The notes below the pieces were generated by a model. It was not told where the DNA came from, did not search any database, and worked only from the letters and a program-made list of their open reading frames with translations. A DNA stretch of 53,760 nt, taken from positions 1-53,760 of the forward strand of contig JAKSPY010000002.1 of the NCBI GenBank assembly GCA_024404445.1, in the 5' to 3' direction. Below are positions 1 through 53,760 of the stretch, piece after piece. Source of the stretch: Clostridia bacterium. GTDB lineage: Bacteria > Bacillota > Clostridia > Oscillospirales > CAG-272. Positions within the stretch are counted from its first letter, which is position 1; every line of letters begins with the position of its first letter. Both the position numbers and the translations under genes were made by a program.

Positions 1-188
1 CGCCTGCTCCAATGTTATGCCCTCCGATCTGACGTTGCCGTTCATATTCATGGACGGCGCAGACGGGCTGTACAGGCTTTGCCTTAGCCAGAAGCTTCTG
101 TCATCGGCAGGTGCCGACGGAATGCGGGATTTCGGTTTTTCCTCCTGCACGGCAGGGGTCCCGGTCGGTTGACCGGGCTCAGTCCCGC

Positions 189-1301
189 TCATTCCTGTTT
201 TTTTTTTTGCTCTTCCTCGATTACCCTCGCCCACGCCTTTGCGATGATCCTCTTTTCAGCATCGGTCAGGATGGCGTACGACGATATGGGCTTCGTGTCT
301 TGTCTTGTGTCGCGCTTGATTTCGGCGGTATTGCCGATATCGTTATTCATCTGCACCGGAATTACCGTCACCGATGCAGGAGCCGTCGGTGCCGCTGTGA
401 TATCCGTCGTCGTCACAGTCTGGATAAGCCTCGGACTCGGTCTGCCCAAATAGGACTTTGCATATTTCAGTATCGCAAACTCCACGCAGGCGTAGGCGAT
501 CACAAAGCCGAACGCGATATCGGAAAGGTACGCGCGTCCCGAACATATCAGCATCATACTGAGCAGTAAGAGCCATGCGGATACGCAGATACGGAATATC
601 GTGCGCGCCTTCGTCGACATTCTGTTGCCGAGCCACATGGGAATGAGCAGAAGGAATACCGAGCCGAATACCTGTATGGACGGGAATCCCATGCCACCCG
701 AGAACGGGTGAACAAAATACCAATCGCAGAATGAGAGCGATGAATCGGATACTATCTGATATACCTCATATCTGCCCCACACCAGCTTCATGATCAGCAC
801 GACCACAAATGCGATAAGCTCGACCGCGACCGTGACCGCGGCAGGGAAAAAGAACGATTTACGCGTCTGCTTGCCGAGGTGATTAACAAAAAGTCTGACG
901 CAAAGCGTGAGAAGCACTGCGAGCAATACACCGATAACGGCAGGCACCCATGTCAGATCGATTACAGTGGCGAATGACAAAAGCCATCCCGCGTATATGC
1001 ATAAAAACGCCACGATATCACCGAAAACGCAACCCAACAGCACGCGCGGATTGCTTTTCTTCTTTGCGAGGTTAACGACTATGACCTGTACGGAAAATGC
1101 GGCGAGTATGAGTGCCGGCCATTCGCCGAGAACGGTGAAAACGATCGGCAATGCCCCCGTAGACACCGTTGCGGATGATCCGCTGACACCGCTGAGTACT
1201 GCGGTCAGATCAAAATCGTACAGTGCGCCGAGGATGATACCGGCGATGAAAAACATCTCGGCCAATATCCATGAAATAAGTCTTTTTTGTGTCCTTGTCA
1301 T
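189..1301 (-). CDS. Polytopic integral membrane protein with hydrophilic C-terminal tail; possibly a degenerate PAP2-like protein
   Basis: 370-aa ORF with GGAGG about 11 nt upstream of the ATG. It has multiple hydrophobic segments. Weak PAP2-like remnants are visible (GFPSIQ in place of PSGH; GRAYLSDIAFG in place of SRxxxxxHxxxD), but the catalytic His residues are not evident. It lies 17 nt downstream of glcK on the same strand. Confidence 0.5.
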   Translation of the reverse strand: MTRTQKRLISWILAEMFFIAGIILGALYDFDLTAVLSGVSGSSATVSTGALPIVFTVLGEWPALILAAFSVQVIVVNLAKKKSNPRVLLGCVFGDIVAFLCIYAGWLLSFATVIDLTWVPAVIGVLLAVLLTLCVRLFVNHLGKQTRKSFFFPAAVTVAVELIAFVVVLIMKLVWGRYEVYQIVSDSSLSFCDWYFVHPFSGGMGFPSIQVFGSVFLLLIPMWLGNRMSTKARTIFRICVSAWLLLLSMMLICSGRAYLSDIAFGFVIAYACVEFAILKYAKSYLGRPSPRLIQTVTTTDITAAPTAPASVTVIPVQMNNDIGNTAEIKRDTRQDTKPISSYAILTDAEKRIIAKAWARVIEEEQKKKQE

Positions 1302-1317
1302 TTGTATCGTCGCCTCC

Positions 1318-2295
1318 TTACGCCAATTTGTCTTTTATTGCGGCCGCCGCACCGATGATCCCCGCATCGTTGCCGAGCTCGGCCACGGAGATTCTGGTTT
1401 TCAGCACATGGTCGCGTGAATATATCTGCTCCGCAACGCGCTTTCTGAGCGGAACGAGCAGGTTGTCGCCCTCATTGCAGACGCCGCCGCCAATCAGGAA
1501 GACCTCCGGCTGGAAAATATTTATCATATTGGCTATGCCGCACGCCAGATAGCCGATGTATGTATTCACGACCTCGGCACCCGTTTCATCGCCCTGCTTC
1601 ATAGCGGCAAACGCGGTCTTTCCGCCGACAAGCCCGATATCCCCGTTAGTCATTTTGTGCATCAGCGTATCTTTCGTTACGGCGTATTTCTCTTTCGTTA
1701 GGGCGACAAGCGCCGTTGCCGACGAGTAAGCCTCAAAGCATCCGCGTCTTCCGCAGGTGCACTGTCTGCCTCCGAACTCGATCACTGTGTGGCCGAGCTC
1801 CGCGCCGCCGAAAGCACAGCCGGTAAGTATCTTGCCGTTTTGCACGACGCCGCCGCCTACACCCGTACCGAGCGTGATCATAACGGCGGATTCACTGCCC
1901 TTGGCGCCTCCGTTGACGTATTCGCCGAGTGCCGCAAAATTCGCATCGTTGCCGATGATGATTCTGTCGGCAGGCACGCCGCAGCATGATGAAAACATTT
2001 CTGCCATCGGGGTATTGTCCATTTTGATATTATTGGAATATTCAACGACGCCGGTCGCAGGATTGACCGTGCCGGGCGCGGCAATACCTATACCGCTGAT
2101 GTCATTGTTTATATCCAACCCCATTTCGCCGCACATTTTAACGCACAGCGACGCCATATCGGCGATGACCGCCTCCGCGCCCCGTTTTGCCAACGTGGGC
2201 ACAGAGCTTTTTTTGACTATGTGATAATCGGCGTCAACTATACCAACGGCGATATTCGTACCGCCGAGATCGACGCCTATGTAGTACTCCGCCAT
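1318..2295 (-). CDS. glcK: ROK-family glucokinase
   Basis: N-terminus YIGVDLGGTNIAVGIVD (ATP-binding DxGGT) and the ROK Cys cluster CTCGRRGCFE. The track ORF begins at a TTG at 2310. The ATG at 2295 sits about 6 nt after GGAGG (2302-2306), so the shorter start is preferred. Confidence 0.85.
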   Translation of the reverse strand: MAEYYIGVDLGGTNIAVGIVDADYHIVKKSSVPTLAKRGAEAVIADMASLCVKMCGEMGLDINNDISGIGIAAPGTVNPATGVVEYSNNIKMDNTPMAEMFSSCCGVPADRIIIGNDANFAALGEYVNGGAKGSESAVMITLGTGVGGGVVQNGKILTGCAFGGAELGHTVIEFGGRQCTCGRRGCFEAYSSATALVALTKEKYAVTKDTLMHKMTNGDIGLVGGKTAFAAMKQGDETGAEVVNTYIGYLACGIANMINIFQPEVFLIGGGVCNEGDNLLVPLRKRVAEQIYSRDHVLKTRISVAELGNDAGIIGAAAAIKDKLA

Positions 2296-2333
2296 CATAA
2301 GCCTCCGCAAACTGATATACTATACTATTGTAT

Positions 2334-2361
2334 ATTATAGTTCTATTTTTCTTCCTGTCAA
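2334..2361 (-). promoter_or_regulatory. Sigma-A-type promoter upstream of glcK
   Basis: The minus strand reads TTGACA-16 nt-TATAAT (TTGACAggaagaaaaatagaacTATAAT), about 40 nt upstream of the glcK start. Confidence 0.5.
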
Positions 2362-2427
2362 TACGTACGGCGAAAAAATCGGCGAATCATGCGATAATCC
2401 GCCGCGATACACGGGTGATTTGCGCCG

Positions 2428-2811
2428 TCAGAATATACTGTCGAATGAAAATGACGCCAGATTTATGAGGCGCGACACTGCATCGGATGCACGGTTCAGC
2501 GCGCCGAGGCACTCGTCGGCGTCCCCCGTGAACGTACAGGTATGCGCGTCATTGATCGCGTCGTCGGCGCGGTCAATATCAGCATACCCCGTCGTAAACG
2601 ACAGCAATCCCACGGTATCGTCCCACATATCGTAAATATCGTCAAGCTTTTCACGTATGCCGGTGACTCCGGCACCCGCACGTATCTCATCTGCGGCTGA
2701 TCTGACGTACTGATAAATACAATCCAGCTTTTCCGTCAGAACGGACGAATTCACCAAAACGAAAGTGATTATCGCGGCCGCTATGATCAATGCACATATA
2801 AATGTTTTCAT
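2428..2811 (-). CDS. DUF4363-like small membrane-anchored protein
   Basis: 127 aa with an N-terminal TM (MKTFICALIIAAAIITFVLV) followed by a soluble helical part. It overlaps the upstream DUF421/YetF-like gene by 4 nt, which is the usual pairing for this family. Confidence 0.6.
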   Translation of the reverse strand: MKTFICALIIAAAIITFVLVNSSVLTEKLDCIYQYVRSAADEIRAGAGVTGIREKLDDIYDMWDDTVGLLSFTTGYADIDRADDAINDAHTCTFTGDADECLGALNRASDAVSRLINLASFSFDSIF

Positions 2812-3482
2812 ACTCTTCCCTTTCTGATCACGGTTATTTTATCTTTGTCATCGACAGTCATCAAAAACACGTCCGATGCCTTCAATCTGCGACGATTAAG
2901 CTGATCTGACAACCATTTTTCACTTTTACCGGATGATTGGAGACCATACACGGCAGTTTGCCCGTCGATGATCAGCTCATGCGCTATACCCGATGACTGC
3001 CCCGCGACATTCATGTCGGCGCACGTCGGCTGTTCCTTATCGGCCTTTTTGAAGACCGACAGCTTTCCGTTCGGCTCAAGTATCGCATACTCCACATCGG
3101 AAATGTCGGAAATTGCCAATATTCTCAGCTCAGACAACAGCTCATCCAGCGAAAGGCGGGAGCGAAGCAATGCTTCCTTATCTATGTTGCCGCCCGTGAT
3201 CACGAACAGAGGCTGTCCGCCAAAAAGCCTTTTCAGCCCCGGTATCTTCGTCATCAGAAACGACGACGATATTTCGAGTGAAATGAGCGTCATTATAGGT
3301 ACGACCGCGTACATCAGCGGGACGTCGGCATTCGTCAGCGGCAACGACGCGACCTCTGATATCAGAAGAGTGACGCACAGCTCCGGCAGATCCAGCTCAC
3401 CGATCTGCTTTTTTCCCGACAGTCTGAACACAACCACAAGCAGTAAATACAGCATTACAGTTCGCAAAAAAATAGCAGCCAT
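2808..3482 (-). CDS. DUF421/YetF-family membrane protein
   Basis: Contains LSGKKQIGELDLPELCVTLLISEVAS and a C-terminal soluble domain typical of YetF/YdfS-like proteins. The internal start MAAIFLRTV at 3482 is preferred because GGAGGA lies 5 nt upstream. Confidence 0.75.
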   Translation of the reverse strand: MAAIFLRTVMLYLLLVVVFRLSGKKQIGELDLPELCVTLLISEVASLPLTNADVPLMYAVVPIMTLISLEISSSFLMTKIPGLKRLFGGQPLFVITGGNIDKEALLRSRLSLDELLSELRILAISDISDVEYAILEPNGKLSVFKKADKEQPTCADMNVAGQSSGIAHELIIDGQTAVYGLQSSGKSEKWLSDQLNRRRLKASDVFLMTVDDKDKITVIRKGRV

Positions 3483-3536
3483 AACCGTCCTCCATTCATC
3501 AAAACCAAGTATTACCGCCTGACGCAAAAATATTAG

Positions 3537-3565
3537 TTGCAATATTTGGAAATGTATAGTATAAT
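3537..3565 (+). promoter_or_regulatory. Sigma-A-type promoter upstream of hprK
   Basis: TTGCAA (3537-3542), 17 nt spacer, TATAAT (3560-3565). It lies about 55 nt upstream of the hprK ATG. Confidence 0.55.
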
Positions 3566-3618
3566 ATAATTTAAGTACGAATGACCGCCCGGCGAAACGG
3601 CAATAATGCGGAGGAAGT

Positions 3619-4578
3619 ATGGAAAATTTTAACGACGAATCTTACGAAGAATACAGTGTTGAATTGGGTGAGATAGTAAACGAATTCAAGCTTGAGCCTC
3701 TCGTTGAGCCCGACGGGTGCATCCATTCACGTATTGTCTGTGCCGACGTGAACAGACCGGGACTGCCGCTCAGCGGTTTCTTTGACTGCTTTGACAGCCG
3801 ACGCATCCAGCTTTTCGGCAGAGCCGAACATCAGTATATGTCACAGCAAACCGGTGCGGTAAGGTTATATAAGATACAGCAGCTGGCCGCTCAAGCTCCG
3901 CCCGCGATCATCATCACGTCGGGTCTGTCGGCATTTTCCGAGGTGATACAGGCGTGTGAGGAATACCATATTCCCCTGTATCGCACCGACGTCACGACGT
4001 CAAGATTCCAATCCGCGCTGATAGCGTCGCTTGCCGTCAGTCTGGCACCGCGCATCACGCGCCACGGCGTGCTGGTCGAGGTCTACGGCGAGGGCGTGCT
4101 CATCCTCGGTGACAGCGGAGTGGGTAAAAGCGAAACGGCAATCGAGCTGGTAAAACGCGGACACCGCCTTATCGCCGACGACGCCGTGGAAATCAAGAGA
4201 GTATCGGAAAAAACGCTTGTCGGTTCAGCACCGCCGATAATCAAGCATTTCGTCGAGCTTCGCGGTATCGGCATCGTCGATATCCGTCGCATATTCGGTA
4301 TGGGTGCCGTAAAGGACACGGAAAAGATCGACCTCGTCGTCAAGCTTGAGCCGTGGGACAAAAACAAATCGTATAACAGAATGGGTATCGACAATGAAAC
4401 GACGCGTATCCTCGGTATGGATATCATCACCAACACCATTCCCGTTCATCCCGGCAGAAACCTCGCCATCATCATCGAGATAGCCGCGATGAACAACCGT
4501 CAGAAAAAAATGGGCTATAACACAGCCGAGGAATTCAACAAAAGAATACAGGAGAGCCTCAAAAAGGAGAATAACTGA
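3619..4578 (+). CDS. hprK: HPr kinase/phosphorylase
   Basis: Walker-A and signature region LILGDSGVGKSETAIELVKRGHRLIADDAVEI. Length is 319 aa. GGAGGA RBS. Confidence 0.93.
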   Translation: MENFNDESYEEYSVELGEIVNEFKLEPLVEPDGCIHSRIVCADVNRPGLPLSGFFDCFDSRRIQLFGRAEHQYMSQQTGAVRLYKIQQLAAQAPPAIIITSGLSAFSEVIQACEEYHIPLYRTDVTTSRFQSALIASLAVSLAPRITRHGVLVEVYGEGVLILGDSGVGKSETAIELVKRGHRLIADDAVEIKRVSEKTLVGSAPPIIKHFVELRGIGIVDIRRIFGMGAVKDTEKIDLVVKLEPWDKNKSYNRMGIDNETTRILGMDIITNTIPVHPGRNLAIIIEIAAMNNRQKKMGYNTAEEFNKRIQESLKKENN

Positions 4579-4584
4579 AACTGA

Positions 4585-5694
4585 ATGAAAACCAACTGTA
4601 AAATTACGCTTTTGGGCATTACGTCCGTTGTGCTGACGGTGCTGTCGTGCGCGATAACGGCGGCACTCGGTCAGGCCGGCATCGAATCACCGTCGCTGAT
4701 CGCGGCGATACTGATGACGGCCGCGGCGGGTGTCGGCGCACTGTACTTTATGGCATCGCCCGGCATCGTGCGTCCCGTGCCCGTAACGGTCGCGGCAGTC
4801 GCGGTAATGCTCCTGCTGACAAATCAGCGCGGAGGATTCATATACGTCATGGCGGTGATCGGCACAATAGTGTCATCGGTCGTCGTCGCACGCTGTGCGC
4901 GTCAGAAAAACGGCCGTGTGCAGACGATACTCGTCTGTGATGTCGTGATCGGCGCGGCAATTGCGCTCGGTATCGTCGTGACGGTCATCATGCAGACCGG
5001 CAGCTTTTCGATATCCTTCATCGCCGATGCCTTCAATTCGTACTTTGACGGACTTTCCGCGGAATTGGCGGAAATGATGTCGACGATGAATATATACGAT
5101 ATCATGTCAAGGTTTGCCGACGTGTCCGGCTATACGCCGGAGGCATTTTATGCCGAATACGCGGAGTCGGTAATAACGTCTGTCAAGGTTGTTTCGCCGG
5201 CTATCGTCATAACGGCGGTAAATGTGTATTCGTACCTTATCACCGCGTTCTTCTGTCTCGGCTGTAAGATATGCAAATGGCAGGCCGCAATACCGGACGG
5301 ACGTTGGATCACACTGCCGAACATTGCGTCGGCACACGTATTCTGCATCAGCACCTCGGTATTTTGGATCATGCAGTTCATCACCACGATATTCGATACG
5401 TCTGTATTCGTGCTGACTGTCGCGCTCGTCGCCGAAAATCTGATGATCATCCTCATTCCGGTATTTTGCCTGCGCGGGCTGGATTGGATACGCACGGCGT
5501 ACCGCACTCCGGCAGGACACCGTCAGGCCGTATCCATCATCGTGCTGACGGTAATAAGTATAATATTCGCTTTTTCGTTCGCTTTTATCATTCTGGCGAC
5601 GGTGGGTGCGATGAATCAGATCATCGCCGACAGAATACGTAAATTCCGCAAACAAAACAGCGATAATTTCCATAACGGTCAAAATGACCGATAA
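4585..5694 (+). CDS. YybS-like (DUF2232) polytopic membrane protein
   Basis: 369-aa multi-TM protein directly upstream of gdpP, matching the conserved yybS-gdpP arrangement of Firmicutes. Confidence 0.7.
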   Translation: MKTNCKITLLGITSVVLTVLSCAITAALGQAGIESPSLIAAILMTAAAGVGALYFMASPGIVRPVPVTVAAVAVMLLLTNQRGGFIYVMAVIGTIVSSVVVARCARQKNGRVQTILVCDVVIGAAIALGIVVTVIMQTGSFSISFIADAFNSYFDGLSAELAEMMSTMNIYDIMSRFADVSGYTPEAFYAEYAESVITSVKVVSPAIVITAVNVYSYLITAFFCLGCKICKWQAAIPDGRWITLPNIASAHVFCISTSVFWIMQFITTIFDTSVFVLTVALVAENLMIILIPVFCLRGLDWIRTAYRTPAGHRQAVSIIVLTVISIIFAFSFAFIILATVGAMNQIIADRIRKFRKQNSDNFHNGQNDR

Positions 5695-5706
5695 AGGGGA
5701 CGCAAT

Positions 5707-7773
5707 ATGAAGAAAAATGACAAAATGGTTGTACCGATAAAATTGCCACGCAGTCTGGTGATATCGCTGTCCGTCGGTGTCGCCATGCTGATCGCGGCAC
5801 TTACATTGGCACTGATGACAGAAATCAACACGAAACTCATCATGGTAATCTACGGCGCGGCGTACCTGTTGTTGCAGATCATCATGCTGGTCGTTGCGAT
5901 CATCAGTGCGCACGCGCAGGGCAAAAAAATGCTGGTCAACGAGTCCGTATTTTCGACGGTAATGCTCGATTTTATCCAGCGCCTCTATCTGCCCGTCGTG
6001 ATATGCGACGATAAAGGCAGAATAGTATGGTATAACACCGCCCTGTCACAGAAGTGCCATTCGCACAGCGTGATGTACGGCAAATATATCGACAACATCT
6101 GCGACGCGACGATGGAGCGTATAGTCAAATGCGATGCCACATCCGGAGTTCAGGTGAAATTCATCACCTCATCCGATTCCGACGGCAGCCTTGACGAGTC
6201 ATATAACGCCAAGGGCTATGAGCTCGAATCAAAGGGCAAAAAGTATTTTGTCGCGGTATTCAACGAAACGACGGAATTGGAAAATGCGTATAAAAAGATT
6301 TCCGACGACGATACGATCGTATCGTACGCGATGATAGACAACCTGGACGAGCTGGTACAGTACGTTCAGGATCTGTACGGCAACGCCGCAGAAGACGTGG
6401 CACAGATACTGCGTGACAACGTAGAGGCGGGCGGCGGCTTCATCCGCGGTCTGGGCCGTAACAAATTCATGATGATCACTAACAATAAGCGCCTGGCGGA
6501 GGACGAGGCGGAAAGATTCTCCGTGCTTGACCGCATACGTGATATACACGTCGGCGATACGACTATCCCGATCACCGTTTCCATGGGCGTCGCAAAGATA
6601 AGCGGCACGCTGTATGAAAAAGAACGGGCGGCACAGGCGGCACTGGATATGGCACTTCAACGCGGCGGCGACCAGGTCGTCGTCAAAAGCGCCGAGGACA
6701 TCGAATACTACGGCGGAAAGACGAAGGCCGTTCAGAAGCGCACAAAGGTTCGTTCACGCGTCATAGCAAACGAATTCGTCATGCTGATGCAAAAGAGCGA
6801 CAACATAATAGTCATGGGACATCGGTTTGCCGACTTTGACGCGCTGGCGTCGTGTCTCGGTGTCGCCCGCATTGCGAAGCTGTACAATAAGCAGATCAAC
6901 ATAGTCTGCGACAGAAGCGATAAAAATCTGAAAAATTGCTTTGATAATCTGATCAGCACGGGCAATTACGACGATATCTTCGTCGATAAGCTGGAGGCAC
7001 AGGACCTTATCAGAAGCGGTACCCTCGCCGTCGTAGTCGACGTCAATAATATCAGCTTTTCCGAGGCGCCCGACGTCGTCACGACAGTCAAGAACGTAGT
7101 TATCATCGACCACCACAGAAAGGTCGCAGAGTTCACGATTAAGCCAAATATCGTGTATATAGAGCCGTCGGCATCGTCAACGTCGGAGCTTATCGCGGAA
7201 TTTTTGGAACAGCTGTTGCCGCAGGGCGCACTGCCTAAGGTCGAGGCCGACTTGCTGTATGCGGGCATAATGCTGGATACGAAGAAATTCGTCCATAACG
7301 TCGGTATCAGGACATTCTCGTCGGCACTGTATCTGCGCGGTGAAAACGCCAACCCGATAGATGCCGAGGCATATTTCAAGATGAACATCAAAGATTTCAT
7401 CTCCGAGGCGAAATTTGAGAGCAACGTCGTTACGTATAAATCGGTAATAGCCATTTCGTTGAACGAAACGGATACAAACGTATCCCTGGCGCGTGTCAAC
7501 GCCTCAAAGGCGGCGGACAGAATGCTCAGCGTCAACGGCGTGTTGGCCGCATTTGCCCTGTGTAAGGTCGACGATACCGTCCATATTTCGGCACGCTCGC
7601 AAGGTAAGATCAATGTTCAGCTCATACTTGAAAAGATGGGCGGCGGCGGTCACTTTGACGCGGCAGGCGCACAGGTGCGCGACGTGACGACGCAACAGGC
7701 GCTTATCAGTCTGCGCAACGCCATAGACGAATACTTTGACGAAAACGATATTAACAGGATAACACAGCAATAA
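5707..7773 (+). CDS. gdpP: GdpP-type cyclic-di-AMP phosphodiesterase (TM, PAS-like, degenerate GGDEF, DHH/DHHA1)
   Basis: Two N-terminal TMs and a central GGDEF-like region. DHH motifs are MGHRFADFDALAS and VIIDHHRK; the DHHA1 motif is GGGGHFDAAGAQ. Length is 688 aa. Confidence 0.88.
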   Translation: MKKNDKMVVPIKLPRSLVISLSVGVAMLIAALTLALMTEINTKLIMVIYGAAYLLLQIIMLVVAIISAHAQGKKMLVNESVFSTVMLDFIQRLYLPVVICDDKGRIVWYNTALSQKCHSHSVMYGKYIDNICDATMERIVKCDATSGVQVKFITSSDSDGSLDESYNAKGYELESKGKKYFVAVFNETTELENAYKKISDDDTIVSYAMIDNLDELVQYVQDLYGNAAEDVAQILRDNVEAGGGFIRGLGRNKFMMITNNKRLAEDEAERFSVLDRIRDIHVGDTTIPITVSMGVAKISGTLYEKERAAQAALDMALQRGGDQVVVKSAEDIEYYGGKTKAVQKRTKVRSRVIANEFVMLMQKSDNIIVMGHRFADFDALASCLGVARIAKLYNKQINIVCDRSDKNLKNCFDNLISTGNYDDIFVDKLEAQDLIRSGTLAVVVDVNNISFSEAPDVVTTVKNVVIIDHHRKVAEFTIKPNIVYIEPSASSTSELIAEFLEQLLPQGALPKVEADLLYAGIMLDTKKFVHNVGIRTFSSALYLRGENANPIDAEAYFKMNIKDFISEAKFESNVVTYKSVIAISLNETDTNVSLARVNASKAADRMLSVNGVLAAFALCKVDDTVHISARSQGKINVQLILEKMGGGGHFDAAGAQVRDVTTQQALISLRNAIDEYFDENDINRITQQ

Positions 7774-7803
7774 AATCCCACGCGGTTAGGCTAAGGTGCA
7801 AGT

Positions 7804-9615
7804 ATGTCAAGACAGGACAAAATCAGAAATTTTTCGATCATCGCACATATCGACCACGGCAAATCGACGCTCGCAGACAGATTGCTTGAGGCGACGAAAT
7901 GCGTGTCGGCACGCGAAATGGAGGAACAGCTCCTCGACAATATGGACATCGAGCGCGAGCGCGGAATAACGATCAAAGCGCGCGCCGTTTCGCTTCGTTA
8001 TGAGGCTGACAACGGCGAAACATATGATTTCAACCTCATCGACACACCCGGACACGTGGACTTCAATTACGAGGTGTCGCGTTCTCTGCGCGCGTGTGAG
8101 GGCGCATTGCTCGTCGTCGACGCGACGCAGGGCGTGGAGGCGCAGACGTTGGCCAACACATATCTCGCTATGGAAAACGATCTGGAGATCATACCGGTAG
8201 TGAACAAGATAGATTTGGCCAGCGCCGACATCGCCGGCACGAGGCAGGAGATCGAGGACATCATCGGAATACCGGCAGAAGACTGCCCTGCCGTATCGGC
8301 AAAAACGGGGCTGAACATACACGACGTCCTTGAACATATCGTCACGGATATCCCCGCACCCGCAGGCGACGAAAACGCTCCTCTCAAGGCACTGATATTC
8401 GACTCCTATTACGATTCATACCGCGGCGTAGTCGTGTATATCAGAATAGTCGACGGCATCGTGCACGCGGGCATGAAGGTCAGAATGATGAATACCGGCG
8501 CGGAGTTTGAGGTCGTAGAGGTAGGCAGGATGTCGCCGTTCGGGCTTGTCGCCGCGAATGAGCTTTCCGCGGGCGACGTCGGATATCTGACGGCAAGCAT
8601 CAAGACAGTCGAGGATACGCGCGTCGGCGATACGGTGACGTGCAGTGAAAACCCGACAGATGAACCGTTTCCGGGCTTCAAAAAGGCTCAACCGATGGTA
8701 TTCGCCGGCATTTATCCCGCCGACGGTGCGAAATACCCCGCTCTGCGCGACGCCTTGGAAAAGTTGCGTCTGAATGACGCGGCACTGACGTTTGAGCCGG
8801 AGACGAGTATCGCGCTCGGTTTTGGCTTCAGATGCGGCTTCCTCGGACTTTTGCATATGGAAATAATCGCCGAGCGGTTGGAACGCGAATTCCTGCTCGA
8901 CCTCGTCACGACGGCGCCGAGCGTTATATATCGCATAACATACAAGGACGGCACAGTCAAATTCATCGACAACCCCGCGATGTTCCCCTCACCCGATGAG
9001 ATCGAAGAGGCGGCAGAGCCGATCGTCAAGGCGAGCATCATCACGCCGACTGATTACGTCGGCGGCATAATGGAGCTGTGCAAGGATCGTCGCGGCATCT
9101 TCGTCGATATGAAATACATCGACAAAACGCGCGCGGAGCTACACTATAAGCTACCGCTGAACGAAATAATCTACGACTTTTTTGATGCGCTGAAAAGCAG
9201 GACAAAGGGCTATGCCTCTTTGGACTATGAGTTGAGCGGATATGAGCCGAGCAAGCTCGTTAAGCTGGATATCCTGCTGAACATGGAGGTCGTGGACGCA
9301 CTGTCTTTCATCGTTCACGCGGACAAGGCATATACGCGCGGCAGAAAGATCGCCGAGGCATTAAAGGACAATATACCGCGTCAGCTGTTTGAGGTGCCTA
9401 TACAGGCCTCCATCGGCGGACGTGTCATAGCGCGCGAAACCGTCCGCGCAATGCGCAAGGACGTTTTGGCAAAGTGTTATGGCGGCGATATAACGAGAAA
9501 AAAGAAGCTGTTGGAAAAGCAGAAGGAAGGCAAAAAAAGAATGCGTAAGCTCGGTTCGGTCGAGGTGCCGCCGGAAACATTCATGGCGGTGCTCAAGCTG
9601 GACAGTGAGAAATAA
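7804..9615 (+). CDS. lepA: Elongation factor 4
   Basis: [27 protein letters not shown] and NKIDL GTPase motifs. The C-terminus is LepA-specific. Length is 603 aa. Confidence 0.97.
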
Positions 9616-9630
9616 CGCAAGAGAGTGATT

Positions 9631-10782
9631 ATGCAGAAATCTATCGGAATTTACATTCACATACCGTTCTGTGCGCAAAAGTGCAACTATTGCGATTTTT
9701 ATTCGATGCCGTGCGCCGACAGCGATTTCATGCGCACATACGCGGATGCGCTGATCGGTCAGATCAAAAGCAAAAAGCGACTGTTGCGTAACAGGCACGT
9801 CAGTACGATATATATCGGCGGCGGAACGCCGTCCCTGATGCCGCCTGAGTACATAGTCAATATACTGAACGCGGTGAAAAGCACGGCGGTCATCGATCAG
9901 AACGCGGAGATCACCATTGAGGCCAACCCCGGCACGCTTGACGGCGCGAAGCTGACGGCATATCGCAACGCCGGTGTAAACAGGCTCAGTCTGGGACTGC
10001 AAAGCGCCGACGACGATGAGCTGAAAATGCTCGGCAGAATACACACGAAAGACGATTTTGCAAATTCATTTGCCATGGCACGCATGGAGGGATTTACCAA
10101 TATCAGCGTCGATGTCATGTACGCGCTGCCGCATCAGACGGAGGAAACACTGTATAAAACGCTGGAATTCGTTGCCGCACTTGAGCCGGAGCATATCTCA
10201 TTTTACGGTCTGAAAATCGAGCAGAATACACCGTTCGGCGACGATGAAGAAATAAAAAAAGCGCTCCCCGATGAGGATACGCAGTATAATATGTATATGA
10301 AATCGTGCAAGCTGCTTGAGTCGCACGGATACGAGCAGTATGAGATCAGCAATTTTTCAAAAAAAGGATACGAGAGCCGACACAACAAGCGGTATTGGTT
10401 GAGTAAGGAGTATATCGGATTCGGTCCCGCGGCACATTCGTTTTTCGATATGCGTATGTACGGATACAAAAAGGACGTGAACGCGTTCATCACGGGCTAC
10501 GCCGATGAGAACGCATTGATCGACGAGGATTATACGCTGACAAACCGCAGCTTTGCCGTGCAGTACGTCATGCTGGCATTCCGTCTGCGCGACGGAGTGA
10601 ACACCGCGAAATACCGTGAGCTTTTCGGGCGGGAATTCGACGACGAATACCTGCCGAGGATGAAGGTATTCATAGAAAAGCAATTCATAGCAAAAACAGA
10701 TACCGGATACTGTCTGACGCGGCGCGGTATGATGATCTCCAATTACATACTGAGCGAGATACTCGATTTTACAGAGGGATGA
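9631..10782 (+). CDS. hemW: HemW-type radical SAM heme chaperone (oxygen-independent coproporphyrinogen oxidase-like)
   Basis: YIHIPFCAQKCNYCDF (CxxxCxxC) plus a HemN_C-like tail, with the conserved lepA-hemW linkage. The ATG at 9631 is preferred over the GTG at 9625. Confidence 0.88.
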   Translation: MQKSIGIYIHIPFCAQKCNYCDFYSMPCADSDFMRTYADALIGQIKSKKRLLRNRHVSTIYIGGGTPSLMPPEYIVNILNAVKSTAVIDQNAEITIEANPGTLDGAKLTAYRNAGVNRLSLGLQSADDDELKMLGRIHTKDDFANSFAMARMEGFTNISVDVMYALPHQTEETLYKTLEFVAALEPEHISFYGLKIEQNTPFGDDEEIKKALPDEDTQYNMYMKSCKLLESHGYEQYEISNFSKKGYESRHNKRYWLSKEYIGFGPAAHSFFDMRMYGYKKDVNAFITGYADENALIDEDYTLTNRSFAVQYVMLAFRLRDGVNTAKYRELFGREFDDEYLPRMKVFIEKQFIAKTDTGYCLTRRGMMISNYILSEILDFTEG

Positions 10783-10785
10783 GAT

Positions 10786-10813
10786 AAGGCGACCCGCCGT
10801 GGCGGGTCGCCTT
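10786..10813. terminator. GC-rich hairpin between convergent hemW and upp
   Basis: aaggcgacccgcc / ggcgggtcgcctt forms a near-perfect 13-nt inverted repeat. The flanking T-tracts are weak. Confidence 0.5.
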
Positions 10814-10817
10814 AATA

Positions 10818-11447
10818 TTATTTCGTACCGAATATTCTGTCGCCGGCATCACCGAGACCGGGGACGATATAATCGTTTTCGTTAAGGTGTGAGTCAATCG
10901 ACGCGACGTAAATATCAACGTCGGGATGGGCATCCTGAACAACCTTGATGCCCTCCGGCACCGCGACAAGGCACATAAGGCGGATATTGCTGCAACCGCG
11001 TTTTTTCAGCATCGTGATGGCATCGCGTGAGGAACCGCCGGTGGCGAGCATCGGGTCGACGACGATGACAAGTCGTTTATCGACATCCTCCGGGAGCTTA
11101 CAATAATATTCGACGGGTGAGTGCGTCACGGGATCGCGGTACAGACCTATGAAGCCGACCTTTGCGACCGGCACAAGCGTGTGCATACCGTCAAGCATAC
11201 CAAGACCTGCACGGAGAATCGGCACGATGGCAAGCTTCTTTCCGGAAATCCTCTTTCCGACCATTTTGGAGATCGGTGTTTCGATATCGACGTCCTCGAC
11301 AGATAAGTCACGTGTGACCTCGTAACCCATAAGCAAAGCGATCTCATTCAACAGTTCTCTGAAATCCTTTGAGCCTGTTTCCTTCATGCGCATCTGCGTA
11401 AGCTTATGCTGTACAAGCGGGTGGTCAATAATATGTACTGTACTCAT
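10818..11447 (-). CDS. upp: Uracil phosphoribosyltransferase
   Basis: 209 aa with [12 protein letters not shown] at the N-terminus and the PRPP motif [13 protein letters not shown]. Confidence 0.95.
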
Positions 11448-11540
11448 AAAAAACTATCCTCCGTTGCGGTTTTTTTCTATTATATCCCCAGTGACCTCAT
11501 ATTGCAACCCATAACGACCATTTTCGTCGTTTTTACCAAA

Positions 11541-12497
11541 TCATTTTTTCAGAAACGGAATCTCATCGCGGCTAAGCGAAAACTCCCTGCCGTTGAGGTA
11601 TGACAGGGCATCGTCACCCTGACCGAAAACCAACCTGTATGAATACAGTGCCTGATGCGAATATCCGCGCGCGCGATCCTTTTTGTTCTCGGCATATTTT
11701 CCGTCGCCGATAAGCGGATGACCGACGGATGCCATATGAGCGCGAATCTGATGCGTGCGGCCCGTGACCAGCTCTATCTCCAACGTGGAATCATGCCCGT
11801 CATAATCGGTCACGCGGTATTTTGTTACGATTTTCTTCTGCTCGCGTTCGTGGCCTTTTTGGGGCACCTTTGACACGCTGACCGTATTCGTATCGCCGTC
11901 CTTTGTCAGATACCCCGTCAGCGTCGCCTCTTTCTGCTCCATTCTGCCGTGTACCATGCAAACGTAATACTTTGACACTGACCGTACGCGTATGCGTTCA
12001 TTCATATCGCGCAGGGCCTCTGCGTTTTTTGCGGCTGTGACGATACCGCCCGTATTCCTGTCTATGCGGTTACACAATGCCGGCGCGAACGAGTTTTCCG
12101 CGTCCGGATCGTATTCGCCCTTTTTCCACAGGTACGATTTCACCTGCTCGATAAGCGTATTCTGTTCTCCGTCGGTGTCGCTGTGTGACAGCAGTCCGAC
12201 CGGCTTATTGCAGATGATTATATTGTCATCCTCATATACGATGCCGAACGTCGGCACGATGTTTTTATAAAAATCGTCCTTTTGACCCTGCACAAGGAAA
12301 TCCTCCGGCACGAAAAGCTCGACCGTGTCGCCCTCGCACAGCATTTGCGATATCTCCGCACGTTTGCGATTAACCTTGATTTTTTTCGTGCGGATGAATT
12401 TGTACATCATCGACTGCGGCATATTCTCAAATGTTTTTCTGATGAATTTATCCACGCGCTGTCCCGCGTCGTTTTTGCCGATAGTCAATATTCTCAT
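11541..12497 (-). CDS. RluA-family 23S rRNA pseudouridine synthase (RluD/RluC-like)
   Basis: N-terminal S4-like domain, catalytic region HRIDRNTGG-like (CNRIDRNTGGIV), and GRTHQIRAHMASVGHPLIGDGKY. Confidence 0.88.
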   Translation of the reverse strand: MRILTIGKNDAGQRVDKFIRKTFENMPQSMMYKFIRTKKIKVNRKRAEISQMLCEGDTVELFVPEDFLVQGQKDDFYKNIVPTFGIVYEDDNIIICNKPVGLLSHSDTDGEQNTLIEQVKSYLWKKGEYDPDAENSFAPALCNRIDRNTGGIVTAAKNAEALRDMNERIRVRSVSKYYVCMVHGRMEQKEATLTGYLTKDGDTNTVSVSKVPQKGHEREQKKIVTKYRVTDYDGHDSTLEIELVTGRTHQIRAHMASVGHPLIGDGKYAENKKDRARGYSHQALYSYRLVFGQGDDALSYLNGREFSLSRDEIPFLKK

Positions 12498-13792
12498 ATT
12501 ATGCCTCCATACAGCTTTCCGCCTTCATAGCGGTCGATGCGCACGTCGGCGATCACGCCCTGCAGGCTCTTGTCGCCGCGCACGTATACCTCTGTCATCT
12601 CAGGGGTGTGCCCTATATTATAGCCGCCGTGAGGCGTTTCAAACAGAACCTGCGCCGTCCTGCCGACCTGATCGCGCATAACTGCGTCATGCAGTTCGTC
12701 GCCTATCGCAATAAGGCACGCGGCGCGCTCGTTCTTGACATTCTCCGGTATCTGATCCGACATCGTCGCGGCATCCGTACCACGCCTTGGAGAAAACGGG
12801 AAAACGTGCATATGCAAAAAGCCTATCTCCCGCGCCAACGCACACGAATCATTGAAGTCGGCGTCGGTCTCGCCCGGAAATCCGACGATCATATCGCAGG
12901 TGAACGTCGCCGTCGGCATCACAGAGCGTATGTATCTGACAGATTCCAGCACCTGACGGCTGTTATATTTGCGGCGCATAGCGTTCAGCACCCGATCCGA
13001 TCCGCTTTGTAACGAAAGATGAAAGCTGGGCATGAATTTACCGACGGAAACGAGTACGTCGATAAAGTCCTTCGTCAGCCGCGACGGCTCCATAGAGCCC
13101 AGCCGTATGCGGCGTATGTTTTCGTCGCGTGCCACTGCCGCGATCAGATCGGACAGCTTTTCCCCCGTATCCCTGCCGAACGACGCCGTTTCTATACCCG
13201 TCAGCACCACCTCTCGGTAGCCGTTGTCACCGAGGCCGCGCACCTCCCGGCAAATATCGTCGATACTGCGTGAGCTGACCGCGCCGCGTGCGGTGCGGAT
13301 AATGCAGTATGAGCAGTTATTATCGCATCCGTCTGACGTTTTCACGTATGCGCGTGTATGATCGGACGTCGTGACAGTCATGCTTTCGCATTTTACACCG
13401 TCAAGCTCACCAACATTTGCGTGCGGTGTGACGTCGAGTCCCGACGATACCATATCTATTATCCCGGCGGCTGTCAGCTTATTTCTGTTGCCGCAGACGT
13501 ATACGACGTTCGGCAATCGCAACGCGTCCGACGGAAACAGCTGTGAATAGCACCCCATGACGATGATCTTCGCCGCCGGATTCAATTTTGAGGCGCGGCG
13601 GATCATCTGACGCGATTTTCTCTCGCTTTCGGCAGTGACGGCGCAGGTGTTTATGACGTAAAAATCAAGCCCGCGCAAAAATTCGCATACCGTATGACCT
13701 TTTTCGGTCAGTATGCGTGCGAGTGCCTCCGATTCGTATTGATTGACACGGCATCCCAGCGTAAGGATGCCGACCGTCAGATTTCTGCCCAT
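12494..13792 (-). CDS. mtaB: MtaB-like radical SAM tRNA methylthiotransferase
   Basis: UPF0004 N-domain LTLGCRVNQYESE, radical SAM motif CDNNCSYCII, and a TRAM-like C-terminus. The start is taken at MGRNLTV (13792); the longer track ORF would run into the upstream terminator and promoter. Confidence 0.85.
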   Translation of the reverse strand: MGRNLTVGILTLGCRVNQYESEALARILTEKGHTVCEFLRGLDFYVINTCAVTAESERKSRQMIRRASKLNPAAKIIVMGCYSQLFPSDALRLPNVVYVCGNRNKLTAAGIIDMVSSGLDVTPHANVGELDGVKCESMTVTTSDHTRAYVKTSDGCDNNCSYCIIRTARGAVSSRSIDDICREVRGLGDNGYREVVLTGIETASFGRDTGEKLSDLIAAVARDENIRRIRLGSMEPSRLTKDFIDVLVSVGKFMPSFHLSLQSGSDRVLNAMRRKYNSRQVLESVRYIRSVMPTATFTCDMIVGFPGETDADFNDSCALAREIGFLHMHVFPFSPRRGTDAATMSDQIPENVKNERAACLIAIGDELHDAVMRDQVGRTAQVLFETPHGGYNIGHTPEMTEVYVRGDKSLQGVIADVRIDRYEGGKLYGGII

Positions 13793-13815
13793 AGTAACCC
13801 CGAATGTTTTTTTAC

Positions 13816-13844
13816 ATTGTACCACGAACGAGGATGCTATGCAA
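13816..13844 (-). promoter_or_regulatory. Sigma-A-type promoter upstream of mtaB
   Basis: The minus strand reads TTGCAT-17 nt-TACAAT, with TGg immediately upstream of the -10 (extended -10). Confidence 0.5.
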
Positions 13845-13854
13845 TATGAAGTTG

Positions 13855-13878
13855 AAAAAAGCCCGACTCGCGTCAGGC
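13855..13878 (-). terminator. Intrinsic terminator after the D-Ala-D-Ala carboxypeptidase gene
   Basis: The minus strand reads GCCUGAC-GCGA-GUCGGGC (7-bp stem, GNRA loop) followed by UUUUUU. Confidence 0.6.
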
Positions 13879-13884
13879 ATAATT

Positions 13885-15030
13885 TCATTTACACAGTATG
13901 AATCTGCGCCACAGGCGCGGCAACAGAGTGAAAAACGTCACCCTGTCAACGCTGTCGACGGCAACAATATCAGCCGTACCGATGACACGGTCGCCGATCT
14001 TATACGTTACGGTACCTACCTTATCTCCGACGGCCACAGGTGCCGCGACGTTATCGTACAGCTCAGTGACTGCCTCGACCTTTGACGGCTCACCCTTTTG
14101 TAACAGCGCACCGAAGCCGACCGTTTTTACCGCGACGGTTTTGTCTGTTCCACCGACTACGTCAACCGTGCCGATATCCCTTGCGCCGTCATTATACGCG
14201 GCGTAATTGGCATATCCGTAATCAAGCATGGACTTTGCCAGCGCGTTACGTGCGTCGCGCGTCGACGAGCCCATGATGACCGCGATAAGATTCAGCCCGT
14301 CGCGGCTTGCCGTCGCGCTGATGCAAAAGCCCGCCCGCGAGGTTGAGCCGGTTTTCAGTCCGGTGGCTCCGTCATAAAAACGAATCAGGCGATTTGTGTT
14401 AGACAGCCCGAACGCGCCGTTGCGTATCGTATCCATCCATATCGTGGAGTAATTGAAAACCAACGGATGAGATATGACTGCGGCGCTTATCGTGGCTATA
14501 TCGCGCGCCGTCATAACGTGATTCGTTGCCGTGTCATCAAGGCCGGTCGCGTTTTCAAAATGCGATGACTTACATCCCAATTCGGCGGCACGCTCATTCA
14601 TTTTTGCGATGAATGTCGCCTCACTGCCGCAAACGTACTCTGCCAACGCCGTGGCGGCGTCATTGGCCGACGATACGATCATACATTTCATCAGCTCATC
14701 GACAGTCATCTGTTCACCTTCTGCAAGGTAGACCTGTGAGCCACCCTTGCCCGCGGCGTTTGCACTGACTGTCACGACGTCTGTCAGCGCGATATTGCCG
14801 CTGTCGATAGCCTCCAGCACGAGTAGCATCGTCATCACCTTTGTGACCGACGCGGGTGAATATGCCTCATCGGCGTTCAGTTCAAACAGTACGGCGCCCG
14901 TGTCACCGTCTATCAGTATCGCCGATCTTGCGTCTATTCCATCGCCGGAAAACGGCGTTACGGCGTATATCGGTATCTGCATAATGAGTATCATCGCCAC
15001 AATCAGAACAAAAGACAGTGTTTTTTTCAT
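13885..15030 (-). CDS. Serine-type D-alanyl-D-alanine carboxypeptidase (S11, PBP5-like)
   Basis: Signal peptide MKKTLSFVLIVAMILIM. Motifs are SxxK (SVTK), SxN (SAND) and KTG (KTGST). The start at 15030 follows GGAGGCTGAT. Confidence 0.85.
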   Translation of the reverse strand: MKKTLSFVLIVAMILIMQIPIYAVTPFSGDGIDARSAILIDGDTGAVLFELNADEAYSPASVTKVMTMLLVLEAIDSGNIALTDVVTVSANAAGKGGSQVYLAEGEQMTVDELMKCMIVSSANDAATALAEYVCGSEATFIAKMNERAAELGCKSSHFENATGLDDTATNHVMTARDIATISAAVISHPLVFNYSTIWMDTIRNGAFGLSNTNRLIRFYDGATGLKTGSTSRAGFCISATASRDGLNLIAVIMGSSTRDARNALAKSMLDYGYANYAAYNDGARDIGTVDVVGGTDKTVAVKTVGFGALLQKGEPSKVEAVTELYDNVAAPVAVGDKVGTVTYKIGDRVIGTADIVAVDSVDRVTFFTLLPRLWRRFILCK

Positions 15031-15115
15031 ATCAGCCTCCGGTATATTCATCGCTAATATGTATGCAACACCGTCCGAAAATATGAAAAATGCCACTCAG
15101 ACGAGTGGCATTCGT

Positions 15116-15355
15116 TTATTCCGCAGTATCTATGATGAAATCCTTGATTTCCTCAAAAAGCGCATCGGTATTATCCATATGAGCCGTAAGCTTTATCGGA
15201 TTTATGAGATCAAGGCTGAAAATACCCATGATCGACTTGGCGTCCACGATGTATCTGCCGCTGGAAAGGTCGATATCCGCGTCATACTTACGGACCACGT
15301 CAACGAACGTACGTACAGCCTCAACTGTCGGAAGCTTGATAATTACTGATTTCAT
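15116..15355 (-). CDS. HPr-fold protein lacking the His15 equivalent (Crh-like)
   Basis: 79 aa. The Ser46 region is conserved (VDAKSIMGIFSLD versus the HPr consensus VNLKSIMGVMSLG). The region corresponding to GIHARPA reads LPTVEAVR, with no His. AGGAGGA RBS; start at 15355. Confidence 0.7.
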   Translation of the reverse strand: MKSVIIKLPTVEAVRTFVDVVRKYDADIDLSSGRYIVDAKSIMGIFSLDLINPIKLTAHMDNTDALFEEIKDFIIDTAE

Positions 15356-15388
15356 AGCATATCCTCCTATAATTATTTCAACACTGTT

Positions 15389-15417
15389 ATTATATCCATG
15401 AATGCGGCCGTTGTCAA
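15389..15417 (-). promoter_or_regulatory. Sigma-A-type promoter upstream of the HPr-like gene
   Basis: The minus strand reads TTGACA-17 nt-TATAAT (TTGACAacggccgcattcatggaTATAAT). Confidence 0.55.
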
Positions 15418-15465
15418 CACCCTGCATGTAAAATAACGGTATCGGGGCATTCTGTCTGCGTTATA

Positions 15466-16473
15466 TCAGCGCAAAACCTTGCTGAGGAATTCTGCGGCGC
15501 GCGGATTCTGAGGATTATTGAATAACTGCTCCGGTGTTCCCTGCTCCGCGATCACACCGCCGTCGATGAACAGTACACGGTCGGATACCTCGCGTGCAAA
15601 TCCCATTTCGTGGGTAACGATGACGCACGTCATACCGGATTTTACGAGGTCGTTTATCAAATCAAGCACCTCGCCGACCATTTCGGGATCGAGCGCCGAC
15701 GTCGGCTCATCAAACAGCATGACATCCGGGTTCATCGCCAGCGCGCGGGCGATCGCTATACGCTGTTTCTGACCGCCGGACAGCGTCGACGGATACTGAT
15801 TTGCGGTATCGGAGAGGCCGATGCGCTTCAAAAGCGCACGCGCGTTTTCTTCGGCCTTCAGCTTGACGGCTGACGGATCATCGGGCAATCCGATAAGCGG
15901 CTTCTTATCTTTTCTGAATACATTGGATAGCCTGATCCGATTATTTCTGCGAACTGCGGCACGATATTCGGCGATGCCTATCTTCACGGGTGCCAGCATG
16001 ATATTCTCTATGACGGACTTATTATTGAAAAGGTTGAACTGCTGAAATACCATGCCCATTTTCTGACGGGCGATGTTGATGTCGATATGATTTTCGTCAT
16101 ATATCTTTTTCATCAAAGCACGGTATTTCTTGCCCTCGGCATTGTATTTCTCGTGCAGGAGGTCTTCTTTCTTTATCTTTGCGATAGCGTCATCATCCGA
16201 CATACCTTCGGATATCAGCTTTGAGTACGTTTTTGATGCCCTGATCACGTCAAAATGCAGGTACGGATCGACCGGAGTGAGCAGCTTGCCCTCCATCCAT
16301 ACCTCACCGAACGTCGGATGCTCAAGCAGATTCATACAACGAAGAAGCGTCGATTTACCGGAGCCGGATGCGCCGATGACGGAAACCACCTGACCGTGCT
16401 CGATCTCGGTCGATATGCCTTTCAGCACCTGATGACTGCCGAAATATTTATATATGTTTTTGATCTCAAGCAT
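15466..16473 (-). CDS. Polar amino-acid ABC transporter ATP-binding protein with two large insertions
   Basis: Walker [11 protein letters not shown]-loop MVFQQFNLF, signature LSGGQKQR, Walker [14 protein letters not shown]-loop VTHEM. At 335 aa it is longer than the roughly 240 aa usual for GlnQ-type ATPases. Confidence 0.88.
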
Positions 16474-17164
16474 GGGCCTTCATCCTCTTTTCCGCAAATT
16501 TCAGACCCTTTGACAGGATCAGATTCATGATAAAGTACAGCACACCGATGACAAAAAGCGTGGACAATGAATTATACGTGATGCCGACGACCGTCTTATA
16601 CGATGTCATGAGCTCACCAACGAAGAACGTCGATGCGAGTGACGTTTGCTTGATGTCCGTGATAAACTCATTGCCGAGTGCGGGCAGAATATTCTTTACC
16701 GCCTGAGGAAGCACGATCGACACCATCGTCGTCGAGTTATTGAGTCCGAGTGAGCGTGCCGCCTCAGTCTGTCCCTTATCTACAGCCTCAATGCCGGAGC
16801 GTATGATCTCTGAAACGTATGCGGCGGTGTTGAACGTCAGTGCCACCGCAACACAAATAAATGCCATAAGCTGTGACGGCATCGTGTTCATGTCGGGGAT
16901 CAGCATCGGAACAAGGAAGTACCCGACGTACAATTGCAACAATGCCGGAGTGCCGCGCATCACCTCAACGAACGCGATTATTATGGCGCGAAGCACCTTG
17001 AACCTTGACATTCTGCCGAATGCCAACAGTGCACCGATGACAGTGCCGCACAAAACCGCTATTGCCGCCAGCAACAGGGTATACATAATGCCCTGAAGCA
17101 CGAAGACGTCCCAATATTTGATGAAGATTTTTACCATATCGGTAAGAATGGAGCCGATAGTCAA
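16466..17164 (-). CDS. Amino-acid ABC transporter permease (His/Glu/Gln/Arg/opine family)
   Basis: 232 aa and multi-TM, with an EAA-like loop [22 protein letters not shown]. It overlaps the ATPase gene by 8 nt. Confidence 0.88.
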
Positions 17165-17237
17165 TTTGTTCTCCTCCTTAATAAACCGAGTGATGCCTCC
17201 GAACCATGTCCGGAGGCAAGCACACTATTGTTATTGA

Positions 17238-18200
17238 TTATTGATACTGCTTGAGGAACGACTCGTATGCGGCTTTCTTTTCAAGGTCATCTGTAGATGC
17301 TGTACCCTGCGCAATCGAACCGTCGATGATCGGATTCTTGTTTTCATCCCAACCGAGGATCTTGTTACCGTTCTCATCATAGCCGTTTTCGTCGATCGTT
17401 GTGATATCGGAGTAGGTCTTGCAGGCGTTGAGCCATGCGTCGTAGAGATTTGCGGCCATAGCCTTTGCAAGTGCCTTGTTCACTTCCTCAAGAAGCGACT
17501 GCTGACTCTTGTTCAGAAGAATCACGTTATTCTTGTACTTTTCATCGATCTCAAATTTAAAGCCGCTGTAATCCACAACACCGTCATTCTGTGCGATGAA
17601 AGCGTCTCCGTTGACCTTGGCAACGGCAAATGCGTCGATCTGTCCGCCCTTAAGAGCAGTAAGAGCATCGCTGGTGGAATCGAACTTAACGATCTCGGCG
17701 CCCGCCGAAACGAGCTGCTCAGTAACCAGAAGCTGCTGAAGTGAGCCGCCCTGTGCTCCGACCTTCTTGCCGTTGAAGTCCTCGGCCTTTGTGTATGTAT
17801 TGCCGGCAAGCGTGATGACGATCTGATCTGTATTGTTGCCTTCGCCTGCAACATAGTAGTCACTGATAAGGAAGTTTTCGGCACGGTCAGCTGTCCATGC
17901 GAAACCGGAAATGCCGAGATCGGCGCTACCCGTCTGAACGGCACTCATGCAAGCGTAGAAATCCATCGGCTTGATGACCAGCTTTTTGCCGAGCTCTTTG
18001 GCAATGAAATTGCTGAGCAAAACGTCAAAACCGACGATGGCGTCTGAGCCGGACTTTGATGTATCGTAGAACTCAAGCGGTGCAAAATCCGGTGACATGG
18101 CAACGACGAGTGTGTCGCTCGTATCATTGCCGCAGGAAACGAATGTAAATGTTCCGACAAGCATTATTGCCGCAAGAACGATAGAAATGATTTTTTTCAT
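17238..18200 (-). CDS. Amino-acid ABC substrate-binding lipoprotein with C-terminal extension
   Basis: Lipobox TFTFVSCGN. The body is family-3 SBP-like (DFAPLEFYD..., GFAWTADR), followed by about 70 extra acidic C-terminal residues. Confidence 0.8.
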   Translation of the reverse strand: MKKIISIVLAAIMLVGTFTFVSCGNDTSDTLVVAMSPDFAPLEFYDTSKSGSDAIVGFDVLLSNFIAKELGKKLVIKPMDFYACMSAVQTGSADLGISGFAWTADRAENFLISDYYVAGEGNNTDQIVITLAGNTYTKAEDFNGKKVGAQGGSLQQLLVTEQLVSAGAEIVKFDSTSDALTALKGGQIDAFAVAKVNGDAFIAQNDGVVDYSGFKFEIDEKYKNNVILLNKSQQSLLEEVNKALAKAMAANLYDAWLNACKTYSDITTIDENGYDENGNKILGWDENKNPIIDGSIAQGTASTDDLEKKAAYESFLKQYQ

Positions 18201-18253
18201 GATTGACCTCTTTAGATATGGTAACGGTGTGACCGTTGATTTATGATGACAAC

Positions 18254-18282
18254 ATAATACACCCGTAAAACCCGTTTGTCAA
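18254..18282 (-). promoter_or_regulatory. Sigma-A-type promoter upstream of the amino-acid ABC operon
   Basis: The minus strand reads TTGACA-17 nt-TATTAT, about 50 nt upstream of the SBP start. Confidence 0.55.
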
Positions 18283-18495
18283 TACATTTTATGAAAAAAT
18301 ATTCAATATATTTGCATATTTATTCAAACTATTCAATCACCACCAACACTACTGCCCGAATTTGTGCAACCTGCATAATTATCTGACGATTTACGGCCTG
18401 CCGCGGTCTATTTTGTCACCGCTTTTTGCAGTCAGGCATTCATTTTATACACACATTTATGTATATTTGGCATGAATATATGCACTAATATTCAT

Positions 18496-19200
18496 TTACA
18501 GCAGTACATCGCGGTTAGTGCCGTAGAATATGTCGTCTTTCCCGCCGATAAAGCGGCAGAATTCCTCAAAACGCGACCATGTGTCGGCGATATCGAATTC
18601 ATAGCTATGCCCCCAGATATAGAATACCTGCACATCATCACATTCCAAAGCGTCAAGCGAAATGAATTCCCCGCCGAGCGAAAACAGCTCGTCAAGCTCA
18701 ACGTGATACACGGTCGGGTCATATCTGTACAAATTGTCGCGCCTGCCGAAGCCGTGCGTCTGCCCTATTGTGCGCGCATATCTGACGCCGGTCCGGTTTT
18801 TGATTATCTCCGCTGTGTGTTCATCGTTGTTTACCCCGCCGCACGGGTAGGCCATGCCGATGACCTCGTATCCGCACAGAGATGACAGGTTCAGCCTGTC
18901 CTGCTCAACCTGTCGTACAACCTCATCCTCATCAAGAACTGTCAGATTCGGGTGACGCAGGGTATGCACGGCGACCTCATGTCCCGAATATATCGTGCGC
19001 ACGTCGTTCTTCTCCACTTTATTGTGGTCGACACGGACGCCTCCGCGTACGAGTGAGCCGGGCAAGCCGAGCAATTCACTGTTGAGGTTGAACGTACATT
19101 TCAGCCCGTATTTGTCCAATATCCCTATCAGTCGTACATCCTGCGTCACTCCGTCGTCGAAACTGAACGTGACCGCCTTTTTATATCCATTCGGAATCAT
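18496..19200 (-). CDS. Polysaccharide deacetylase (NodB-homology) family protein
   Basis: TFSFDDGVTQD (the DD metal/catalytic motif) and HTLRHPNLT (the HxxxH-type motif). The start at ATG 19200 has an AGGA upstream; the GTG at 19239 has no RBS. Confidence 0.75.
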   Translation of the reverse strand: MIPNGYKKAVTFSFDDGVTQDVRLIGILDKYGLKCTFNLNSELLGLPGSLVRGGVRVDHNKVEKNDVRTIYSGHEVAVHTLRHPNLTVLDEDEVVRQVEQDRLNLSSLCGYEVIGMAYPCGGVNNDEHTAEIIKNRTGVRYARTIGQTHGFGRRDNLYRYDPTVYHVELDELFSLGGEFISLDALECDDVQVFYIWGHSYEFDIADTWSRFEEFCRFIGGKDDIFYGTNRDVLL

Positions 19201-19258
19201 AATAATCGCCGTCCTTTCATTATATAATAATGATAGCACCGAGGGCGGGCAAAGTCAA

Positions 19259-19519
19259 TCAGAATATCGCCAGCAAAAGCACCGAGACCGCGGCACTGAC
19301 CGCTATTCCGAGGATAAACTCGGTCAGAGCGAAATCTGATTTCTTTCTTCGCAGTCTGCGCATTTCGGCCGACTGCCCGATTATCCTGTCGGCCTCGGCT
19401 ATGATGTCGCACTCGGCATATTCGCCGTCGTCCTTCAGTATTATCAGCGCCTCGTCAATAAGCGCGTTGCTCGTGTCCTTTATCAGTATCATGTTCTTTT
19501 TATAAGTTCGTTTTGTCAT
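19259..19519 (-). CDS. Small tail-anchored membrane protein of unknown function
   Basis: 86 aa starting MTKRTYKK, with AGGAGGGA upstream. It has a single C-terminal TM (FILGIAVSAAVSVLLLAIF). Only this part of the 223-aa track ORF avoids overlapping the plus-strand nucleotidyltransferase gene. Confidence 0.5.
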   Translation of the reverse strand: MTKRTYKKNMILIKDTSNALIDEALIILKDDGEYAECDIIAEADRIIGQSAEMRRLRRKKSDFALTEFILGIAVSAAVSVLLLAIF

Positions 19520-19639
19520 ATTCCCTCCTGTTTTTGAGATTATGCACACAAGGCACGCACGATATTCGCACAAAATAATATGATGAAGTGAATAAACGCC
19601 GGAAATATGCCTAACCATAAGAGAAAAAAGGAGGCAAAT

Positions 19640-20830
19640 ATGGGGATAAGAACAATTATCATGGCAGGGGGACGCGGCAGACGGCTGGCCCCGCTGACGG
19701 ATTTTATACCAAAGCCGCTTGTTACGGTGGCAAACGTGCCGCTTCTCGGCATAACGATAGATCATCTGGTGCAGATGGGATTTGACGATGTCGATATTTC
19801 GGTCGGCTATATGGCGGACAAAATATGCGATTACGTCGGAAGAAATTATAAAACCGGCATACGAACGCATAAGGAAAAGGAACCCCGCGGCACTGCGGGA
19901 TGTGTGCGCGACGTGCCACGGACGAAACACGGAGACACGCTGGTGGTCAGCGGGGATATATTATTCGACCTCGACCTTTCACGTGCGGTGGATTTTCACG
20001 CCGGAAGCGGAGCCGCGGCAACGGTAGTACTGACGCGTAAATCCGATCCCTGCCGATACGGCACGGTGACACTCGGTCCGTCGGGCATCATAACCGGCTT
20101 CCGTGAAAAGCCGGAATGGAAAAACGTGAATTCCGACCTTGTCAGCACGGGGATATACGTCGTGAGCGACGAGGTATTGAAAATGATACCCGGAAAAGGC
20201 GAGTGCGACTTTGCACGCGACGTTTTTCCTCATCTCGTCGGTCACGGGCTGTACGGCATAGAGCTTGACGGTTATTGGAACGACGTGGGTACGCCGGAGG
20301 ACTATCGCACGGCAAATCTCGATGCCGCCACAGGCAAGGTCGATTCAGTGGAAAAGATCAGACTGCACGACGGATCGGTCGTCGCACCGGATGCCTCCGT
20401 CAGCCCGTCTGCCAACATATCCGGTTGCGTGATAATGGGCGGAGCAACAATAGGCGACGGGGTCCACGCCTGCCGTGCGATCGTCGGCGCAGGAGCAAAA
20501 ATCGGCGACAGATGCACGCTGTACCCGTCAAGCTGTGTCGCACCGAATGCCGTGCTTCCGCCGGACACAGAGTTCGGCGATACGCCGACTGTCACGGGTC
20601 AGACCGACGGCACGATGAATGTCAGAAGCGCGGCGCACACGATCGGCGAGCTGATACGCCACGGCGCACAGGAGTGCGAATCGGGCGCCATGCTGGATTT
20701 TGATTTCGGTCGTGTGACCGTCGAATGCTCAGACGAGCATACGCTTGTATTACGCGCAGAAGCCGATAACAGATCGGATGCCGCGCTGTCATACAAATAC
20801 GCGGTGCGCGGCATCAGCGTAATAGAATGA
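19640..20830 (+). CDS. Sugar-1-phosphate nucleotidyltransferase with left-handed beta-helix domain and an unassigned C-terminal tail of about 95 aa
   Basis: N-terminus IIMAGGRGRRLAPLT (the GxGxRL NTP-transferase motif). The middle region has hexapeptide-like repeats (VIMGGATIGDGVHACRAIVGAGAKIGDRC). AGGAGG RBS before the ATG at 19640. Confidence 0.8.
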   Translation: MGIRTIIMAGGRGRRLAPLTDFIPKPLVTVANVPLLGITIDHLVQMGFDDVDISVGYMADKICDYVGRNYKTGIRTHKEKEPRGTAGCVRDVPRTKHGDTLVVSGDILFDLDLSRAVDFHAGSGAAATVVLTRKSDPCRYGTVTLGPSGIITGFREKPEWKNVNSDLVSTGIYVVSDEVLKMIPGKGECDFARDVFPHLVGHGLYGIELDGYWNDVGTPEDYRTANLDAATGKVDSVEKIRLHDGSVVAPDASVSPSANISGCVIMGGATIGDGVHACRAIVGAGAKIGDRCTLYPSSCVAPNAVLPPDTEFGDTPTVTGQTDGTMNVRSAAHTIGELIRHGAQECESGAMLDFDFGRVTVECSDEHTLVLRAEADNRSDAALSYKYAVRGISVIE

Positions 20831-20838
20831 AAATGCTA

Positions 20839-20867
20839 TTGCATTATTCGCATCGGGGGTGTATAAT
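20839..20867 (+). promoter_or_regulatory. Sigma-A-type promoter upstream of rnj, implying a leader of about 210 nt
   Basis: TTGCAT (20839-20844), 17 nt spacer, TATAAT (20862-20867). Confidence 0.55.
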
Positions 20868-21087
20868 GTTTACGTAAACGGCTACGCCGCTAAGTAACGA
20901 TAATAATTTGAATAATATATACGCGCAGGTTGACCGAGCGTGATGCGGACGCGAGGTTATTTCAAACGGCAAATACGGTAAGGCCCGAGGCGTTGTGGGC
21001 TGACGGCCTTATCTACATATTTTCGGATTATTTCTCGTGCAGAAATGCAGGAGTTCATTTTTGTACTACTATCGAAAGGAAATCAAT

Positions 21088-23082
21088 ATGGCAAAAAAAG
21101 CATCCGCCGAAAGCGGAAACAGACAGACAAACGGTAAGATGACTGTCGATGAATTCGTTGACAGAATGATATCGCAGATCAAGGAGCAGGAGGCACAGGA
21201 AAATGCCGAAAAGAAGGCACTGACGGCCAACGCGCAGAAAAAAAAGAGCAAGCCTGCGCCAAAGCAAGCCGATGCCGATAATACCCGGCCGAAGCAACAG
21301 CCGAAAACTCAATCCGTGCCCAAAAAGCACAACGTACCGATCACGCCGGCACCTGCACCTGTGACCGTTCAGCCGACAGTGGAGCCGATATCGGCACAGC
21401 GCACGCCGAAATCGCACTCAAAAGCCAAAAAACTGCGCGTCATACCTCTCGGCGGACTCGGTGAGATCGGCAAGAATATCACGCTGATCGAATACAGCGA
21501 CAACATACTGATAGTCGACTGCGGAATCGGTTTCCCCGATGAGGATATGTTCGGCGTTGATCTCGTCGTTCCGGATTTCACATACCTCATCAACAACCGC
21601 GAAAAGATCGTCGGTATGCTGATAACGCACGGTCACGAGGATCATCTGGGTGCGGTGCCGTATATGTTGCGTAAGCTCAATGTGCCGATTTACGCCACGC
21701 GTCTGTCGCTGGGCATACTTGAATACAAATTTCAGGAACAGAAATACGATTTCAAGCCGGAGCTGCACTGCGTGAATGCCGGCGACCGCATGCGCCTCGG
21801 CGCATTTGAGGTCGAATTCATACGCGTGAATCACTCAATAGCCGATGCCGTGGCGCTGGCCATAAGAACGCCGCTGGGCGTGGTATTCCATTCCGGAGAT
21901 TTCAAGATCGATCCGACGCCTGTTGACGGCGAAATGACCGATCTGACCCGTATCGGCGAAATAGGGCGCGAAGGCGTCAAGCTGTTGATGTGCGAATCGA
22001 CGAATGTGGAACGCCCCGGATATACCCCGTCGGAACGGAAAGTAGGCGAAAGCCTGCAACACATCTTTGAAGAGCACAAAAACAAAAGAATAATAATCTC
22101 CACGTTCTCATCGAATGTGCACCGCGTTCAGCAAGTCATCGACATAGCGATAAAATACGGCAGAAAAGTCGCCATAACCGGCAGAAGCATAGTAAACATC
22201 GTCGGCGCGGCATCACAGCTCGGCTATATGAACGTGCCGTCCGGCGTGCTGATTGACATTTCCGATATCAAAAAGTACACTCCGCAACAGGTGACGATCG
22301 TATCGACAGGCAGTCAAGGTGAACCCATGTCAGGCCTTTACAGAATGGCGTTCAATATGCATGACAAGGTGGAGCTGGGCCCCGATGATCTCGTTATAAT
22401 CAGCGCATCGGCGATCCCCGGCAACGAAAAGCTGGTCGGCAATATAATAAATGAGCTGTACCGCAAGGGCGTATCGGTGCTCAGCAGTGACGCTGCCGAC
22501 GTACACGTATCGGGACACGCCTGTCAGGAGGAGCTGAAAATACTGCACGCGCTGTTGAAGCCTGACTATTTCATGCCGGTGCACGGCGAAGCCCGCCACC
22601 TGTATAAGCACAAGGAGCTTGCACAGCAAATGGGCATGGCACCCAACAGGGTGTTTGTGTCGGAGATCGGTAAAATATTGGAGCTGGATTCAAACAGCGC
22701 CCGTTTTAACGGGACTGTTCCTGCGGGCGTGGTGCTTATCGACGGATCGGGCATCGGCGACGTCGGCAACGTCGTACTGCGCGACAGAAAGCACCTTGCC
22801 GAGGACGGACTGATCATCGTCACGGCAACGATAGATTTCGGCGTAGGCGACATTGCGGCAGGACCCGAGGTGATCTCACGAGGATTCGTATACGAAAAAG
22901 AATCCGAGGCGTTGATGACGCAGTTACGCGAGATAGCCCGCGACGCGCTGTACGACGCGCTCCGCCGCGGTTATACCGATTGGGCGCAATTAAAGGGCAA
23001 GGTGCGTGATGATCTGGCGCGGTACGTCTTTCAGAACACAAAACGTAAGCCGATGGTCATAACGATGCTGATGGAGGTATAG
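21088..23082 (+). CDS. rnj: Ribonuclease J with a basic, low-complexity N-terminal extension of about 115 aa
   Basis: The core starts at KLRVIPLGGLGEIGKN, with the metallo-beta-lactamase motif ITHGHEDHLGA and beta-CASP and C-terminal domains. The start is taken at MAKKASAES (21088). Confidence 0.92.
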   Translation: MAKKASAESGNRQTNGKMTVDEFVDRMISQIKEQEAQENAEKKALTANAQKKKSKPAPKQADADNTRPKQQPKTQSVPKKHNVPITPAPAPVTVQPTVEPISAQRTPKSHSKAKKLRVIPLGGLGEIGKNITLIEYSDNILIVDCGIGFPDEDMFGVDLVVPDFTYLINNREKIVGMLITHGHEDHLGAVPYMLRKLNVPIYATRLSLGILEYKFQEQKYDFKPELHCVNAGDRMRLGAFEVEFIRVNHSIADAVALAIRTPLGVVFHSGDFKIDPTPVDGEMTDLTRIGEIGREGVKLLMCESTNVERPGYTPSERKVGESLQHIFEEHKNKRIIISTFSSNVHRVQQVIDIAIKYGRKVAITGRSIVNIVGAASQLGYMNVPSGVLIDISDIKKYTPQQVTIVSTGSQGEPMSGLYRMAFNMHDKVELGPDDLVIISASAIPGNEKLVGNIINELYRKGVSVLSSDAADVHVSGHACQEELKILHALLKPDYFMPVHGEARHLYKHKELAQQMGMAPNRVFVSEIGKILELDSNSARFNGTVPAGVVLIDGSGIGDVGNVVLRDRKHLAEDGLIIVTATIDFGVGDIAAGPEVISRGFVYEKESEALMTQLREIARDALYDALRRGYTDWAQLKGKVRDDLARYVFQNTKRKPMVITMLMEV

Positions 23083-23083
23083 A

Positions 23084-23557
23084 ATGTTTGAAAACGAATA
23101 CGTTGAGGTGGAGCTACCGCGTCAGAAAAACATCGCGCTGATCGCCCACGACAACAAAAAGCCCGAAATGATAGAATGGGTAATGGAAAACAGAGAAATA
23201 CTGTCACATCACTTTCTGTGCGGCACAGGAACGACTGCGCGGCTGATCGCGGATAAGACCGGACTGCCGATACGCGGGTACAACAGCGGCCCTCTCGGCG
23301 GCGATCAGCAGATCGGCGCAAAGATCGTTGACGGTAAAATTGACATGGTCATCTTCTTTTCCGATCCGTTGACGGCACAGCCGCACGATCCGGATGTGAA
23401 GGCATTGCTTCGCATAGCGCAGGTCTATGACGTTCCGATAGCAAACAATAAGTCGACTGCTGACTTTATCATTCACAGCACCCTGATGGACTGCGAATAT
23501 TCGCGCAAGCTGTTGAATTTCAAGAGAAATATCGACGACAGAGTAAAACAATTGTAA
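23084..23557 (+). CDS. mgsA: Methylglyoxal synthase
   Basis: IALIAHDNKKPEMIEW, GTGTTA and DPLTAQPHDPDVKALLR. The gene starts 1 nt after the rnj stop. Confidence 0.9.
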   Translation: MFENEYVEVELPRQKNIALIAHDNKKPEMIEWVMENREILSHHFLCGTGTTARLIADKTGLPIRGYNSGPLGGDQQIGAKIVDGKIDMVIFFSDPLTAQPHDPDVKALLRIAQVYDVPIANNKSTADFIIHSTLMDCEYSRKLLNFKRNIDDRVKQL

Positions 23558-23587
23558 ACAAAAATATAAATTTCAGGAGGTAAAACC

Positions 23588-24562
23588 ATGCCACATTCAT
23601 CAGGAGGCGGCAGCCACGGCGGAGGCTTTCACGGCGGAAGCGCCGGTCACGGAGGCTCATCCGGGCCGCGCACGTCCAGACACTATTATCCCGGTGCGCG
23701 CACATTTGTGTATTATAGACACGGTATCCCGATGTACATATATTCGGATGCTGATCTCAGACATCAGAATTCAAGAAAGAACAGGCGATTGACGTCGTTG
23801 GTCCTGTTGCCGTTCGTTATGATACTCGTGTTTTTGCTTATCGTGACGATGGGACCGCCGACGAAGCTCAGCGGCGGAGAGATGTACCCCGTTGAGATAA
23901 TCGACAATATCGGCGTCCTCGAAAACGATATCCCGGAGCTCGAAAAGGCACTGAACGATTTTAAGGATACGACCGGCATCACGCCCGCCGTTCTGACCGT
24001 ATATAATGAAGATTGGACAAGCAAGTATAATCTGACGGATTACGCGTATAACGCATACATCGACAGATATTCGGATGAAATGCACTGGCTGATAGTGTAT
24101 TCCGAGCCTAAGGAAAAGGGTGATGATTTCATTTATTGGCACTTTGAAGGTATGCAGGGCAACGATACCGATTCTATATTGTCATATTCAAAGACCGAAT
24201 CATTCAATTCCGATCTGTATAAATATCTGAATGAGCACGAGACGTACACCGTAGGGCAGGCGATAACCGAGGCATTCAATAATCTGACGCCGGTTTCGTT
24301 GGAGGAGAGCCACGACATCGGCAACATATTGCCGATCGCGCTTATGCTCATCATTCTGCTGTTCATATTCGTTGCCAACATTTTCGGCGACAAATTGCGC
24401 GGATACAAGGATGAGGATCTTACCGAGATCAAATCATCGACGGGCAAGCCGCAAACGGCAAATTGCGAATACTGCGGCAGTCAGTACGCAGTCGGCGCGC
24501 ACACACGCTGTCCGCATTGCGGCGCATCGCTGACCGATACGACCGACGAACAGCAATACTGA
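23588..24562 (+). CDS. Membrane protein with Gly/His-rich N-terminus, TPM-like extracytoplasmic domain and C-terminal zinc ribbon
   Basis: N-terminus MPHSSGGGSHGGGFHGGSAGHGGSSGP. Two TMs flank a region resembling TPM domains (IIDNIGVLENDIPELEKALNDFKDTTGITPAVLTV). The C-terminus carries CEYCGSQ...CPHCGAS (CxxC...CxxC). Confidence 0.55.
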   Translation: MPHSSGGGSHGGGFHGGSAGHGGSSGPRTSRHYYPGARTFVYYRHGIPMYIYSDADLRHQNSRKNRRLTSLVLLPFVMILVFLLIVTMGPPTKLSGGEMYPVEIIDNIGVLENDIPELEKALNDFKDTTGITPAVLTVYNEDWTSKYNLTDYAYNAYIDRYSDEMHWLIVYSEPKEKGDDFIYWHFEGMQGNDTDSILSYSKTESFNSDLYKYLNEHETYTVGQAITEAFNNLTPVSLEESHDIGNILPIALMLIILLFIFVANIFGDKLRGYKDEDLTEIKSSTGKPQTANCEYCGSQYAVGAHTRCPHCGASLTDTTDEQQY

Positions 24563-24590
24563 TAAAAACGGGGCTGTAAATAAATAGCCC

Positions 24591-24645
24591 AAAAAATCCG
24601 AAGCAACCGGTAAAGTTCGCTTCGGATTTCTTTTTTCGCTTTTTT
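24591..24645. terminator. Bidirectional intrinsic terminator between convergent operons
   Basis: Hairpin atccgaagc(24596-24604)...gcttcggat(24619-24627), flanked by an A-run upstream and T-runs downstream. It can terminate both strands. Confidence 0.7.
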
Positions 24646-24672
24646 CGGGGCTGTTTATTTACAGTCCCTTTT

Positions 24673-25341
24673 TTATAATTTCAATCTCTTTACCGTGCTT
24701 TCGCGTTCGCCGTTCGTGCACATCGCCGCCTGATAGCCGATAATGCCGTAGATCTCCTTAAAAAATGCGTCGTTCTGCTCCACTCCCTGCTCCGATATCT
24801 TTGCCTTACCCAAATGAAAATCGCACTTCAATGTGGAAAGCCCGATGTCAAAGCCTCTGCCGCGCATCTTGACATAGCTTTCGCGCAGGGTCCACAGCCG
24901 ACAAAAAGCACGATTGGGGTTTTCGCTCATCATCATCGCATCGTATTCCAGCACAGACATAAAGCGCGTCGCCACGCCCATGATATCGTGACTGACAGAC
25001 AGATCCTCAACATCCACGCCGCACTCGGTATCGGATACCGCGCACACAACGACCTTACCGCTGTGCGAAATATTGAAATGCACGTCCGGTCTGCCGACGA
25101 CGTACGGCTTTCCGAATTCGTTCTCGGCAAGCTCAAACTCGTCGATCCCGAATGAATCCTTCAGTGCCGCCCTTATGATGAGGCCGCCTGCCATGATCTG
25201 CGCCTTGATATCGCTGTGGCGCGCCTTTGCTATTCTTTGACGCCTCTTTTCGTCCAATTCGCCCAGACGCTCCGACACGAGCGACTCGTTTTCGATGAAT
25301 TCGCCGAAATCGGCATAATAAACCTTTGCAAACTCTTCCAT
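24673..25341 (-). CDS. Sfp-type 4'-phosphopantetheinyl transferase
   Basis: HFNISHSGKVVVCAVS..CGVDVEDL and WTLRESYVKMRGRG (the WxxKEa motif). AGGAG RBS. It lies 8 nt downstream of the U32 gene. Confidence 0.8.
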   Translation of the reverse strand: MEEFAKVYYADFGEFIENESLVSERLGELDEKRRQRIAKARHSDIKAQIMAGGLIIRAALKDSFGIDEFELAENEFGKPYVVGRPDVHFNISHSGKVVVCAVSDTECGVDVEDLSVSHDIMGVATRFMSVLEYDAMMMSENPNRAFCRLWTLRESYVKMRGRGFDIGLSTLKCDFHLGKAKISEQGVEQNDAFFKEIYGIIGYQAAMCTNGERESTVKRLKL

Positions 25342-25349
25342 TTTATCTC

Positions 25350-26579
25350 CTAACCGTCAGCGCCCCTCATGATGTCGCCCTCCCTGACGGGGAACGGGAT
25401 TTTGACGCTGAATCTCATTGACGGGTGCGGCGCACACGGTATGCGCTCATCCTCCTCACCGAACATCTCCTCGATGACGAAGCTCCTGCCGAGCATACCG
25501 GGTGAGATGACCTCGACCGTCTGCCCTGCCGACATCTTATTTCTCTGCACGAAATACGCGCGTCCCAGCTCCGCGTCGTATCCGGAGCAGACTGCAAGAT
25601 ATGCTTTTTCGCGCATATAGCCGTTGGTCTGACAGATCTGCGCGTTTTGCATCGGATCGTCGTAATAATACCCCGTGCAGTATTCGCGGTGGCTCACGCT
25701 GTCCAGCTCACCCAACCACGCCTTGTCAAATATGTATCCGGCACCGAGCTTCTCATATCCGTCCATCGCGGTGCGGTACGCGTTCGTGACGACGGCGGTG
25801 TAATACGCACTTTTCATCCTTCCCTCGATCTTGAATGAGGTAATGCCGGCATCGATCAACTCCGGCACGTGCTCCACCATGCACATATCCTTTGAGCTCA
25901 TGATAAAGGTGCCGTGCTCCGTTTCCTCGATCGGCATATTCATATCGGGTCGCTTTTCCTCTGATATCGTGTAATTCCATCTGCACGGCTGTGCGCAGGC
26001 GCCACGGTTGGCGTCCCTGCCGACGAGATTGTTGGACAAAAGGCAACGGCCGCTGAACGACACGCACATTGAGCCGTGGACAAAGGCCTCGATCTCCATA
26101 TCCGACGGGATATCGGCGCGTAGCTTTCGTATCTCATCAAGACTCAGCTCCCTCGCGAGCACGACACGCCTTGCACCGAGATCGTACCACATACGGGCCG
26201 ACTCCGAATTCACGACGCCCGCCTGCGTGGAAACATGGATATCCACGCCCGGCAAATGCTCTTTGACGAGAGAGAAAACACCGAGATCGGCGACGATAAC
26301 GCCGTCAAGCCCCCCCTCGCCGAGTTCCGCCAGCCTGTCCATATAGTCGGCAAGATCGGGAAGCTCATATTCACGCGGAAGCGTATTCAGCGTCAGATAA
26401 ATTTTTTTGCCGTACTTATGGGCAAAGGCAAGCGCCGCCTCCAGCTCCTCAAGTGTGAAATTGTCCGCGGCGGCGCGCATACCAAAGCGCTTCCCGGCGA
26501 GATACACGGCATCGGCACCGTATAAAAACGCCGCCTTCATCTTTTCGTAATTTCCTGCCGGTGATAATAATTCTGTCAT
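25350..26579 (-). CDS. Peptidase U32-family protein
   Basis: N-terminus ELLSPAGNYEKMKAAFLYGADAVYLAG with conserved Cys-rich regions. The ATG at 26579 overlaps the mltG stop (ATGA). Confidence 0.85.
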   Translation of the reverse strand: MTELLSPAGNYEKMKAAFLYGADAVYLAGKRFGMRAAADNFTLEELEAALAFAHKYGKKIYLTLNTLPREYELPDLADYMDRLAELGEGGLDGVIVADLGVFSLVKEHLPGVDIHVSTQAGVVNSESARMWYDLGARRVVLARELSLDEIRKLRADIPSDMEIEAFVHGSMCVSFSGRCLLSNNLVGRDANRGACAQPCRWNYTISEEKRPDMNMPIEETEHGTFIMSSKDMCMVEHVPELIDAGITSFKIEGRMKSAYYTAVVTNAYRTAMDGYEKLGAGYIFDKAWLGELDSVSHREYCTGYYYDDPMQNAQICQTNGYMREKAYLAVCSGYDAELGRAYFVQRNKMSAGQTVEVISPGMLGRSFVIEEMFGEEDERIPCAPHPSMRFSVKIPFPVREGDIMRGADG

Positions 26580-27595
26580 TTTTTCCCCCATTTTTTCAGC
26601 GACGACAAATGCTCGGAGTAGGTTTTTGAAAACACCGTCGTTTTGTCGGCAGATGAAAAAAAGTAATAGTAATCTGTTATTTTAGGACACGCGGCGGCCG
26701 TCAGCGCATCGCGCCCCGGTGAGCAGATCGCGCCGGGTACAAGCCCCGCGTATTTATATGAATTGTAAGGTGAATCAAGCTCAAGATACTCCCCGTCGCC
26801 GCCGTAAACCCCCCACGCGTATGCCGGCGTCGAATCACATGTGAGACGGTCACGTACGCGACTGTGCAATCGGTTATTCAATACCGCGGCGACAGCACCC
26901 ATTTCGGCAGTGTAATACACCTCTTTCTGTACTATCGACGCAATGATGACCGCATCATCGACTGTATATCCGCGCGCTGTGATCGACTGCCGCATTTCAT
27001 CGGTCAGACGCGAGTCAAACGTGGCTATGAGCCGCGCTATCACCTCATGCTCCGTAGCATCGGAATAGAAATAATATGTTTCCGGGTACAGATACCCATC
27101 GCACCTGTACGTGCGTCCGGCACGGTCTGTTGGTATATAATCATATCCGTAATCGTCGTCTGCCGCACCGACAGAGCCGTCTGCCGTGCCGATGCCGTGC
27201 GAAACGAAGATCGCGAATATTTCGTCTGTCGTCGCGCCCTCCGGTATGGTTATGCGCACCGTCGTGCGCACTTTTTTATGCGAGTTGATCGCCGAAATGA
27301 TCATGTCGTAATCCATATCCCGGCTGACGGTCGCCGTTCCGGACGGTAATTCGCCGACGCCGCGTAAGGCACACCATGCGCGGAAAAGAAATTTATACCT
27401 GATCATACCGTTCTGCTTCAGAACGTCGGCCGCTGACGACGTGCCGTCCGTCGTTATCACGACAGGCGTAGTATCATCGTCAAACAGCGCAAATATATCG
27501 GCGGCGCAAACCATTACGACCGCCGACAGTATTATCGCCAATGCCGTCGAAACGGCAAAGCAACTCCAAAAACCGCTTTTTGTTTTTTTCTTCAT
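26576..27595 (-). CDS. mltG: Endolytic murein transglycosylase MltG (YceG-like)
   Basis: N-terminal TM, plus the catalytic-region motif SPYNSYKYAGLVPGAICSPG. Confidence 0.85.
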   Translation of the reverse strand: MKKKTKSGFWSCFAVSTALAIILSAVVMVCAADIFALFDDDTTPVVITTDGTSSAADVLKQNGMIRYKFLFRAWCALRGVGELPSGTATVSRDMDYDMIISAINSHKKVRTTVRITIPEGATTDEIFAIFVSHGIGTADGSVGAADDDYGYDYIPTDRAGRTYRCDGYLYPETYYFYSDATEHEVIARLIATFDSRLTDEMRQSITARGYTVDDAVIIASIVQKEVYYTAEMGAVAAVLNNRLHSRVRDRLTCDSTPAYAWGVYGGDGEYLELDSPYNSYKYAGLVPGAICSPGRDALTAAACPKITDYYYFFSSADKTTVFSKTYSEHLSSLKKWGKK

Positions 27596-27640
27596 CTGAC
27601 ACCTTTTTTATTTATTATGCGCCGGATGAAAAATAATATT

Positions 27641-28231
27641 TTACGTTTTTTTCGGGTAGATACCGCGTTCCGTGATGATAACGTCGGCGGCGAGGTCAAA
27701 TCTGCCGTGCGGCACCATATTTACGATATAATCGTGATATTGCACGCCCACCTTCGTTCCCTTGAACTGCGACAGATATCTGTCATAATATCCGCCGCCG
27801 TAACCGATACGAAAGCCCTTTTTATCGTACACAACTGCGGGAATAATGCATATGACGTTCTTTTGCAGTGATCCCGTGACCTCAAAATGCTCCAGCCCCG
27901 GCTTCGGCTCCATAATGCCGTACGTGCCGACCTCCAGATCGTCAAACGAGGAAACAAAGCTGAATATCATGGACCTGTCCTCCGGATCCGATTTCGGATA
28001 CGCGATCCGCTTGCCCTGTGCAAGTGCGGCGAGCGCGACGGCGTTTATATCCACCTCGTCCTCCTTCGGATAATACATCAGCAGTGTTTCGGCGTATCTG
28101 AACGTCGCCGAGGCTATGATCGCGTCGCACAGCTTTTTATCCAGTTCACCCTTCTGTTCGGGCGTCAAGGCGCGCTTTTTCTCAAGATAATATTCTCTTA
28201 TTTCCGTTTTATGCTGTCTGATTTCGTACAT
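27641..28231 (-). CDS. 5-formyltetrahydrofolate cyclo-ligase
   Basis: 196 aa with GFRIGYGGGYYDRYL and an upstream ATP-binding-like region. Confidence 0.85.
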   Translation of the reverse strand: MYEIRQHKTEIREYYLEKKRALTPEQKGELDKKLCDAIIASATFRYAETLLMYYPKEDEVDINAVALAALAQGKRIAYPKSDPEDRSMIFSFVSSFDDLEVGTYGIMEPKPGLEHFEVTGSLQKNVICIIPAVVYDKKGFRIGYGGGYYDRYLSQFKGTKVGVQYHDYIVNMVPHGRFDLAADVIITERGIYPKKT

Positions 28232-28243
28232 AATACCAGCCTT

Positions 28244-28786
28244 TCAGGCAATTATCGCACTAAGTACGGTCTTTGCCGTTTCATCGCCGTACAGCGCGCG
28301 GATCAGCTCCGCACCGAATTCGACTGCCGTTCCCGCGCCGGCCGCGGTAATAATATTTCCGTCGCGTACCACACGGCCTCCCGTTTTTGCCCCCGTTAGC
28401 TTCGGCTCAAAGCCCGGATAGCAAGTGGCTTTTTTGCCGTTCAGAAGTCCCATTCCGCCGAGTATCTTCGGTGCCGCACAGATCGCGCCGATGAATTTTC
28501 CCTCTTTTGCCGCCATTTCGATCAAATATCTGCAATCGGCGTCGGCCTCTATGTTGTTCGTTCCGGGCATACCGCCGGGAATGATCAACAGATCGAAATC
28601 ATCGTTTTTACATTCGCTTACGGCCTTATCGCACATCACCCTTATGCCGTGCGAGCCCGTGCGTTCGACCCCGCCCTGTCCGGCGACGGTCAGCTCGGCT
28701 CCGGCACGTATCAGCATATCGGCAGGTGTCACGGCCTCCGTTTCCTCTGTACCGTTTGCAAACAGCAAAATGACTTTTTTACTCAT
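28244..28786 (-). CDS. DJ-1/PfpI-family protein
   Basis: Starts MSKKVILLFANGTEE. Nucleophile elbow GAICAAP. Its start overlaps the end of tmk by 8 nt. Confidence 0.8.
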   Translation of the reverse strand: MSKKVILLFANGTEETEAVTPADMLIRAGAELTVAGQGGVERTGSHGIRVMCDKAVSECKNDDFDLLIIPGGMPGTNNIEADADCRYLIEMAAKEGKFIGAICAAPKILGGMGLLNGKKATCYPGFEPKLTGAKTGGRVVRDGNIITAAGAGTAVEFGAELIRALYGDETAKTVLSAIIA

Positions 28787-29468
28787 TTTCACCACCCCCG
28801 ACATCCAGCATTCTCGTGACGTTTTCCAAAACCTTGGCATGAATATCGTCGATCGACAACGGATTCTTGCCGTCATGGCAGATCACGCGTTCCCATCCGA
28901 GTCTGTCGCACGAATACATCGCCGCGTGGTAGCAACGGTTGATATAGTCGGCATCCTTTTCGTGAATGTCCTTTTTCTGCCCGGTCGCGTCTTCCCGCTG
29001 ATTGACAAGCTCAAGTGAAATCTCCGGCTTCATTTCGAGATACATAACAAGGTCGGCACGCGGCAGACCGAGCTGATCGTGCTCATACTTGTCTATCCAT
29101 GTCAGAAATTCGTCCCAATCGTCCCGATCCAGCTTTGATAACTGATGGATCGCGTTTGATGTGGAATAACGTGAAGCGATAACGATGCTGTCGGGCTGTT
29201 CGTAAAACTCTTTCCAATCCGTGACGTACGAATAGTATCTGTCCATCGCAAAGAAGGTCGCAGCCGCGTACGCGTTGGTGTCGCCCGGCTTATCGCCGAG
29301 CCTGCCCTGCAGGTACAGATCGACAAACGTGGCACCCACGGTGCCGTACATCGGGAACGAGATCAGTCTGACGTTTTTGTCCTGACTCTTCAATTCCTCA
29401 TAGAGAAGACCGCATTGCGTGCTCTTGCCGGAGCCGTCGATTCCGTCTATTGTTATCAGTTTTCCCAT
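28779..29468 (-). CDS. tmk: Thymidylate kinase-like nucleotide kinase
   Basis: P-loop IDGIDGSGKSTQ. At 229 aa it is somewhat longer than typical Tmk. GGAGGA RBS. Confidence 0.7.
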   Translation of the reverse strand: MGKLITIDGIDGSGKSTQCGLLYEELKSQDKNVRLISFPMYGTVGATFVDLYLQGRLGDKPGDTNAYAAATFFAMDRYYSYVTDWKEFYEQPDSIVIASRYSTSNAIHQLSKLDRDDWDEFLTWIDKYEHDQLGLPRADLVMYLEMKPEISLELVNQREDATGQKKDIHEKDADYINRCYHAAMYSCDRLGWERVICHDGKNPLSIDDIHAKVLENVTRMLDVGGGENE

Positions 29469-29491
29469 TTTTCCTCCGTGGCAGTCGGCGA

Positions 29492-32434
29492 TCAGTCACC
29501 GTGCTGCATTTTTTCGAGATAGTCGTCGTAGGTTATCAGTACGTCGCGGGGCTTCTGCCCGTTCGGACCGCTGATTATGCCGCGCTCCTCCATCATGTCG
29601 ATGAGCTTGGCTGCGCGCCCGTAACCCAGCGCCAATCTGCGCTGAATGAGTGAGGTCGAAATCTTTTTTGCCTCAATTGCCAGCTTGACAGCCGCATCGT
29701 ACATCGGATCCTCGTCGGACGCGATATCCTCATCGCCGCCTTCGTCGATCACAGTCGACTTGCCCTTTTTGCCGCACATTTCGGCTTCCTTTTCTATCGA
29801 ATCGGCCACGTCGCGGTCATACGTACCGTTGCCGTTTTCGTCTTTTATGAAATTGACGATCTTTTCTATTTCGGGATCATCCACGAATGATCCCTGCACG
29901 CGCAGCGGCGACATCGAGCCGACAGGCGAATACAGCATATCGCCTCTGCCGACAAGCTTTTCAGCGCCTGTATTATCGAGTATCGTACGTGAGTCGATCT
30001 GCGACGACACGGTAAACGCGATACGTGACGGGATATTCGACTTCAGCGTTCCGGTGACAACGTCGACCGTCGGACGCTGTGTACCTATGATAAGGTGCAT
30101 GCCGGCGGCGCGCGCCTTTGCGGCTATACGGCTGATGGATGTTTCCACATCGTCCTTTGACGTTGCCATAAGGTCGGCAAGCTCATCGATGACGATAACG
30201 ATGATCGGCAGTTTTTCCTTTGTCGGGTCGTTGGCGATGGCGTCGCGGTACTGTTGGATGTTGCGCTTGTTCATCGACTCCATGATCTCATAGCGGCGTT
30301 CCATTTCGTTCACACACCAATGCAGTGCGCCCGCAGCCTTTTTGGGATCGGAAACGACGGGTACGAGCAGATGCGGCAGTCCGTTATATATACCCAGCTC
30401 AACCTTCTTCGGGTCTATGAAAATGAATTTGACCTCATCCGGCGTGGATTTATACAGCAGACTGACGATGATCGAATTCATACATACCGATTTACCGGAG
30501 CCCGTAGTGCCGGCGATCAGCAAATGAGGCATCTTGGCGATATCGAAATACACCTTCGCCCCTGTTAAGTCTATGCCGAGGCACGCCGTAACAGCACTCT
30601 TTGCCTCACGGAATTTATCATTGTCGATAAGCTCACGCAGATAGACTGTGGAAACGCACTTGTTGGCGACCTCGACACCGACGGCGCTCATGCCGGGAAT
30701 AACGCCGGAAACGCGCACCTTTGACGCGAGATTCAGTGATATATCATCCGTACGGTTAACGATGGCGCTGACCTTAGTGCCTGCCTCCGGCGCTATCTCA
30801 TAACGTGTGACTGTCGGTCCGCGCGATACGCTGACGACGCGCGTGTGGATATTGAAGCTGCTAAGCGTGGAAACGAGTTTATTGGCATTTGATCTTATCT
30901 CGTTTTCCGAGTCCTCGGATACCTCCGATTTCTTATACGGCAGAAAATCGACGGGCGGGAACACGTACGGCTTTTTGACCGGCTCCGGTGCTTCCTCCCA
31001 CGGTGCCGGATCATCGTCTGTGCCGGCACACGGCTCGGACTCCGCCTTTTTTCTTGTTTCGGTCTTATGTGATACGGGCAATGCGGCAACCTCAGAGGGC
31101 TGATACTCTGCCCTGACCGGCGCTATCGCAAAATCATCCGCGCATCCGCCCTTCAGCGCGACATCCATAGTCGCCTCTGTGACGGCGGGCATATTTTCAT
31201 CTGTCTTTTGCATATCGAACGCACGGCTGACGTTTTCATCTGACGGCTTATCGAATATCTCATCCAATCTGATATTGTCGGGATCGCGGGTTATCTGCGT
31301 AGAAACGGGTGTCAGTATCTCATGGCGTGTGTGCGTCTGCTGAGGCCTGTACGCAGGGACCTCCTCCGTTTCACCGAACGCAAATGAATCGCCGATATCA
31401 GCCATTCTCTTTTCGGTACGAGTACGCACGGGCTTCATATCCTGCACCGTATCAAATTCCGACGATTCGCCGGGACCGCGCTTCACACCCTTGATGGTCG
31501 TGACCGAGGTCGGACGCGGCCGGTAATCGGCAACATTTCTGTTCACCGCAAACTCGGTCTGCACCTGCTTGCGCTCGCGCTTTTCGCGCTTCTTTTCGTC
31601 GCGTTCGAGGGCGCGGCGCTTTTTATTCTCAACACGCTGTTCGCTGGCGCGCAGAATATAGAATTTCACTCTCTCCCATATCTGCGCAGGTGTGGAGCCG
31701 ATAAGGAACAGTGTGAACATCGCAAAGAAAAGTATACCGAATATCAACGTACCGGCCTTGCCGACGATCTTCATCATCGCACAGGAGATGAAGCCGCCGA
31801 TAACGCCGCCACCGACGTATTTTTTACCATCCGAGAAAAGTCTGCCGACATTTGCGAAAAACTTTCCGCCGAACAGCAGGTTGCCGTCGACGGCCTTATC
31901 GCCGAAGATGCAGAACATCGCGTGAACGATGACGGCGGCAAAGGTAAGAGCGAAAAGCGCGTACAGCGCCTTGATACCGGCATTCTGCTCGGCAATGAAT
32001 TTTTTCCATTTTACGGCGTATGCGGCGAGAACTATCGGGATCAGCCACGCGATGATGCCGAAAAGACCGAGCAGTACGTTGCTGATCACGCCGCCGAACG
32101 TGCCGACGGCCTCGGCGTTTGTCCCGACGATCAGACAGATCATCACGAAAAGGCTGAACGCAAATATCAGTGCGATGATCACCTGATTGCCGACTGATGA
32201 GGGGTCTGACCCGCGCTTTTCCGCTTTTGCGGTTTTCTCGGTCCTTTGGGTCTTTTCGGTTTTTTCAGCCCTTTCCGTTCTTTCGTTTGTGCGGCTGTTG
32301 TTGCCGCGGTCGGCTCTGCCGCTGTCGGACGTCTTGCGCTTCTTTTCCTTTACTTCATCATTTATATCGTAATCGAAATCAGTGTTGAAATCGAAATTGT
32401 CATGTGTGGAATTGTTTTTTTTCTTCGCTGCCAT
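29492..32434 (-). CDS. ftsK: FtsK/SpoIIIE DNA translocase
   Basis: Low-complexity N-terminus, 4-5 TMs, a long linker, the motor domain (LLIAGTTGSGKSV, VIVIDELADLM), and a C-terminal gamma winged-helix (SLIQRRLALGYGRAAKLID). Confidence 0.95.
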   Translation of the reverse strand: MAAKKKNNSTHDNFDFNTDFDYDINDEVKEKKRKTSDSGRADRGNNSRTNERTERAEKTEKTQRTEKTAKAEKRGSDPSSVGNQVIIALIFAFSLFVMICLIVGTNAEAVGTFGGVISNVLLGLFGIIAWLIPIVLAAYAVKWKKFIAEQNAGIKALYALFALTFAAVIVHAMFCIFGDKAVDGNLLFGGKFFANVGRLFSDGKKYVGGGVIGGFISCAMMKIVGKAGTLIFGILFFAMFTLFLIGSTPAQIWERVKFYILRASEQRVENKKRRALERDEKKREKRERKQVQTEFAVNRNVADYRPRPTSVTTIKGVKRGPGESSEFDTVQDMKPVRTRTEKRMADIGDSFAFGETEEVPAYRPQQTHTRHEILTPVSTQITRDPDNIRLDEIFDKPSDENVSRAFDMQKTDENMPAVTEATMDVALKGGCADDFAIAPVRAEYQPSEVAALPVSHKTETRKKAESEPCAGTDDDPAPWEEAPEPVKKPYVFPPVDFLPYKKSEVSEDSENEIRSNANKLVSTLSSFNIHTRVVSVSRGPTVTRYEIAPEAGTKVSAIVNRTDDISLNLASKVRVSGVIPGMSAVGVEVANKCVSTVYLRELIDNDKFREAKSAVTACLGIDLTGAKVYFDIAKMPHLLIAGTTGSGKSVCMNSIIVSLLYKSTPDEVKFIFIDPKKVELGIYNGLPHLLVPVVSDPKKAAGALHWCVNEMERRYEIMESMNKRNIQQYRDAIANDPTKEKLPIIVIVIDELADLMATSKDDVETSISRIAAKARAAGMHLIIGTQRPTVDVVTGTLKSNIPSRIAFTVSSQIDSRTILDNTGAEKLVGRGDMLYSPVGSMSPLRVQGSFVDDPEIEKIVNFIKDENGNGTYDRDVADSIEKEAEMCGKKGKSTVIDEGGDEDIASDEDPMYDAAVKLAIEAKKISTSLIQRRLALGYGRAAKLIDMMEERGIISGPNGQKPRDVLITYDDYLEKMQHGD

Positions 32435-32548
32435 TGAAACCTCCTGCTATCGGCTACAAATCTGTCACGGTAAAATAAACCGATGGTATAACATCATAAT
32501 TATATCACACAATATAGTAGATTACAACTTAATTTCAATTATTTTATC

Positions 32549-32935
32549 ATGAAAGACAAAAAGACCGTTATTTTGTATTTATCATTAGTGCTCGGCGGGA
32601 TCGCATCGGGATTTCTGAATGCGCTAATAGGTACGGGCGGCGGAATATTGATCACACTGATACTGAAAAAGCTGTACGAAAAAGACAATGCTTTCGGGGC
32701 GGAGGACGTGTTCGCGTCCACACTCGCGGCAGTGGCGATCATGAGTGCGGGCACAGTCGCCGTATACATTCTGCGCGGAACATTCGATCCCGCCGATGCC
32801 GTGCCGTATATCATTCCGGCCGTTTTCGGCGGAGCCGCAGGTGCGCTCGTTTTGGGCAGGATCAATTCGGAAATTTTCAAAAAGCTCTTTGCCATGTTGG
32901 TGATATGGGCGGGTGTGTCCATGATCGTGAGGTAG
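32549..32935 (+). CDS. TauE/SafE-family half-size membrane protein (first of two)
   Basis: 128 aa with 4 predicted TMs and GTGGGIL motifs typical of TauE/SafE anion exporters. Confidence 0.65.
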   Translation: MKDKKTVILYLSLVLGGIASGFLNALIGTGGGILITLILKKLYEKDNAFGAEDVFASTLAAVAIMSAGTVAVYILRGTFDPADAVPYIIPAVFGGAAGALVLGRINSEIFKKLFAMLVIWAGVSMIVR

Positions 32936-32936
32936 T

Positions 32937-33299
32937 ATGGATATAATCGTATCGTTTTTGGCGGCGGTGCTTGCCGGCACCGGGGTCGGCGGCGGCGGTC
33001 TGCTGATCATCTATCTGTCAGCGGTCAAAAATCTCAGCCAGCTGGCGTGTCAGGGTATCAATCTCGCTTTTTTTGAATCGGGTGCATTGTCGGCATTGCC
33101 CATACACATAAGGCACAGAAACTATAAGTGGGGTGCCGTGCTGACGCTGGGCATCGCGGGGCTTTTCGGCGCGCTCATTGGCTTTACCGTCGCGGAAAAG
33201 CTCGGCTCCGACGTGCTCAAATACGTCGTCGGGGTATTTTTCGTGCTGACCGGAATACGCGAGCTGTTCAAAAAGCCGCAAAAATCGCAAAAAAATTGA
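32937..33299 (+). CDS. TauE/SafE-family half-size membrane protein (second of two)
   Basis: 120 aa with GTGVGGGGLLII. It starts 1 nt after the preceding stop. Together the two genes approximate a full-length TauE. Confidence 0.65.
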   Translation: MDIIVSFLAAVLAGTGVGGGGLLIIYLSAVKNLSQLACQGINLAFFESGALSALPIHIRHRNYKWGAVLTLGIAGLFGALIGFTVAEKLGSDVLKYVVGVFFVLTGIRELFKKPQKSQKN

Positions 33300-33320
33300 T
33301 CTCATTTATCCGCATCCGTA

Positions 33321-33349
33321 TTGAAATGGATCATGATTTATGGTAGAAT
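33321..33349 (+). promoter_or_regulatory. Sigma-A-type promoter upstream of the LRR protein gene
   Basis: TTGAAA (33321-33326), 17 nt spacer, TAGAAT (33344-33349), with TGg just upstream of the -10. Confidence 0.5.
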
Positions 33350-33404
33350 ATAATGGTATTGGTATATCCGATTTCATTATGTCATACAGCGGAAAGGGAA
33401 TTAA

Positions 33405-35816
33405 ATGAAAATCAAGTCAATTCTGGTCTGTGCGCTGGCAATGATCTGCGCGGCAGGTTGCCTCGTTTGCGTTGCGGCGGCTGACTCAACACTCACCAGC
33501 AAGAACGGTCTGTATACTTACACTCTTGACGAGAATAAGCACGCGACGATCGTTTCGTATCGCGGTGGGGAAACAAGCATCACGATCAATAAGATCGACG
33601 GCAGATACGCGGTCGTAAAGATCGGTTATGCCGCGTTCGGCTCAAACACCAAGATCGAGAATGTCGAGATATATTCGTCGGTCACTGAAATAGGCGAAAG
33701 CGCATTTGAGGGCTGTACGTCGCTGAAAAGCGTCAGCTTCCGCACCGGCAGTAAGTTGCAAACCGTCGGTGACTATGCATTTTATGACTGTCCGTCACTG
33801 AAATCCGTCAACTTGCCGTCATCGGTAACGTCGATCGGCGACAGCGCGTTTGAGGGTTGTACGGCGCTGACTGAGATATCGCTTGCCGATATGGGCGGGC
33901 TGACCGGCATAGGTCAATATGCGTTTGCGTCATGCTCTTCACTGACCGGCACGTTTACGATCCCGTCGGCGGTATCGTCGATAGGATACGGTGCTTTTTC
34001 ACAATGTGCATCGTTACAGGCATTTGACGTTGCGTCGGGCAATACGACGTTCACATCGACAGACGGCGTGCTGTTCACATCGGATAAGTCCTCGCTTGTC
34101 TGTTACCCCGCCGCAAAGTCCGATGATGATTATACCGTTCCGACAGGCACGGAGAAGATTGCCGACGGCGCGTTCATCGGCGCGACAGTCAAAAACGTCA
34201 CCGTTCCGGACGGAGTCGTTTCGATAGGCGGCAGTGCCTTTTATAAATGCGCGTCGCTGATATCCGTCACGATGCCGCAATCACTGAAATCTGTCGGCTC
34301 ATACGCGTTCCTTGACTGTACCTCACTTGCCGACGTTATCCTGCCCGACGGCATCACGTCGTTGGGCTCATACCTGTTCCGCGGTTGCCTCGGCCTGAAA
34401 AGCGCAAACCTTCCGAAAGGCATGACCGAAATACCGGAGGGTATGTTTGACTCATGCTCGTCGCTCACGGGCTTTACGATACCCGCCGGTGTCAAGTGCA
34501 TCGGGCAGTACGCGTTCAACTATTGCAAATCGCTCACCTCGATCACAATTCCCGCTTCCGTTACGAAAATAAATAACTACGCATTCAGATATTGCACCTT
34601 ACTGACGTCTGTGTCGGCGCCGAACGTAAAAACCTTCGGCAGCTTCGTATTCCAGAACTGCGCGGCACTCAGGTCAGCCGATATAAGCGGCGCGGATAAG
34701 ATACCCGCATTCATCTTTGCGGACTGCGCGGTGCTGTCCGACATCAGACTCCCTGCCGATTATACGTCGATCGGCAATTACGCATTCAAGGGCTGTGAGC
34801 TTTTGCCGTCGTTCACGGTCAGCGACAAGTGCACACGCATCGGCGACTTTGCCTTCAACGGTTGCAAAAAGCTGACTTCATTTACCGTCCCCGCCACGGT
34901 GACGTCGCTCGGTACGGGCGCGCTCAGTTATTCCGGCATTACGGAATGCGTCATCGATATGGACCTTGACACCCTGCCCGGCAGAATGTTTGAGGGTTGC
35001 GCGTCGCTTACTTCCGTCACATTGCCCGCATCATGCCTTTCAATCGGTCCTAGCGCGTTTACCGATTGCGTTCGCCTCGTCAGCCTCGGTGAGGGCTATT
35101 CACCGAAGCACGTCGGCGCGTCGGCGTTCTACGGCTGCCGTAAGCTCTCCGATGTCTATATCGGCACTGAGGATTACGCGATAAACTACGGCGCATACTC
35201 AGGCTGTGACGCGATTGAATCCGTCGTCATACCGGACAATATCACGGAAATAGATTCGTTTGCATTCGCGTACTGTTCATCTCTGCAGAGCGTCAGAATC
35301 AGTGCGGCAACATACATCGGCTATAACGCGTTTGCCGGATGTGCAAAGCTCACGTCCGTCGAAATGCCCGACACGCTTCTGATAATAGATAAGGGTGCTT
35401 TCTCATCGTGCTCAAAGCTCGCTGACATTGACGTGCCGAAATTCGTAACATACGTCGGAAGCGACGCCTTCACCGATACGAAATGGCGCAGAAATCAGAC
35501 GGACGAATGTATAGTCGTCGGTGACGGTGTGGTATATGAGTATACCGGCAGGTCGTCGTTGGTCACGTTCCCGTCCGGTGCAAAGAGAATACCGGCGCGC
35601 ATCATAGCGTCGCTGGACGCAGTAGACACGATATTCATTCCTTCCACGGTGGAATATATATCAAAGACCGCGTTCGTACAGCTCCACTCGCAGAAGAACG
35701 ATCTCGGTCAGACATCGACGTATTATTCGCAGAGATACGTTGAGATCATCGGCAAAAAAGGATCATACGCCGAGGTCTATGCCAATCACGATTATTACAC
35801 ATTTGAAAAATATTGA
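33405..35816 (+). CDS. Secreted BspA-type leucine-rich-repeat surface protein
   Basis: Signal peptide, then more than 25 tandem units of about 23 aa of the type IPxSVTxIGxxAFxxCxxLxSV. Length is 803 aa. Confidence 0.85.
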   Translation: MKIKSILVCALAMICAAGCLVCVAAADSTLTSKNGLYTYTLDENKHATIVSYRGGETSITINKIDGRYAVVKIGYAAFGSNTKIENVEIYSSVTEIGESAFEGCTSLKSVSFRTGSKLQTVGDYAFYDCPSLKSVNLPSSVTSIGDSAFEGCTALTEISLADMGGLTGIGQYAFASCSSLTGTFTIPSAVSSIGYGAFSQCASLQAFDVASGNTTFTSTDGVLFTSDKSSLVCYPAAKSDDDYTVPTGTEKIADGAFIGATVKNVTVPDGVVSIGGSAFYKCASLISVTMPQSLKSVGSYAFLDCTSLADVILPDGITSLGSYLFRGCLGLKSANLPKGMTEIPEGMFDSCSSLTGFTIPAGVKCIGQYAFNYCKSLTSITIPASVTKINNYAFRYCTLLTSVSAPNVKTFGSFVFQNCAALRSADISGADKIPAFIFADCAVLSDIRLPADYTSIGNYAFKGCELLPSFTVSDKCTRIGDFAFNGCKKLTSFTVPATVTSLGTGALSYSGITECVIDMDLDTLPGRMFEGCASLTSVTLPASCLSIGPSAFTDCVRLVSLGEGYSPKHVGASAFYGCRKLSDVYIGTEDYAINYGAYSGCDAIESVVIPDNITEIDSFAFAYCSSLQSVRISAATYIGYNAFAGCAKLTSVEMPDTLLIIDKGAFSSCSKLADIDVPKFVTYVGSDAFTDTKWRRNQTDECIVVGDGVVYEYTGRSSLVTFPSGAKRIPARIIASLDAVDTIFIPSTVEYISKTAFVQLHSQKNDLGQTSTYYSQRYVEIIGKKGSYAEVYANHDYYTFEKY

Positions 35817-35831
35817 TACCCACAGGGTACA

Positions 35832-35869
35832 AAAATCCGTCACTGCCGAAAGCAGTGACGGATTTTTTA
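35832..35869. terminator. Bidirectional intrinsic terminator (ends the LRR gene and the minus-strand peptide-export operon)
   Basis: aaaaatccgtcactgc-cgaa-agcagtgacggatttttt: a perfect 12-bp stem with an A-run and a T-run on either side. Confidence 0.8.
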
Positions 35870-35961
35870 TGTGTTGATCCGTTTCCTTATGATATCGCGG
35901 TGCGATTCATCAAAGGATGACACGATGCTTATGCCACTTACAAGGTTGCGACGCAGCGTGT

Positions 35962-36177
35962 TTATTCCGCGTTTTTATTGTCATCCGTAGCAGACTGATC
36001 GGAAAGACCGGTGCTTGCGTCGGCGTTGTCAGCAGATTGATTCACGGTTTTGTTTGTCAAGCGAAAGGACGACGATACAAACTTAGGCTTATCCCACAAA
36101 AAGATTTTCATGCCCCCTCCGCTGACCTTTTCCGCTTGCTTATCTGTAAGCTCAACAGGCTTATTTGTCTTTTTCAC
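35962..36177 (-). CDS. Double-glycine-leader peptide 3 (21-aa leader plus 50-aa core)
   Basis: MKKTNKPVELTDKQAEKVSGG|GMKIFLWDKPKFVSSSFRL...DDNKNAE. GTG start with AGAGGTG 5 nt upstream. Caveat: the GG codons (GGAGGGGGC) also mimic an SD for the internal ATG at 36111, so a 49-aa leaderless product cannot be excluded. Confidence 0.55.
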   Translation of the reverse strand: MKKTNKPVELTDKQAEKVSGGGMKIFLWDKPKFVSSSFRLTNKTVNQSADNADASTGLSDQSATDDNKNAE

Positions 36178-36234
36178 GCCGACACCTCTTTCTGTCTGTG
36201 ATTCTTTGACGCACTGCCCGAAATGGCAAAGCCA

Positions 36235-36567
36235 TCAATCGTTGATCTGATTTGCCCATGTGGGTGCGCTCGCGTGACCGATGATGAACAGTCTGGATAC
36301 TATTTCCGAGGAAAGCCTACTGATCTCATTTGTCAGAATACCGTGGGTGTAGCACGTCACCTCAAAATAATCCGAAGTTATCACGCCGGTGATGACCTCA
36401 CAGTAGTCATAACTATTATCGAGATTTCTGTTGATGCTTGTCGTTATATACTCGCCGCGCTGATAATCCTCGTTATCTATTCCGCCGAAAACGTATGCGA
36501 GTTCATCGTCTGTCAATTCTTCAGGTATATTCGTCTGATGTTTTTTTATGCTTTTTATCACTGTCAT
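36235..36567 (-). CDS. Double-glycine-leader protein 2 (29-aa leader plus 81-aa acidic core with 2 Cys)
   Basis: MTVIKSIKKHQTNIPEELTDDELAYVFGG|IDNEDYQRGEY.... Its ATG overlaps the TGA of the upstream 5'-nucleotidase gene (ATGA). There is no internal Met near the GG. Confidence 0.65.
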   Translation of the reverse strand: MTVIKSIKKHQTNIPEELTDDELAYVFGGIDNEDYQRGEYITTSINRNLDNSYDYCEVITGVITSDYFEVTCYTHGILTNEISRLSSEIVSRLFIIGHASAPTWANQIND

Positions 36568-38225
36568 TGCTTTATCGTTATCCTGTTATCTACCGTCTTA
36601 TACTGTGAAAGGTCGCCGTCCAACTGGCTGAGGTAATCTATCAGCACCTGATAAATCGGCAGGGCCTCATCGATCACAAGCTTATGATCCGCAAGGAAAT
36701 AGAGCATACCGGAGCCGCCGTTTTTGATCATATAGTCATGGCTGGCAAGGGTATACGTCGCATCAAGGTCGATAGGTGTATAGGCGCCGTCCTTTAACAC
36801 CATGACATCTGAAATGCGGCGTGCGCCGCCGACACCGATAAACGCATCCGTTTCATTGACCTGCACACTGCTGTCGACAGATGTGTCAACGGTGAATTTT
36901 AAGCCGGAAACCTGCTGGAAGCTGCCGTCCTCACCGAACGCTACACCGTCCCTGCTGTACTCTGCCTGTACGTTACGGTAGAAATACTCCATCATATCTA
37001 CGATCTCGGCACCCGTTACCTCAACGACGCAAATCGTATTGTCGTAAGGGTATACGGAGATGACATCGCCGTACGTAACGTCGCCCACGTTGAGATCGGC
37101 ACGGATGCCGCCGCCGTTGCACATTCCTATATCGGCACCGGTCAGAATGCGGTAAGCGTCCGCAACGAAATCGCCGATGGCGACCTCTCTGCTTCGTACC
37201 ATACGGATGCCGTCGCTGTCATAGCACGAAAGATCGGTGTCTATATGACCGATAACGGCCTTCATCTGATTATCCAACTGTTTGCGGATATCGGCGATCT
37301 GCGCCGTGATGGCGTCATCCTTGACTGTATATCTGTCTATGTAACCGACAGAGGCCGTGCCGTCATCTGTCAGAATAAGCTGTCCGATCGCCGACAGCTC
37401 TGTGCCTGTGGAGGATATCATCACATCCTCGCCGTCCTTATTCTGCATGATCCAGCAGGGTGCCTTAACGTGTGAATGCGCATCGAGGACGACGTCAATT
37501 CCCGTCGTATTAGCTACGAGATCGATCGACGTGAACGGCCCCTCTATATCCACGTCAATTCCAAGGTGAGAAAGCACGACGACAAAGTCGGCGCCCTTTT
37601 CATTGCATTCGTCAATGTACTTCTGCGCGTTATCATAAAAATGCCGGGCACCGTCCTTTTCACAGAAATCATAGACGAGCTCGCCGTTTTCCATGAAATG
37701 TTTAGGCGTGGAGGAGGAAATCGACCACGGAGTGGAAATACCGATAAACGCCACCTTTATATCGCCGTAGGTCACGATCTCATAGGGCTTTGTCGCTTCA
37801 CTCATCCAATCCTCGCCGCTTCCGGTGTACGAAATATTACAGTTAAGGAAATGTGAATCCGATAACTCTACTATCCTTTTCAGCTGATCCATACCGAAAT
37901 CAAACTCATGATTGCCGAAAATAGAGAAGTCGTATCCTACGGCGTTTTTCAATTCCACGATGTACTCGCCCTTTGAAACGACGCCCTCATAACTGCCCTG
38001 TACAAAATCGCCGCAATCGGCCAATACGACATAGCGGTATTTTTCGCTGAGGGATTTTTTATACGCGGAAAGACCGGCATAGCCGATATTGGTGTCAATT
38101 CCGCAATGCACATCGTTGGTAAACAATACCACGACGTCGTTTGATCTGTTGTCCTGTGCTCCGCACGCCGTCATGCAAAAGAGCATGGCCAAGCAGAGTA
38201 AAAGTGCAGATAATCTGAGCTTCAT
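36564..38225 (-). CDS. Lipoprotein bifunctional metallophosphatase/5'-nucleotidase
   Basis: Lipobox LFCMTACGAQ. Calcineurin-like motifs are NDVHCG, DCGDFVQG and GNHEFD, with a C-terminal 5'-nucleotidase substrate-binding domain. AAAGGAGAA RBS. Confidence 0.88.
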   Translation of the reverse strand: MKLRLSALLLCLAMLFCMTACGAQDNRSNDVVVLFTNDVHCGIDTNIGYAGLSAYKKSLSEKYRYVVLADCGDFVQGSYEGVVSKGEYIVELKNAVGYDFSIFGNHEFDFGMDQLKRIVELSDSHFLNCNISYTGSGEDWMSEATKPYEIVTYGDIKVAFIGISTPWSISSSTPKHFMENGELVYDFCEKDGARHFYDNAQKYIDECNEKGADFVVVLSHLGIDVDIEGPFTSIDLVANTTGIDVVLDAHSHVKAPCWIMQNKDGEDVMISSTGTELSAIGQLILTDDGTASVGYIDRYTVKDDAITAQIADIRKQLDNQMKAVIGHIDTDLSCYDSDGIRMVRSREVAIGDFVADAYRILTGADIGMCNGGGIRADLNVGDVTYGDVISVYPYDNTICVVEVTGAEIVDMMEYFYRNVQAEYSRDGVAFGEDGSFQQVSGLKFTVDTSVDSSVQVNETDAFIGVGGARRISDVMVLKDGAYTPIDLDATYTLASHDYMIKNGGSGMLYFLADHKLVIDEALPIYQVLIDYLSQLDGDLSQYKTVDNRITIKQ

Positions 38226-38287
38226 TTTTTATTCTCCTTTGATTGTCTTATAATCGATCGGTTTTCGCCTGCGCAAGCACACAGAAT

Positions 38288-38310
38288 TCGGGCCGATATC
38301 ATCGGCCCGA
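38288..38310 (-). promoter_or_regulatory. Perfect 10-bp stem-loop between peptide 1 and the nucleotidase gene (possible partial terminator or mRNA stabiliser)
   Basis: The minus-strand RNA reads UCGGGCCGAU-GAU-AUCGGCCCGA, followed by AUUCUGUGUG (a poor U-tract). Confidence 0.4.
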
Positions 38311-38350
38311 TGAAGACGTATCGCCGTCCGTGCGCCGTCGGATACGAAAA

Positions 38351-38575
38351 TCATTGCAATTCTTTTAGCCTCGTTTCCTGTTGGCTTTGACCTTTATCGC
38401 CTTCGGTACCGTTCCCACCGGCGGTATCGGTGCCGCCCGCCGCATTTACAAATGCGAGACTGTCGTCAGACAACTCCACGGCATCGCGGCTTTCGGTTTC
38501 GCGAATAAGCTCTTCCAGCTTTCTGTTCTTTTCAAATCTCTGATAGTCAAACAATTTTTTCAGCCTGTTTTCCAT
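38351..38575 (-). CDS. Double-glycine-leader peptide 1 (48-aa leader plus 26-aa hydrophilic core)
   Basis: MENRLKKLFDYQRFEKNRKLEELIRETESRDAVELSDDSLAFVNAAGG|TDTAGGNGTEGDKGQSQQETRLKELQ. GAGAGGAGAA RBS 8 nt upstream of the ATG. Confidence 0.65.
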   Translation of the reverse strand: MENRLKKLFDYQRFEKNRKLEELIRETESRDAVELSDDSLAFVNAAGGTDTAGGNGTEGDKGQSQQETRLKELQ

Positions 38576-38754
38576 AAAACATTCTCCTCTCGATTTCAGA
38601 TATTACGTCGCCGGAAACGGCGCCATTTTTTGTTTTTTACGCAAATAAGAAAATCTCCGATTGTCAATATTCTGCCCTGCGTTTTTTTGTATCACACATT
38701 TATACGAACTGTTTTGTGAAAAGGCTACTGTTTTTTTTATTTTTTTTGATTATT

Positions 38755-40950
38755 TTATTTTTCTTCGATATCCAGCCGCTGACGTTCGACAAGCGACGCA
38801 AAATACCCGTTCTTTGCGATCAGCTCATCGTAAGTACCCTCCTCGACGATCTTACCGTGATCCAGATATATGATGCGGTCGGCGTGTTGAATGGTTGACA
38901 GGCGGTGCGCGATGACTATCCTCGTGCATTTCAGTGAATCTATAGCCTCGGAAACCTTTCTTTGCGTGATGTTATCAAGCGCGCTTGTCGCCTCATCAAA
39001 CATCAATATCTTCGGCTTCGGAGCCACGGCCCGCGCAATCATCAGCCTCTGCTTCTGTCCGCCGGAAATACCGCCCTGCCCCTCTGAGATCATCGTATTC
39101 ATGCCCATCGGCATCTCACGGATATCATCGGCGATCGAGGCGATCTCCGCCGCCTCCCACGCCTGATCCATATTGAGCTCCGGAGCGGTGATGACGATAT
39201 TGGAATAGATGTCGCCGAGGAAAAGTTTTCCGTCCTGCATGACGACGCCGATCTTACGGCGCAACGACTCAGGGTCTATCCTTGCCATATCCTTCTTGTC
39301 AAAGAAGATACTGCCCTTTTGCGGTGTTTCAAATCCGAGCATCAGTCGTATCAGCGTGCTTTTTCCGCATCCGGTCGAACCGACAATGGCAAGGTATTCG
39401 CCTGTTTTTATTTTCAGAGAAAGATCGTCGATAACGTTGGGCATTGAGTCGTCATAACGGAACGACACGTGCGACAGCTCAATGGCGCCGCGCAGAGAAA
39501 CGATATTCTCCTTACCGTCGTGTACCTCCGGCTCCGCCTCCATGATCGGCCTCGACATTTCAAGCGTCGGCTTAATATTCGCGATAGTCACGGCAATCGA
39601 AACGACTGACATGAACGACGACGAAACCATGCCGTACGCGGTATTGAACGCATAATAATCCGCTATGCCGACGTTGTTCTTTATCGCCGTCGCATACAGC
39701 ACCAGCGCGCCGATAAGCGACAGTGCGAGGCTTAAAGTCCCGCTGAGCTTCAAAAACAGCGGCTGATCGTAGTTCAGCGCCGCCTCCTTGGCGTAATACC
39801 TTGCCCAACGAGAAAACATTCTTTTTTCCGCACCGGCAAGCTTGATCTTCTGAATTCCGGTGATGGTCGAATACGTCAGGCCGCTCGTTTTGGCGGACAA
39901 CTTCATCGTTTCGCTCGTGATCCTCATTTGTACAAACGTCGTCGCCAGCGACAGTACGATAGTCGCGGCGGTGATCAGCAATGACGGTACAACAAGTGAC
40001 GGAGCAAATACGAAAATCTGACCGATATAGATCAGCGAAAACAACGACGTAATTCCCGTCATACCGATAGTATTGAACAGCGTGGAGCACAACGACTGCA
40101 CATATGCGGCGCGCTGTGAAAGCTCACCGGACGAATACTGCTTAAAAAATGACGGCGGCAGGCTCATTATGCGGTTCATCACCGCAGCCTGTACCGATAT
40201 ATTCTGCTTGATACCGATGCGCGAATTGATCAAGCTCTGAAAAACGCCGAAGAACAGCCGACAGGCCGAAAAGCAGATCATGAATATTGCCAATGATATC
40301 AATACCCTGACGCTACCCGATTCGATGACATCGCTGAACAGCCATTTTGTAAACATCGGGGAAAGCAGACCGAGCGCGGCCGACGCGCCCATCAGCGCGA
40401 TATACAGAACAATATCGGAAATGCTCAATTGCTTTATCATGAATTTCAGCAAATCGCCGATATCCAGCGATTTCTGCGGCAACGGCTCATAAAAGCATAT
40501 AGCCTCGGAGTCGACGAGCTGCTCGGTTTTTCCGTTCATTCTGATTTGCTCGCCGGTCTTGATATTTTTCAGTGTGTAACCCGAAATCTTACCGGGAATC
40601 AGCGCGACGGCAGAGCCGTCCTCTTTCAGCGTGCCCAGCATTGCGCCGCTCGCGCAACGGTACCAGCCCTTATCAAGGATGACGGTGCGGCTTTTTATGC
40701 CGAACGGGCGCATACGGTACTCTATCTGCTCATCCAACGTTTTGATCTGTGTGGGAAGCTCATCGGAATTTGTTTTGCAATGATAGAATTTCAATATTTC
40801 TTCAATAGCCGATCCCGCAATCTCATTCTGACTGAGTGCCTCACGCAGGCGCGTGCCCATCACCGCATTCGCTATGGTATCTATGGCGTCGGCAACATCG
40901 GCGTTATCGGATCTTTCACGACTGCGTAATTGTTCCTCAAACCAACTCAT
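38755..40950 (-). CDS. Bacteriocin-type ABC transporter permease/ATPase without a peptidase active site (ABC2-like)
   Basis: A non-peptidase N-terminal domain of about 170 aa (no QxxxxCG motif), 6 TMs, Walker A GSTGCGKST, signature ISGGQKQR, Walker B ILMFDEATSALD. The start is taken at MSWFEEQ (40950), preceded by AAGGGGGG. Confidence 0.85.
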   Translation of the reverse strand: MSWFEEQLRSRERSDNADVADAIDTIANAVMGTRLREALSQNEIAGSAIEEILKFYHCKTNSDELPTQIKTLDEQIEYRMRPFGIKSRTVILDKGWYRCASGAMLGTLKEDGSAVALIPGKISGYTLKNIKTGEQIRMNGKTEQLVDSEAICFYEPLPQKSLDIGDLLKFMIKQLSISDIVLYIALMGASAALGLLSPMFTKWLFSDVIESGSVRVLISLAIFMICFSACRLFFGVFQSLINSRIGIKQNISVQAAVMNRIMSLPPSFFKQYSSGELSQRAAYVQSLCSTLFNTIGMTGITSLFSLIYIGQIFVFAPSLVVPSLLITAATIVLSLATTFVQMRITSETMKLSAKTSGLTYSTITGIQKIKLAGAEKRMFSRWARYYAKEAALNYDQPLFLKLSGTLSLALSLIGALVLYATAIKNNVGIADYYAFNTAYGMVSSSFMSVVSIAVTIANIKPTLEMSRPIMEAEPEVHDGKENIVSLRGAIELSHVSFRYDDSMPNVIDDLSLKIKTGEYLAIVGSTGCGKSTLIRLMLGFETPQKGSIFFDKKDMARIDPESLRRKIGVVMQDGKLFLGDIYSNIVITAPELNMDQAWEAAEIASIADDIREMPMGMNTMISEGQGGISGGQKQRLMIARAVAPKPKILMFDEATSALDNITQRKVSEAIDSLKCTRIVIAHRLSTIQHADRIIYLDHGKIVEEGTYDELIAKNGYFASLVERQRLDIEEK

Positions 40951-40963
40951 TATCCGACCCCCC

Positions 40964-43135
40964 TTATTCCGCGCTGACAAGATCGCGGTAGACGGTGCTG
41001 TTCTCCATCAGCTCCTTATGCGTTCCGCGATCTGTGATCTCGCCGTGTTCCATTACTATTATTTCATCGCACGAGCGTATCGTCGACAGTCTGTGCGCAA
41101 TGACGATACAGGTTATACCGCGTTCGCGGATAGCCTTTACGACCTCATATTCCGTCTTGGCGTCGAGCGCGCTCGTCGCCTCATCAAGGATGATTATCGT
41201 CGGCTCCTGCGCAAGCGCACGCGCGATCTCAATACGCTGTCTCTGCCCGCCGGAGAAGTCCTTACCTCCCTCGATCAGCTTGTGCTGATAGCCCTTCGGG
41301 CGTTGCATGATGTCGTCGTGTATCTGTGCGTCATGTGCGGCAAGTATCATCTCAAAGTCCTCGATGCTTTTGTCCCACATCTTGATATTATTTGCGATAG
41401 TGTCCTCAAACAGTATAATATCCTGATCCACAACGGCAAGTGAGCCGCGGAAAACATTTTTCGATATGCTGTTCATCGGTTTACCGTCGAACAGGATCTC
41501 GCCGCTCCACGGGTGATAAAGACCCGCAATCAGCTTTGACATCGTGGACTTACCGCATCCGGAGCCGCCGACGATGGCGACACTCTTACCGGGCGTGACC
41601 TTCATGCTGAAATCCTTTATCAGCGGATCGGCAAGAGGCGAATAACCGAATACGACGTTTTTCAGCTCTATTTCGCCGGACAGCTTCTGCTGTTCACCGA
41701 CGTCGCTTTGCTCATTGAATACTATATCGTCGGGATATTCCATGACGTCGTCGACACGCTCCATCTGTGTGCGCATTTCCTGCAACGTCTGACCCGCACT
41801 GATGAGGGTCATGGCAGGCGACATGAACGCCGTCAAAAATCCCTGAAACGCCATTATCATACCGACAGTGAACTGCCCCTGCATCGTCAGCCATACGCCG
41901 AGGAACAGTACCGCGTTATTTGCCACCGTAGATACGAACTGCGGTATCATGCCGAGGTACTGATTCAGCTTCATGAATTTTACCTGCTGGGTATTCACGC
42001 TGGCCTGATAGCCTGCCCATTTCTTGAAATACCCGTTTTCCGAGCCGGATGCCTTGATGGTTTCGATCATTTCGATACCGGCAACGGTTGCTGAAGACAG
42101 CTTCGCGCTGTCACGCATCGAAACACGCGTGACATTGATGCGCTTTTTGGATATGTATCTGGAAATGACGGCATTCACCGTGAGTGCGGCAAGGCCTATT
42201 ATCGTCAGCATCACATTGTAACGCAATATAACGACGAGATAGAATACCATCATCACGGCATTAAGCATCAGCGGGGCGAACGTGCCTATCAGCGTATTTG
42301 CTATCGACGCATTGGCACTCTGTCGGCCCTGTATGTCACCCGCCATGCGCTGTGAAAAGAATTTCATCGGCATTTTCAGTATTTTCCACATATACGTCGC
42401 ACTTCCGACCGACGCCATTTTACCTTTTATGCGAAGCGAGTATATCGCCTGCAATGCCGACATGACGATCTCCACCAGATCAAACACGCCGAGAAACAGC
42501 AAAAACGGAGTTGCCCACCCGGAATCTTTGCCCGTCAGCAGATGATCGAGAAAAATACGGGAGAACGCCGGCTGAACAAATCCCATCAATGCCGCGATAA
42601 CGCCCGTCAGCACAGTGAAAGCGAGCGCCGTTCCCGTACCCTGCAGACGTTTTGACGCAAATGACAGCATGCTTTTCGGCTTACCCGACGGCTCAAACGT
42701 GTCTGACGGCTCAAACTGCAGGCAGATGCCGGTAAAAGATTCATCAAACGTGTCCATGGCGACACTGTACGTTCCCTTTGCGGGGTCGTTCAGATATGCT
42801 CTTCCGCCCTTGAAGCCGTCAAGAACAACAAAGTGATTGAAATTCCAATGTATGATGCACGGGAATTTACCGTGCTCTCTGAGTGTGTCGGGCTCATAGC
42901 GATAGCCCTTTGCCTTGAGGCCGTAGTACCGCGCGGCCTTTAACACGTTACGCGCATTCGATCCGTCGCGCGATACACCGCAGTCCTCACGCACCTGCTC
43001 CAGCGGCACCCATTTATTATAATAGGCCAAAACCATACAAAGGCTTGCCGCACCGCATTCCAATGCCTCCAACTGCATGACGACAGGTACGTTGGCTACG
43101 CCCGTTTTTATCGGATGTTTTCTGTTTTTTGCCAT
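40964..43135 (-). CDS. Peptidase-C39-domain bacteriocin ABC exporter (peptidase/permease/ATPase; ABC1-like)
   Basis: The N-terminal C39 domain has an intact triad context: VMQLEALECGAASLCMVLAYY (Cys), NHFVVLDG (His), AYLNDPAKG (Asp). It also has 6 TMs, Walker A GGSGCGKST, signature FSGGQRQR and Walker B IIILDEATSALD. Confidence 0.92.
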   Translation of the reverse strand: MAKNRKHPIKTGVANVPVVMQLEALECGAASLCMVLAYYNKWVPLEQVREDCGVSRDGSNARNVLKAARYYGLKAKGYRYEPDTLREHGKFPCIIHWNFNHFVVLDGFKGGRAYLNDPAKGTYSVAMDTFDESFTGICLQFEPSDTFEPSGKPKSMLSFASKRLQGTGTALAFTVLTGVIAALMGFVQPAFSRIFLDHLLTGKDSGWATPFLLFLGVFDLVEIVMSALQAIYSLRIKGKMASVGSATYMWKILKMPMKFFSQRMAGDIQGRQSANASIANTLIGTFAPLMLNAVMMVFYLVVILRYNVMLTIIGLAALTVNAVISRYISKKRINVTRVSMRDSAKLSSATVAGIEMIETIKASGSENGYFKKWAGYQASVNTQQVKFMKLNQYLGMIPQFVSTVANNAVLFLGVWLTMQGQFTVGMIMAFQGFLTAFMSPAMTLISAGQTLQEMRTQMERVDDVMEYPDDIVFNEQSDVGEQQKLSGEIELKNVVFGYSPLADPLIKDFSMKVTPGKSVAIVGGSGCGKSTMSKLIAGLYHPWSGEILFDGKPMNSISKNVFRGSLAVVDQDIILFEDTIANNIKMWDKSIEDFEMILAAHDAQIHDDIMQRPKGYQHKLIEGGKDFSGGQRQRIEIARALAQEPTIIILDEATSALDAKTEYEVVKAIRERGITCIVIAHRLSTIRSCDEIIVMEHGEITDRGTHKELMENSTVYRDLVSAE

Positions 43136-43145
43136 GTCGCGCTCC

Positions 43146-43565
43146 TCAATTCAGAACGAATGACATCGGGCGGTAGCTTTCGACCACGAGCTTAGCGTCA
43201 TAGAAGCCGTCCGCGAGAGAAGAACCCAACGATAAAACACATGCATATCCGGATTCACCGTTTTCGCCGATGTCGGTGATGACGGCATCGCAGTCGGCAA
43301 GCTTTACGGTCATACCGACCCGTGCCGATGAAATATTCTCCTCTGAAATATAGCAAACAGCGTCCCCGTTTTCCACGCGGACAATGACCGGCACCGTGCT
43401 GTCTATATGGCCGAATACGCCCCAAACGCAGGCACCCGCCAGCAGAATGATCACGCTGACCAGAATCAGCCACACGCCGGGATTTGACACGCGGATATAA
43501 TCGTCAAGGTTTTCCGGTGATTTGACCCTGTCCAGACTTTTCTTTCTGAATATTTCTTCATTCAT
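43146..43565 (-). CDS. Short HlyD-like bacteriocin-secretion accessory protein
   Basis: FRKKSLDRVKSPENLDDYIRVSNPGVWLILVSVIILLAGACVWGVFG matches the conserved N-terminus and TM of NHLP/NHLM-type HlyD secretion proteins. The protein is only 139 aa, with no coiled-coil hairpin. AAGGAGAA RBS. Confidence 0.7.
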   Translation of the reverse strand: MNEEIFRKKSLDRVKSPENLDDYIRVSNPGVWLILVSVIILLAGACVWGVFGHIDSTVPVIVRVENGDAVCYISEENISSARVGMTVKLADCDAVITDIGENGESGYACVLSLGSSLADGFYDAKLVVESYRPMSFVLN

Positions 43566-43661
43566 TTCTCAGTTTCTCCTTGATACTTATTCACCTTGAC
43601 CGGATCAGCGACTGTTCCGGTGCGCGTGCGTATACCGATATAAAATAATAAACCATTATGT

Positions 43662-43690
43662 ATTATATCATATCACCGCGTATAAGTCAA
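43662..43690 (-). promoter_or_regulatory. Near-consensus extended -10 promoter of the peptide-export operon
   Basis: The minus strand reads TTGACT (43685-43690), 17 nt spacer, TATAAT (43662-43667), with TGa immediately upstream of the -10. It lies about 95 nt upstream of the HlyD-like start. Confidence 0.65.
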
Positions 43691-43779
43691 TCGGATACGA
43701 CCCATAAATTCACGCATTAACGAATCCTGTTCGCGTCACAACATCGGATTCAGCCGACGAAGATATTCGTTTTTCGATG

Positions 43780-43808
43780 TTGACACTGTAAGTGCGATAT
43801 GGTATACT
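43780..43808 (+). promoter_or_regulatory. Near-consensus extended -10 promoter of the 7TM/PrsW pair
   Basis: TTGACA (43780-43785), 17 nt spacer, TATACT (43803-43808), with TGg upstream of the -10. It lies about 130 nt upstream of the ATG at 43941. Confidence 0.65.
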
Positions 43809-43940
43809 TACGTTGGCATTTGTTCCGTGCGGGCGATCCGCGGTATTTGCGATAATCCGACGGAATTATGACGATCACCGACATCATCTTGACTGAACTG
43901 CGGCGTGATATCCGCAATTCTGAAATAAACGGAGTAGATT

Positions 43941-44597
43941 ATGCAAGAAATATCTTTCAGGCTCGTATCCTTTCTGATCGCGGCTTTCGCGTTCGGATTC
44001 GGCGCCGTCTGCCTGTTCAGAAAGAAAAAGCCGCTGTACTTTCAACTGCTTGTATGCGCGGCAGGGTGCTATTGTATCGCACAGCTCGCGACAGTCATCA
44101 ATATCTGGTGCGCCGTGACCTCATCCGTCAGCGTCGGTATGCTGGGTATTTTCGGATGCAATTTCTTTTTGCTGTCGGCGAATTTCGGTACGCTGGACCG
44201 CATCGTCGATGACGGCAGTAATACAAAAGGTCCGGCGCGCGCCGCCGTCATTGCTCCGGTCGTCATGGCCGCGGCCACTGTTGCGGCCTTCTGCGCATGG
44301 GTAAAAAGCGATACATTCTGTGCCTTGGCGTGGGTGATCATGTTATTGCCCGCCCTGCCGGCGTCGTACTTTAATCTGAAGCACATACTGTTGCCGATAG
44401 ACGCATTCGGCTTTTTGCGGGCGACGAAGCCCTGCAATATCATAGCCATCGTATTTTACGTGATGACCGCGGCATACGTCATCGGTTCCGCGTTGGGTAG
44501 CGGCACCGTCGGCGGAATTCTGTCGATATTGATGTCGCTGACCGTTATAGGTCTGACGCTTGCGGCCGTCAAGGGGGCGAAGCAATGGGGAATCTGA
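43941..44597 (+). CDS. 7-TM membrane protein of unknown family (PrsW partner, copy 1)
   Basis: 218 aa with about 7 hydrophobic segments. It shares the motifs K(K/G)KPLYFQ, GCY, ANxG, (F/Y)NL(K/R)H, P(I/V)D and AVKGAxxW with the ORF at 51610-52254. Confidence 0.7.
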   Translation: MQEISFRLVSFLIAAFAFGFGAVCLFRKKKPLYFQLLVCAAGCYCIAQLATVINIWCAVTSSVSVGMLGIFGCNFFLLSANFGTLDRIVDDGSNTKGPARAAVIAPVVMAAATVAAFCAWVKSDTFCALAWVIMLLPALPASYFNLKHILLPIDAFGFLRATKPCNIIAIVFYVMTAAYVIGSALGSGTVGGILSILMSLTVIGLTLAAVKGAKQWGI

Positions 44598-45214
44598 ATC
44601 TTATCCTGTTCATCAGCTTTGCCGCTCCGCTTCTGATGACGCTGTTCGTCTGCCGCGGGAAAGCGAGAACGCTGTTGATTTTTTTGTTTTTCGGTACTGT
44701 CGTGTGTCTGTTCTGCGGTGAATTCAGTGCCATATTACTGAAAACACTTCCGTTCGACCGTCGGTACTTCACGTCCAATTTCACACCACTGTTCGAGGAG
44801 GTATTCAAGGCCGTTCCGATACTCGTTTTTGCGTTTTTGTTCCAGCCGAAAAAGCGCACGTTATTGGAATGCTCACTGTTGGTCGGGGTCGGATTTGCGG
44901 TTTTGGAAAACGCGTTCATCCTCGGCGGATCGGCTACGTCGGTTTCCGTCGTCAATGCGCTGATACGCGGTTTCGGTGCCGGCATGATGCACGGCGTATG
45001 CACGTTGGCCGTCGGATACGGCATGACGTTCGTTCACACGAGACGTAAGCTTTTCTATACCGGCACGATCGCGCTGCTGTCCACGGCGACTATATACCAT
45101 GCGATCTATAATACGTTGGTACAGTCCAATCATCAGCTGGTCGGATTCATATTGCCGGTTGCCACGTTCATCCCCGTCCTTATCCTGCTGAACAAAACTG
45201 CGGGTTTCGACTGA
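44585..45214 (+). CDS. PrsW-family intramembrane protease (copy 1)
   Basis: PrsW signature motifs are present: FEEVFK (EExxK), GFAVLENAF (FxxxE), GAGMMHGV (H) and IYHAIYN (HxxxN). Length is 209 aa. It overlaps the upstream gene by 13 nt. Confidence 0.8.
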   Translation: MGNLNLILFISFAAPLLMTLFVCRGKARTLLIFLFFGTVVCLFCGEFSAILLKTLPFDRRYFTSNFTPLFEEVFKAVPILVFAFLFQPKKRTLLECSLLVGVGFAVLENAFILGGSATSVSVVNALIRGFGAGMMHGVCTLAVGYGMTFVHTRRKLFYTGTIALLSTATIYHAIYNTLVQSNHQLVGFILPVATFIPVLILLNKTAGFD

Positions 45215-45238
45215 AACAGCATAAATGACCACGTCAAA

Positions 45239-45272
45239 GGGCAGTGAGCTTACTTACTCACTGCCCTTTTTT
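45239..45272 (+). terminator. Intrinsic terminator after PrsW copy 1
   Basis: gggcagtgag-loop-ctcactgccc (10-bp stem) followed by tttttt. Confidence 0.75.
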
Positions 45273-45294
45273 CACGGTTTCCGATGATATTTTA

Positions 45295-45939
45295 TCAATC
45301 GCCTTTGATCTTCGCTTTTTCCTCGCGCCTGTTGCGGAACATATCGAGAAGCCTTTCTATTCTGACAATTTCAAAAAGAGCGGCGATTTCAAGCAGCTTC
45401 ATCGCAACCATCGTTAATTTGTTGCCCCACCATTTTTTGCCCGGAACGGCGGCGAGCAAACGTACGACGTCAAAGCCGAGCAAGACAATGAACAGCAACA
45501 CGATCAGCATGAGCGCGCCGGTGTTGATCATAACGCGTCTCGGATTGCTCTTATGCTCCGCCGTCATCAGAAAGTGATACGTTAATATTACAGTGAACAA
45601 AACGGATGTCGCGATCTGAACCGCGAATGAGAACCAATCATAAAACTCCGGCTCTGAATCCTCGGTAAGAAAAAGGAAATTGACGGTATCCACCAGATAA
45701 AATAATTCCCAACACAGAAGCACGGTCAAAACCGCTGAAAGCGCCGCCTTCATGGCGTTCTTTTCGTGCAAGACAAAAGCGCTTGACAGGACGAACAGCA
45801 TAACAACAGTTACCAGCATCGGATATACGTCATATATCCTGTACGTGATCTTGAAATACACGGACAAAACGATCGATGCAATACAGAGTGTCAAGCAGAA
45901 ATACGGTATGATTTTCAGCATCTTATTATCGGAATTCAT
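45295..45939 (-). CDS. Polytopic membrane protein of unknown function
   Basis: 214 aa with about 6 TMs and a basic C-terminal tail. I recognise no motif. Confidence 0.55.
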   Translation of the reverse strand: MNSDNKMLKIIPYFCLTLCIASIVLSVYFKITYRIYDVYPMLVTVVMLFVLSSAFVLHEKNAMKAALSAVLTVLLCWELFYLVDTVNFLFLTEDSEPEFYDWFSFAVQIATSVLFTVILTYHFLMTAEHKSNPRRVMINTGALMLIVLLFIVLLGFDVVRLLAAVPGKKWWGNKLTMVAMKLLEIAALFEIVRIERLLDMFRNRREEKAKIKGD

Positions 45940-45973
45940 AATTCGTTACCCCCGACATCGCAGATTTTACTGC

Positions 45974-46002
45974 ATTATATCACATTCATGAGTTTTTTTC
46001 AA
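45974..46002 (-). promoter_or_regulatory. Near-consensus extended -10 promoter upstream of the 214-aa membrane protein gene
   Basis: The minus strand reads TTGAAA (45997-46002), 17 nt spacer, TATAAT (45974-45979), with TGa upstream of the -10. Confidence 0.55.
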
Positions 46003-46347
46003 TAATAAATTTCTCAAAAAAGAATTTCACAGCGAAGGATCCTGTGGCAGAATTGAATTTGGCCACATCAATTCCAAAAGGAATCATCGCTATGGACGGA
46101 CCGATTATGTCACAGCACATCGAAAGAACTGTTCAAAGCCGAACTTGATCGCCTTTTCGCCGTGTGACCGCGGTGCACGCCGACGAAATTGCCCAACAGT
46201 CGGAAAAGATCACCGTCGAATACATAAAAATGCTTGTTAAGGTCCGACACGGGCGATGCCCTTACACGTCAGTCGATTGCCCCCGCCCGTTCATATCGAC
46301 CGATACGCGGTTTCCGCAGGACTTTTTCCATCCCCGTATTACGGCGA

Positions 46348-47124
46348 TCATTTTGATTTTCCGAAAAGAGCCATGCATCCGAGGGAAAGCGGCATCGTTG
46401 CGCTGATCAGCACGATCCCGACGATGTAGACGGTGTTCCAGATATCATAGGTACCTACGGTCTTCTCCCCGACATACACCGTTACCGCCACGCCCGCCAG
46501 CAGAATCGCCTGCGCGACCGCCGTGATGATGATAATGATCTCGTTTCGTGTCAGTATACGTTCGGTCCCGGCACGTCGGGATATGATCTGATTGGATATG
46601 ACCATCAACGGACATCCGAGCACCACGGACATATGAAAATTATTCAACAGAACAAAAAGCGCCGCTTGTGTTGGGTCAAAATGGAAATTGATATACATAA
46701 TCACGCCGACACCGAACGCACTGATCAATGAAAAGACAAGGCATATCAGCGCATATTTAAGCACGCGCGCGGCACAGTCGAGACGGTGCCGGTGATCCTC
46801 GCCCTTCATTAGAATTTTCCACAAATAATACGGAACCATTGTGTACAAAAATTGCGGTATAAGACCCTCAAAAAGTATAGCAAGTGAATAGCCGTTTATT
46901 GCGTCACAAATGAAATTCGCCGTCATTATTCCGAGTGCCGACGGTAAGCCGAAGCTGATACCGAGAAACGGGTAGAGCACGGCAGACGGGCGCACCTCCG
47001 TTACGGTAAAAACCGAAAATAATCCATGAAACGGTAAAGTCGTGATAAAAAATGCGATTCCCGATAACAGATAGATCAAAACAAAACGTATGGCTTTATT
47101 ATTTTTCATGTTGGTATTCTCCAT
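46348..47124 (-). CDS. Polytopic membrane protein, QueT/ECF-S-component-like
   Basis: 258 aa. The segment VRPSAVLYPFLGISFGLPSALGIMTANFICD resembles the QueT-type substrate-capture protein signature. The assignment is tentative. Confidence 0.45.
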   Translation of the reverse strand: MENTNMKNNKAIRFVLIYLLSGIAFFITTLPFHGLFSVFTVTEVRPSAVLYPFLGISFGLPSALGIMTANFICDAINGYSLAILFEGLIPQFLYTMVPYYLWKILMKGEDHRHRLDCAARVLKYALICLVFSLISAFGVGVIMYINFHFDPTQAALFVLLNNFHMSVVLGCPLMVISNQIISRRAGTERILTRNEIIIIITAVAQAILLAGVAVTVYVGEKTVGTYDIWNTVYIVGIVLISATMPLSLGCMALFGKSK

Positions 47125-47204
47125 TCGGATCGTCAGACGGACAGGAAAGATCCTAATCCGGTTTATATGGACAGATTCATCGTTAGCTATTTATATTTTT
47201 GCGT

Positions 47205-48680
47205 TTATAAAACGACAGTCGGGATATCGAGAAGCTCGCCGACCTTACAAAACAGACTCGCGTTATGCCCGACGGTAAGCGCACAATGATGCGTCGGCGC
47301 TTCGGCAAACCATTTCTCCATATATGAATCCGGATCTGTCGAAAATCTGACCGGCGTTTGCGTATTGCCGATCGTCATGATCGGGCCGTTTGTCGCCTCT
47401 GCCTCGCTGATGATCAGTTTCAGCTTTCCATCGCGTGTCTGCGTGACGTTCAGCGTCGTGATGGGACCGGGCTTGACCTTAGCCTCCACGGAAATGCCGC
47501 TTCCCTTTTTGCCGTGATATACCTGCATCCCGCGCAAAATCGGCTTGCGGTCGGATATGCGGATGTGAAACGGGCCGTCGTGACCGATCAGGATCGTACC
47601 GTCACGATAGTCTGCGACCACGATCTCGGCAAAGCTGCCGCCAACACCTGCCAAATCGCCGATCTTCATGGCCAGCGCAGTTTTCAGATCCGCTTCTCCC
47701 GCGCAGGGGATCCCACGGGAGGTCAGCAGTGAATGGCCGACTATAAATCCGCTTTGTAATTCTTCATACGGATTACCGTCAACACTGTGATAATAATAGG
47801 CAAGACCGCCGAGCCCATAGTCAGCAACCATCTTTTCCTGTGCGACGGCGACCGCGGCAGACCAATCAAGCTGATCATCAGACGGCTTTCTGACCCTCGT
47901 ATCGGACGGTGAACCCTCCGCGATCTCAAATATCCGGCAGATCTCATCCCGCTTTTCCTTTATCTCCGCATCGGTTACCTCTGTCAAAAAGGCGTTCAGA
48001 TCACACATTTCTATGATCTTGACACGTACACCCGCCTTGGCCGAAAGCATGGTGAAATCCGAGTACATATCGAGCATACCGGAGTAATTGCCGCCGAGAA
48101 AGCCGAAAACAGTGCGGGAAAGCTCGGCCCTGATACCGGCGGCAAGCGCCCATTCTTCTATTTCTTTCCATGCGCGCACCGCCGCGGGATGCTCTGACGT
48201 TTTCTCACATGACATGGCGATCTCAGGCGTTTCCGAAAGTCCGAGCAAACCGCTGACGAAATAAAACGAAATGCCCGCACGTTCAAAGGCATTGGATATT
48301 TCGGGCACGGGGCAGGCACAGCACTGAGCCAGCCACTCACCGGTATCGGTGCGCTCATAGTCGATCCTCGGCGATGGTTGCAGATTCAATACGACTACCG
48401 GCACCTTTACCGACAGATGAAGCGGAAGCACAGAATCGGACGTGAAATATGTCGCGCTGTGCAGAAAAATGATATCGACCTGCTCCGCGGCAAAATAGCG
48501 GATGGCGTCGTCTGCCCGATCCATATCATCCAATAGGCCGAAATTGCAGACCGTGCCGCAGGACGAAAGCTTTTGTTCTATAAACCGATTGTAGCCGAGA
48601 AGACGCTCCTTGAGTCCGGCAAATTGTGACCAATAGGCGCGAAGCCCGGCGCTGTACAGTCCGATACGAACGCTTTTCAT
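47205..48680 (-). CDS. L-fucose/L-arabinose isomerase-family protein
   Basis: 491 aa. The N-terminal Rossmann-like region (MKSVRIGLYSAGLRAYW...VDIIFLHSATY) and overall size match this isomerase superfamily. Substrate is unknown. Confidence 0.65.
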   Translation of the reverse strand: MKSVRIGLYSAGLRAYWSQFAGLKERLLGYNRFIEQKLSSCGTVCNFGLLDDMDRADDAIRYFAAEQVDIIFLHSATYFTSDSVLPLHLSVKVPVVVLNLQPSPRIDYERTDTGEWLAQCCACPVPEISNAFERAGISFYFVSGLLGLSETPEIAMSCEKTSEHPAAVRAWKEIEEWALAAGIRAELSRTVFGFLGGNYSGMLDMYSDFTMLSAKAGVRVKIIEMCDLNAFLTEVTDAEIKEKRDEICRIFEIAEGSPSDTRVRKPSDDQLDWSAAVAVAQEKMVADYGLGGLAYYYHSVDGNPYEELQSGFIVGHSLLTSRGIPCAGEADLKTALAMKIGDLAGVGGSFAEIVVADYRDGTILIGHDGPFHIRISDRKPILRGMQVYHGKKGSGISVEAKVKPGPITTLNVTQTRDGKLKLIISEAEATNGPIMTIGNTQTPVRFSTDPDSYMEKWFAEAPTHHCALTVGHNASLFCKVGELLDIPTVVL

Positions 48681-48810
48681 TTATTAACCCCTCTTCCGTT
48701 TTATTCTGTGATTCTGTTTCTGAATATCATGAGAAAACCGACAAGTGTTACGTTATGCCGGATCCCGGTTTATGTAAGACCGAGAAAAAACAAAAAAGCG
48801 ACGAGGCAAT

Positions 48811-50622
48811 TTATCGGCAAACAAAGGTTATGATCAGTTTATTCGTTTCAAAAACGTGCATATAGCCGATATCGGACGCGACATTGCTGACAATCCGTAT
48901 GCCGATATTTTTCGTTTTGTCTGCACCCTTCGCATTTGCTTTCCCGATCAGTTCAGTAATATCATAATGCGGACAATTGTCGCTCAGTCTGATCACAAAT
49001 CTGTCGTCAGTGATAACGGCACGAAAATCGATGATAGGATGTGCGGAACGGTTTTTGACGAATCCGTATTCTACGATATTATTTGCCAGCTCTTCGACCG
49101 AAAGCGCGGCAAAATATGCGATTTTACTATCGATCTTGTGCCCTTTGCAGAACAACATGACCTGTTCTGATGCGAGAACGACGTCATACATATCACGAAT
49201 GTCGAGAGAAATGACATCGCCGGGTTTCAAATAGAATTCGTCGGAAAGGCTGAGATAATCATCCCGCTTCGGTAATTTGCCGCGTTTTTTCACGGTATAG
49301 AAAACAAATATCGCCAGCAGAGTGAGCGCGTCACTGACCGTGTAGCAGGCCAGAATACCGTAAACGCCGAATCGCTTTCCCAGCACAAACGCGGACAATA
49401 AAACGAACACGAGGTGTCCCGCCAATATCAGCAGATTCATATTGATTCTTTTATAAACCGACTGAAGATATTTGATTCGGCCCTCAATGAGCGCCTGAAG
49501 CGGGGTCTGAAGCGCAAGCATCCTTATCGCAAACGTCACCATTGTCCGAACCTCGTCGTTTTCGGTAACGTAGAGGCCTGCAATAGGTTTCGCAAATACA
49601 AGCAGCAGTACGCATACAGAGCCCGCGAAAGCGGCAATCATTTTATGAGCATAAGTTGTGACCTCGTCGATAGCCTCCACATTGACCTCGCCGAAATATA
49701 CTCCGGTCAGCAGAGAAACGGCAGACGCGATGCCCGCACCGAAAATCTGAGCGAAATTCGCAAAATTATTGCGCACCGAAAGAGCCGCCATAGCCACTGT
49801 GCCGCCGTACCCGATAATAATGATATTCAGTACGATCGGGCGGATTATATTGGCGATACGTTTGACCGCTTTTTCGTTGCCGTTGGCAAGCATCCTGATA
49901 AATTCAATAACCGGAATATTCGGCTTGACCAAATGAAGCATTCTGTCCTTCTTTTTGATAAAATGACTGCATTGATAGAGCAGATTCATCATACTTGCGA
50001 CAGATGTCGCCAAACCGACACCGAATATTCCCCAGCCTATTTTAATGGCGATCAAATCAAGCACCACATCGGCAACAGCCTCGATCAGCGCGCCCGTCTG
50101 AATGGTTTTGCGTCCGCTGTCAAGCTGTATGGCGGAGGCAAGAATGACCGTCATAATGAGAGGCGGAACGCCGAATCCGAGCCCCATTGCGTATTTTGAC
50201 GCAGGCTCAAGTAGATTCGCCGCGTTTTCAGATACGCCGAGCAAAACGGCAAACGGCTTTGAAAATACAATGATCAATACTGCTGTGAGCAACGAAACAG
50301 CCGTTCCGCAATAGACCGTAGCACTGAAAAAACGCACAAATTCATCACGATTACCGCGACCTATCGAGCGGGAACAGCGCACCTGCATTCCGATGGCAAG
50401 CACACCGCTGATGACACCGAGGATGCTGAAAAGCGGATGAATGATACCCTCGGCCGCCATTTCATCCGGGCCGAGATACCGACTTATCATAAGCCCGTCG
50501 ATAAATCCGGCGCCGACCTGCGAGAACTCAATGATCATTCCCGTCAGAAGCAGTGAGAAAAACGTTTTATCTGTTATTATCCATCGATGGCGTTTCCATT
50601 TTGACGAAAAAAACGAGCTCAT
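48811..50622 (-). CDS. MATE-family transporter fused to a C-terminal GHKL (HATPase_c, RsbW/SpoIIAB-like) domain
   Basis: The first 460 aa or so are a 12-TM MATE (FIDGLMISRYLGPDEMAA...). The last 135 aa or so carry an N-box-like motif EELANNIVEYG, a degenerate G1 motif SDNCPHYD and a G2-like motif IGIRIVSNVA. Confidence 0.7.
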   Translation of the reverse strand: MSSFFSSKWKRHRWIITDKTFFSLLLTGMIIEFSQVGAGFIDGLMISRYLGPDEMAAEGIIHPLFSILGVISGVLAIGMQVRCSRSIGRGNRDEFVRFFSATVYCGTAVSLLTAVLIIVFSKPFAVLLGVSENAANLLEPASKYAMGLGFGVPPLIMTVILASAIQLDSGRKTIQTGALIEAVADVVLDLIAIKIGWGIFGVGLATSVASMMNLLYQCSHFIKKKDRMLHLVKPNIPVIEFIRMLANGNEKAVKRIANIIRPIVLNIIIIGYGGTVAMAALSVRNNFANFAQIFGAGIASAVSLLTGVYFGEVNVEAIDEVTTYAHKMIAAFAGSVCVLLLVFAKPIAGLYVTENDEVRTMVTFAIRMLALQTPLQALIEGRIKYLQSVYKRINMNLLILAGHLVFVLLSAFVLGKRFGVYGILACYTVSDALTLLAIFVFYTVKKRGKLPKRDDYLSLSDEFYLKPGDVISLDIRDMYDVVLASEQVMLFCKGHKIDSKIAYFAALSVEELANNIVEYGFVKNRSAHPIIDFRAVITDDRFVIRLSDNCPHYDITELIGKANAKGADKTKNIGIRIVSNVASDIGYMHVFETNKLIITFVCR

Positions 50623-50671
50623 AGTTTACCTCAGTCGGCCTCTTTCCTTAAAACTATGCTATATTTTATGT

Positions 50672-50700
50672 ATTGTACCATATTATCCCATTGTTTTCAA
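50672..50700 (-). promoter_or_regulatory. Extended -10 promoter upstream of the MATE-GHKL gene
   Basis: The minus strand reads TTGAAA (50695-50700), 17 nt spacer, TACAAT (50672-50677), with TGg upstream of the -10. Confidence 0.55.
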
Positions 50701-50924
50701 GAAAAATCTGCCGTCTTCCTCGCATATGAAACACAAAAAGGCTTTACAGCTCAAAACCATCGCATGGGTCATAACAGCCTTAAACAATTATCAATCCATT
50801 GTTTGAAAATCAAGCAGTCGTTGACTGTTGATATGAAGCAATGTCGCCCGCGTTTGTGCTGTTCCCTCTTATCATTTCGTTAATAACTCCGCAATCACAA
50901 TTAACGTGTAGTTTCACCAAACGT

Positions 50925-50966
50925 ACACAAAAATAAAAGCGACGATTAAAATTCGCCGTCGCTTTT
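50925..50966 (-). terminator. Intrinsic terminator after PrsW copy 2
   Basis: Arms aaaagcgacg (50935-50944) and cgtcgctttt (50957-50966). On the minus strand the hairpin is followed by UUUUAUUUUUGUG. Confidence 0.7.
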
Positions 50967-50992
50967 ATGTTTTTGCTTATTTTTATTTGTGA

Positions 50993-51622
50993 TTATTCTT
51001 TTCTGCAAATTTTCTTTATAAATAGCATAGAAGGAATAAATAACAAAGTCGGCATTAAAAATCCCGCTACGTAATATTCGCAACAAACGAGATAGTTATA
51101 AATAGAGTGATATATTATTGCCGTTGCGATAAGACCTATCGAACCCGAAAGAAACAATTTACGCTTGTGATAAATAAACGATAACCCGAACCCGACGAAG
51201 AGCATTGTCATAACGTGCATCATACCTGCACCAAACGCTCTTAAAACAGCCGTCAACACGTCTATTTGATTGACACTGCTTGCGAAAACGAAGGCGTTTT
51301 CCAAAATTGCAAAACCAACGCCAACAGCTATAGCACGTTCGATAATATCCTGCCTTGTCGGTTTTATTGTAAAAGCGCAGATAAATATCGGTAAGATTTT
51401 GAGCAGTTCTTCTATCATAGGCGAAAAGGTAGTAACGTATGCGTTTTGAGAATAAGGCAAAAGTCTGAATATAACTCCGTTTAACTCTCCACAAAATAAC
51501 GCAACGGTTAAACCTATAATTACAAAACACACAAGCGACTTGGTTTTACTTTTGCTCATAATTAAAACTATAGAAAGCGGTACGGTTATACTTAAATACA
51601 AAAACAGATTCAGAAATTCCAT
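50993..51622 (-). CDS. PrsW-family intramembrane protease (copy 2)
   Basis: MIEELLK (EExxK), GFAILENAF, GAGMMHVM and IYHSIYN. At 209 aa it is collinear with copy 1. It overlaps its upstream partner by 13 nt. Confidence 0.8.
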   Translation of the reverse strand: MEFLNLFLYLSITVPLSIVLIMSKSKTKSLVCFVIIGLTVALFCGELNGVIFRLLPYSQNAYVTTFSPMIEELLKILPIFICAFTIKPTRQDIIERAIAVGVGFAILENAFVFASSVNQIDVLTAVLRAFGAGMMHVMTMLFVGFGLSFIYHKRKLFLSGSIGLIATAIIYHSIYNYLVCCEYYVAGFLMPTLLFIPSMLFIKKICRKE

Positions 51623-52254
51623 TTTTCTGCCCCCTTAACCGCCGAAAATGCTAACGCCATAGATACTAACGCCAAGACGAGATCAGCGATTCCGGATATT
51701 ATGCCGGGGTTAATCCAACAGGCAATATCCAAAATACCGGTTATGCAAAACGTCATTGAAAAAATATCAGTCAGCCTTAAACCTTTAATTAAGCCCAACT
51801 CGTCCACCGGCGTAAACAAGTGCCTTAAATTATAGCAAACGACCAAGCACGCAGGTATTTGTTCTAATATGAAAATAAAGATTGTGATTTTAAATTCGTC
51901 AAAATAGAATATTCCGACGACTATTGACAGTGCAAACGTCAATAGTCCTGCCAAAATACTTAAAAGGGTAAACTTTGTTTTCGGTTTATCGAACAATTTT
52001 TCAACAGCACCGTGGTTTGCGCAATACAAAAACCAATAACAACCTAAAAGTCCAAAGAAACCGTCGTTAAAATAAGTTTCGGTGACTTCGCAAAATGTCA
52101 TTACTATTACAAACAACTGATAGAGTGCATAGCACCCGATCGCAGCAACTATTATTTGGAAATATAAAGGTTTACCCTTTCTCCACAGCTTTATAGCCCC
52201 GTAGAAAAAAGCAAACAGCAATACTATTTCCGCAGCAATTTCAAAATATAACAT
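51610..52254 (-). CDS. 7-TM membrane protein of unknown family (PrsW partner, copy 2)
   Basis: 214 aa, a paralog of 43941-44597 (shared motifs are listed there). AAAGGGGAAAA RBS. It lies 46 nt downstream of the beta-helix protein gene. Confidence 0.7.
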   Translation of the reverse strand: MLYFEIAAEIVLLFAFFYGAIKLWRKGKPLYFQIIVAAIGCYALYQLFVIVMTFCEVTETYFNDGFFGLLGCYWFLYCANHGAVEKLFDKPKTKFTLLSILAGLLTFALSIVVGIFYFDEFKITIFIFILEQIPACLVVCYNLRHLFTPVDELGLIKGLRLTDIFSMTFCITGILDIACWINPGIISGIADLVLALVSMALAFSAVKGAEKWNF

Positions 52255-52300
52255 TTTTCCCCTTTTAGTTAGTTAAAGTTAGAAGTTAACTTTTCACTTC

Positions 52301-53760
52301 TCACTCACTTTTCTTCTTTTTCTTAACGTGCAAGAATATATACACGCCTGCGGTGATAAGAGCAACGCCGCCTACCACGCAGATAATTATAATTGAACCG
52401 CTTGATAAAAGCGTACCAGTACCGTTGCCAATACCGATAGAATAAGTTCCGTTACGGTTTTCAATCGTATAATTTGTCGCCTTACCGCCGTCGGCGATAG
52501 CGTCCGCAGTGCCGACAAGATATAAATTGTTTTTACGTCCGTCTATCGATCCCGTAAAACCCGTTAACTTTGCAAACCAAATCAAATTATCCGCTGTAAT
52601 TGCGAATTTACCCGAATTCAGGGACTTATTAACGTATTTAGTGTTAACGTACGTTAAATATACTAATTTTTGACTTGATATTGTATACGGGTTGGGGTCT
52701 GTTCCCGCACCGCGGTATTCTAAGAAATTTTCCGGGGTGTTTCCGGAACATCCGGTTTGTTTTGAAGAATAGCTATTCCAAGCATTATCGAATATTCTAT
52801 CCATGCTACTATTATACAAATGACAACCGTTCATACTTTTGAACCCGGTAATTTCATTTGCAGTACCGCAAGTTGCCTTGTCGTAAACGAAATAGCAATT
52901 CGTGTAAGCGGTATCCGATTCTTCGTCATAAACCGCACCGCCCTTATATGCACTGTTTTCGGTGAAATAACAGTTCGTCATGACATATTTTCGTTCTTCG
53001 AGATATATAGCACCGCCACATACGTTTCGTCTTTCGAGATATGCATCGCCATATGCGTCATTTCCGGCCGAGTTGTTAAAGAAAGTACAATCTTCTACAC
53101 GAATGTAGCCTGCGGCAAGATACATTGCACCACCGGCCGCACCGCTTTTATTGTTTGAGCATATAAAACCTTTAAAAGTACCGTAACTGTAAGTGTCGTT
53201 ATCGTAAATTGCACCGCCGTATTGTTTTGCATAACAATTATTGATAATGTTTTTCCCCTTGCCCTCCAAGTCGCCGACATCTACGTACATAACGTTTAGG
53301 TAAATACAACCGCCGTCGTTTCCGTTGTTTCTGCAGTTATCGAACACGCAATTCGTCATATTAAACTTTGCATGATTTTCGTAACTTCTTGTACTACCGC
53401 TAATATCGTCTATGTAAATCATAGTACCGCCGTCGTTTGTGCAGTCGTAAAAACGGTTGTTAATAAAACTTACTTCATAATTGCCCGTTTGGTTGAAATA
53501 AAATGCACCGTTTCCGTTAAATGTGCAGTTGGTAAATCTACAGTCGTTAACTTTAACTTTTCCTTTGCCACTACCGGTTACGTTAAACAATCTGTCGCAT
53601 TCTATGCCGTCAAACGTTATTTGGTTCAAATACAATCCGCCGCATACACTGCCAAACGTACCGCCACCGGTATATTTGACCGTTCCGCGAGTCAATGAAA
53701 AATCACCGTTTCCAATCGTAAAGGGCTTTTTTATTGTTATCGTATGACCGTTTAAAAGGA
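52301..53760 (-). CDS. Membrane-anchored parallel beta-helix surface protein with GGA(I/V/M)Y repeats; 5' end lies outside the window
   Basis: Repeating units of the form xTNCxFxxNxAxxGGA(I/M/V)Y occur (GGAIYDND, GGAMYLAAG, GGAIYLEER, GGAVYDEE), as in polymorphic-membrane-protein-type repeats. The C-terminus has a TM (IIIICVVGGVALITAGVYIF) plus HVKKKKKSE. The frame stays open upstream of the track TTG to position 53760. Confidence 0.75.
   Translation of the reverse strand, partial: LLNGHTITIKKPFTIGNGDFSLTRGTVKYTGGGTFGSVCGGLYLNQITFDGIECDRLFNVTGSGKGKVKVNDCRFTNCTFNGNGAFYFNQTGNYEVSFINNRFYDCTNDGGTMIYIDDISGSTRSYENHAKFNMTNCVFDNCRNNGNDGGCIYLNVMYVDVGDLEGKGKNIINNCYAKQYGGAIYDNDTYSYGTFKGFICSNNKSGAAGGAMYLAAGYIRVEDCTFFNNSAGNDAYGDAYLERRNVCGGAIYLEERKYVMTNCYFTENSAYKGGAVYDEESDTAYTNCYFVYDKATCGTANEITGFKSMNGCHLYNSSMDRIFDNAWNSYSSKQTGCSGNTPENFLEYRGAGTDPNPYTISSQKLVYLTYVNTKYVNKSLNSGKFAITADNLIWFAKLTGFTGSIDGRKNNLYLVGTADAIADGGKATNYTIENRNGTYSIGIGNGTGTLLSSGSIIIICVVGGVALITAGVYIFLHVKKKKKSE

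What the first reader, a model, noticed from the sequence alone, without database searches (positions are those of the whole stretch)
35832..43690. Operon with a C39-peptidase ABC export trio and three GG-leader cargo genes but no maturase
What the sequence shows:
- A near-consensus extended -10 promoter (43662-43690) drives a minus-strand gene string: a HlyD-like gene (139 aa), then a C39-peptidase/ABC gene, then a peptidase-less ABC gene.
- Next come a 74-aa ORF, a lipoprotein 5'-nucleotidase, a 110-aa ORF and a 71-aa ORF.
- The only convincing terminator is the bidirectional hairpin at 35832-35869.

Established knowledge: the three transport genes resemble the three-gene NHLP/Nif11-type (NHLM) bacteriocin export cassette described by Haft and colleagues. 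That cassette normally accompanies long-leader RiPP precursors and their modifying enzymes.

Here no cyclodehydratase, lanthionine synthetase, radical SAM or other maturase is present. The three cargo candidates are unlike classical cationic or hydrophobic bacteriocins. There is also no two-component system that would point to a ComC/BlpC-type pheromone.

Inference: this is a dedicated exporter for a set of unmodified, leader-cleaved peptides or small proteins of unknown function. It is comparable to the still-unexplained PCAT1/CtA pair of Clostridium thermocellum, but has three different cargos and a co-operonic nucleotidase.
Basis: partly seen in the sequence, partly recalled or inferred. 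Interest (0 to 1): 0.85.

Follow-up and report, generated by a model that had tools for sequence, protein, structure and literature searches.

The report
Peptide-export operon with orphan regulatory propeptide
This is a real but fairly ordinary gut-Clostridia peptide/small-protein exporter operon; its one unusual feature is that the 74-aa "cargo" belongs to an undescribed propeptide family that in relatives always sits beside an ECF sigma factor, which is missing here.

Summary
The exporter is the LahT/NHLM type. ABC1 passes the NHLM_ABC1 cutoff, and its protease domain aligns over all 147 residues with the crystallised LahT150. ABC2 is just below its cutoff. The 139-aa "HlyD" has only a membrane helix and a beta-barrel.

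This three-gene cassette is widespread in Clostridia (164 genome matches). Cargo sets vary, and 13 of 31 cargo-bearing loci have no maturase, so "no maturase" is not exceptional.

The three small ORFs are not equivalent:
- **s110 and s71** are near-orphan proteins with canonical GG leaders (V-4, L/A-7, L-12). They are the likely unmodified cargo.
- **The 74-aa ORF (S74)** has a 46-aa highly conserved leader, invariant Ala-Ala where GG should be, and a fast-evolving tail. In relatives it sits next to an ECF sigma factor (27 of 28 sigma-containing loci, 0 of 18 without).

A conserved promoter, TAGCCnTTT-N12-TCGTATAAA, precedes S74 and the cargo genes. The window has one copy, so the string holds two transcription units. 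The sigma gene is absent from the window. The nucleotidase is a Sec-type lipoprotein and is rarely linked to the cassette (4 of 80 loci).

S74's role is inferred only: a sigma-linked regulator processed by the exporter, or a pheromone.

The parts
43662..43690 (-). Housekeeping (sigma-A type) promoter with extended -10, driving the three transport genes
   Evidence: TTGACT-17-TATAAT with TG, 11/12. Similar TGnTATAAT promoters lie upstream of the homologous gene in many relatives.
43146..43565 (-). c0: 139-aa minimal membrane-fusion-like accessory protein (cytoplasmic tail, one TM helix, extracytoplasmic beta-barrel)
   Evidence: Only residues 13-58 match NHLM_micro_HlyD, at model positions 1-46 of 421 (34.5 bits, cutoff 156). 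The family has 632 clusters; nearly all of the 120 listed are 139 aa. AF2 model: TM helix 29-51 and beta domain 54-131 with pLDDT about 84. Best PDB fold hits are the membrane fusion protein BesA (4kks) and a chain of a MacAB-TolC complex (9qgy_G), both weak (E 0.02-0.07).
40964..43135 (-). ABC1: C39-peptidase / permease / ATPase (PCAT), LahT-type
   Evidence: TIGR03796 940 bits (cutoff 853). Peptidase_C39 + ABC_membrane + ABC_tran. Residues 1-147 align end to end with LahT150 (PDB 6MPZ, E 2e-72); the query Cys27 aligns with the Cys at position 27 of LahT, which the paper names as the catalytic residue (PMC6363468). Full-length match to PCAT1 4ry2, E 1e-97.
38755..40950 (-). ABC2: permease / ATPase without peptidase domain (probable heterodimer partner)
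   Evidence: TIGR03797 692 bits (cutoff 709), far above any other model. The ATG at 40950 is preceded by GGGGGG. The N-terminal ~180 aa has no Pfam or PDB match.
38700..38726 (-). Conserved cargo/S74 promoter motif AGCCTTTT-N11-TCGTATAA (ECF / sigma-W-like -10)
   Evidence: Single match in the window, 0 expected by chance. PWM 26.6 bits against 9.3 for the next best site. Across window plus 80 loci: 38 hits on the cassette strand against 5 on the other strand, and 32 of the 38 lie within 200 nt upstream of S74 or GG-leader cargo. Associated with the sigma gene, p = 5e-5.
38351..38575 (-). S74: conserved 46-aa three-helix leader with invariant Ala-Ala at the cleavage position, plus a variable disordered tail. 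It is the sigma-linked propeptide, here without its sigma.
   Evidence: HMM hits in 32 loci and 68 clusters in the protein database, none named. 18 invariant leader positions in 45 sequences. AF2: helices 2-12, 18-31 and 37-45, tail pLDDT below 50. No Pfam or NCBIfam family. Only the last 14 leader residues align to Nif11-like leaders, which places A45-A46 on their G-G.
38226..38350 (-). Structured GC-rich spacer with a 10-bp hairpin (38310-38288) and no U-tract. Possible attenuator or processing site. This is where relatives with the same gene order carry the sigma gene.
   Evidence: MFE -44.6 kcal/mol, z = -3.2. Hairpin listed. L046 has ABC2 - motif - S74 - sigma - nucleotidase. No sigma remnant found.
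36564..38225 (-). Lipoprotein 5'-nucleotidase (Sec/Lsp-exported, not PCAT cargo)
   Evidence: Metallophos + 5_nucleotid_C. N-terminus MKLRLSALLLCLAMLFCMTAC has a lipobox-like motif. Homologues lie near the cassette in 4 of 80 loci.
36235..36567 (-). s110: orphan GG-leader small protein (29-aa leader, 81-aa acidic mature part with 2 Cys). Probable exported cargo.
   Evidence: Leader ...EELTDDELAYVFGG places L-12, L-7, V-4 and GG as LahT150 requires (PMC6363468). Its ATG overlaps the nucleotidase stop codon as ATGA. Only one near-identical cluster in 5.8 billion proteins.
35962..36177 (-). s71: near-orphan GG-leader peptide (leader ...VELTDKQAEKVSGG). Probable exported cargo.
   Evidence: Good Shine-Dalgarno sequence (AGAGGTG) before the GTG start. 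One distant homologue, P0191, shares the leader and the mature N-terminus MKI.L.D.PKF. P0191 heads an array of seven Nif11-like GG cargo genes in L081. Weak hit to the CTB bacteriocin leader model (E 5e-4).
35831..35867 (.). Bidirectional intrinsic terminator shared with the convergent BspA-type LRR gene
   Evidence: 16-bp stem, 7 GC pairs, T-runs on both sides.

Best explanation
The region holds a LahT/NHLM-type peptide-processing ABC exporter and the genes it serves, arranged as two nested transcription units.

**Unit 1.** A strong housekeeping promoter (43690-43662) drives three genes: the minimal membrane-fusion-like protein c0, the C39-peptidase ABC protein ABC1, and its peptidase-less partner ABC2.

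**Unit 2.** No terminator follows ABC2. Directly after it lies a conserved alternative-sigma promoter (TAGCCnTTT-N12-TCGTATAAA). It heads S74, a lipoprotein 5'-nucleotidase, s110 and s71, and the unit ends at the hairpin at 35831-35867.

**Cargo.** s110 and s71 are lineage-specific cargo. ABC1 recognises the amphipathic end of their leaders (V-4, L/A-7, L-12), cuts after GG, and the ABC1/ABC2 pair exports the unmodified mature proteins. The nucleotidase leaves by the Sec/lipoprotein route and is a lineage-specific passenger.

**S74.** S74 is the regulatory element of the system, not ordinary cargo. In relatives it forms a unit with an ECF sigma factor that reads the conserved promoter. My preferred mechanism is inferred and not shown. 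The long invariant leader would bind and restrain the sigma factor. Engagement or cleavage by the exporter at the atypical Ala-Ala site would relieve that restraint. Cargo transcription would then be matched to free export capacity, in a logic like FlgM. In this genome the sigma gene has been lost from the locus. S74 and the cargo genes then depend on read-through from the upstream promoter or on a sigma factor encoded elsewhere.
For: **Exporter identity**
- Model scores for ABC1 and ABC2.
- Full-length alignment of the ABC1 protease domain to LahT150, with the Cys27 position conserved; about 75-79% identity between LahT147 and the ABC1 proteins of the related loci.
- c0-ABC1-ABC2 synteny in every locus long enough to show it.

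**Cargo**
- The leader registers of s110 and s71 fit the LahT150 mutagenesis rules (PMC6363468, section 8).
- The s71 homologue heads a GG-cargo array.
- s110 is translationally coupled to the nucleotidase.
- Relatives carry maturase-free GG cargo, including an NlpC/P60 enzyme.

**Two transcription units**
- The motif is unique in the window.
- It is strand- and position-specific across loci: 38 against 5 hits, with 32 of 38 directly upstream of S74 or cargo.

**S74 as the sigma-linked element**
- Among 46 loci with at least 4 kb after ABC2: sigma and S74 together in 27, sigma alone in 1, neither in 18, S74 alone in 0 (p = 7e-12).
- The motif tracks the sigma gene (p = 5e-5).
- 18 invariant residues lie in the 46-aa leader, while tail identity falls to the shuffled baseline (0.39 against 0.36) once the leader diverges.
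- Leader divergence follows sigma divergence more closely than exporter divergence: r = 0.88, and partial r = 0.73 given ABC1, permutation p = 5e-4.
- Fifteen loci show no other GG-type ORF near the exporter.
- The sigma proteins are minimal ECF-type, about 160-190 aa.

**Sigma loss**
- L046, L061 and L027 share the window's order ABC2 - motif - S74 and then carry the sigma gene.
- No sigma gene or remnant is found anywhere in the window.
- A related strain has the same sigma-less arrangement.
Against: - There are no expression or biochemical data for any part.
- s110 has no homologue and s71 has one, so their reality rests on motifs, position and translation signals.
- The promoter hexamers also resemble a weak housekeeping promoter (TAGCCA-17-TATAAA, 9/12). 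Its assignment to the ECF sigma rests on co-occurrence.
- The anti-sigma role of S74 has no direct support. S74 has no similarity to known anti-sigma domains, and I could not model a complex.
- PCAT cleavage normally leaves the leader in the cytoplasm, so relief of inhibition needs an extra step such as degradation or loss of affinity.
- Tails are conserved within sub-clades (EFVPFESREDNSDD; FNMTGGTIS), which also fits a secreted signal.
- The mirror-tree signal could reflect shared transfer history of two adjacent genes.
- The window's S74 has Asp at the nearly invariant Tyr31, so it may be decaying.
Confidence: 0.55

Rival explanations
1. S74 is the precursor of a secreted signalling peptide (pheromone). 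The exporter cleaves the leader and releases the short variable tail. The tail is sensed by a receptor outside the conserved neighbourhood, or is re-imported, and activates the ECF sigma factor. The sigma factor then drives S74 and the cargo genes in an autoinduction loop, as with ComC/BlpC but with a sigma factor in place of a two-component system.
For: - The S74 gene lies behind the sigma-associated promoter, which would give positive feedback.
- Several loci consist only of exporter + sigma + S74, like a self-contained signalling module.
- Tails are short and diversify quickly between clades, yet are conserved within them, as pherotypes are.
- Gly at +1 and an acidic residue at +2 are conserved.
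Against: - No receptor, histidine kinase or membrane anti-sigma factor is conserved beside the pair.
- The invariant part is the 46-aa leader. That is far longer than the 13 residues a C39 domain needs (PMC6363468) and has many invariant polar residues.
- Tails are acidic, Gly/Asn-rich and predicted disordered. Tail length ranges widely, from fewer than 10 to about 80 residues.
- Ala-Ala sits at the cleavage position instead of GG/GA/GS.
Confidence: 0.25
2. One reading: one 7.8-kb operon encodes a dedicated exporter for three equivalent, unmodified GG-leader cargos, and the nucleotidase is a functional partner of the exported products.
For: - No terminator lies between the upstream promoter and 35831, so read-through of the whole string is plausible.
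- All three small ORFs carry a leader-like segment.
- The nucleotidase is translationally coupled to s110.
- A nucleotidase also follows S74-sigma in the distant relative L046.
Against: - S74 differs in kind from s110 and s71: it is a conserved family, is sigma-linked, has AA where GG should be, and its GG in the window is not conserved.
- An internal conserved promoter is present.
- A nucleotidase lies near the cassette in only 4 of 80 loci, at varying positions, and it carries its own lipoprotein signal.
Confidence: 0.12
3. s110 and s71 are not functional genes. They are decaying remnants or chance ORFs, and the cassette is a degenerate locus that has lost its sigma factor and its real cargo.
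For: - Both are orphans or near-orphans in billions of proteins.
- The sigma gene is missing.
- S74 carries Asp at the nearly invariant Tyr31.
- The mature parts are unlike classical bacteriocins.
Against: - All three transport genes are intact and well conserved: about 80-85% identity to relatives for the ABC proteins.
- The leaders fit the -12/-7/-4/GG register exactly. My leader pattern found only these three ORFs and one spurious hit on that strand of the window.
- s71 has a Shine-Dalgarno sequence, and s110 has an ATGA overlap with the upstream gene.
- The s71 homologue sits in a bona fide cargo array.
- Near-identical copies of s110 and S74, the latter in the same arrangement, occur in independent samples.
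- Hypervariable cargo is typical of these systems (PMC2887384).
Confidence: 0.1
4. This is a RiPP locus whose maturase is encoded elsewhere in the genome and acts in trans on s110, s71 or S74.
For: - About half of the related loci with cargo carry a radical SAM/SPASM maturase.
- Haft et al. note precursors in genomes without a clustered maturase (PMC2887384).
- s110 has two Cys.
Against: - Cargo in maturase-containing loci is Cys-rich (median 6 Cys) with long Nif11-like leaders. s110 and s71 have short leaders of about 21-29 aa with no extra recognition region and 2 and 0 Cys.
- 13 related loci also have cargo without a maturase.
Confidence: 0.08

Closest known systems
LahT (AMS/PCAT transporter of the lah cluster, Lachnospiraceae bacterium C6A11; LahT150 protease domain, PDB 6MPZ; Bobeica et al. 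2019, PMC6363468)
   Same: - The ABC1 protease domain aligns with LahT150 over all 147 residues (E 2e-72), and the Cys27 position is conserved.
- The same recognition logic (V-4, L-7, L-12, small residues at -1/-2) fits s110 and s71.
- Relatives of the window carry arrays of Nif11-type precursors, as the lah cluster does.
   Different: - The window has no Nif11-type precursors and no modifying enzyme.
- The paper's text does not mention a sigma factor or an S74-like peptide.
NHLM three-gene export cassette (TIGR03794 HlyD-like, TIGR03796 ABC-peptidase, TIGR03797 ABC; Haft et al. 2010, PMC2887384)
   Same: - The gene order is the same: accessory protein, peptidase-ABC, ABC.
- ABC1 is above its trusted cutoff and ABC2 is the clear best match to its model.
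- Cargo is hypervariable behind a conserved leader.
   Different: - The accessory protein is 139 aa instead of about 420 aa. It keeps only the N-terminal membrane segment and a beta-barrel. That fits an organism without an outer membrane, though I did not check the envelope type.
- No NHLP/Nif11 precursor or maturase is present in this locus.
PCAT1 and its substrate CtA (Clostridium thermocellum; PDB 4RY2 and later structures)
   Same: - A C39-ABC exporter next to an unmodified, leader-bearing small-protein substrate of unknown function.
- Full-length sequence match, E 1e-97.
   Different: - PCAT1 has been studied as a homodimer with no known accessory protein (my own knowledge). Here there are two different ABC proteins plus c0.
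- The window's system belongs to a large family with a recognisable regulatory module.
ComAB/ComC and BlpAB/BlpC pheromone export in streptococci
   Same: A PCAT plus accessory protein exports a GG-leader peptide whose gene is under the control of the circuit it feeds.
   Different: - No two-component sensor is present; the linked regulator in relatives is an ECF sigma factor.
- ComB and BlpB are full-length membrane fusion proteins (my own knowledge).
- In S74 the conserved part is the leader, not the mature peptide.
FlgM / sigma-28 secretion checkpoint (my own knowledge, not tested here)
   Same: Proposed logic only: a small, largely disordered regulator of a sigma factor is also a substrate of an export machine, so transcription reports export competence.
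   Different: - The export machine is different (flagellar type III).
- FlgM is exported whole, whereas a PCAT cuts off the leader and keeps it inside the cell.
- There is no sequence similarity.
ECF sigma / anti-sigma control of RiPP clusters (MibX-MibW, microbisporicin) and sigma-W/RsiW/PrsW of Bacillus subtilis (my own knowledge)
   Same: - An ECF sigma factor is dedicated to a peptide-antibiotic locus.
- The -10 element CGTATA resembles sigma-W promoters.
   Different: - The known anti-sigma factors are membrane proteins with recognisable domains. S74 is a 54-128-aa soluble propeptide with an exporter recognition segment.
- The -35 element (TAGCC) is unlike the usual AAC motif.

Membership tests
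NHLM (NHLP/Nif11-type) export cassette | ABC-peptidase subunit reaching the TIGR03796 trusted cutoff | tested here: met
   940.4 bits against a cutoff of 853.3, aligned end to end.
NHLM (NHLP/Nif11-type) export cassette | Peptidase-less ABC subunit reaching the TIGR03797 trusted cutoff | tested here: inconclusive
   692.4 bits against a cutoff of 709.4. This is by far the best model (next best 347 bits) but lies just under the curated cutoff.
NHLM (NHLP/Nif11-type) export cassette | Full-length HlyD-like membrane fusion protein (TIGR03794, about 420 aa) | tested here: not met
   34.5 bits against a cutoff of 156.2. Only model positions 1-46 of 421 are matched. The protein is 139 aa, as are nearly all listed family members.
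NHLM (NHLP/Nif11-type) export cassette | Neighbouring NHLP or Nif11-type long-leader precursors with a modifying enzyme | tested here: not met
   None in the window. They are present in many relatives: Nif11-like cluster c4 with the radical SAM/SPASM cluster c3.
PCAT / AMS transporters (peptidase-containing ABC transporters) | N-terminal C39 domain with catalytic Cys, plus a transmembrane domain and a nucleotide-binding domain | tested here: met
   Peptidase_C39 3e-31, ABC_membrane, ABC_tran. Cys27 aligns with the Cys at position 27 of LahT, named catalytic in PMC6363468.
PCAT / AMS transporters (peptidase-containing ABC transporters) | Substrates with a double-Gly-type leader: hydrophobic residues at -4, -7 and -12, and GG/GA/GS at -2/-1 | tested here: met
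   - s110: L-12, L-7, V-4, GG.
- s71: L-12, A-7, V-4, GG (rule from PMC6363468).
- S74 keeps L-12, L-7 and V-4 but has A-A at -2/-1. Whether that is cleaved is not testable here.
ECF sigma / anti-sigma regulatory pair | ECF sigma gene adjacent to and co-transcribed with its regulator | tested here: not met
   There is no sigma-70-family gene in the window. The feature is met in 27 related loci (sigma70-ECF model 1.9e-32).
ECF sigma / anti-sigma regulatory pair | Regulator carries a recognisable anti-sigma domain or demonstrably binds the sigma factor | tested here: not met
   S74 and a homologue have no Pfam or NCBIfam hit. Binding is not testable with these tools. Only co-occurrence and correlated divergence are available.
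Class II (unmodified) bacteriocin locus | Cationic or hydrophobic mature peptide with an adjacent immunity gene | tested here: not met
   The mature s110 and s71 sequences are acidic/polar. No small membrane immunity gene lies within the transcription unit.
ComC/BlpC-type pheromone circuit | Adjacent histidine kinase and response regulator | tested here: not met
   None among the window's flanking genes, and none among the conserved neighbours in relatives.

The most novel reading that the evidence does not exclude
The S74 family is a new kind of regulator. It is a propeptide whose long invariant leader binds a dedicated ECF sigma factor, and whose C39-recognition segment (with Ala-Ala in place of Gly-Gly) makes it a substrate, or a slow pseudo-substrate, of the PCAT exporter. 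Exporter occupancy would then set sigma activity and so the transcription of bacteriocin/RiPP cargo. This would be a FlgM-like secretion checkpoint in Gram-positive peptide export, spread across gut Oscillospiraceae and Lachnospiraceae.
Probability: 0.3. Interest if true: 0.8.

Novelty: new variant of a known kind. Interest (0 to 1): 0.55.

Why it matters
PCAT exporters of gut Clostridia release bacteriocins, RiPPs and small proteins that shape microbiome competition. LahT150 from this same family is already a standard tool for removing leader peptides. How these operons are regulated is essentially unknown.

The comparison done here yields three testable items:
- a conserved promoter;
- a dedicated ECF sigma factor;
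- an unannotated propeptide that links that sigma factor to the exporter.

Several cultured relatives carry them, for example Sporofaciens musculi, Eubacterium sp. 14-2 and Petralouisia muris.

For this window the practical message is more modest. It is a sigma-less, maturase-free member of the family with two private cargo proteins. It is not a unique unexplained system.

Tried and rejected
- **Homologue search for s110.** Only its own cluster was found, so conservation could not be used to support it.
- **Exhaustive HMMER search for s71.** It found s71 itself and one weak hit.
- **N-terminal ~180 aa of ABC2 against PDB sequences.** Nothing meaningful, so I could not say whether it is a degenerate C39-like domain.
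- **Rfam scan of 35.5-44.2 kb at a permissive threshold.** Only chance-level hits at the terminator, so there is no known riboswitch or leader RNA.
- **Search for a remnant of the sigma gene** in the S74-nucleotidase spacer and across the whole window by tblastn. None found.
- **DNA comparison with the closely related strain contig L086.** Only 25 differences in 2 kb, too few to measure selection on S74.
- **The neighbouring membrane-protein + PrsW-protease pair as a possible anti-sigma/protease module.** Rejected as part of the system because it has no counterpart in any of the 80 loci.
- **Three literature searches** for a link between double-glycine peptides or PCATs and sigma factors. Nothing relevant was returned. 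The ECF classification paper and the Haft paper do not mention such a link.

Full report
**1. Checking the observation**

All described features are present. On the minus strand a near-consensus promoter, TTGACT-17-TATAAT with TG at the extended -10 position, lies at 43690-43662. It is followed by these ORFs:
- a 139-aa ORF (43565-43146);
- a 723-aa ORF (43135-40964);
- a second large ORF ending at 38755;
- a 74-aa ORF (38575-38351);
- a 553-aa ORF (38225-36564);
- a 110-aa ORF (36567-36235);
- a 71-aa ORF with a GTG start (36177-35962).

The 16-bp hairpin at 35831-35867 is the only strong terminator. It also ends the convergent BspA-type LRR gene.

Pfam and NCBIfam assign the genes as follows:
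- The 723-aa protein has Peptidase_C39 + ABC_membrane + ABC_tran and scores 940 bits on NHLM_micro_ABC1 (cutoff 853).
- The next protein scores 692 bits on NHLM_micro_ABC2 (cutoff 709).
- The 553-aa protein is a 5'-nucleotidase (Metallophos + 5_nucleotid_C) with a lipoprotein-type N-terminus.
- The 139-aa protein matches only positions 1-46 of the 421-position NHLM HlyD model.

ABC2 most likely starts at the ATG at 40950, behind a GGGGGG ribosome-binding site.

The rest of the window is ordinary chromosomal housekeeping: HPr kinase, LepA, RNase J, FtsK and others. It has no LanM, YcaO or radical SAM/SPASM maturase and no two-component system near the operon.

**2. The exporter belongs to a large, partly characterised family**

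The 139-aa protein (c0) has 632 homologous clusters, and nearly all of the 120 listed are 139 aa. A scan of one genome per species found 164 matches. I fetched 80 of them with flanks. All are Clostridia, mainly Oscillospiraceae and Lachnospiraceae, and they include cultured Sporofaciens musculi, Murimonas intestini, Petralouisia muris, Eubacterium sp. 14-2 and an Oscillibacter.

In every locus long enough to show it, the order is c0 - ABC1 - ABC2.

The AlphaFold model of c0 has a disordered cytoplasmic tail, one membrane helix (29-51) and an 80-residue beta domain with pLDDT about 84. Its best PDB fold matches are the membrane fusion protein BesA and a chain of a MacAB-TolC complex. These matches are weak (E 0.02-0.07). 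I read c0 as a membrane fusion protein reduced to anchor plus beta-barrel.

The first 147 residues of ABC1 align end to end with LahT150, the crystallised double-glycine protease of Lachnospiraceae C6A11 (E 2e-72). The Cys27 position, which the paper names as catalytic, is conserved. LahT147 is about 75-79% identical to the ABC1 proteins of the related loci. ABC1 also matches full-length PCAT1 (E 1e-97) and ComA.

So the transport part is a LahT/NHLM-type PCAT with a shortened accessory protein.

**3. What the relatives carry next to the exporter**

Clustering the neighbouring ORFs gave several recurrent partners:
- **Nif11-like long-leader, Cys-rich precursors**, often in arrays, together with radical SAM/SPASM enzymes.
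- **Other GG-leader small proteins without any maturase.** Examples are the MKTKEELNALKEEVE...LTDEELAQVTGG peptides and a GG-leader NlpC/P60 enzyme in L005 (34 bits).
- **An ECF-type sigma factor** (sigma70-ECF model, 1.9e-32).
- **Partner-switching genes**, often upstream of c0: PP2C phosphatase, RsbW-like kinase, STAS protein and a MatE-HATPase_c_2 fusion.

Of 46 loci with at least 4 kb after ABC2, 31 have at least one GG-leader ORF other than S74. Of these, 18 have a radical SAM enzyme and 13 do not. "Exporter with cargo but no maturase" is therefore common in this family.

**4. The three small ORFs are not equivalent**

The LahT150 study showed that the last 13 leader residues are enough for recognition. 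It also showed that V-4, L-7 and L-12 are the critical side chains and that GG, GA and GS are cut (PMC6363468, sections 8-9).

- **s110** (...EELTDDELAYVFGG|IDNE...) fits this register exactly.
- **s71** (...VELTDKQAEKVSGG|GMKI...) fits with Ala at -7.

Both are near-orphans:
- s110 has only its own 99%-identical cluster among 5.8 billion proteins.
- s71 has one distant relative, P0191 (E 9e-4). P0191 shares the leader and the mature N-terminus MKI.L.D.PKF. It is the first gene of an array of seven Nif11-like cargo genes.

Their translation signals are plausible. The s110 ATG overlaps the nucleotidase stop codon as ATGA, and s71 has an AGAGGTG ribosome-binding site. I accept them as probable lineage-specific, unmodified cargo.

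**5. S74 is a conserved, sigma-linked propeptide**

The 74-aa ORF has relatives in 32 of the fetched loci and 68 clusters in the protein database. None is named, and no Pfam or NCBIfam model matches.

Its first 46 residues are strikingly conserved, with 18 invariant positions in 45 sequences. These include F9, Y11, Q12, R13, F14, E15, N17, E26, T27, E28, S29 and R30. The model shows three helices. The tail is predicted to be disordered. Tail length ranges widely, from fewer than 10 to about 80 residues.

Tail identity falls to the shuffled baseline (0.39 against 0.36) once leader identity drops below about 0.75. Tails are nevertheless conserved within sub-clades.

A profile-profile comparison aligns only the last 14 leader residues with Nif11-like leaders. 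That alignment places the invariant A45-A46 on their G-G. The family therefore has Ala-Ala at the canonical cleavage position, followed by a nearly invariant Gly and usually an acidic residue.

**6. S74, the sigma factor and a promoter form one module**

Among the 46 informative loci, sigma and S74 occur together in 27, sigma alone in 1, neither in 18 and S74 alone in 0 (Fisher p = 7e-12). The two genes are adjacent, in either order.

A conserved motif, TAGCC(A/C)TTT-N12-TCGTATAAA, lies upstream of S74 or of the first cargo gene:
- It has 38 hits on the cassette strand against 5 on the other strand.
- 32 of the 38 lie within 200 nt upstream of S74 (13), Nif11-like cargo (14) or other GG cargo (5).
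- It tracks the sigma gene (21 of 28 loci with sigma against 2 of 18 without; p = 5e-5).

Its -10 part resembles ECF promoters of the sigma-W type. This comparison rests on my own knowledge. The hexamers also read as a weak housekeeping promoter (TAGCCA-17-TATAAA), so assigning it to the ECF sigma is an inference from co-occurrence and position.

In many of the closer relatives I inspected, the exporter genes sit behind housekeeping-type TGnTATAAT promoters.

S74-leader divergence follows sigma divergence (r = 0.88) more closely than ABC1 divergence. The partial r given ABC1 is 0.73 (permutation p = 5e-4). The reverse partial, S74 with ABC1 given sigma, is 0.22. This supports the two being an evolutionary unit, although adjacency alone could produce it.

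**7. How the window fits**

The window has exactly one copy of the motif, at 38726-38700. It lies 31 nt after the ABC2 stop codon and 125 nt before S74.

This order, ABC2 - motif - S74, is the one seen in L027, L046 and L061, where the sigma gene follows S74. In L046 a 5'-nucleotidase follows the sigma gene.

In the window the sigma gene is missing. Between S74 and the nucleotidase there is only a 125-nt GC-rich, strongly folded spacer (-44.6 kcal/mol, z = -3.2). It holds no sigma remnant, and no sigma-70-family gene occurs anywhere in the 53.7 kb.

A related strain has the same sigma-less arrangement.

The window's S74 also carries Asp at the nearly invariant Tyr31.

A nucleotidase homologue lies near the cassette in only 4 of 80 loci, at different positions. 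The window's nucleotidase has its own lipoprotein signal, so I treat it as a passenger gene and not as a component.

**8. Mechanism**

Shown or strongly supported:
- A housekeeping promoter drives c0-ABC1-ABC2.
- No terminator separates them from a second promoter that heads S74 - nucleotidase - s110 - s71.
- s110 and s71 carry leaders that the ABC1 protease family is known to cut.

Inferred:
- ABC1 and ABC2 work as a heterodimer with c0.
- s110 and s71 are exported unmodified.
- In relatives the ECF sigma factor reads the conserved promoter.

Most speculative is the role of S74. I favour a sigma antagonist that is also an exporter substrate, so that free export capacity relieves inhibition. 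My reasons are:
- The invariant part is a 46-aa leader, far longer than a C39 domain needs.
- The only conserved partner besides the exporter is a minimal ECF sigma factor with no other regulator nearby.
- The cleavage site is atypical.

Two things count against this:
- S74 has no similarity to known anti-sigma domains.
- PCATs normally leave the leader in the cytoplasm.

The main rival is a secreted pheromone whose pherotype-like tails feed back on the sigma factor. It is supported by loci that consist only of exporter + sigma + S74. It is weakened by the lack of any conserved receptor.

**9. Comparison with known systems, and novelty**

- **Membership.** The locus meets the PCAT definition and the ABC1 criterion of the NHLM cassette. 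It narrowly misses the ABC2 cutoff. It fails the full-length HlyD and the precursor/maturase criteria.
- **Closest known.** It works like LahT and PCAT1. The transport part is known.
- **Novelty.** I found no description of the sigma-S74-promoter module. Three full-text searches, the LahT paper, the Haft paper and the ECF classification paper do not mention it. The shortened accessory protein also matches no curated family.
- **Verdict.** This is a new variant of a known kind, seen here in an incomplete, sigma-less form. As a finding about this window it is moderately interesting.

Noticed in passing
window 43941-45214 (+) and 50993-52254 (-): Two paralogous gene pairs, each a ~215-aa multi-pass membrane protein followed by a PrsW-family intramembrane protease. 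The membrane proteins are 29% identical and the proteases 41%. One pair is divergent from the exporter promoter. Neither has a counterpart in the 80 related loci. PrsW is the site-1 protease of the sigma-W anti-sigma factor in Bacillus (my own knowledge), so the proximity is curious.
   Followed up: partly
window 48811-50622 (-): A fusion of a MatE (MATE efflux) domain with an RsbW/SpoIIAB-type HATPase_c_2 domain. The same fusion (cluster c8) lies next to the exporter cassette in 8 related loci, usually with a PP2C/SpoIIE phosphatase, an RsbW-like kinase and a STAS protein. That suggests a partner-switching module associated with these exporters.
   Followed up: partly
window 32549-33299 (+): Two adjacent ORFs of 128 and 120 aa, separated by one base, each match half of the TauE/SafE sulfite-exporter model. 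The first matches model positions 128-237 and the second matches positions 3-113. This is either a split (two-half) transporter or a frameshifted gene.
   Followed up: no
L005 5518-5949: In a close relative, the first gene behind the conserved promoter is a GG-leader protein whose mature part is an NlpC/P60 cell-wall hydrolase domain (34 bits, cutoff 23). This exporter family therefore probably secretes a folded enzyme.
   Followed up: partly
L081 7876-13152: The only homologue of s71 heads an array of seven Nif11-like, Cys-rich GG-leader genes. The array lies directly downstream of a serine recombinase and a small HTH-domain gene, and no exporter lies within 10 kb. It may be a mobile cargo cassette.
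   Followed up: no
proteins P0127, P0130 (S74 family): Some S74 relatives have long tails that match the GLUG motif (PF07581). Others show repeats of the type GG(L/I)(T/S)G. Tail content therefore ranges from a few residues to a repeat domain.
   Followed up: no
window 43146-43565 (c0 family, alignment A1): Two Cys residues in the extracytoplasmic beta domain (C71, C109) are invariant across 25 family members. They may form a disulfide or bind a metal in an anaerobe's cell envelope.
   Followed up: no
window 51000-53760: GC content drops from about 0.50 to 0.37-0.39 at the right end of the window. The drop covers the second PrsW pair and a 464-aa ORF with no Pfam match. This may be horizontally acquired DNA.
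   Followed up: no
window 38226-38350 (-): The spacer between S74 and the nucleotidase folds unusually strongly (-44.6 kcal/mol, z = -3.2) around a 10-bp GC hairpin with no U-tract. It has no Rfam match. It lies where relatives carry the sigma gene.
   Followed up: partly

What the first reader, a model, noticed from the sequence alone, without database searches (positions are those of the whole stretch)
35962..38575. Three small ORFs share one leader motif but have unrelated, atypical cores
Reading the minus strand directly gives three ORFs.
- Pep1 reads ...AVELSDDSLAFVNAAGG|TDTAGGNGTEGDKGQSQQETRLKELQ.
- Pep2 reads ...PEELTDDELAYVFGG|IDNEDYQRGEY..., with an 81-aa core.
- Pep3 reads ...PVELTDKQAEKVSGG|GMKIFLWDKPKFVSSSFRLTNK...DDNKNAE, with a 50-aa core.

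The shared (E/V)EL(S/T)D-x2-(L/A)-x2-V-x1-3-GG block matches the double-glycine / Nif11-NHLP leader C-terminus (consensus about ELSDEELEAVAGG) that C39 peptidase domains recognise.

The cores have no similarity to each other.
- Pep1 is short, Gly/Thr/Gln-rich and net acidic, with a second GG.
- Pep2 is a strongly acidic 81-residue domain with two Cys.
- Pep3 has a cationic amphipathic N-half and a polyanionic tail.

Pep1 also carries an unusually long leader of 48 aa, which looks helical (LFDYQRFEKNRKLEELIRETESR). One leader grammar on three dissimilar cargos suggests a modular secretion tag rather than a bacteriocin gene family.
Basis: partly seen in the sequence, partly recalled or inferred. 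Interest (0 to 1): 0.75.

Follow-up and report, generated by a model that had tools for sequence, protein, structure and literature searches.

The report
Export-tagged peptides beside LahT-like transporter
Three small genes carry the double-glycine export tag read by the neighbouring peptide-cleaving ABC transporter, which is an ordinary arrangement, but the first belongs to an unannotated peptide family that in other gut Clostridia almost always sits next to its own sigma factor, which hints at export-linked gene control.

Summary
Three minus-strand ORFs carry the stated motif: pep1 38351-38575, pep2 36235-36567 and pep3 35962-36177. The motif occurs three times in the window and never in 200 shuffles.

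They lie directly downstream of a three-gene NHLP-type export cluster:
- a short HlyD-like protein;
- ABC1 with a C39 peptidase, about 75% identical without gaps to the crystallised LahT150 and with its catalytic residues intact;
- ABC2.

pep2 and pep3 have leaders in the exact LahT register (L-12, L/A-7, V-4, GG). They are best read as strain-specific cargo. That a double-glycine (GG) leader serves as a modular export tag is already established.

pep1 is different. Its GG is two residues out of register. Its second Gly is not conserved; a 92%-identical homologue has Pro there. Its 47-residue "leader" defines an unannotated family of 164 unique sequences with an invariant A-A-G and very hydrophilic tails (median 17 aa).

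In other genomes, 89-100% of family members abut an ECF-type sigma gene, often with overlapping stop and start codons. A conserved promoter, TAGCC-N16-CGTATAAA, precedes them. The window keeps that promoter (38699-38727) but has lost the sigma gene.

Whether the family is an exported or cleaved anti-sigma factor, a pheromone precursor or plain cargo is unresolved.

The parts
43662..43690 (-). Sigma-70-type promoter (TTGACT, 17 nt spacer, TG-extended TATAAT) upstream of the transporter operon
   Evidence: Matches 11 of 12 consensus positions and has a TG extension. The sequence was read. This is a consensus match only.
43146..43565 (-). Short HlyD-like membrane protein, 139 aa. It keeps only the N-terminal anchor region of the NHLP secretion protein.
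   Evidence: It matches TIGR03794 profile positions 1-46 at E 1e-8. Homologues sit directly before ABC1 in 78 of 80 related loci.
40964..43135 (-). ABC1: a peptidase-containing ABC transporter (C39 peptidase, permease and ATPase), a close relative of LahT
   Evidence: TIGR03796 scores 940 bits, above the 853 cutoff. Pfam finds Peptidase_C39, ABC_membrane and ABC_tran. Residues 1-147 align without gaps to PDB 6MPZ (LahT147) at E 2e-72, with Q21, C27, H101 and D117 conserved.
38755..40980 (-). ABC2: the partner ABC transporter without a peptidase domain. Its N-terminal ~185 aa domain has no assigned fold.
   Evidence: TIGR03797 scores 692 bits, just under the 709 cutoff. It is present after ABC1 in about 74 of the 80 related loci, the rest being cut short. 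Its N-terminal domain shows no similarity to C39 by hhalign and has no Pfam hit.
38699..38727 (-). ECF-type promoter motif TAGCC-N16-CGTATAAA in front of pep1
   Evidence: It is the only match in the window, where 0.01 is expected. The same motif stands in front of pep1-like genes or cargo operons in 18 related loci.
38351..38575 (-). pep1: a member of an unannotated sigma-linked peptide family, with a conserved 47-aa N-terminus ending in A-A-G and a hydrophilic 27-aa tail
   Evidence: There are 68 homologue clusters and 164 unique family members with an invariant AAG. The 16 invariant alignment columns are listed. There is no Pfam or NCBIfam family.
38288..38310 (-). Hairpin after pep1: a possible weak terminator with a 10-bp stem and a poor T tail
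36564..38225 (-). 5'-nucleotidase-family lipoprotein gene lying between pep1 and pep2
   Evidence: Pfam finds Metallophos and 5_nucleotid_C. The N-terminus reads ...LFCMTACG. Homologues of 50% identity lie downstream of the cargo genes in L018 and L038.
36235..36567 (-). pep2: an orphan cargo candidate with a 29-aa leader in canonical GG register and an 81-aa acidic core with 2 Cys
   Evidence: The leader reads L-12, L-7, V-4, G-2, G-1. The only homologues are its own >90% identity cluster, among 5.8e9 clusters and 1.84e9 representatives.
35962..36177 (-). pep3: a cargo candidate with a 21-aa leader (L-12, A-7, V-4, GG|G) and a 50-aa core that is cationic in its first half and acidic in its tail
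   Evidence: Two homologues of 46-48% identity exist. One of them has ATG where pep3 has GTG. Between the two, the leader differs by 6 synonymous and 5 non-synonymous codons and the core by 7 and 33.
35831..35867 (.). Strong bidirectional terminator hairpin closing the pep3 unit and the convergent LRR gene
   Evidence: 16-bp stem.

Best explanation
The region is the cargo end of an NHLP/LahT-type peptide export locus in an uncultured gut Clostridia genome.

The transporter. A housekeeping-type promoter drives three genes: a short HlyD-like protein, ABC1 (C39 peptidase plus ABC transporter) and ABC2. The C39 domain of ABC1 binds the amphipathic helix at the end of a leader through hydrophobic residues at -4, -7 and -12. 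It cuts after Gly-Gly, and the transporter passes the C-terminal part out of the cell.

pep2 and pep3. Both have leaders in exactly this register. They are most likely strain-specific exported cargo of unknown activity.

pep1. It is not a third copy of the same design. It belongs to a conserved, unannotated family with a three-helix 47-residue N-terminus, an invariant A-A-G and a short, highly charged, variable tail. In other genomes this family forms a two-gene module with an ECF-type sigma factor. It is transcribed from a conserved ECF-type promoter that also drives cargo genes.

My preferred reading, which is inferred and not shown, is that the family links sigma activity to the transporter. 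The peptide would hold the sigma factor and be removed by C39 binding, cleavage or export. Cargo transcription would then follow export capacity.

In this window the sigma gene has been deleted between ABC2 and the promoter. pep1 here therefore depends on a sigma factor encoded elsewhere in the genome, or it is a relic.
For: Shown here:
- Transporter identity and an intact catalytic triad.
- The three-gene transporter set is conserved in 78-80 of 80 related loci.
- The motif is not a chance occurrence.
- pep2 and pep3 sit in the LahT register, read from the sequence.
- The pep3 leader is conserved and translated in a homologue, while its core evolves fast.
- pep3-like and other GG peptides occur as arrays in related genomes.

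Published for a roughly 75%-identical enzyme: LahT150 cuts Nif11, NHLP and short leaders after GG, GA or GS, needs V-4, L-7 and L-12, and tolerates any core (PMC6363468).

pep1 family:
- The 47-aa N-terminus is conserved while the tails vary.
- Of 164 unique members, about 160 have x-x-A-A-G, with V/L/I at G-4, L at G-7 and L at G-12. Tails have a median length of 17 aa and a median GRAVY of -1.33.
- A sigma gene is adjacent in 27 of 27 transporter-anchored loci.
- In an independent sample of 79 species genomes, 75 of 84 family members have an adjacent sigma gene, while only 42 of 84 have the transporter within 6 kb.
- Stop and start codons overlap in L018, L025, L027, L033 and others.
- In six loci the sigma/pep1-like pair stands alone among unrelated genes.
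- The promoter motif is shared.

Sigma loss:
- No sigma homologue is found in the window, even at E<=10 with a family HMM.
- L092 has ABC2, sigma, promoter and then cargo. L094 has pep1-like directly on the sigma gene's RBS.
- A second strain of the window's species has the same gene order as the window, ABC2 then pep1 with no sigma gene.
Against: - No cleavage, export or expression data exist for any of the three peptides.
- pep2 has no homologue outside its own species and no usable structure model (pLDDT 46). It rests on its leader, its position and its ATGA coupling alone.
- For pep1, A-A-G is not a demonstrated C39 site, so it may not be processed at all.
- Many related loci also carry an RsbW-like kinase, a STAS protein and a SpoIIE-type phosphatase. 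These could already supply the anti-sigma function.
- After a normal PCAT cleavage the N-terminal part stays in the cytoplasm. An anti-sigma role therefore needs an extra assumption: competition with the C39 domain, or rapid decay of the cut leader.
- Some family members have long GLUG-repeat tails, which look like true extracellular cargo.
- AlphaFold gives only low confidence for pep1 on its own (pLDDT 59).
Confidence: 0.65

Rival explanations
1. The pep1 family is the precursor of an induction peptide, that is a pheromone. It would be cut and exported by the PCAT like ComC, BlpC or PlnA. The short variable tail would be sensed outside the cell, for example by the 5TM-LytS/SpoIIE phosphatase of the partner-switching module. 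The signal would release the sigma factor, which then transcribes the peptide gene, its own gene and the cargo genes in a positive loop.
For: - The gene sits next to the regulator and behind an apparently autoregulated promoter. This is where GG-type pheromone genes sit in class II bacteriocin loci (established knowledge; see PMC5295010 and PMC6016807 as listed).
- Tail length (median 17 aa) and hypervariability, even within one species, resemble pherotypes.
- A membrane sensor with a 5TMR-LYT domain plus SpoIIE, RsbW-like and STAS proteins is encoded in many of these loci.
Against: - Six pairs stand alone with no sensor, transporter or GG peptide within 6 kb.
- The partner-switching genes also occur in many loci that lack both the sigma gene and the pep1-like gene, so they are not a dedicated receptor.
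- The tails are extremely hydrophilic and charged (median GRAVY -1.33, 37% charged) and range from 7 to 81 aa.
- This reading does not explain why 30 extra N-terminal residues are nearly invariant. pep2 and pep3 manage with leaders of 21-29 aa.
- It does not explain why GG is replaced by A-A-G.
Confidence: 0.22
2. pep1 is simply another exported cargo with a third type of long leader, alongside Nif11 and NHLP. Its adjacency to sigma genes would only reflect that it is the most conserved member of the sigma regulon.
For: - In the window's closest relatives (L092, L094, L095, L081) pep1-like genes sit inside arrays of GG peptides. They carry 50-60 aa GLUG-type Gly-rich cores, a motif of extracellular proteins.
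- The window's pep1 follows ABC2 directly, like a cargo gene.
- All family-invariant residues are kept here although the sigma gene is gone.
Against: - The family is single-copy per locus, unlike Nif11 or NHLP cargo families.
- In 37 cases a sigma gene is adjacent and no transporter lies within 6 kb.
- Translational coupling with the sigma gene is common.
- Most tails are 7-25 residues of charged low-complexity sequence.
- The cleavage motif is non-canonical.
Confidence: 0.2
3. The locus is decaying. Its sigma factor, Nif11 precursors and maturase are gone, and pep1, pep2 and pep3 are unexpressed or functionless remnants.
For: - Related loci carry a sigma gene, several Nif11-leader Cys-rich precursors and a radical SAM/SPASM maturase. 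The window has none of these.
- pep2 is an orphan.
- Within-species variation is too low to show selection: 1 synonymous and 3 non-synonymous changes in pep2, and an identical pep3.
Against: - All three ORFs are intact with good ribosome-binding sites, and the transporter genes are full length with their catalytic residues.
- The pep3 leader shows synonymous-biased divergence from a homologue.
- Across strains, the pep1 N-terminus has 0-1 changes in 47 residues against 3-6 in the 27-residue tail.
- A second strain has the same gene order, ABC2 then pep1 with no sigma gene.
Confidence: 0.12

Closest known systems
NHLP/Nif11 three-gene export cluster (TIGR03794, TIGR03796, TIGR03797; Haft, Basu and Mitchell 2010, PMC2887384)
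   Same: It has the same transporter trio in the same order. Downstream lie small ORFs with leaders ending in Gly-Gly and hypervariable cores.
   Different: - The HlyD component is cut down to 139 aa.
- None of the three peptides matches the NHLP or Nif11 leader models.
- No modification enzyme is present in the window.
- pep1 has A-A-G and links to a sigma factor, which that paper does not mention (0 occurrences of 'sigma').
LahT and the lah cluster of Lachnospiraceae bacterium C6A11 (Bobeica et al. 2019, PMC6363468; PDB 6MPZ)
   Same: The peptidase domain is about 75% identical without gaps and has an identical catalytic triad. The pep2 and pep3 leaders satisfy the experimentally defined determinants V-4, L-7, L-12 and GG.
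   Different: The lah substrates are Nif11-leader lanthipeptide precursors. The cargo here has short leaders, unrelated cores and no maturase. pep1's V-N-A-A-G spacing was not among the substrates tested.
PCAT1 and its 90-residue substrate CtA from Clostridium thermocellum (PDB 4RY2, 6V9Z)
   Same: It is a peptidase-containing ABC transporter of a Clostridia member that exports a protein-sized, unmodified GG-leader cargo of unknown function. This is comparable to the 81-aa pep2 core. The peptidase domains are homologous (E 2e-14).
   Different: PCAT1 is a single-gene homodimer. Here two different ABC genes, one without a peptidase, are always paired together with a short HlyD-like protein.
GG-leader peptide pheromones ComC, BlpC and PlnA with their ComAB/BlpAB-type transporters
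   Same: A small GG-type precursor is encoded next to the regulator it controls, behind an autoregulated promoter. It has a variable mature part and is exported by the bacteriocin transporter.
   Different: Those systems use a histidine kinase and a response regulator. Here the partner is an ECF-type sigma factor, the leader is 47 aa long and ends in A-A-G, and the tails are highly charged.
FlgM and sigma-28: an anti-sigma factor removed by export through the flagellar secretion apparatus
   Same: This is the proposed logic only. A small, intrinsically disordered protein encoded with a sigma factor carries the address label of a secretion machine, so transcription follows export capacity.
   Different: The machine is different (type III export against an ABC/PCAT transporter). 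There is no sequence similarity. No binding or export of the pep1 family has been shown. In a PCAT the N-terminal part is normally left inside the cell.

Membership tests
Double-glycine leader substrates of C39/PCAT transporters | The leader ends in GG, GA or GS at positions -2 and -1 | tested here: met
   pep2 ends ...YVFGG|I and pep3 ends ...KVSGG|G. pep1 also has a GG, but see the register row below.
Double-glycine leader substrates of C39/PCAT transporters | Hydrophobic residues at -4, -7 and -12 relative to the cut, as required by LahT150 | tested here: inconclusive
   - pep2 has V-4, L-7 and L-12, so the feature is met.
- pep3 has V-4, A-7 and L-12, so it is met with a small residue at -7.
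- pep1 counted from its GG has A-4, F-7 and D-12, so it is not met. The triad fits only a cut at A-A|G.
- The same holds for about 160 of 164 family members.
Double-glycine leader substrates of C39/PCAT transporters | A cognate transporter with an intact Cys-His-Asp peptidase is encoded nearby | tested here: met
   ABC1 at 40964-43135 is on the same strand and has C27, H101, D117 and Q21.
Double-glycine leader substrates of C39/PCAT transporters | Cleavage at the motif and export of the core | not testable with these tools
   This needs an in vitro protease assay or exoproteomics.
Nif11-type (TIGR03798) or NHLP-type (TIGR03793) leader peptides | A match to the curated leader model | tested here: not met
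   None of the three peptides matches at E<=1. None of 30 pep1-family members matches at E<=10. As a control, a Nif11-type precursor from L018 does hit TIGR03798.
Class II bacteriocins (Pfam Bacteriocin_IIc; NCBIfam CTB family NF038167) | A match above the curated cutoff | tested here: not met
   pep2 hits PF10439 at E 0.28, 11.6 bits, against a cutoff of 27.1. pep3 hits NF038167 at 20.1 bits against a cutoff of 32, over the leader region only.
NHLP bacteriocin export system (three-gene transporter) | TIGR03796, TIGR03797 and TIGR03794 all present above cutoff | tested here: inconclusive
   - TIGR03796 scores 940 against 853, so it is met.
- TIGR03797 scores 692 against 709, just below the cutoff.
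- For TIGR03794, only profile positions 1-46 of 421 are matched by a 139-aa protein.
- The shortened form is the rule in 78 of 80 related Clostridia loci.
Anti-sigma factors of ECF sigma factors (considered for the pep1 family) | Encoded next to, and co-transcribed with, the cognate sigma factor | tested here: inconclusive
   The feature is met for the family: 27 of 27 and 75 of 84 members, many with overlapping stop and start codons. It is not met in this window, which has no sigma homologue.
Anti-sigma factors of ECF sigma factors (considered for the pep1 family) | A recognisable anti-sigma domain, or demonstrated binding and inhibition of the sigma factor | not testable with these tools
   No anti-sigma model in Pfam or NCBIfam is hit. 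The monomer model has low confidence. Complex prediction and binding assays could not be run.

The most novel reading that the evidence does not exclude
The pep1 family is a soluble anti-sigma factor, or sigma-holding partner, that carries the address label of a peptidase-containing ABC transporter. Binding, cleavage or export by the transporter would free an ECF-type sigma factor that drives the cargo genes. Cargo synthesis would then be matched to export capacity, a FlgM-like circuit built on a bacteriocin exporter. The invariant A-A-G in place of G-G would make the peptide a slow or uncleavable pseudo-substrate that reports how busy the transporter is. Searches of the held paper library turned up no paper that links anti-sigma factors with double-glycine/PCAT export.
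Probability: 0.3. Interest if true: 0.85.

Novelty: new variant of a known kind. Interest (0 to 1): 0.55.

Why it matters
The three ORFs as a set add nothing conceptually. GG leaders as portable export tags for LahT/NHLP-type transporters are established, and pep2 and pep3 are simply new orphan cargos.

The value lies in pep1.
- It exposes a widespread, unnamed peptide family in gut Clostridia. I found 164 unique members, and the one homologue that carries a database name is annotated 'hypothetical protein'; the others looked up carry no name.
- The family combines a PCAT-type recognition helix with a strict two-gene partnership with an ECF-type sigma factor and a shared promoter motif.
- If the link is functional, it would show how these very common bacteriocin/RiPP export loci of the gut microbiota are switched on.
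- It would also add a secretion-coupled sigma control mechanism outside flagella and type III systems.
- It would give a defined promoter, sigma and peptide set for engineering expression in Clostridia.

The idea is directly testable with a protease that already works in vitro, because LahT150 is a standard tool.

Tried and rejected
- pep2 homology. The word-indexed search and the exhaustive HMMER search of 1.84e9 representatives found only its own cluster. The one other hit, P0086 (E 2.7e-12), is a 766-aa protein made of 12 tandem repeats with nonsense Pfam hits. I reject it as summed weak matches.
- Structure of pep2. A single-sequence AlphaFold run gave pLDDT 46, which is unusable, so I ran no fold search.
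- Structure of pep1. With a 30-sequence alignment AlphaFold gave pLDDT 59, three short helices and a disordered tail. That is too weak for fold comparison.
- ABC2 N-terminal domain as a degenerate C39-like domain. hhalign of 79-80-sequence profiles gave a probability of 0.7%. There is no PDB sequence match and no Pfam hit. The idea is not supported by sequence.
- Selection within the species. pep3 is identical in two other contigs. pep2 has 1 synonymous and 3 non-synonymous changes, and the nucleotidase gene has 2 and 6. This is uninformative.
- RNA elements. Rfam finds nothing at E<=0.1 in 35700-44000.
- Further copies of the ECF-type promoter in the window. With 2 mismatches allowed there are only chance-level hits.
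- A sigma gene hidden elsewhere in the window. None was found with tblastn or with a 28-sequence HMM at E<=10.
- PrsW, the LRR protein and the upstream membrane proteins as conserved parts of the system. They are absent from the 80 related loci, apart from scattered LRR hits.
- pep1 tails as RiPP cores for the radical SAM enzymes seen in related loci. Only 8 of 154 tails have two or more Cys, so this is unlikely.
- Literature searches for an anti-sigma/PCAT link, and for the motif strings themselves, found nothing.

Full report
**1. The observation**

The three ORFs are present on the minus strand as described.
- pep1 is 38351-38575, 74 aa, with an ATG start and the RBS GAGAGGAGAA.
- pep2 is 36235-36567, 110 aa. 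Its ATG overlaps the TGA stop of the preceding 5'-nucleotidase gene as ATGA.
- pep3 is 35962-36177, 71 aa, with a GTG start 5 nt after AAAGAGGTG.

It occurs in none of 200 shuffles. Core lengths, charges and Cys counts are as stated. The cores show no pairwise similarity.

**2. Surroundings**

Immediately upstream on the same strand lies a three-gene export set.
- A 139-aa protein (43146-43565) matches only the first 46 positions of the NHLP HlyD-type model TIGR03794.
- ABC1 (40964-43135) has Peptidase_C39, ABC_membrane and ABC_tran domains. It scores 940 bits against TIGR03796, above the 853 cutoff.
- ABC2 (38755-40980) has no peptidase domain. It scores 692 bits against TIGR03797, just under the 709 cutoff.

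A strong sigma-70-type promoter precedes the set. A 16-bp terminator hairpin follows pep3. A lipoprotein of the 5'-nucleotidase family lies between pep1 and pep2. The window contains no RiPP modification enzyme.

In 80 related loci fetched with ABC1, the short HlyD-like gene, ABC1 and ABC2 are almost always together. These loci come from gut and rumen Clostridia MAGs and are 65-84% identical to ABC1.

**3. The peptidase**

The first 147 residues of ABC1 align without a gap to LahT147 (PDB 6MPZ) at E 2e-72. Identity is about 75%. Q21, C27, H101 and D117 are all conserved.

For LahT150 it has been shown experimentally (PMC6363468) that:
- it removes Nif11, NHLP and short lanthipeptide or glycocin leaders after GG, GA or GS;
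- 13 leader residues are enough for recognition;
- V-4, L-7 and L-12 sit in a hydrophobic groove and cannot be charged;
- the core sequence is irrelevant.

That a leader is a portable tag for this transporter class is thus established. Haft et al. 2010 had already tied the same three transporter families to hypervariable GG peptides.

**4. pep2 and pep3**

Counting back from the GG gives these registers:
- pep2 reads L-12, L-7, V-4, F-3, G-2, G-1.
- pep3 reads L-12, A-7, V-4, S-3, G-2, G-1, followed by a third Gly.

Both fit the LahT rules.

pep3 has two homologues of 46-48% identity.
- One of them (L089) has ATG exactly where pep3 has GTG.
- Between the two genes the leader shows 6 synonymous and 5 non-synonymous codon differences. 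The core shows 7 and 33.
- The leader is therefore translated and conserved, while the core evolves fast.
- In L089 the gene ends an array of four GG peptides.

pep2 has no relative outside its own >90% identity cluster in either protein search. The single extra hit is a repeat artefact. Its reality rests on the canonical leader, its position and the ATGA coupling. AlphaFold gave no usable model.

Related loci carry many other GG-tagged products:
- Nif11-leader Cys-rich mini-proteins with a radical SAM/SPASM enzyme;
- an NlpC/P60 hydrolase with a GG leader;
- peptides with a further leader type, MKTKEELNALKEEV...EEELxQVxGG.

**5. pep1 is a different thing**

A search with pep1 returned 68 clusters. 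They share the first 47 residues at 55-79% identity and diverge completely afterwards.

No Pfam or NCBIfam model matches any of 30 members, even at E<=10. The one homologue that carries a database name is called 'hypothetical protein'.

Pooling all sources gives 164 unique members.
- About 160 have x-x-A-A-G, with V/L/I four residues, L seven residues and L twelve residues before that Gly.
- The next residue is E (87), D (22), G (19) or another residue.

The hydrophobic triad therefore has the LahT spacing, but it points to a scissile position between the two Ala. A cut after A-A-G is one residue out of register.

The window's second Gly is a minority feature. It is replaced by Pro in a 92%-identical homologue (P0017).

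The tails have a median length of 17 aa (range 7-81). Their median GRAVY is -1.33, 37% of residues are charged, and they rarely contain Cys. A subset has GLUG-type Gly-rich repeats.

AlphaFold with the family alignment predicts three short helices (2-8, 18-30, 37-45) and a disordered tail at low confidence.

**6. The sigma link**

An HMM of the 47-residue region finds one co-oriented copy in 27 of the 80 transporter loci. All 27 have an ECF-type sigma gene directly beside it. This gene is about 160 aa, has Sigma70_r2 and r4_2 domains, and scores 101-114 bits against TIGR02937.

Two gene orders occur:
- the sigma gene lies downstream, with abutting or overlapping stop and start codons;
- in the closest relatives of the window, the sigma gene lies upstream.

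An independent sample was fetched with the peptide alignment itself from species-representative genomes. It gave 84 genes in 79 loci.
- 75 have a same-strand sigma gene within 400 nt (65 of the 70 that have room on both sides).
- Only 42 have ABC1 or ABC2 within 6 kb.
- At least one apparent exception (L092) in fact has the sigma gene one gene further away.
- Six pairs sit alone among unrelated housekeeping genes.

A conserved promoter-like motif, TAGC(C/T)-N16-CGTAT(A/C)AA, occupies three kinds of position:
- it precedes the peptide-sigma bicistron;
- where sigma comes first, it lies between the sigma gene and the next gene;
- in some loci it precedes the Nif11 cargo genes.

**7. The window's own state**

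The motif occurs once in the window, at 38699-38727. This is just after the ABC2 stop codon and 124 nt before the pep1 ATG. The chance expectation is 0.01.

No sigma homologue exists anywhere in the 53.8 kb. Two relatives show how this state arose.
- L092 (ABC1 84% identical) has ABC2, then sigma, then the promoter, then a GG-NlpC/P60 gene, then pep1-like.
- L094 has pep1-like fused directly onto the sigma gene's ribosome-binding site.

So the sigma gene has been lost independently in close relatives. In the window it was deleted between ABC2 and the promoter. A second strain of the species has the same gene order, ABC2 then pep1 with no sigma gene.

The pep1 N-terminus keeps all 16 family-invariant residues. 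Across strains it has 0-1 changes in 47 residues, against 3-6 in the 27-residue tail.

**8. Mechanism**

Shown, or following from a close experimental homologue: ABC1 is an active-type GG protease and exporter, and the pep2 and pep3 leaders meet its recognition rules.

Inferred: both peptides are cut after GG and exported. Their activities are unknown. They are not typical bacteriocins by composition, and sequence cannot decide the point.

For the pep1 family I consider three roles.

(B) Sigma-holding partner. The peptide would be removed by C39 binding, cleavage or export. I estimate about 0.3-0.35. Points in favour:
- a self-contained two-gene module;
- translational coupling with the sigma gene;
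- a conserved N-terminus well beyond what export needs;
- tails that look like featureless threading handles;
- a deliberately non-canonical cut site.

(A) GG-type induction peptide. I estimate about 0.22. The operon position, tail length and tail variability favour it. So does the 5TM-LytS/SpoIIE/RsbW-like/STAS module found in many loci. That module also occurs without the sigma/peptide pair, and it is missing from the stand-alone pairs.

(C) Ordinary cargo with a third long leader type. I estimate about 0.2. The GLUG-type members inside cargo arrays favour it.

The RsbW-like kinases could already be the anti-sigma factor, which weakens (B). None of the three roles is demonstrated.

**9. Comparison and novelty**

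As a set, the finding is a new member of a known kind: an NHLP/LahT-type export locus with GG cargo.

The pep1 family is a variant that I could not find described in Pfam, NCBIfam or the searchable literature. Its distinguishing features are:
- a PCAT-type recognition helix;
- an invariant A-A-G;
- an obligate ECF-sigma neighbour;
- a shared promoter.

Hence I rate it 'new variant of a known kind', with moderate interest. If the export-coupled sigma control proves real, the interest would be high.

Noticed in passing
window 36564-38225 (-); L018 16318-18192; L038 17328-19007: A 5'-nucleotidase-family lipoprotein gene sits inside the cargo region, and its stop codon overlaps the pep2 start. Homologues of about 50% identity also lie downstream of the cargo and maturase genes in L018 and L038. 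Weaker homologues occur in L046, L031, L022 and L080. The recurrence suggests that a secreted nucleotidase is a repeated accessory of these loci.
   Followed up: partly
window 44585-45214 (+): A PrsW-family intramembrane protease (PF13367, 55.6 bits) is encoded divergently from the transporter operon, after a 218-aa membrane protein with no family. In Bacillus, PrsW is the site-1 protease of an anti-sigma factor. It is not conserved in the 80 related loci.
   Followed up: partly
L018 3932-7075; L033, L040, L051 and L027 about 6300-9470; L003 12466-15304; L087 4569-7405: Many related transporter loci carry a partner-switching set either upstream of the short HlyD gene or between ABC2 and the sigma gene. 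The set comprises a STAS protein, a 5TMR-LYT membrane sensor, a SpoIIE-type PP2C phosphatase and an RsbW-like kinase, which are fused into one 838-aa protein in L003 and L087. It is present in roughly half of the 80 loci, including loci without the sigma/pep1-like pair. It is absent from the window.
   Followed up: partly
L081 6276-6554; L089 348-1096; L092 7406-7940; L094 4616-4870; L095 1885-2492: A further unannotated GG-leader type, MKTKEELNALKEEVETLNKKLAEL(T/N)EEELxQVxGG, probably helical, is attached to unrelated cores in arrays. The one member tested had no NCBIfam hit.
   Followed up: no
L092 5542-5949: An NlpC/P60 cell-wall hydrolase domain (PF00877, E 2e-8) carries a short GG leader. 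It is the first gene behind the ECF-type promoter, so a folded enzyme appears to be PCAT cargo.
   Followed up: partly
L018 13116-15047 and 15062-16447; also L015, L016, L026, L029, L041, L051: These loci hold families of Nif11-leader precursors with cores of about 70 aa. The cores are Cys-rich and zinc-ribbon-like, with recurring ...CxxCG...CxxCxYxSYEKGLWLCN. The precursors lie next to a radical SAM/SPASM enzyme. There are up to nine paralogues per locus.
   Followed up: no
window 40411-40980 (-), the N-terminal ~185 aa of ABC2: This domain is conserved in 79 related loci. It has no Pfam family and no PDB sequence relative, and it shows no profile similarity to the C39 domain of ABC1. Its role in a two-gene PCAT is unknown.
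   Followed up: partly
window 33405-35816 (+): A BspA-type leucine-rich-repeat protein of 803 aa with a signal peptide is encoded convergently with pep3. LRR_5 proteins also lie next to the cargo region in L031, L028, L001 and L009.
   Followed up: no
window 38606-38622, in the 5' leader of pep1: A GC-rich hairpin (CGTCGCCGGAAACGGCG) lies between the ECF-type promoter and the pep1 ribosome-binding site. On the opposite strand it reads as a terminator-like site. No Rfam family matches it.
   Followed up: no
L142 and L150 (both on contig JHWU01000007.1 of Lachnospiraceae bacterium AD3010); L106 5601-6195; L109 5941-6517: Some genomes hold two pep1-like genes, either in tandem or at separate loci on one contig. 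Sigma/peptide paralogues acting in trans are therefore plausible for the sigma-less window.
   Followed up: no

Follow-up and report, generated by a model that had tools for sequence, protein, structure and literature searches.

The window analysed here, a stretch of 53,760 nucleotides, carries two diverged copies of a two-gene module, each encoding a seven-helix (7-TM) membrane protein and a PrsW-family protease. The modules and their ORFs are exactly as described in an earlier note on this DNA. The features are as follows:

43690..43662, minus strand: promoter-like site of the exporter operon, divergent from that of module 1
43780..43808, plus strand: promoter-like site of module 1, TTGACA-17-TATACT with an extended -10 TG, about 130 nt before the 7TM-1 start
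43941..44597, plus strand: 7TM-1, 218-aa ORF, from an orphan family of seven-helix membrane proteins, with N-out/C-in as predicted topology
44585..45214, plus strand: PrsW-1, 209-aa ORF, PrsW-family glutamic-type intramembrane protease with intact catalytic motifs
50940..50958, minus strand: intrinsic-terminator-like hairpin with T-run, 35 nt past the PrsW-2 stop
50993..51622, minus strand: PrsW-2, 209-aa ORF, paralogue of PrsW-1 (41% identity) with intact catalytic motifs
51610..52254, minus strand: 7TM-2, 214-aa ORF, paralogue of 7TM-1 (29% identity)
52301..53760, minus strand: gene for the candidate substrate of module 2, a surface protein with beta-helix/PMP repeats (Chlam_PMP and Beta_helix matches)
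52304..52426, minus strand: tripartite C-terminal domain of the candidate substrate, 46.4 bits against the C-terminal-domain HMM

In both modules the 7-TM and PrsW ORFs share 13 nt. Module 1 runs divergently to the operon of an NHLP-type C39 ABC exporter, and the promoter-like site in front of it (11/12 matches in a consensus scan) is a consensus match only, with no evidence of function. On the other side of the window, the candidate substrate ORF is still open at the window edge and runs off its end. Its stop precedes 7TM-2, which has the same orientation, by 46 nt without an intervening terminator, and the candidate substrate gene, 7TM-2, PrsW-2 and the terminator are predicted to form one operon. 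The hairpin marks the end of this three-gene operon and, roughly, the edge of a low-G+C segment. The tripartite domain of the candidate substrate consists of a GTLLSSGS motif (52394-52417), a 21-aa TM helix and an HVKKKKKSE tail. Nothing else in the whole 53.7-kb window matched the HMM, which was made from genes that flank the module at other loci; the second-ranked ORF reached 6.5 bits.

The paralogy of both partners is far beyond chance, with 29% identity between the 7-TM proteins (E=8e-34) and 41% between the proteases (E=5e-64), and all motifs that had been listed by eye are visible in the two alignments. At the DNA level, the similarity is limited to one 36-nt match. The G+C content is 0.55 and 0.51 for the genes of module 1, and 0.38 and 0.36 for those of module 2. 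This strong contrast, together with the single match, agrees with the earlier view that the copies are not a recent repeat. Between the two origins then proposed, old duplication and independent acquisition, the latter is favoured, because module 2 lies inside a low-G+C segment (about 50894 to the window end, G+C 0.39), of which 50894-52429 shares 95-97% DNA identity with contigs of other MAGs. The identity to one of the other loci (L024) starts at position 50894. Several diverged modules per assembly are common, with 2-3 found in at least nine assemblies, as judged by contig names.

The assignment of the proteases to the PrsW type, with four signature motifs, holds. PrsW-1 and PrsW-2 match Pfam PF13367 with 55.6 and 52.3 bits (cut-off 23.5), and E71-E72-x-x-K75, F104-x-x-x-E108, H136 and H172-x-x-x-N176 are invariant in 70/70 relatives. 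The equivalog model of B. subtilis PrsW (NF033739) gives 23-29 bits (PrsW-1 22.8) against a cut-off of 225, and this identity was rejected. In the predicted topology, the catalytic residues lie in the membrane's outer half, at the same depth as the juxtamembrane motif of the carrier proteins described below.

The 7-TM protein belongs to an orphan family, as the lack of an assignable family had suggested. No relative was found in Pfam, NCBIfam or PDB, and the best Foldseek hit of its AlphaFold2 model (seven helices, pLDDT 96.6, pTM 0.92, from a 113-sequence alignment) had E=0.054. Its relatives, 298 close and 372 distant clusters, include no fusions, and all 372 are about 220 aa long with short loops. 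Conserved positions in 7TM-1 are C43, G72, F76, A80, N81, G83, D86, D90, P106, Y143, K147, H148, P152, N166, G212 and W216. The near-invariant C43, kept in 103/113 diverse members, is located mid-membrane, and the polar cluster N81, D86, D90, Y143, K147, H148, N166 and W216 is highly conserved, with the conserved polar residues mostly on the cytoplasmic side. Loop charges (positive-inside counts) place both the 7-TM protein and PrsW N-out/C-in.

The two proteins are a fixed unit. The earlier note had asked whether the 7-TM family is generally a neighbour of PrsW in other genomes, and it is: in GTDB genomes PrsW lies directly downstream in 24 of 26 7-TM loci, the exceptions being a contig end and a frameshift, and the 7-TM gene is present in 49/49 metagenome loci with enough upstream DNA. 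It is also upstream in all but seven of 74 further PrsW loci, four of the seven being cut by contig ends, and hence in essentially every complete locus of this PrsW subfamily. The ORFs overlap in 74/74 loci (13 nt in 65, 19 nt in eight and 1 nt in one), and divergence within one family parallels that within the other (r=0.93, Mantel p=0.001, n=70). In the three PrsW loci without a 7-TM gene, a PI-PLC-X-like protein with a variant of the tripartite tail is encoded directly upstream, which suggests that the 7-TM protein may be dispensable for cleavage.

Around the modules, 33 flanking proteins can be aligned over a shared C-terminus, composed of a motif [GA]S-x-[FLI]-S-x-G-[NS], one TM helix and a KKKK cluster, the latter often followed by PALADG and acidic residues. 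All HMM matches of at least 15 bits are at protein C-termini, and full-length carriers start with signal-peptide-like N-termini. Their passenger domains are unrelated (Listeria-Bacteroides repeat, beta-helix/PMP, PETase-like hydrolase, BspA LRR, PI-PLC-X-like). These alignments establish a new tripartite C-terminal domain, which sits on unrelated passengers. The signal subtype follows the PrsW clade and so covaries with the module clade, and the subtype of the window itself was found only in assemblies with module-2-type pairs. A strict motif, [AG]S[VI]LSEG[SN][LIV]W, searched in 185,579 species genomes, returned 12 loci in eight assemblies, and in seven of the eight the module was already known. 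In some of these loci up to four carriers lie in tandem, remote from the module, which gives a many-to-one pattern.

In the genome collection, carriers cluster strongly, and with a directional bias, beside the module. Across 83 GTDB loci, carriers were 45/267 genes at the two nearest positions per side vs 2/233 further away (≥3; Fisher p=3.7e-11), with 6/58, 21/72, 16/73 and 2/64 genes at positions -2, -1, +1 and +2. Furthermore, 44 of the 45 are on the module strand (p=3e-12), and many carrier ORFs overlap module ORFs by 3-12 nt. A directly adjacent carrier was present in 29 of 63 loci with both flanks, and one module (L022) is surrounded by four carriers. LPXTG-type tripartite proteins in the same flanks, serving as internal control, were not adjacent to the module. 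The enrichment persists when GTDB and metagenome loci are pooled (near 51/411 vs far 4/292, p=6e-9). The metagenome sample alone, mostly short contigs from one clade, showed no near/far enrichment (6/144 vs 2/59). No carrier was found in the fetched flanks of 44/83 genome loci, including window module 1, and for these we assume action in trans. The module is not universal, and since module and carriers alike occur only in a narrow group of MAGs from gut Clostridia, their genome-level co-occurrence is confounded by taxonomy; the co-occurrence given here was counted on loci, not whole genomes.

Taken together, the comparative data point to a probable PrsW substrate class other than the 7-TM protein. 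With moderate confidence, we propose that the pair is a sortase-like C-terminal anchor-processing system for surface proteins of gut Clostridia. We infer cleavage, its site and the fate of the product (release or re-attachment) from gene neighbourhood and topology, and all roles given to the 7-TM partner we infer as well. Each module would be a two-subunit membrane machine for one class of C-terminally anchored surface proteins. The substrates would be exported by Sec through their N-terminal signal peptide and kept in the membrane by the juxtamembrane motif, the TM helix and the cytoplasmic KKKK cluster. PrsW, whose catalytic residues sit in the outer bilayer half, would cut at or near the motif and free the passenger from its anchor. 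The overlapping ORFs may ensure that the 7-TM protein and the protease are made in a fixed ratio, and the 7-TM protein, as obligate partner, would recognise or hold the substrate TM helix and basic tail. Candidate contacts are its cytoplasmic acidic face (D86, D90), on which we propose that the KKKK tail docks, and a small-residue TM2/TM3 surface (G42-C43, G69-x-x-G72). The two diverged modules of the window may serve different signal subtypes: module 2 the GTL[LM]S[ST]GS type, with a substrate encoded just upstream, and module 1 the S[ED]G[NS] type, with substrates elsewhere in the genome.

In B. subtilis, PrsW is the site-1 protease of the anti-sigma factor RsiW, and to our knowledge all characterised PrsW proteins act in sigma-factor activation. 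By this precedent, the module could perform regulated proteolysis upon an envelope signal, with the 7-TM protein as sensor, inhibitor or substrate, a transcription factor elsewhere or adjacent as output, and the anchored proteins as a mere regulon. A response regulator (REC and OmpR-type wHTH) is indeed encoded directly upstream and co-oriented in 20 metagenome loci, yet it is confined to one clade, where it is the usual upstream neighbour. Locus L025 has an ECF sigma gene 1.6 kb upstream, yet no sigma, anti-sigma or kinase gene is conserved beside the module. The earlier note saw no sigma or anti-sigma gene in the window; a partial check agrees, in which neither 10 window ORFs of medium size nor a tblastn search with an ECF sigma as query revealed a sigma factor. 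Membrane partners from the same operon can regulate membrane proteases, for example SppI-SppA (PMC7568657). Here, the 7-TM protein, with its short loops throughout the family, has no soluble domain to hold a sigma factor or regulator. A regulon would also leave unexplained the common C-terminal domain on unrelated passengers and its covariation with module clade, and we regard signalling as rather unlikely. The explanation offered by the earlier note, in which the pair senses or confers immunity to the double-glycine-leader peptides of the adjacent C39 ABC transporter, is disfavoured and very improbable. It was drawn from module 1, divergent from the exporter operon (TIGR03796, 940 bits) with three GG-leader peptide genes beyond, but module 2 of the same window has no exporter, and none of the other genome-collection loci (about 100 tested) has a C39-domain ABC exporter near the module. 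ABC matches near other modules all lack the peptidase domain, and the conserved-neighbour clusters hold no exporter component. Only two other genomes (L009 and L025) have small ORFs resembling pep74 at up to about 2 kb from the module, and that of L025 overlaps the ECF sigma gene, not an exporter. CPBP relatives are frequently annotated as bacteriocin immunity proteins (Haft, bioRxiv 10.1101/2023.06.07.544157), which speaks for such a role. Of the earlier proposal, the 7-TM/PrsW adjacency stands and the exporter link falls.

Two further possibilities, each with little probability in our view, concern the division of labour and the specificity. The 7-TM protein could be the key enzyme, a membrane transpeptidase or transferase of a new type, which would use C43 or N81/Y143/H148/D86 to join the cleaved protein to lipid or wall polymer, with PrsW only removing the anchor. 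A passive adaptor would not usually show such conservation as that of C43 and the polar cluster, without re-attachment the cleaved protein would presumably be lost from a monoderm cell, and exosortases fused to CPBP proteases exist in NCBIfam as a parallel. Against this, Pfam, NCBIfam, PDB and Foldseek searches gave no sequence or fold likeness to exosortases, sortases or any enzyme, the conserved polar residues are mostly on the wrong side for an exported substrate, and three PrsW loci pair with a carrier without a 7-TM gene. Alternatively, the pair could degrade misfolded or surplus membrane proteins as general quality control, the adjacency to anchored proteins being meaningless. The roughly half of loci without a carrier nearby, and the metagenome sample without enrichment, would fit. 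The strong positional and strand bias in the genome set, the overlap of carrier and module ORFs, and the covariation of signal subtype with module clade do not, and several diverged modules per genome in a narrowly distributed family indicate specificity and not housekeeping.

Among known systems, the anchor-processing role would closely resemble myxosortase (MrtX/MrtC/MrtP), which acts with MYXO-CTERM, JDVT-CTERM and CGP-CTERM signals (Haft, bioRxiv 10.1101/2023.06.07.544157; mBio 2025, PMC11980579). In each, a glutamic intramembrane protease from the Rce1/CPBP/PrsW superfamily goes with a C-terminal signal of three parts (motif, TM helix and basic cluster) that is shared by many otherwise unrelated secreted proteins, and in both the link was recognised by gene neighbourhood and co-occurrence. 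Unlike myxosortase, the protease here is of the PrsW type (PF13367) and not CPBP (PF02517), belongs to gut Clostridia, which are monoderm, can occur in several diverged modules per genome, and has a separate 7-TM partner without counterpart there. The signal also lacks the invariant Cys, so no lipidated-Cys step is implied. In the rhombosortase/GlyGly-CTERM system (PMC3237569; PMC6219818), a Gly/Ser-rich juxtamembrane motif, TM helix and basic residues form a similar signal, which one dedicated intramembrane protease removes from many proteins, as proposed here. Rhombosortase, in contrast, is a rhomboid serine protease of Gram-negatives with no sequence relation to the 7-TM protein or PrsW, and the GlyGly-CTERM model did not match the carrier tails. 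Sortase substrates are likewise Gram-positive surface proteins with motif, TM helix and basic tail, and LPXTG_anchor reaches a sub-threshold 12-14 bits (cut-off 15.9) on the TM-plus-tail part of the carriers. The carriers lack an LPXTG motif, the proposed enzyme is an intramembrane glutamic protease and not a Cys transpeptidase, and true LPXTG proteins on the same contigs do not share the adjacency of the carriers.

With B. subtilis PrsW, the proteases share the Pfam family, the four motifs and a predicted action on the extracytoplasmic side of a single-pass membrane protein. They differ in being non-orthologous, with an obligate 7-TM partner and no sigma/anti-sigma partner, and while RsiW is oriented N-in, their candidate substrates are exoproteins with a type I anchor (N-out, C-in). 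For polymorphic toxins, a PrsW-dependent release was proposed from comparative genomics alone (Zhang et al. 2012, PMC3482391), and there too PrsW-family domains would process proteins for release. Those toxins have the PrsW domain fused to their N-terminus and are themselves what that domain acts on, whereas here the protease stands alone, with a 7-TM partner, and its candidate substrates are distinct proteins marked by a C-terminal signal.

Two diverged copies of a two-gene module, encoding a 7-TM protein followed by a PrsW-type protease, are present in the window. The four ORFs were found where the earlier note had placed them:

43941..44597, plus strand: 7TM-1, 218 aa
44585..45214, plus strand: PrsW-1, 209 aa
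50993..51622, minus strand: PrsW-2, 209 aa
51610..52254, minus strand: 7TM-2, 214 aa

In both modules, the protease ORF overlaps the end of the 7-TM ORF by 13 nt. The partners had been called paralogs by eye, and BLASTP bears this out, with 29% identity between 7TM-1 and 7TM-2 (E=8e-34) and 41% between PrsW-1 and PrsW-2 (E=5e-64); the shared motifs listed by the note are visible in the alignments. The strong divergence claimed for DNA and G+C content was also recovered: G+C is 0.55 and 0.51 for the genes of module 1 versus 0.38 and 0.36 for those of module 2, and a comparison of the two modules at the DNA level gave no meaningful similarity.

The window proteases belong to the PrsW family, but are not orthologues of the Bacillus subtilis enzyme, as indicated by scores of 55.6 and 52.3 bits to the PrsW-protease HMM PF13367 (gathering score 23.5), and of only 22.8 and 28.8 bits to NF033739, the equivalog model for B. 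subtilis PrsW of the sigma-W pathway (cut-off 225). All four PrsW motifs reported from the sequence (EExxK, FxxxE, H, HxxxN) are present, and all 70 relatives examined, both window copies included, share E71, E72, K75, F104, E108, H136, H172 and N176. There was no match to the CPBP domain PF02517. A role in anti-phage defence was considered and rejected, as PADLOC matched none of the four module proteins. In agreement with the reported lack of sigma and anti-sigma genes in the window, no sigma gene was found near either module or among ten window ORFs tested. Across 126 module loci no ECF sigma/anti-sigma pair was conserved, and a single ECF sigma factor was encountered, in the locus L025. Loop charges of the protease (K+R of 2.7, 2.7, 3.3 and 2.8 inside; 1.3, 0.04 and 0.2 outside) point to an N-out/C-in topology. 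This places E71/E72 where TM3 begins on the outer side, E108/N109 where TM4 ends on that side, and H172/N176 within the outer third of TM6.

The 7-TM protein represents an orphan family. A word-indexed search returned 298 relatives; the 120 listed among them are about 215-235 aa long (nearly all 215-220), unnamed or "hypothetical", and come from Clostridia MAGs. Searching 1.84 billion cluster representatives exhaustively with a profile yielded 372 clusters at E<=0.001, whose full-length matches have about 205-253 aa and carry no domain fusions. Neither window copy matched Pfam or NCBIfam, a Pfam scan of 113 diverse members gave no consistent family, and neither the 7-TM nor the PrsW profile matched a PDB sequence. 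AlphaFold2, run with a 113-sequence alignment, predicted a seven-helix bundle with pLDDT 96.6 and pTM 0.92, for which the best Foldseek match in the PDB had E=0.054. The statement that the protein cannot be assigned to a family thus survived both the profile and the structure searches. Two candidate relationships were rejected. The similarity to microbial rhodopsins is a generic bundle resemblance (TM-score 0.5-0.59, rmsd 6-7 Å, E at least 0.05), and a lysine in the middle of helix 7 is missing, the sole conserved helix-7 lysine being at the cytoplasmic end. Archaeal PrsW-like fusions have been described (PMC3482391), which prompted a test of the 7-TM protein as a degenerate PrsW/CPBP paralogue; hhalign against the PrsW profile gave 0.3% probability, and Foldseek returned no Rce1. 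Family-wide loop charges (mean K+R of 2.2, 2.8, 1.0 and 2.8 for inside loops; 0.4, 0.55 and 0.3 for outside loops) suggest that the N-terminus is outside and the C-terminus inside. Most conserved polar residues would then be on the cytoplasmic face (N81, D86, D90, Y143, K147, H148, N166, W216), with a near-invariant C43 and a G69-x-x-G72 surface within the bilayer.

The 7-TM protein and the protease form an invariant unit, as the earlier note had supposed. In GTDB species genomes, a PrsW gene lies immediately downstream in 24 of the 26 loci found with the 7-TM protein, the exceptions being one contig end and one frameshifted copy. Searching with the protease added 74 loci, 67 of which have the 7-TM gene directly upstream; four of the other seven are truncated at a contig end. 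The linkage held for 49/49 loci on JGI metagenome contigs. Overlapping ORFs were seen at each of the 74 loci measured (by 13 nt in 65, 19 nt in eight and 1 nt in one), and the pairwise identities of the two proteins are correlated (r=0.93, Mantel p=0.001). No gene other than the pair was conserved across all loci. Two or three diverged modules were seen in each of at least nine assemblies, so that two copies in one window are typical. The modules come from Clostridia of herbivore guts, apart from a few MAGs labelled Paludibacteraceae, Coriobacteriales or Bacilli; binning or classification may have gone wrong in these cases, or the module may have been transferred horizontally. In a PrsW subclade from which the 7-TM gene is missing (loci L060, L066 and L067), G45-E46 is replaced by G-D.

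A possible substrate class emerged from this same subclade. Directly upstream of PrsW, its loci encode a secreted PI-PLC-X-like protein (L060 3773-5624, L066 147-2020, L067 3792-5639) with the tail PATAT[VI][LI]GDSE, followed by one TM helix and a KR-rich basic cluster. These tails prompted a survey of all module flanks, where proteins with a C-terminal TM helix and a basic cluster concentrate at module-adjacent positions on the module strand. An alignment of 33 tails, from what we here call carriers, gave the consensus [GA]-S-x-[FLI]-S-x-G-[NS], then a helix some 21-23 residues long, and KKKK, often followed by PALADG and acidic residues; no conserved Cys was found in the juxtamembrane motif. 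An HMM of this C-terminal domain separates cleanly, as every match of at least 15 bits ends within 29 aa of the protein C-terminus. Full-length carriers have signal-peptide-like N-termini according to a simple hydropathy rule. Their passengers are unrelated (Listeria-Bacteroides repeats, beta-helix/PMP repeats, a PETase-like hydrolase, BspA-type LRRs, PI-PLC-X-like domains), and homology between carriers is confined to the C-terminal domain. One module can have many carriers: four surround the module of locus L022, three or more were found in JAZUKE, and four stand in tandem at L108, on a different contig from the module of that assembly.

The tails match no curated sorting signal. None of the NCBIfam sorting domains (LPXTG, GlyGly-CTERM, Firmicu-CTERM, GVDTG, Loki-CTERM and others) reached its cut-off on them, the best scores being 14.3 against 15.9 for LPXTG_anchor and 14.2 against 29 for GVDTG_CTERM, and no Pfam C-terminal domain was found on the carriers. 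Firmicu-CTERM, rejected as a candidate because the tails do not match it, is the signal of the exosortase G system (PMC12854382). A search of 5.8 billion proteins with the 44-aa profile of the domain retrieved only 14 short unnamed fragments.

Carriers are strongly concentrated next to the module. The counts below are for 83 non-redundant genome-collection loci (81 from GTDB plus the two modules of the window).

Carriers per genes examined, by gene position relative to the module
Position -2: 6/58
Position -1: 21/72
Position +1: 16/73
Position +2: 2/64
Three or more genes away: 2/233

The enrichment of near over far positions has an odds ratio of 23 (p=3.7e-11), 44 of 45 carriers are on the module's strand (p=3e-12), and several carrier ORFs overlap module ORFs by 3-12 nt. 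At least one carrier lies in the fetched flank at 39 of the 83 loci, leaving about half without a carrier in cis, and a carrier is directly adjacent at 29 of the 63 loci with both flanks. No classical LPXTG protein in the same flanks was adjacent to the module. The metagenome sample, which consists mainly of short contigs of one clade with an adjacent response regulator, did not reproduce the enrichment (6/144 near versus 2/59 far); genome and metagenome loci pooled gave 51/411 versus 4/292 (p=6e-9). By clade, a carrier was found within two genes in 15 of 36 PrsW-1-like loci, 4 of 4 PrsW-2-like loci, 6 of 20 loci of the response-regulator clade, and 16 of 66 remaining loci.

A strict-motif scan of 185,579 species genomes found 12 loci in eight assemblies, seven of which already had a module on another contig, a co-occurrence that was counted on the loci examined and is confounded by taxonomy, as module and signal are both restricted to the same narrow set of gut Clostridia. 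At some of these loci, up to four carriers stand in tandem away from the module, and one of the assemblies turned out to contain a third module. The signal subtype follows the protease clade: S[ED]G[NS] occurs with PrsW-1-like modules, IFGEGS and VFSGG with intermediate protease clades, and GTL[LM]S[ST]GS with PrsW-2-like modules. A scan with the window's own tail gave no more than three loci, each from an assembly that has module-2-type pairs.

This tail belongs to the following candidate substrate of module 2:

52301..>53760, minus strand: beta-helix/PMP-repeat surface protein, 46.4 bits to the C-terminal-domain HMM

Its C-terminus is the only HMM match in 53.7 kb, the next best ORF reaching 6.5 bits. 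The stop of this gene lies 46 nt from 7TM-2; the gap contains a ribosome-binding site and no terminator, and a terminator-like hairpin follows PrsW-2. On this layout, module 2 forms a three-gene operon of candidate substrate, 7-TM protein and protease. From 50894 to its end, the window is low in G+C (0.39) and mosaic. Positions 50894-52429, covering the module and the C-terminal domain, have 97% DNA identity to the module locus L024 and 95% to L086, while the passenger part of the gene is instead 91-95% identical to locus L113. The recombination joint is at the start of the C-terminal domain, which looks as if passengers had been exchanged as cassettes while the tail stayed constant.

Module 1 is preceded by a promoter-like site of its own and has no carrier close by in the window; its substrates, if any, lie outside. 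Between the two modules are two multi-pass membrane proteins of 214 and 258 aa (45295-45939 and 46348-47124, both minus strand), which had no Pfam or NCBIfam match and are unrelated to the 7-TM family by these scans. The same region encodes a 603-aa fusion of a MATE efflux transporter with a C-terminal HATPase_c_2 domain of the RsbW/SpoIIAB-type kinase fold (48811-50622, minus strand). A 54%-identical copy is found at 7448-9244 of the module locus L003, convergent to the module there.

Neighborhood and topology suggest that PrsW may cleave the juxtamembrane motif of the carriers. As a further hypothesis, the co-translated 7-TM partner might bind the helix and basic tail of the substrate. The loop charges of PrsW place its catalytic residues level with the motif just outside the type I anchor. 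This agrees with B. subtilis PrsW, which cuts RsiW on the extracytoplasmic side. We propose, tentatively and as a possibility that falls somewhat short of probable, that gut Clostridia have a new sorting pathway. In this pathway, an intramembrane "sortase" of two subunits, a PrsW-type glutamic protease and a 7-TM protein acting as a new kind of substrate receptor or transferase, would recognize a new tripartite signal ([GA]S-x-[FLI]-S-x-G-[NS], TM helix, KKKK), with several diverged modules per genome, each matched to its own subtype.

Sortase, exosortase, rhombosortase and myxosortase systems have in common a tripartite extreme C-terminus, carriers with signal peptides, and a many-to-one relation of carriers to enzyme; judged by sequence, all three appear to be present here. 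The nearest parallels are myxosortases and the rhombosortase with GlyGly-CTERM, in which an intramembrane protease serves a tripartite C-terminal signal. Myxosortases, however, are CPBP family proteases with Cys-containing signals, whereas the module has a PrsW-type protease, and its candidate signal no conserved Cys. The TMcin membrane RiPP pathway, also considered, was rejected as a parallel because it uses an S2P protease, unrelated to the PrsW module (PMC13252029). New in the proposed system are a protease from the PrsW branch of the superfamily, a Cys-free signal matching no curated model, an obligate 7-TM partner that is structurally novel according to its predicted model, and several subtype-matched modules per genome. 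A full-text literature search found no paper linking PrsW to a C-terminal sorting signal, and none of the three components is represented by a model in NCBIfam release 20.

Which proteins a bacterium shows on its surface is decided by C-terminal sorting signals and the enzymes dedicated to them. Sortase, exosortase, archaeosortase, rhombosortase and myxosortase have each made dozens of unannotated surface proteins per genome interpretable, and sortase has also yielded protein-engineering tools. If the proposed pathway exists, the PrsW family would gain a second physiological role besides anti-sigma cleavage, and an orphan 7-TM family of about 370 clusters would gain a function. It would also provide a sequence tag for the proteins that abundant, uncultured Clostridia of herbivore guts display or shed, namely adhesin-like beta-helix and LRR proteins and hydrolases. 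The question would be directly testable with a reporter carrying the 45-aa tail and two small membrane proteins.

A signaling role of the module is kept alive by one clade, in which a response regulator (REC and OmpR-type wHTH domains) lies directly upstream and co-oriented in 20 loci. No histidine kinase was found adjacent to these response regulators. The gene is at position -1 or -2 (loci L081, L082, L094, L099, L174 and 15 others), and is often preceded by a conserved 344-aa protein that has no Pfam match.

The earlier note had suggested another role, immunity against or sensing of the peptides exported by the system next to module 1. The exporter proved to be a true NHLP-type system, accompanied by three GG-leader peptide genes:

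35962-36177, minus strand: small ORF, double-glycine-type leader ending in KVSGG
36235-36567, minus strand: small ORF, double-glycine-type leader ending in YVFGG
38351-38575, minus strand: small ORF, double-glycine-type leader ending in NAAGG
38755-43565, minus strand: NHLP-type double ABC exporter genes (TIGR03796 940 bits; TIGR03797 692 bits, just below cut-off)

The co-occurrence analysis spoke against such a link, as no C39-domain ABC exporter was found beside the module in any other genome-collection locus; the ABC matches at other loci all begin after residue 114 of the window's C39 transporter. The position of the exporter beside module 1 therefore looks incidental. Within the exporter region, the similarity of a 139-aa protein to the NHLP HlyD-type secretion protein is limited to the first 46 residues of the latter, and the peptide genes are interrupted by one for a 5'-nucleotidase. 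The 74-aa peptide (window 38351-38575) has homologues at L025 3698-3892 and L009 4236-4454, two of the loci from other genomes; their N-terminal part of 47 aa is conserved, and AAG(G) is followed by a short hydrophilic tail in each. In L025, the peptide ORF overlaps with the 5' end of the gene for an ECF-type sigma factor (3885-4370), which suggests a regulatory or pheromone-like role for these peptides rather than that of a bacteriocin.
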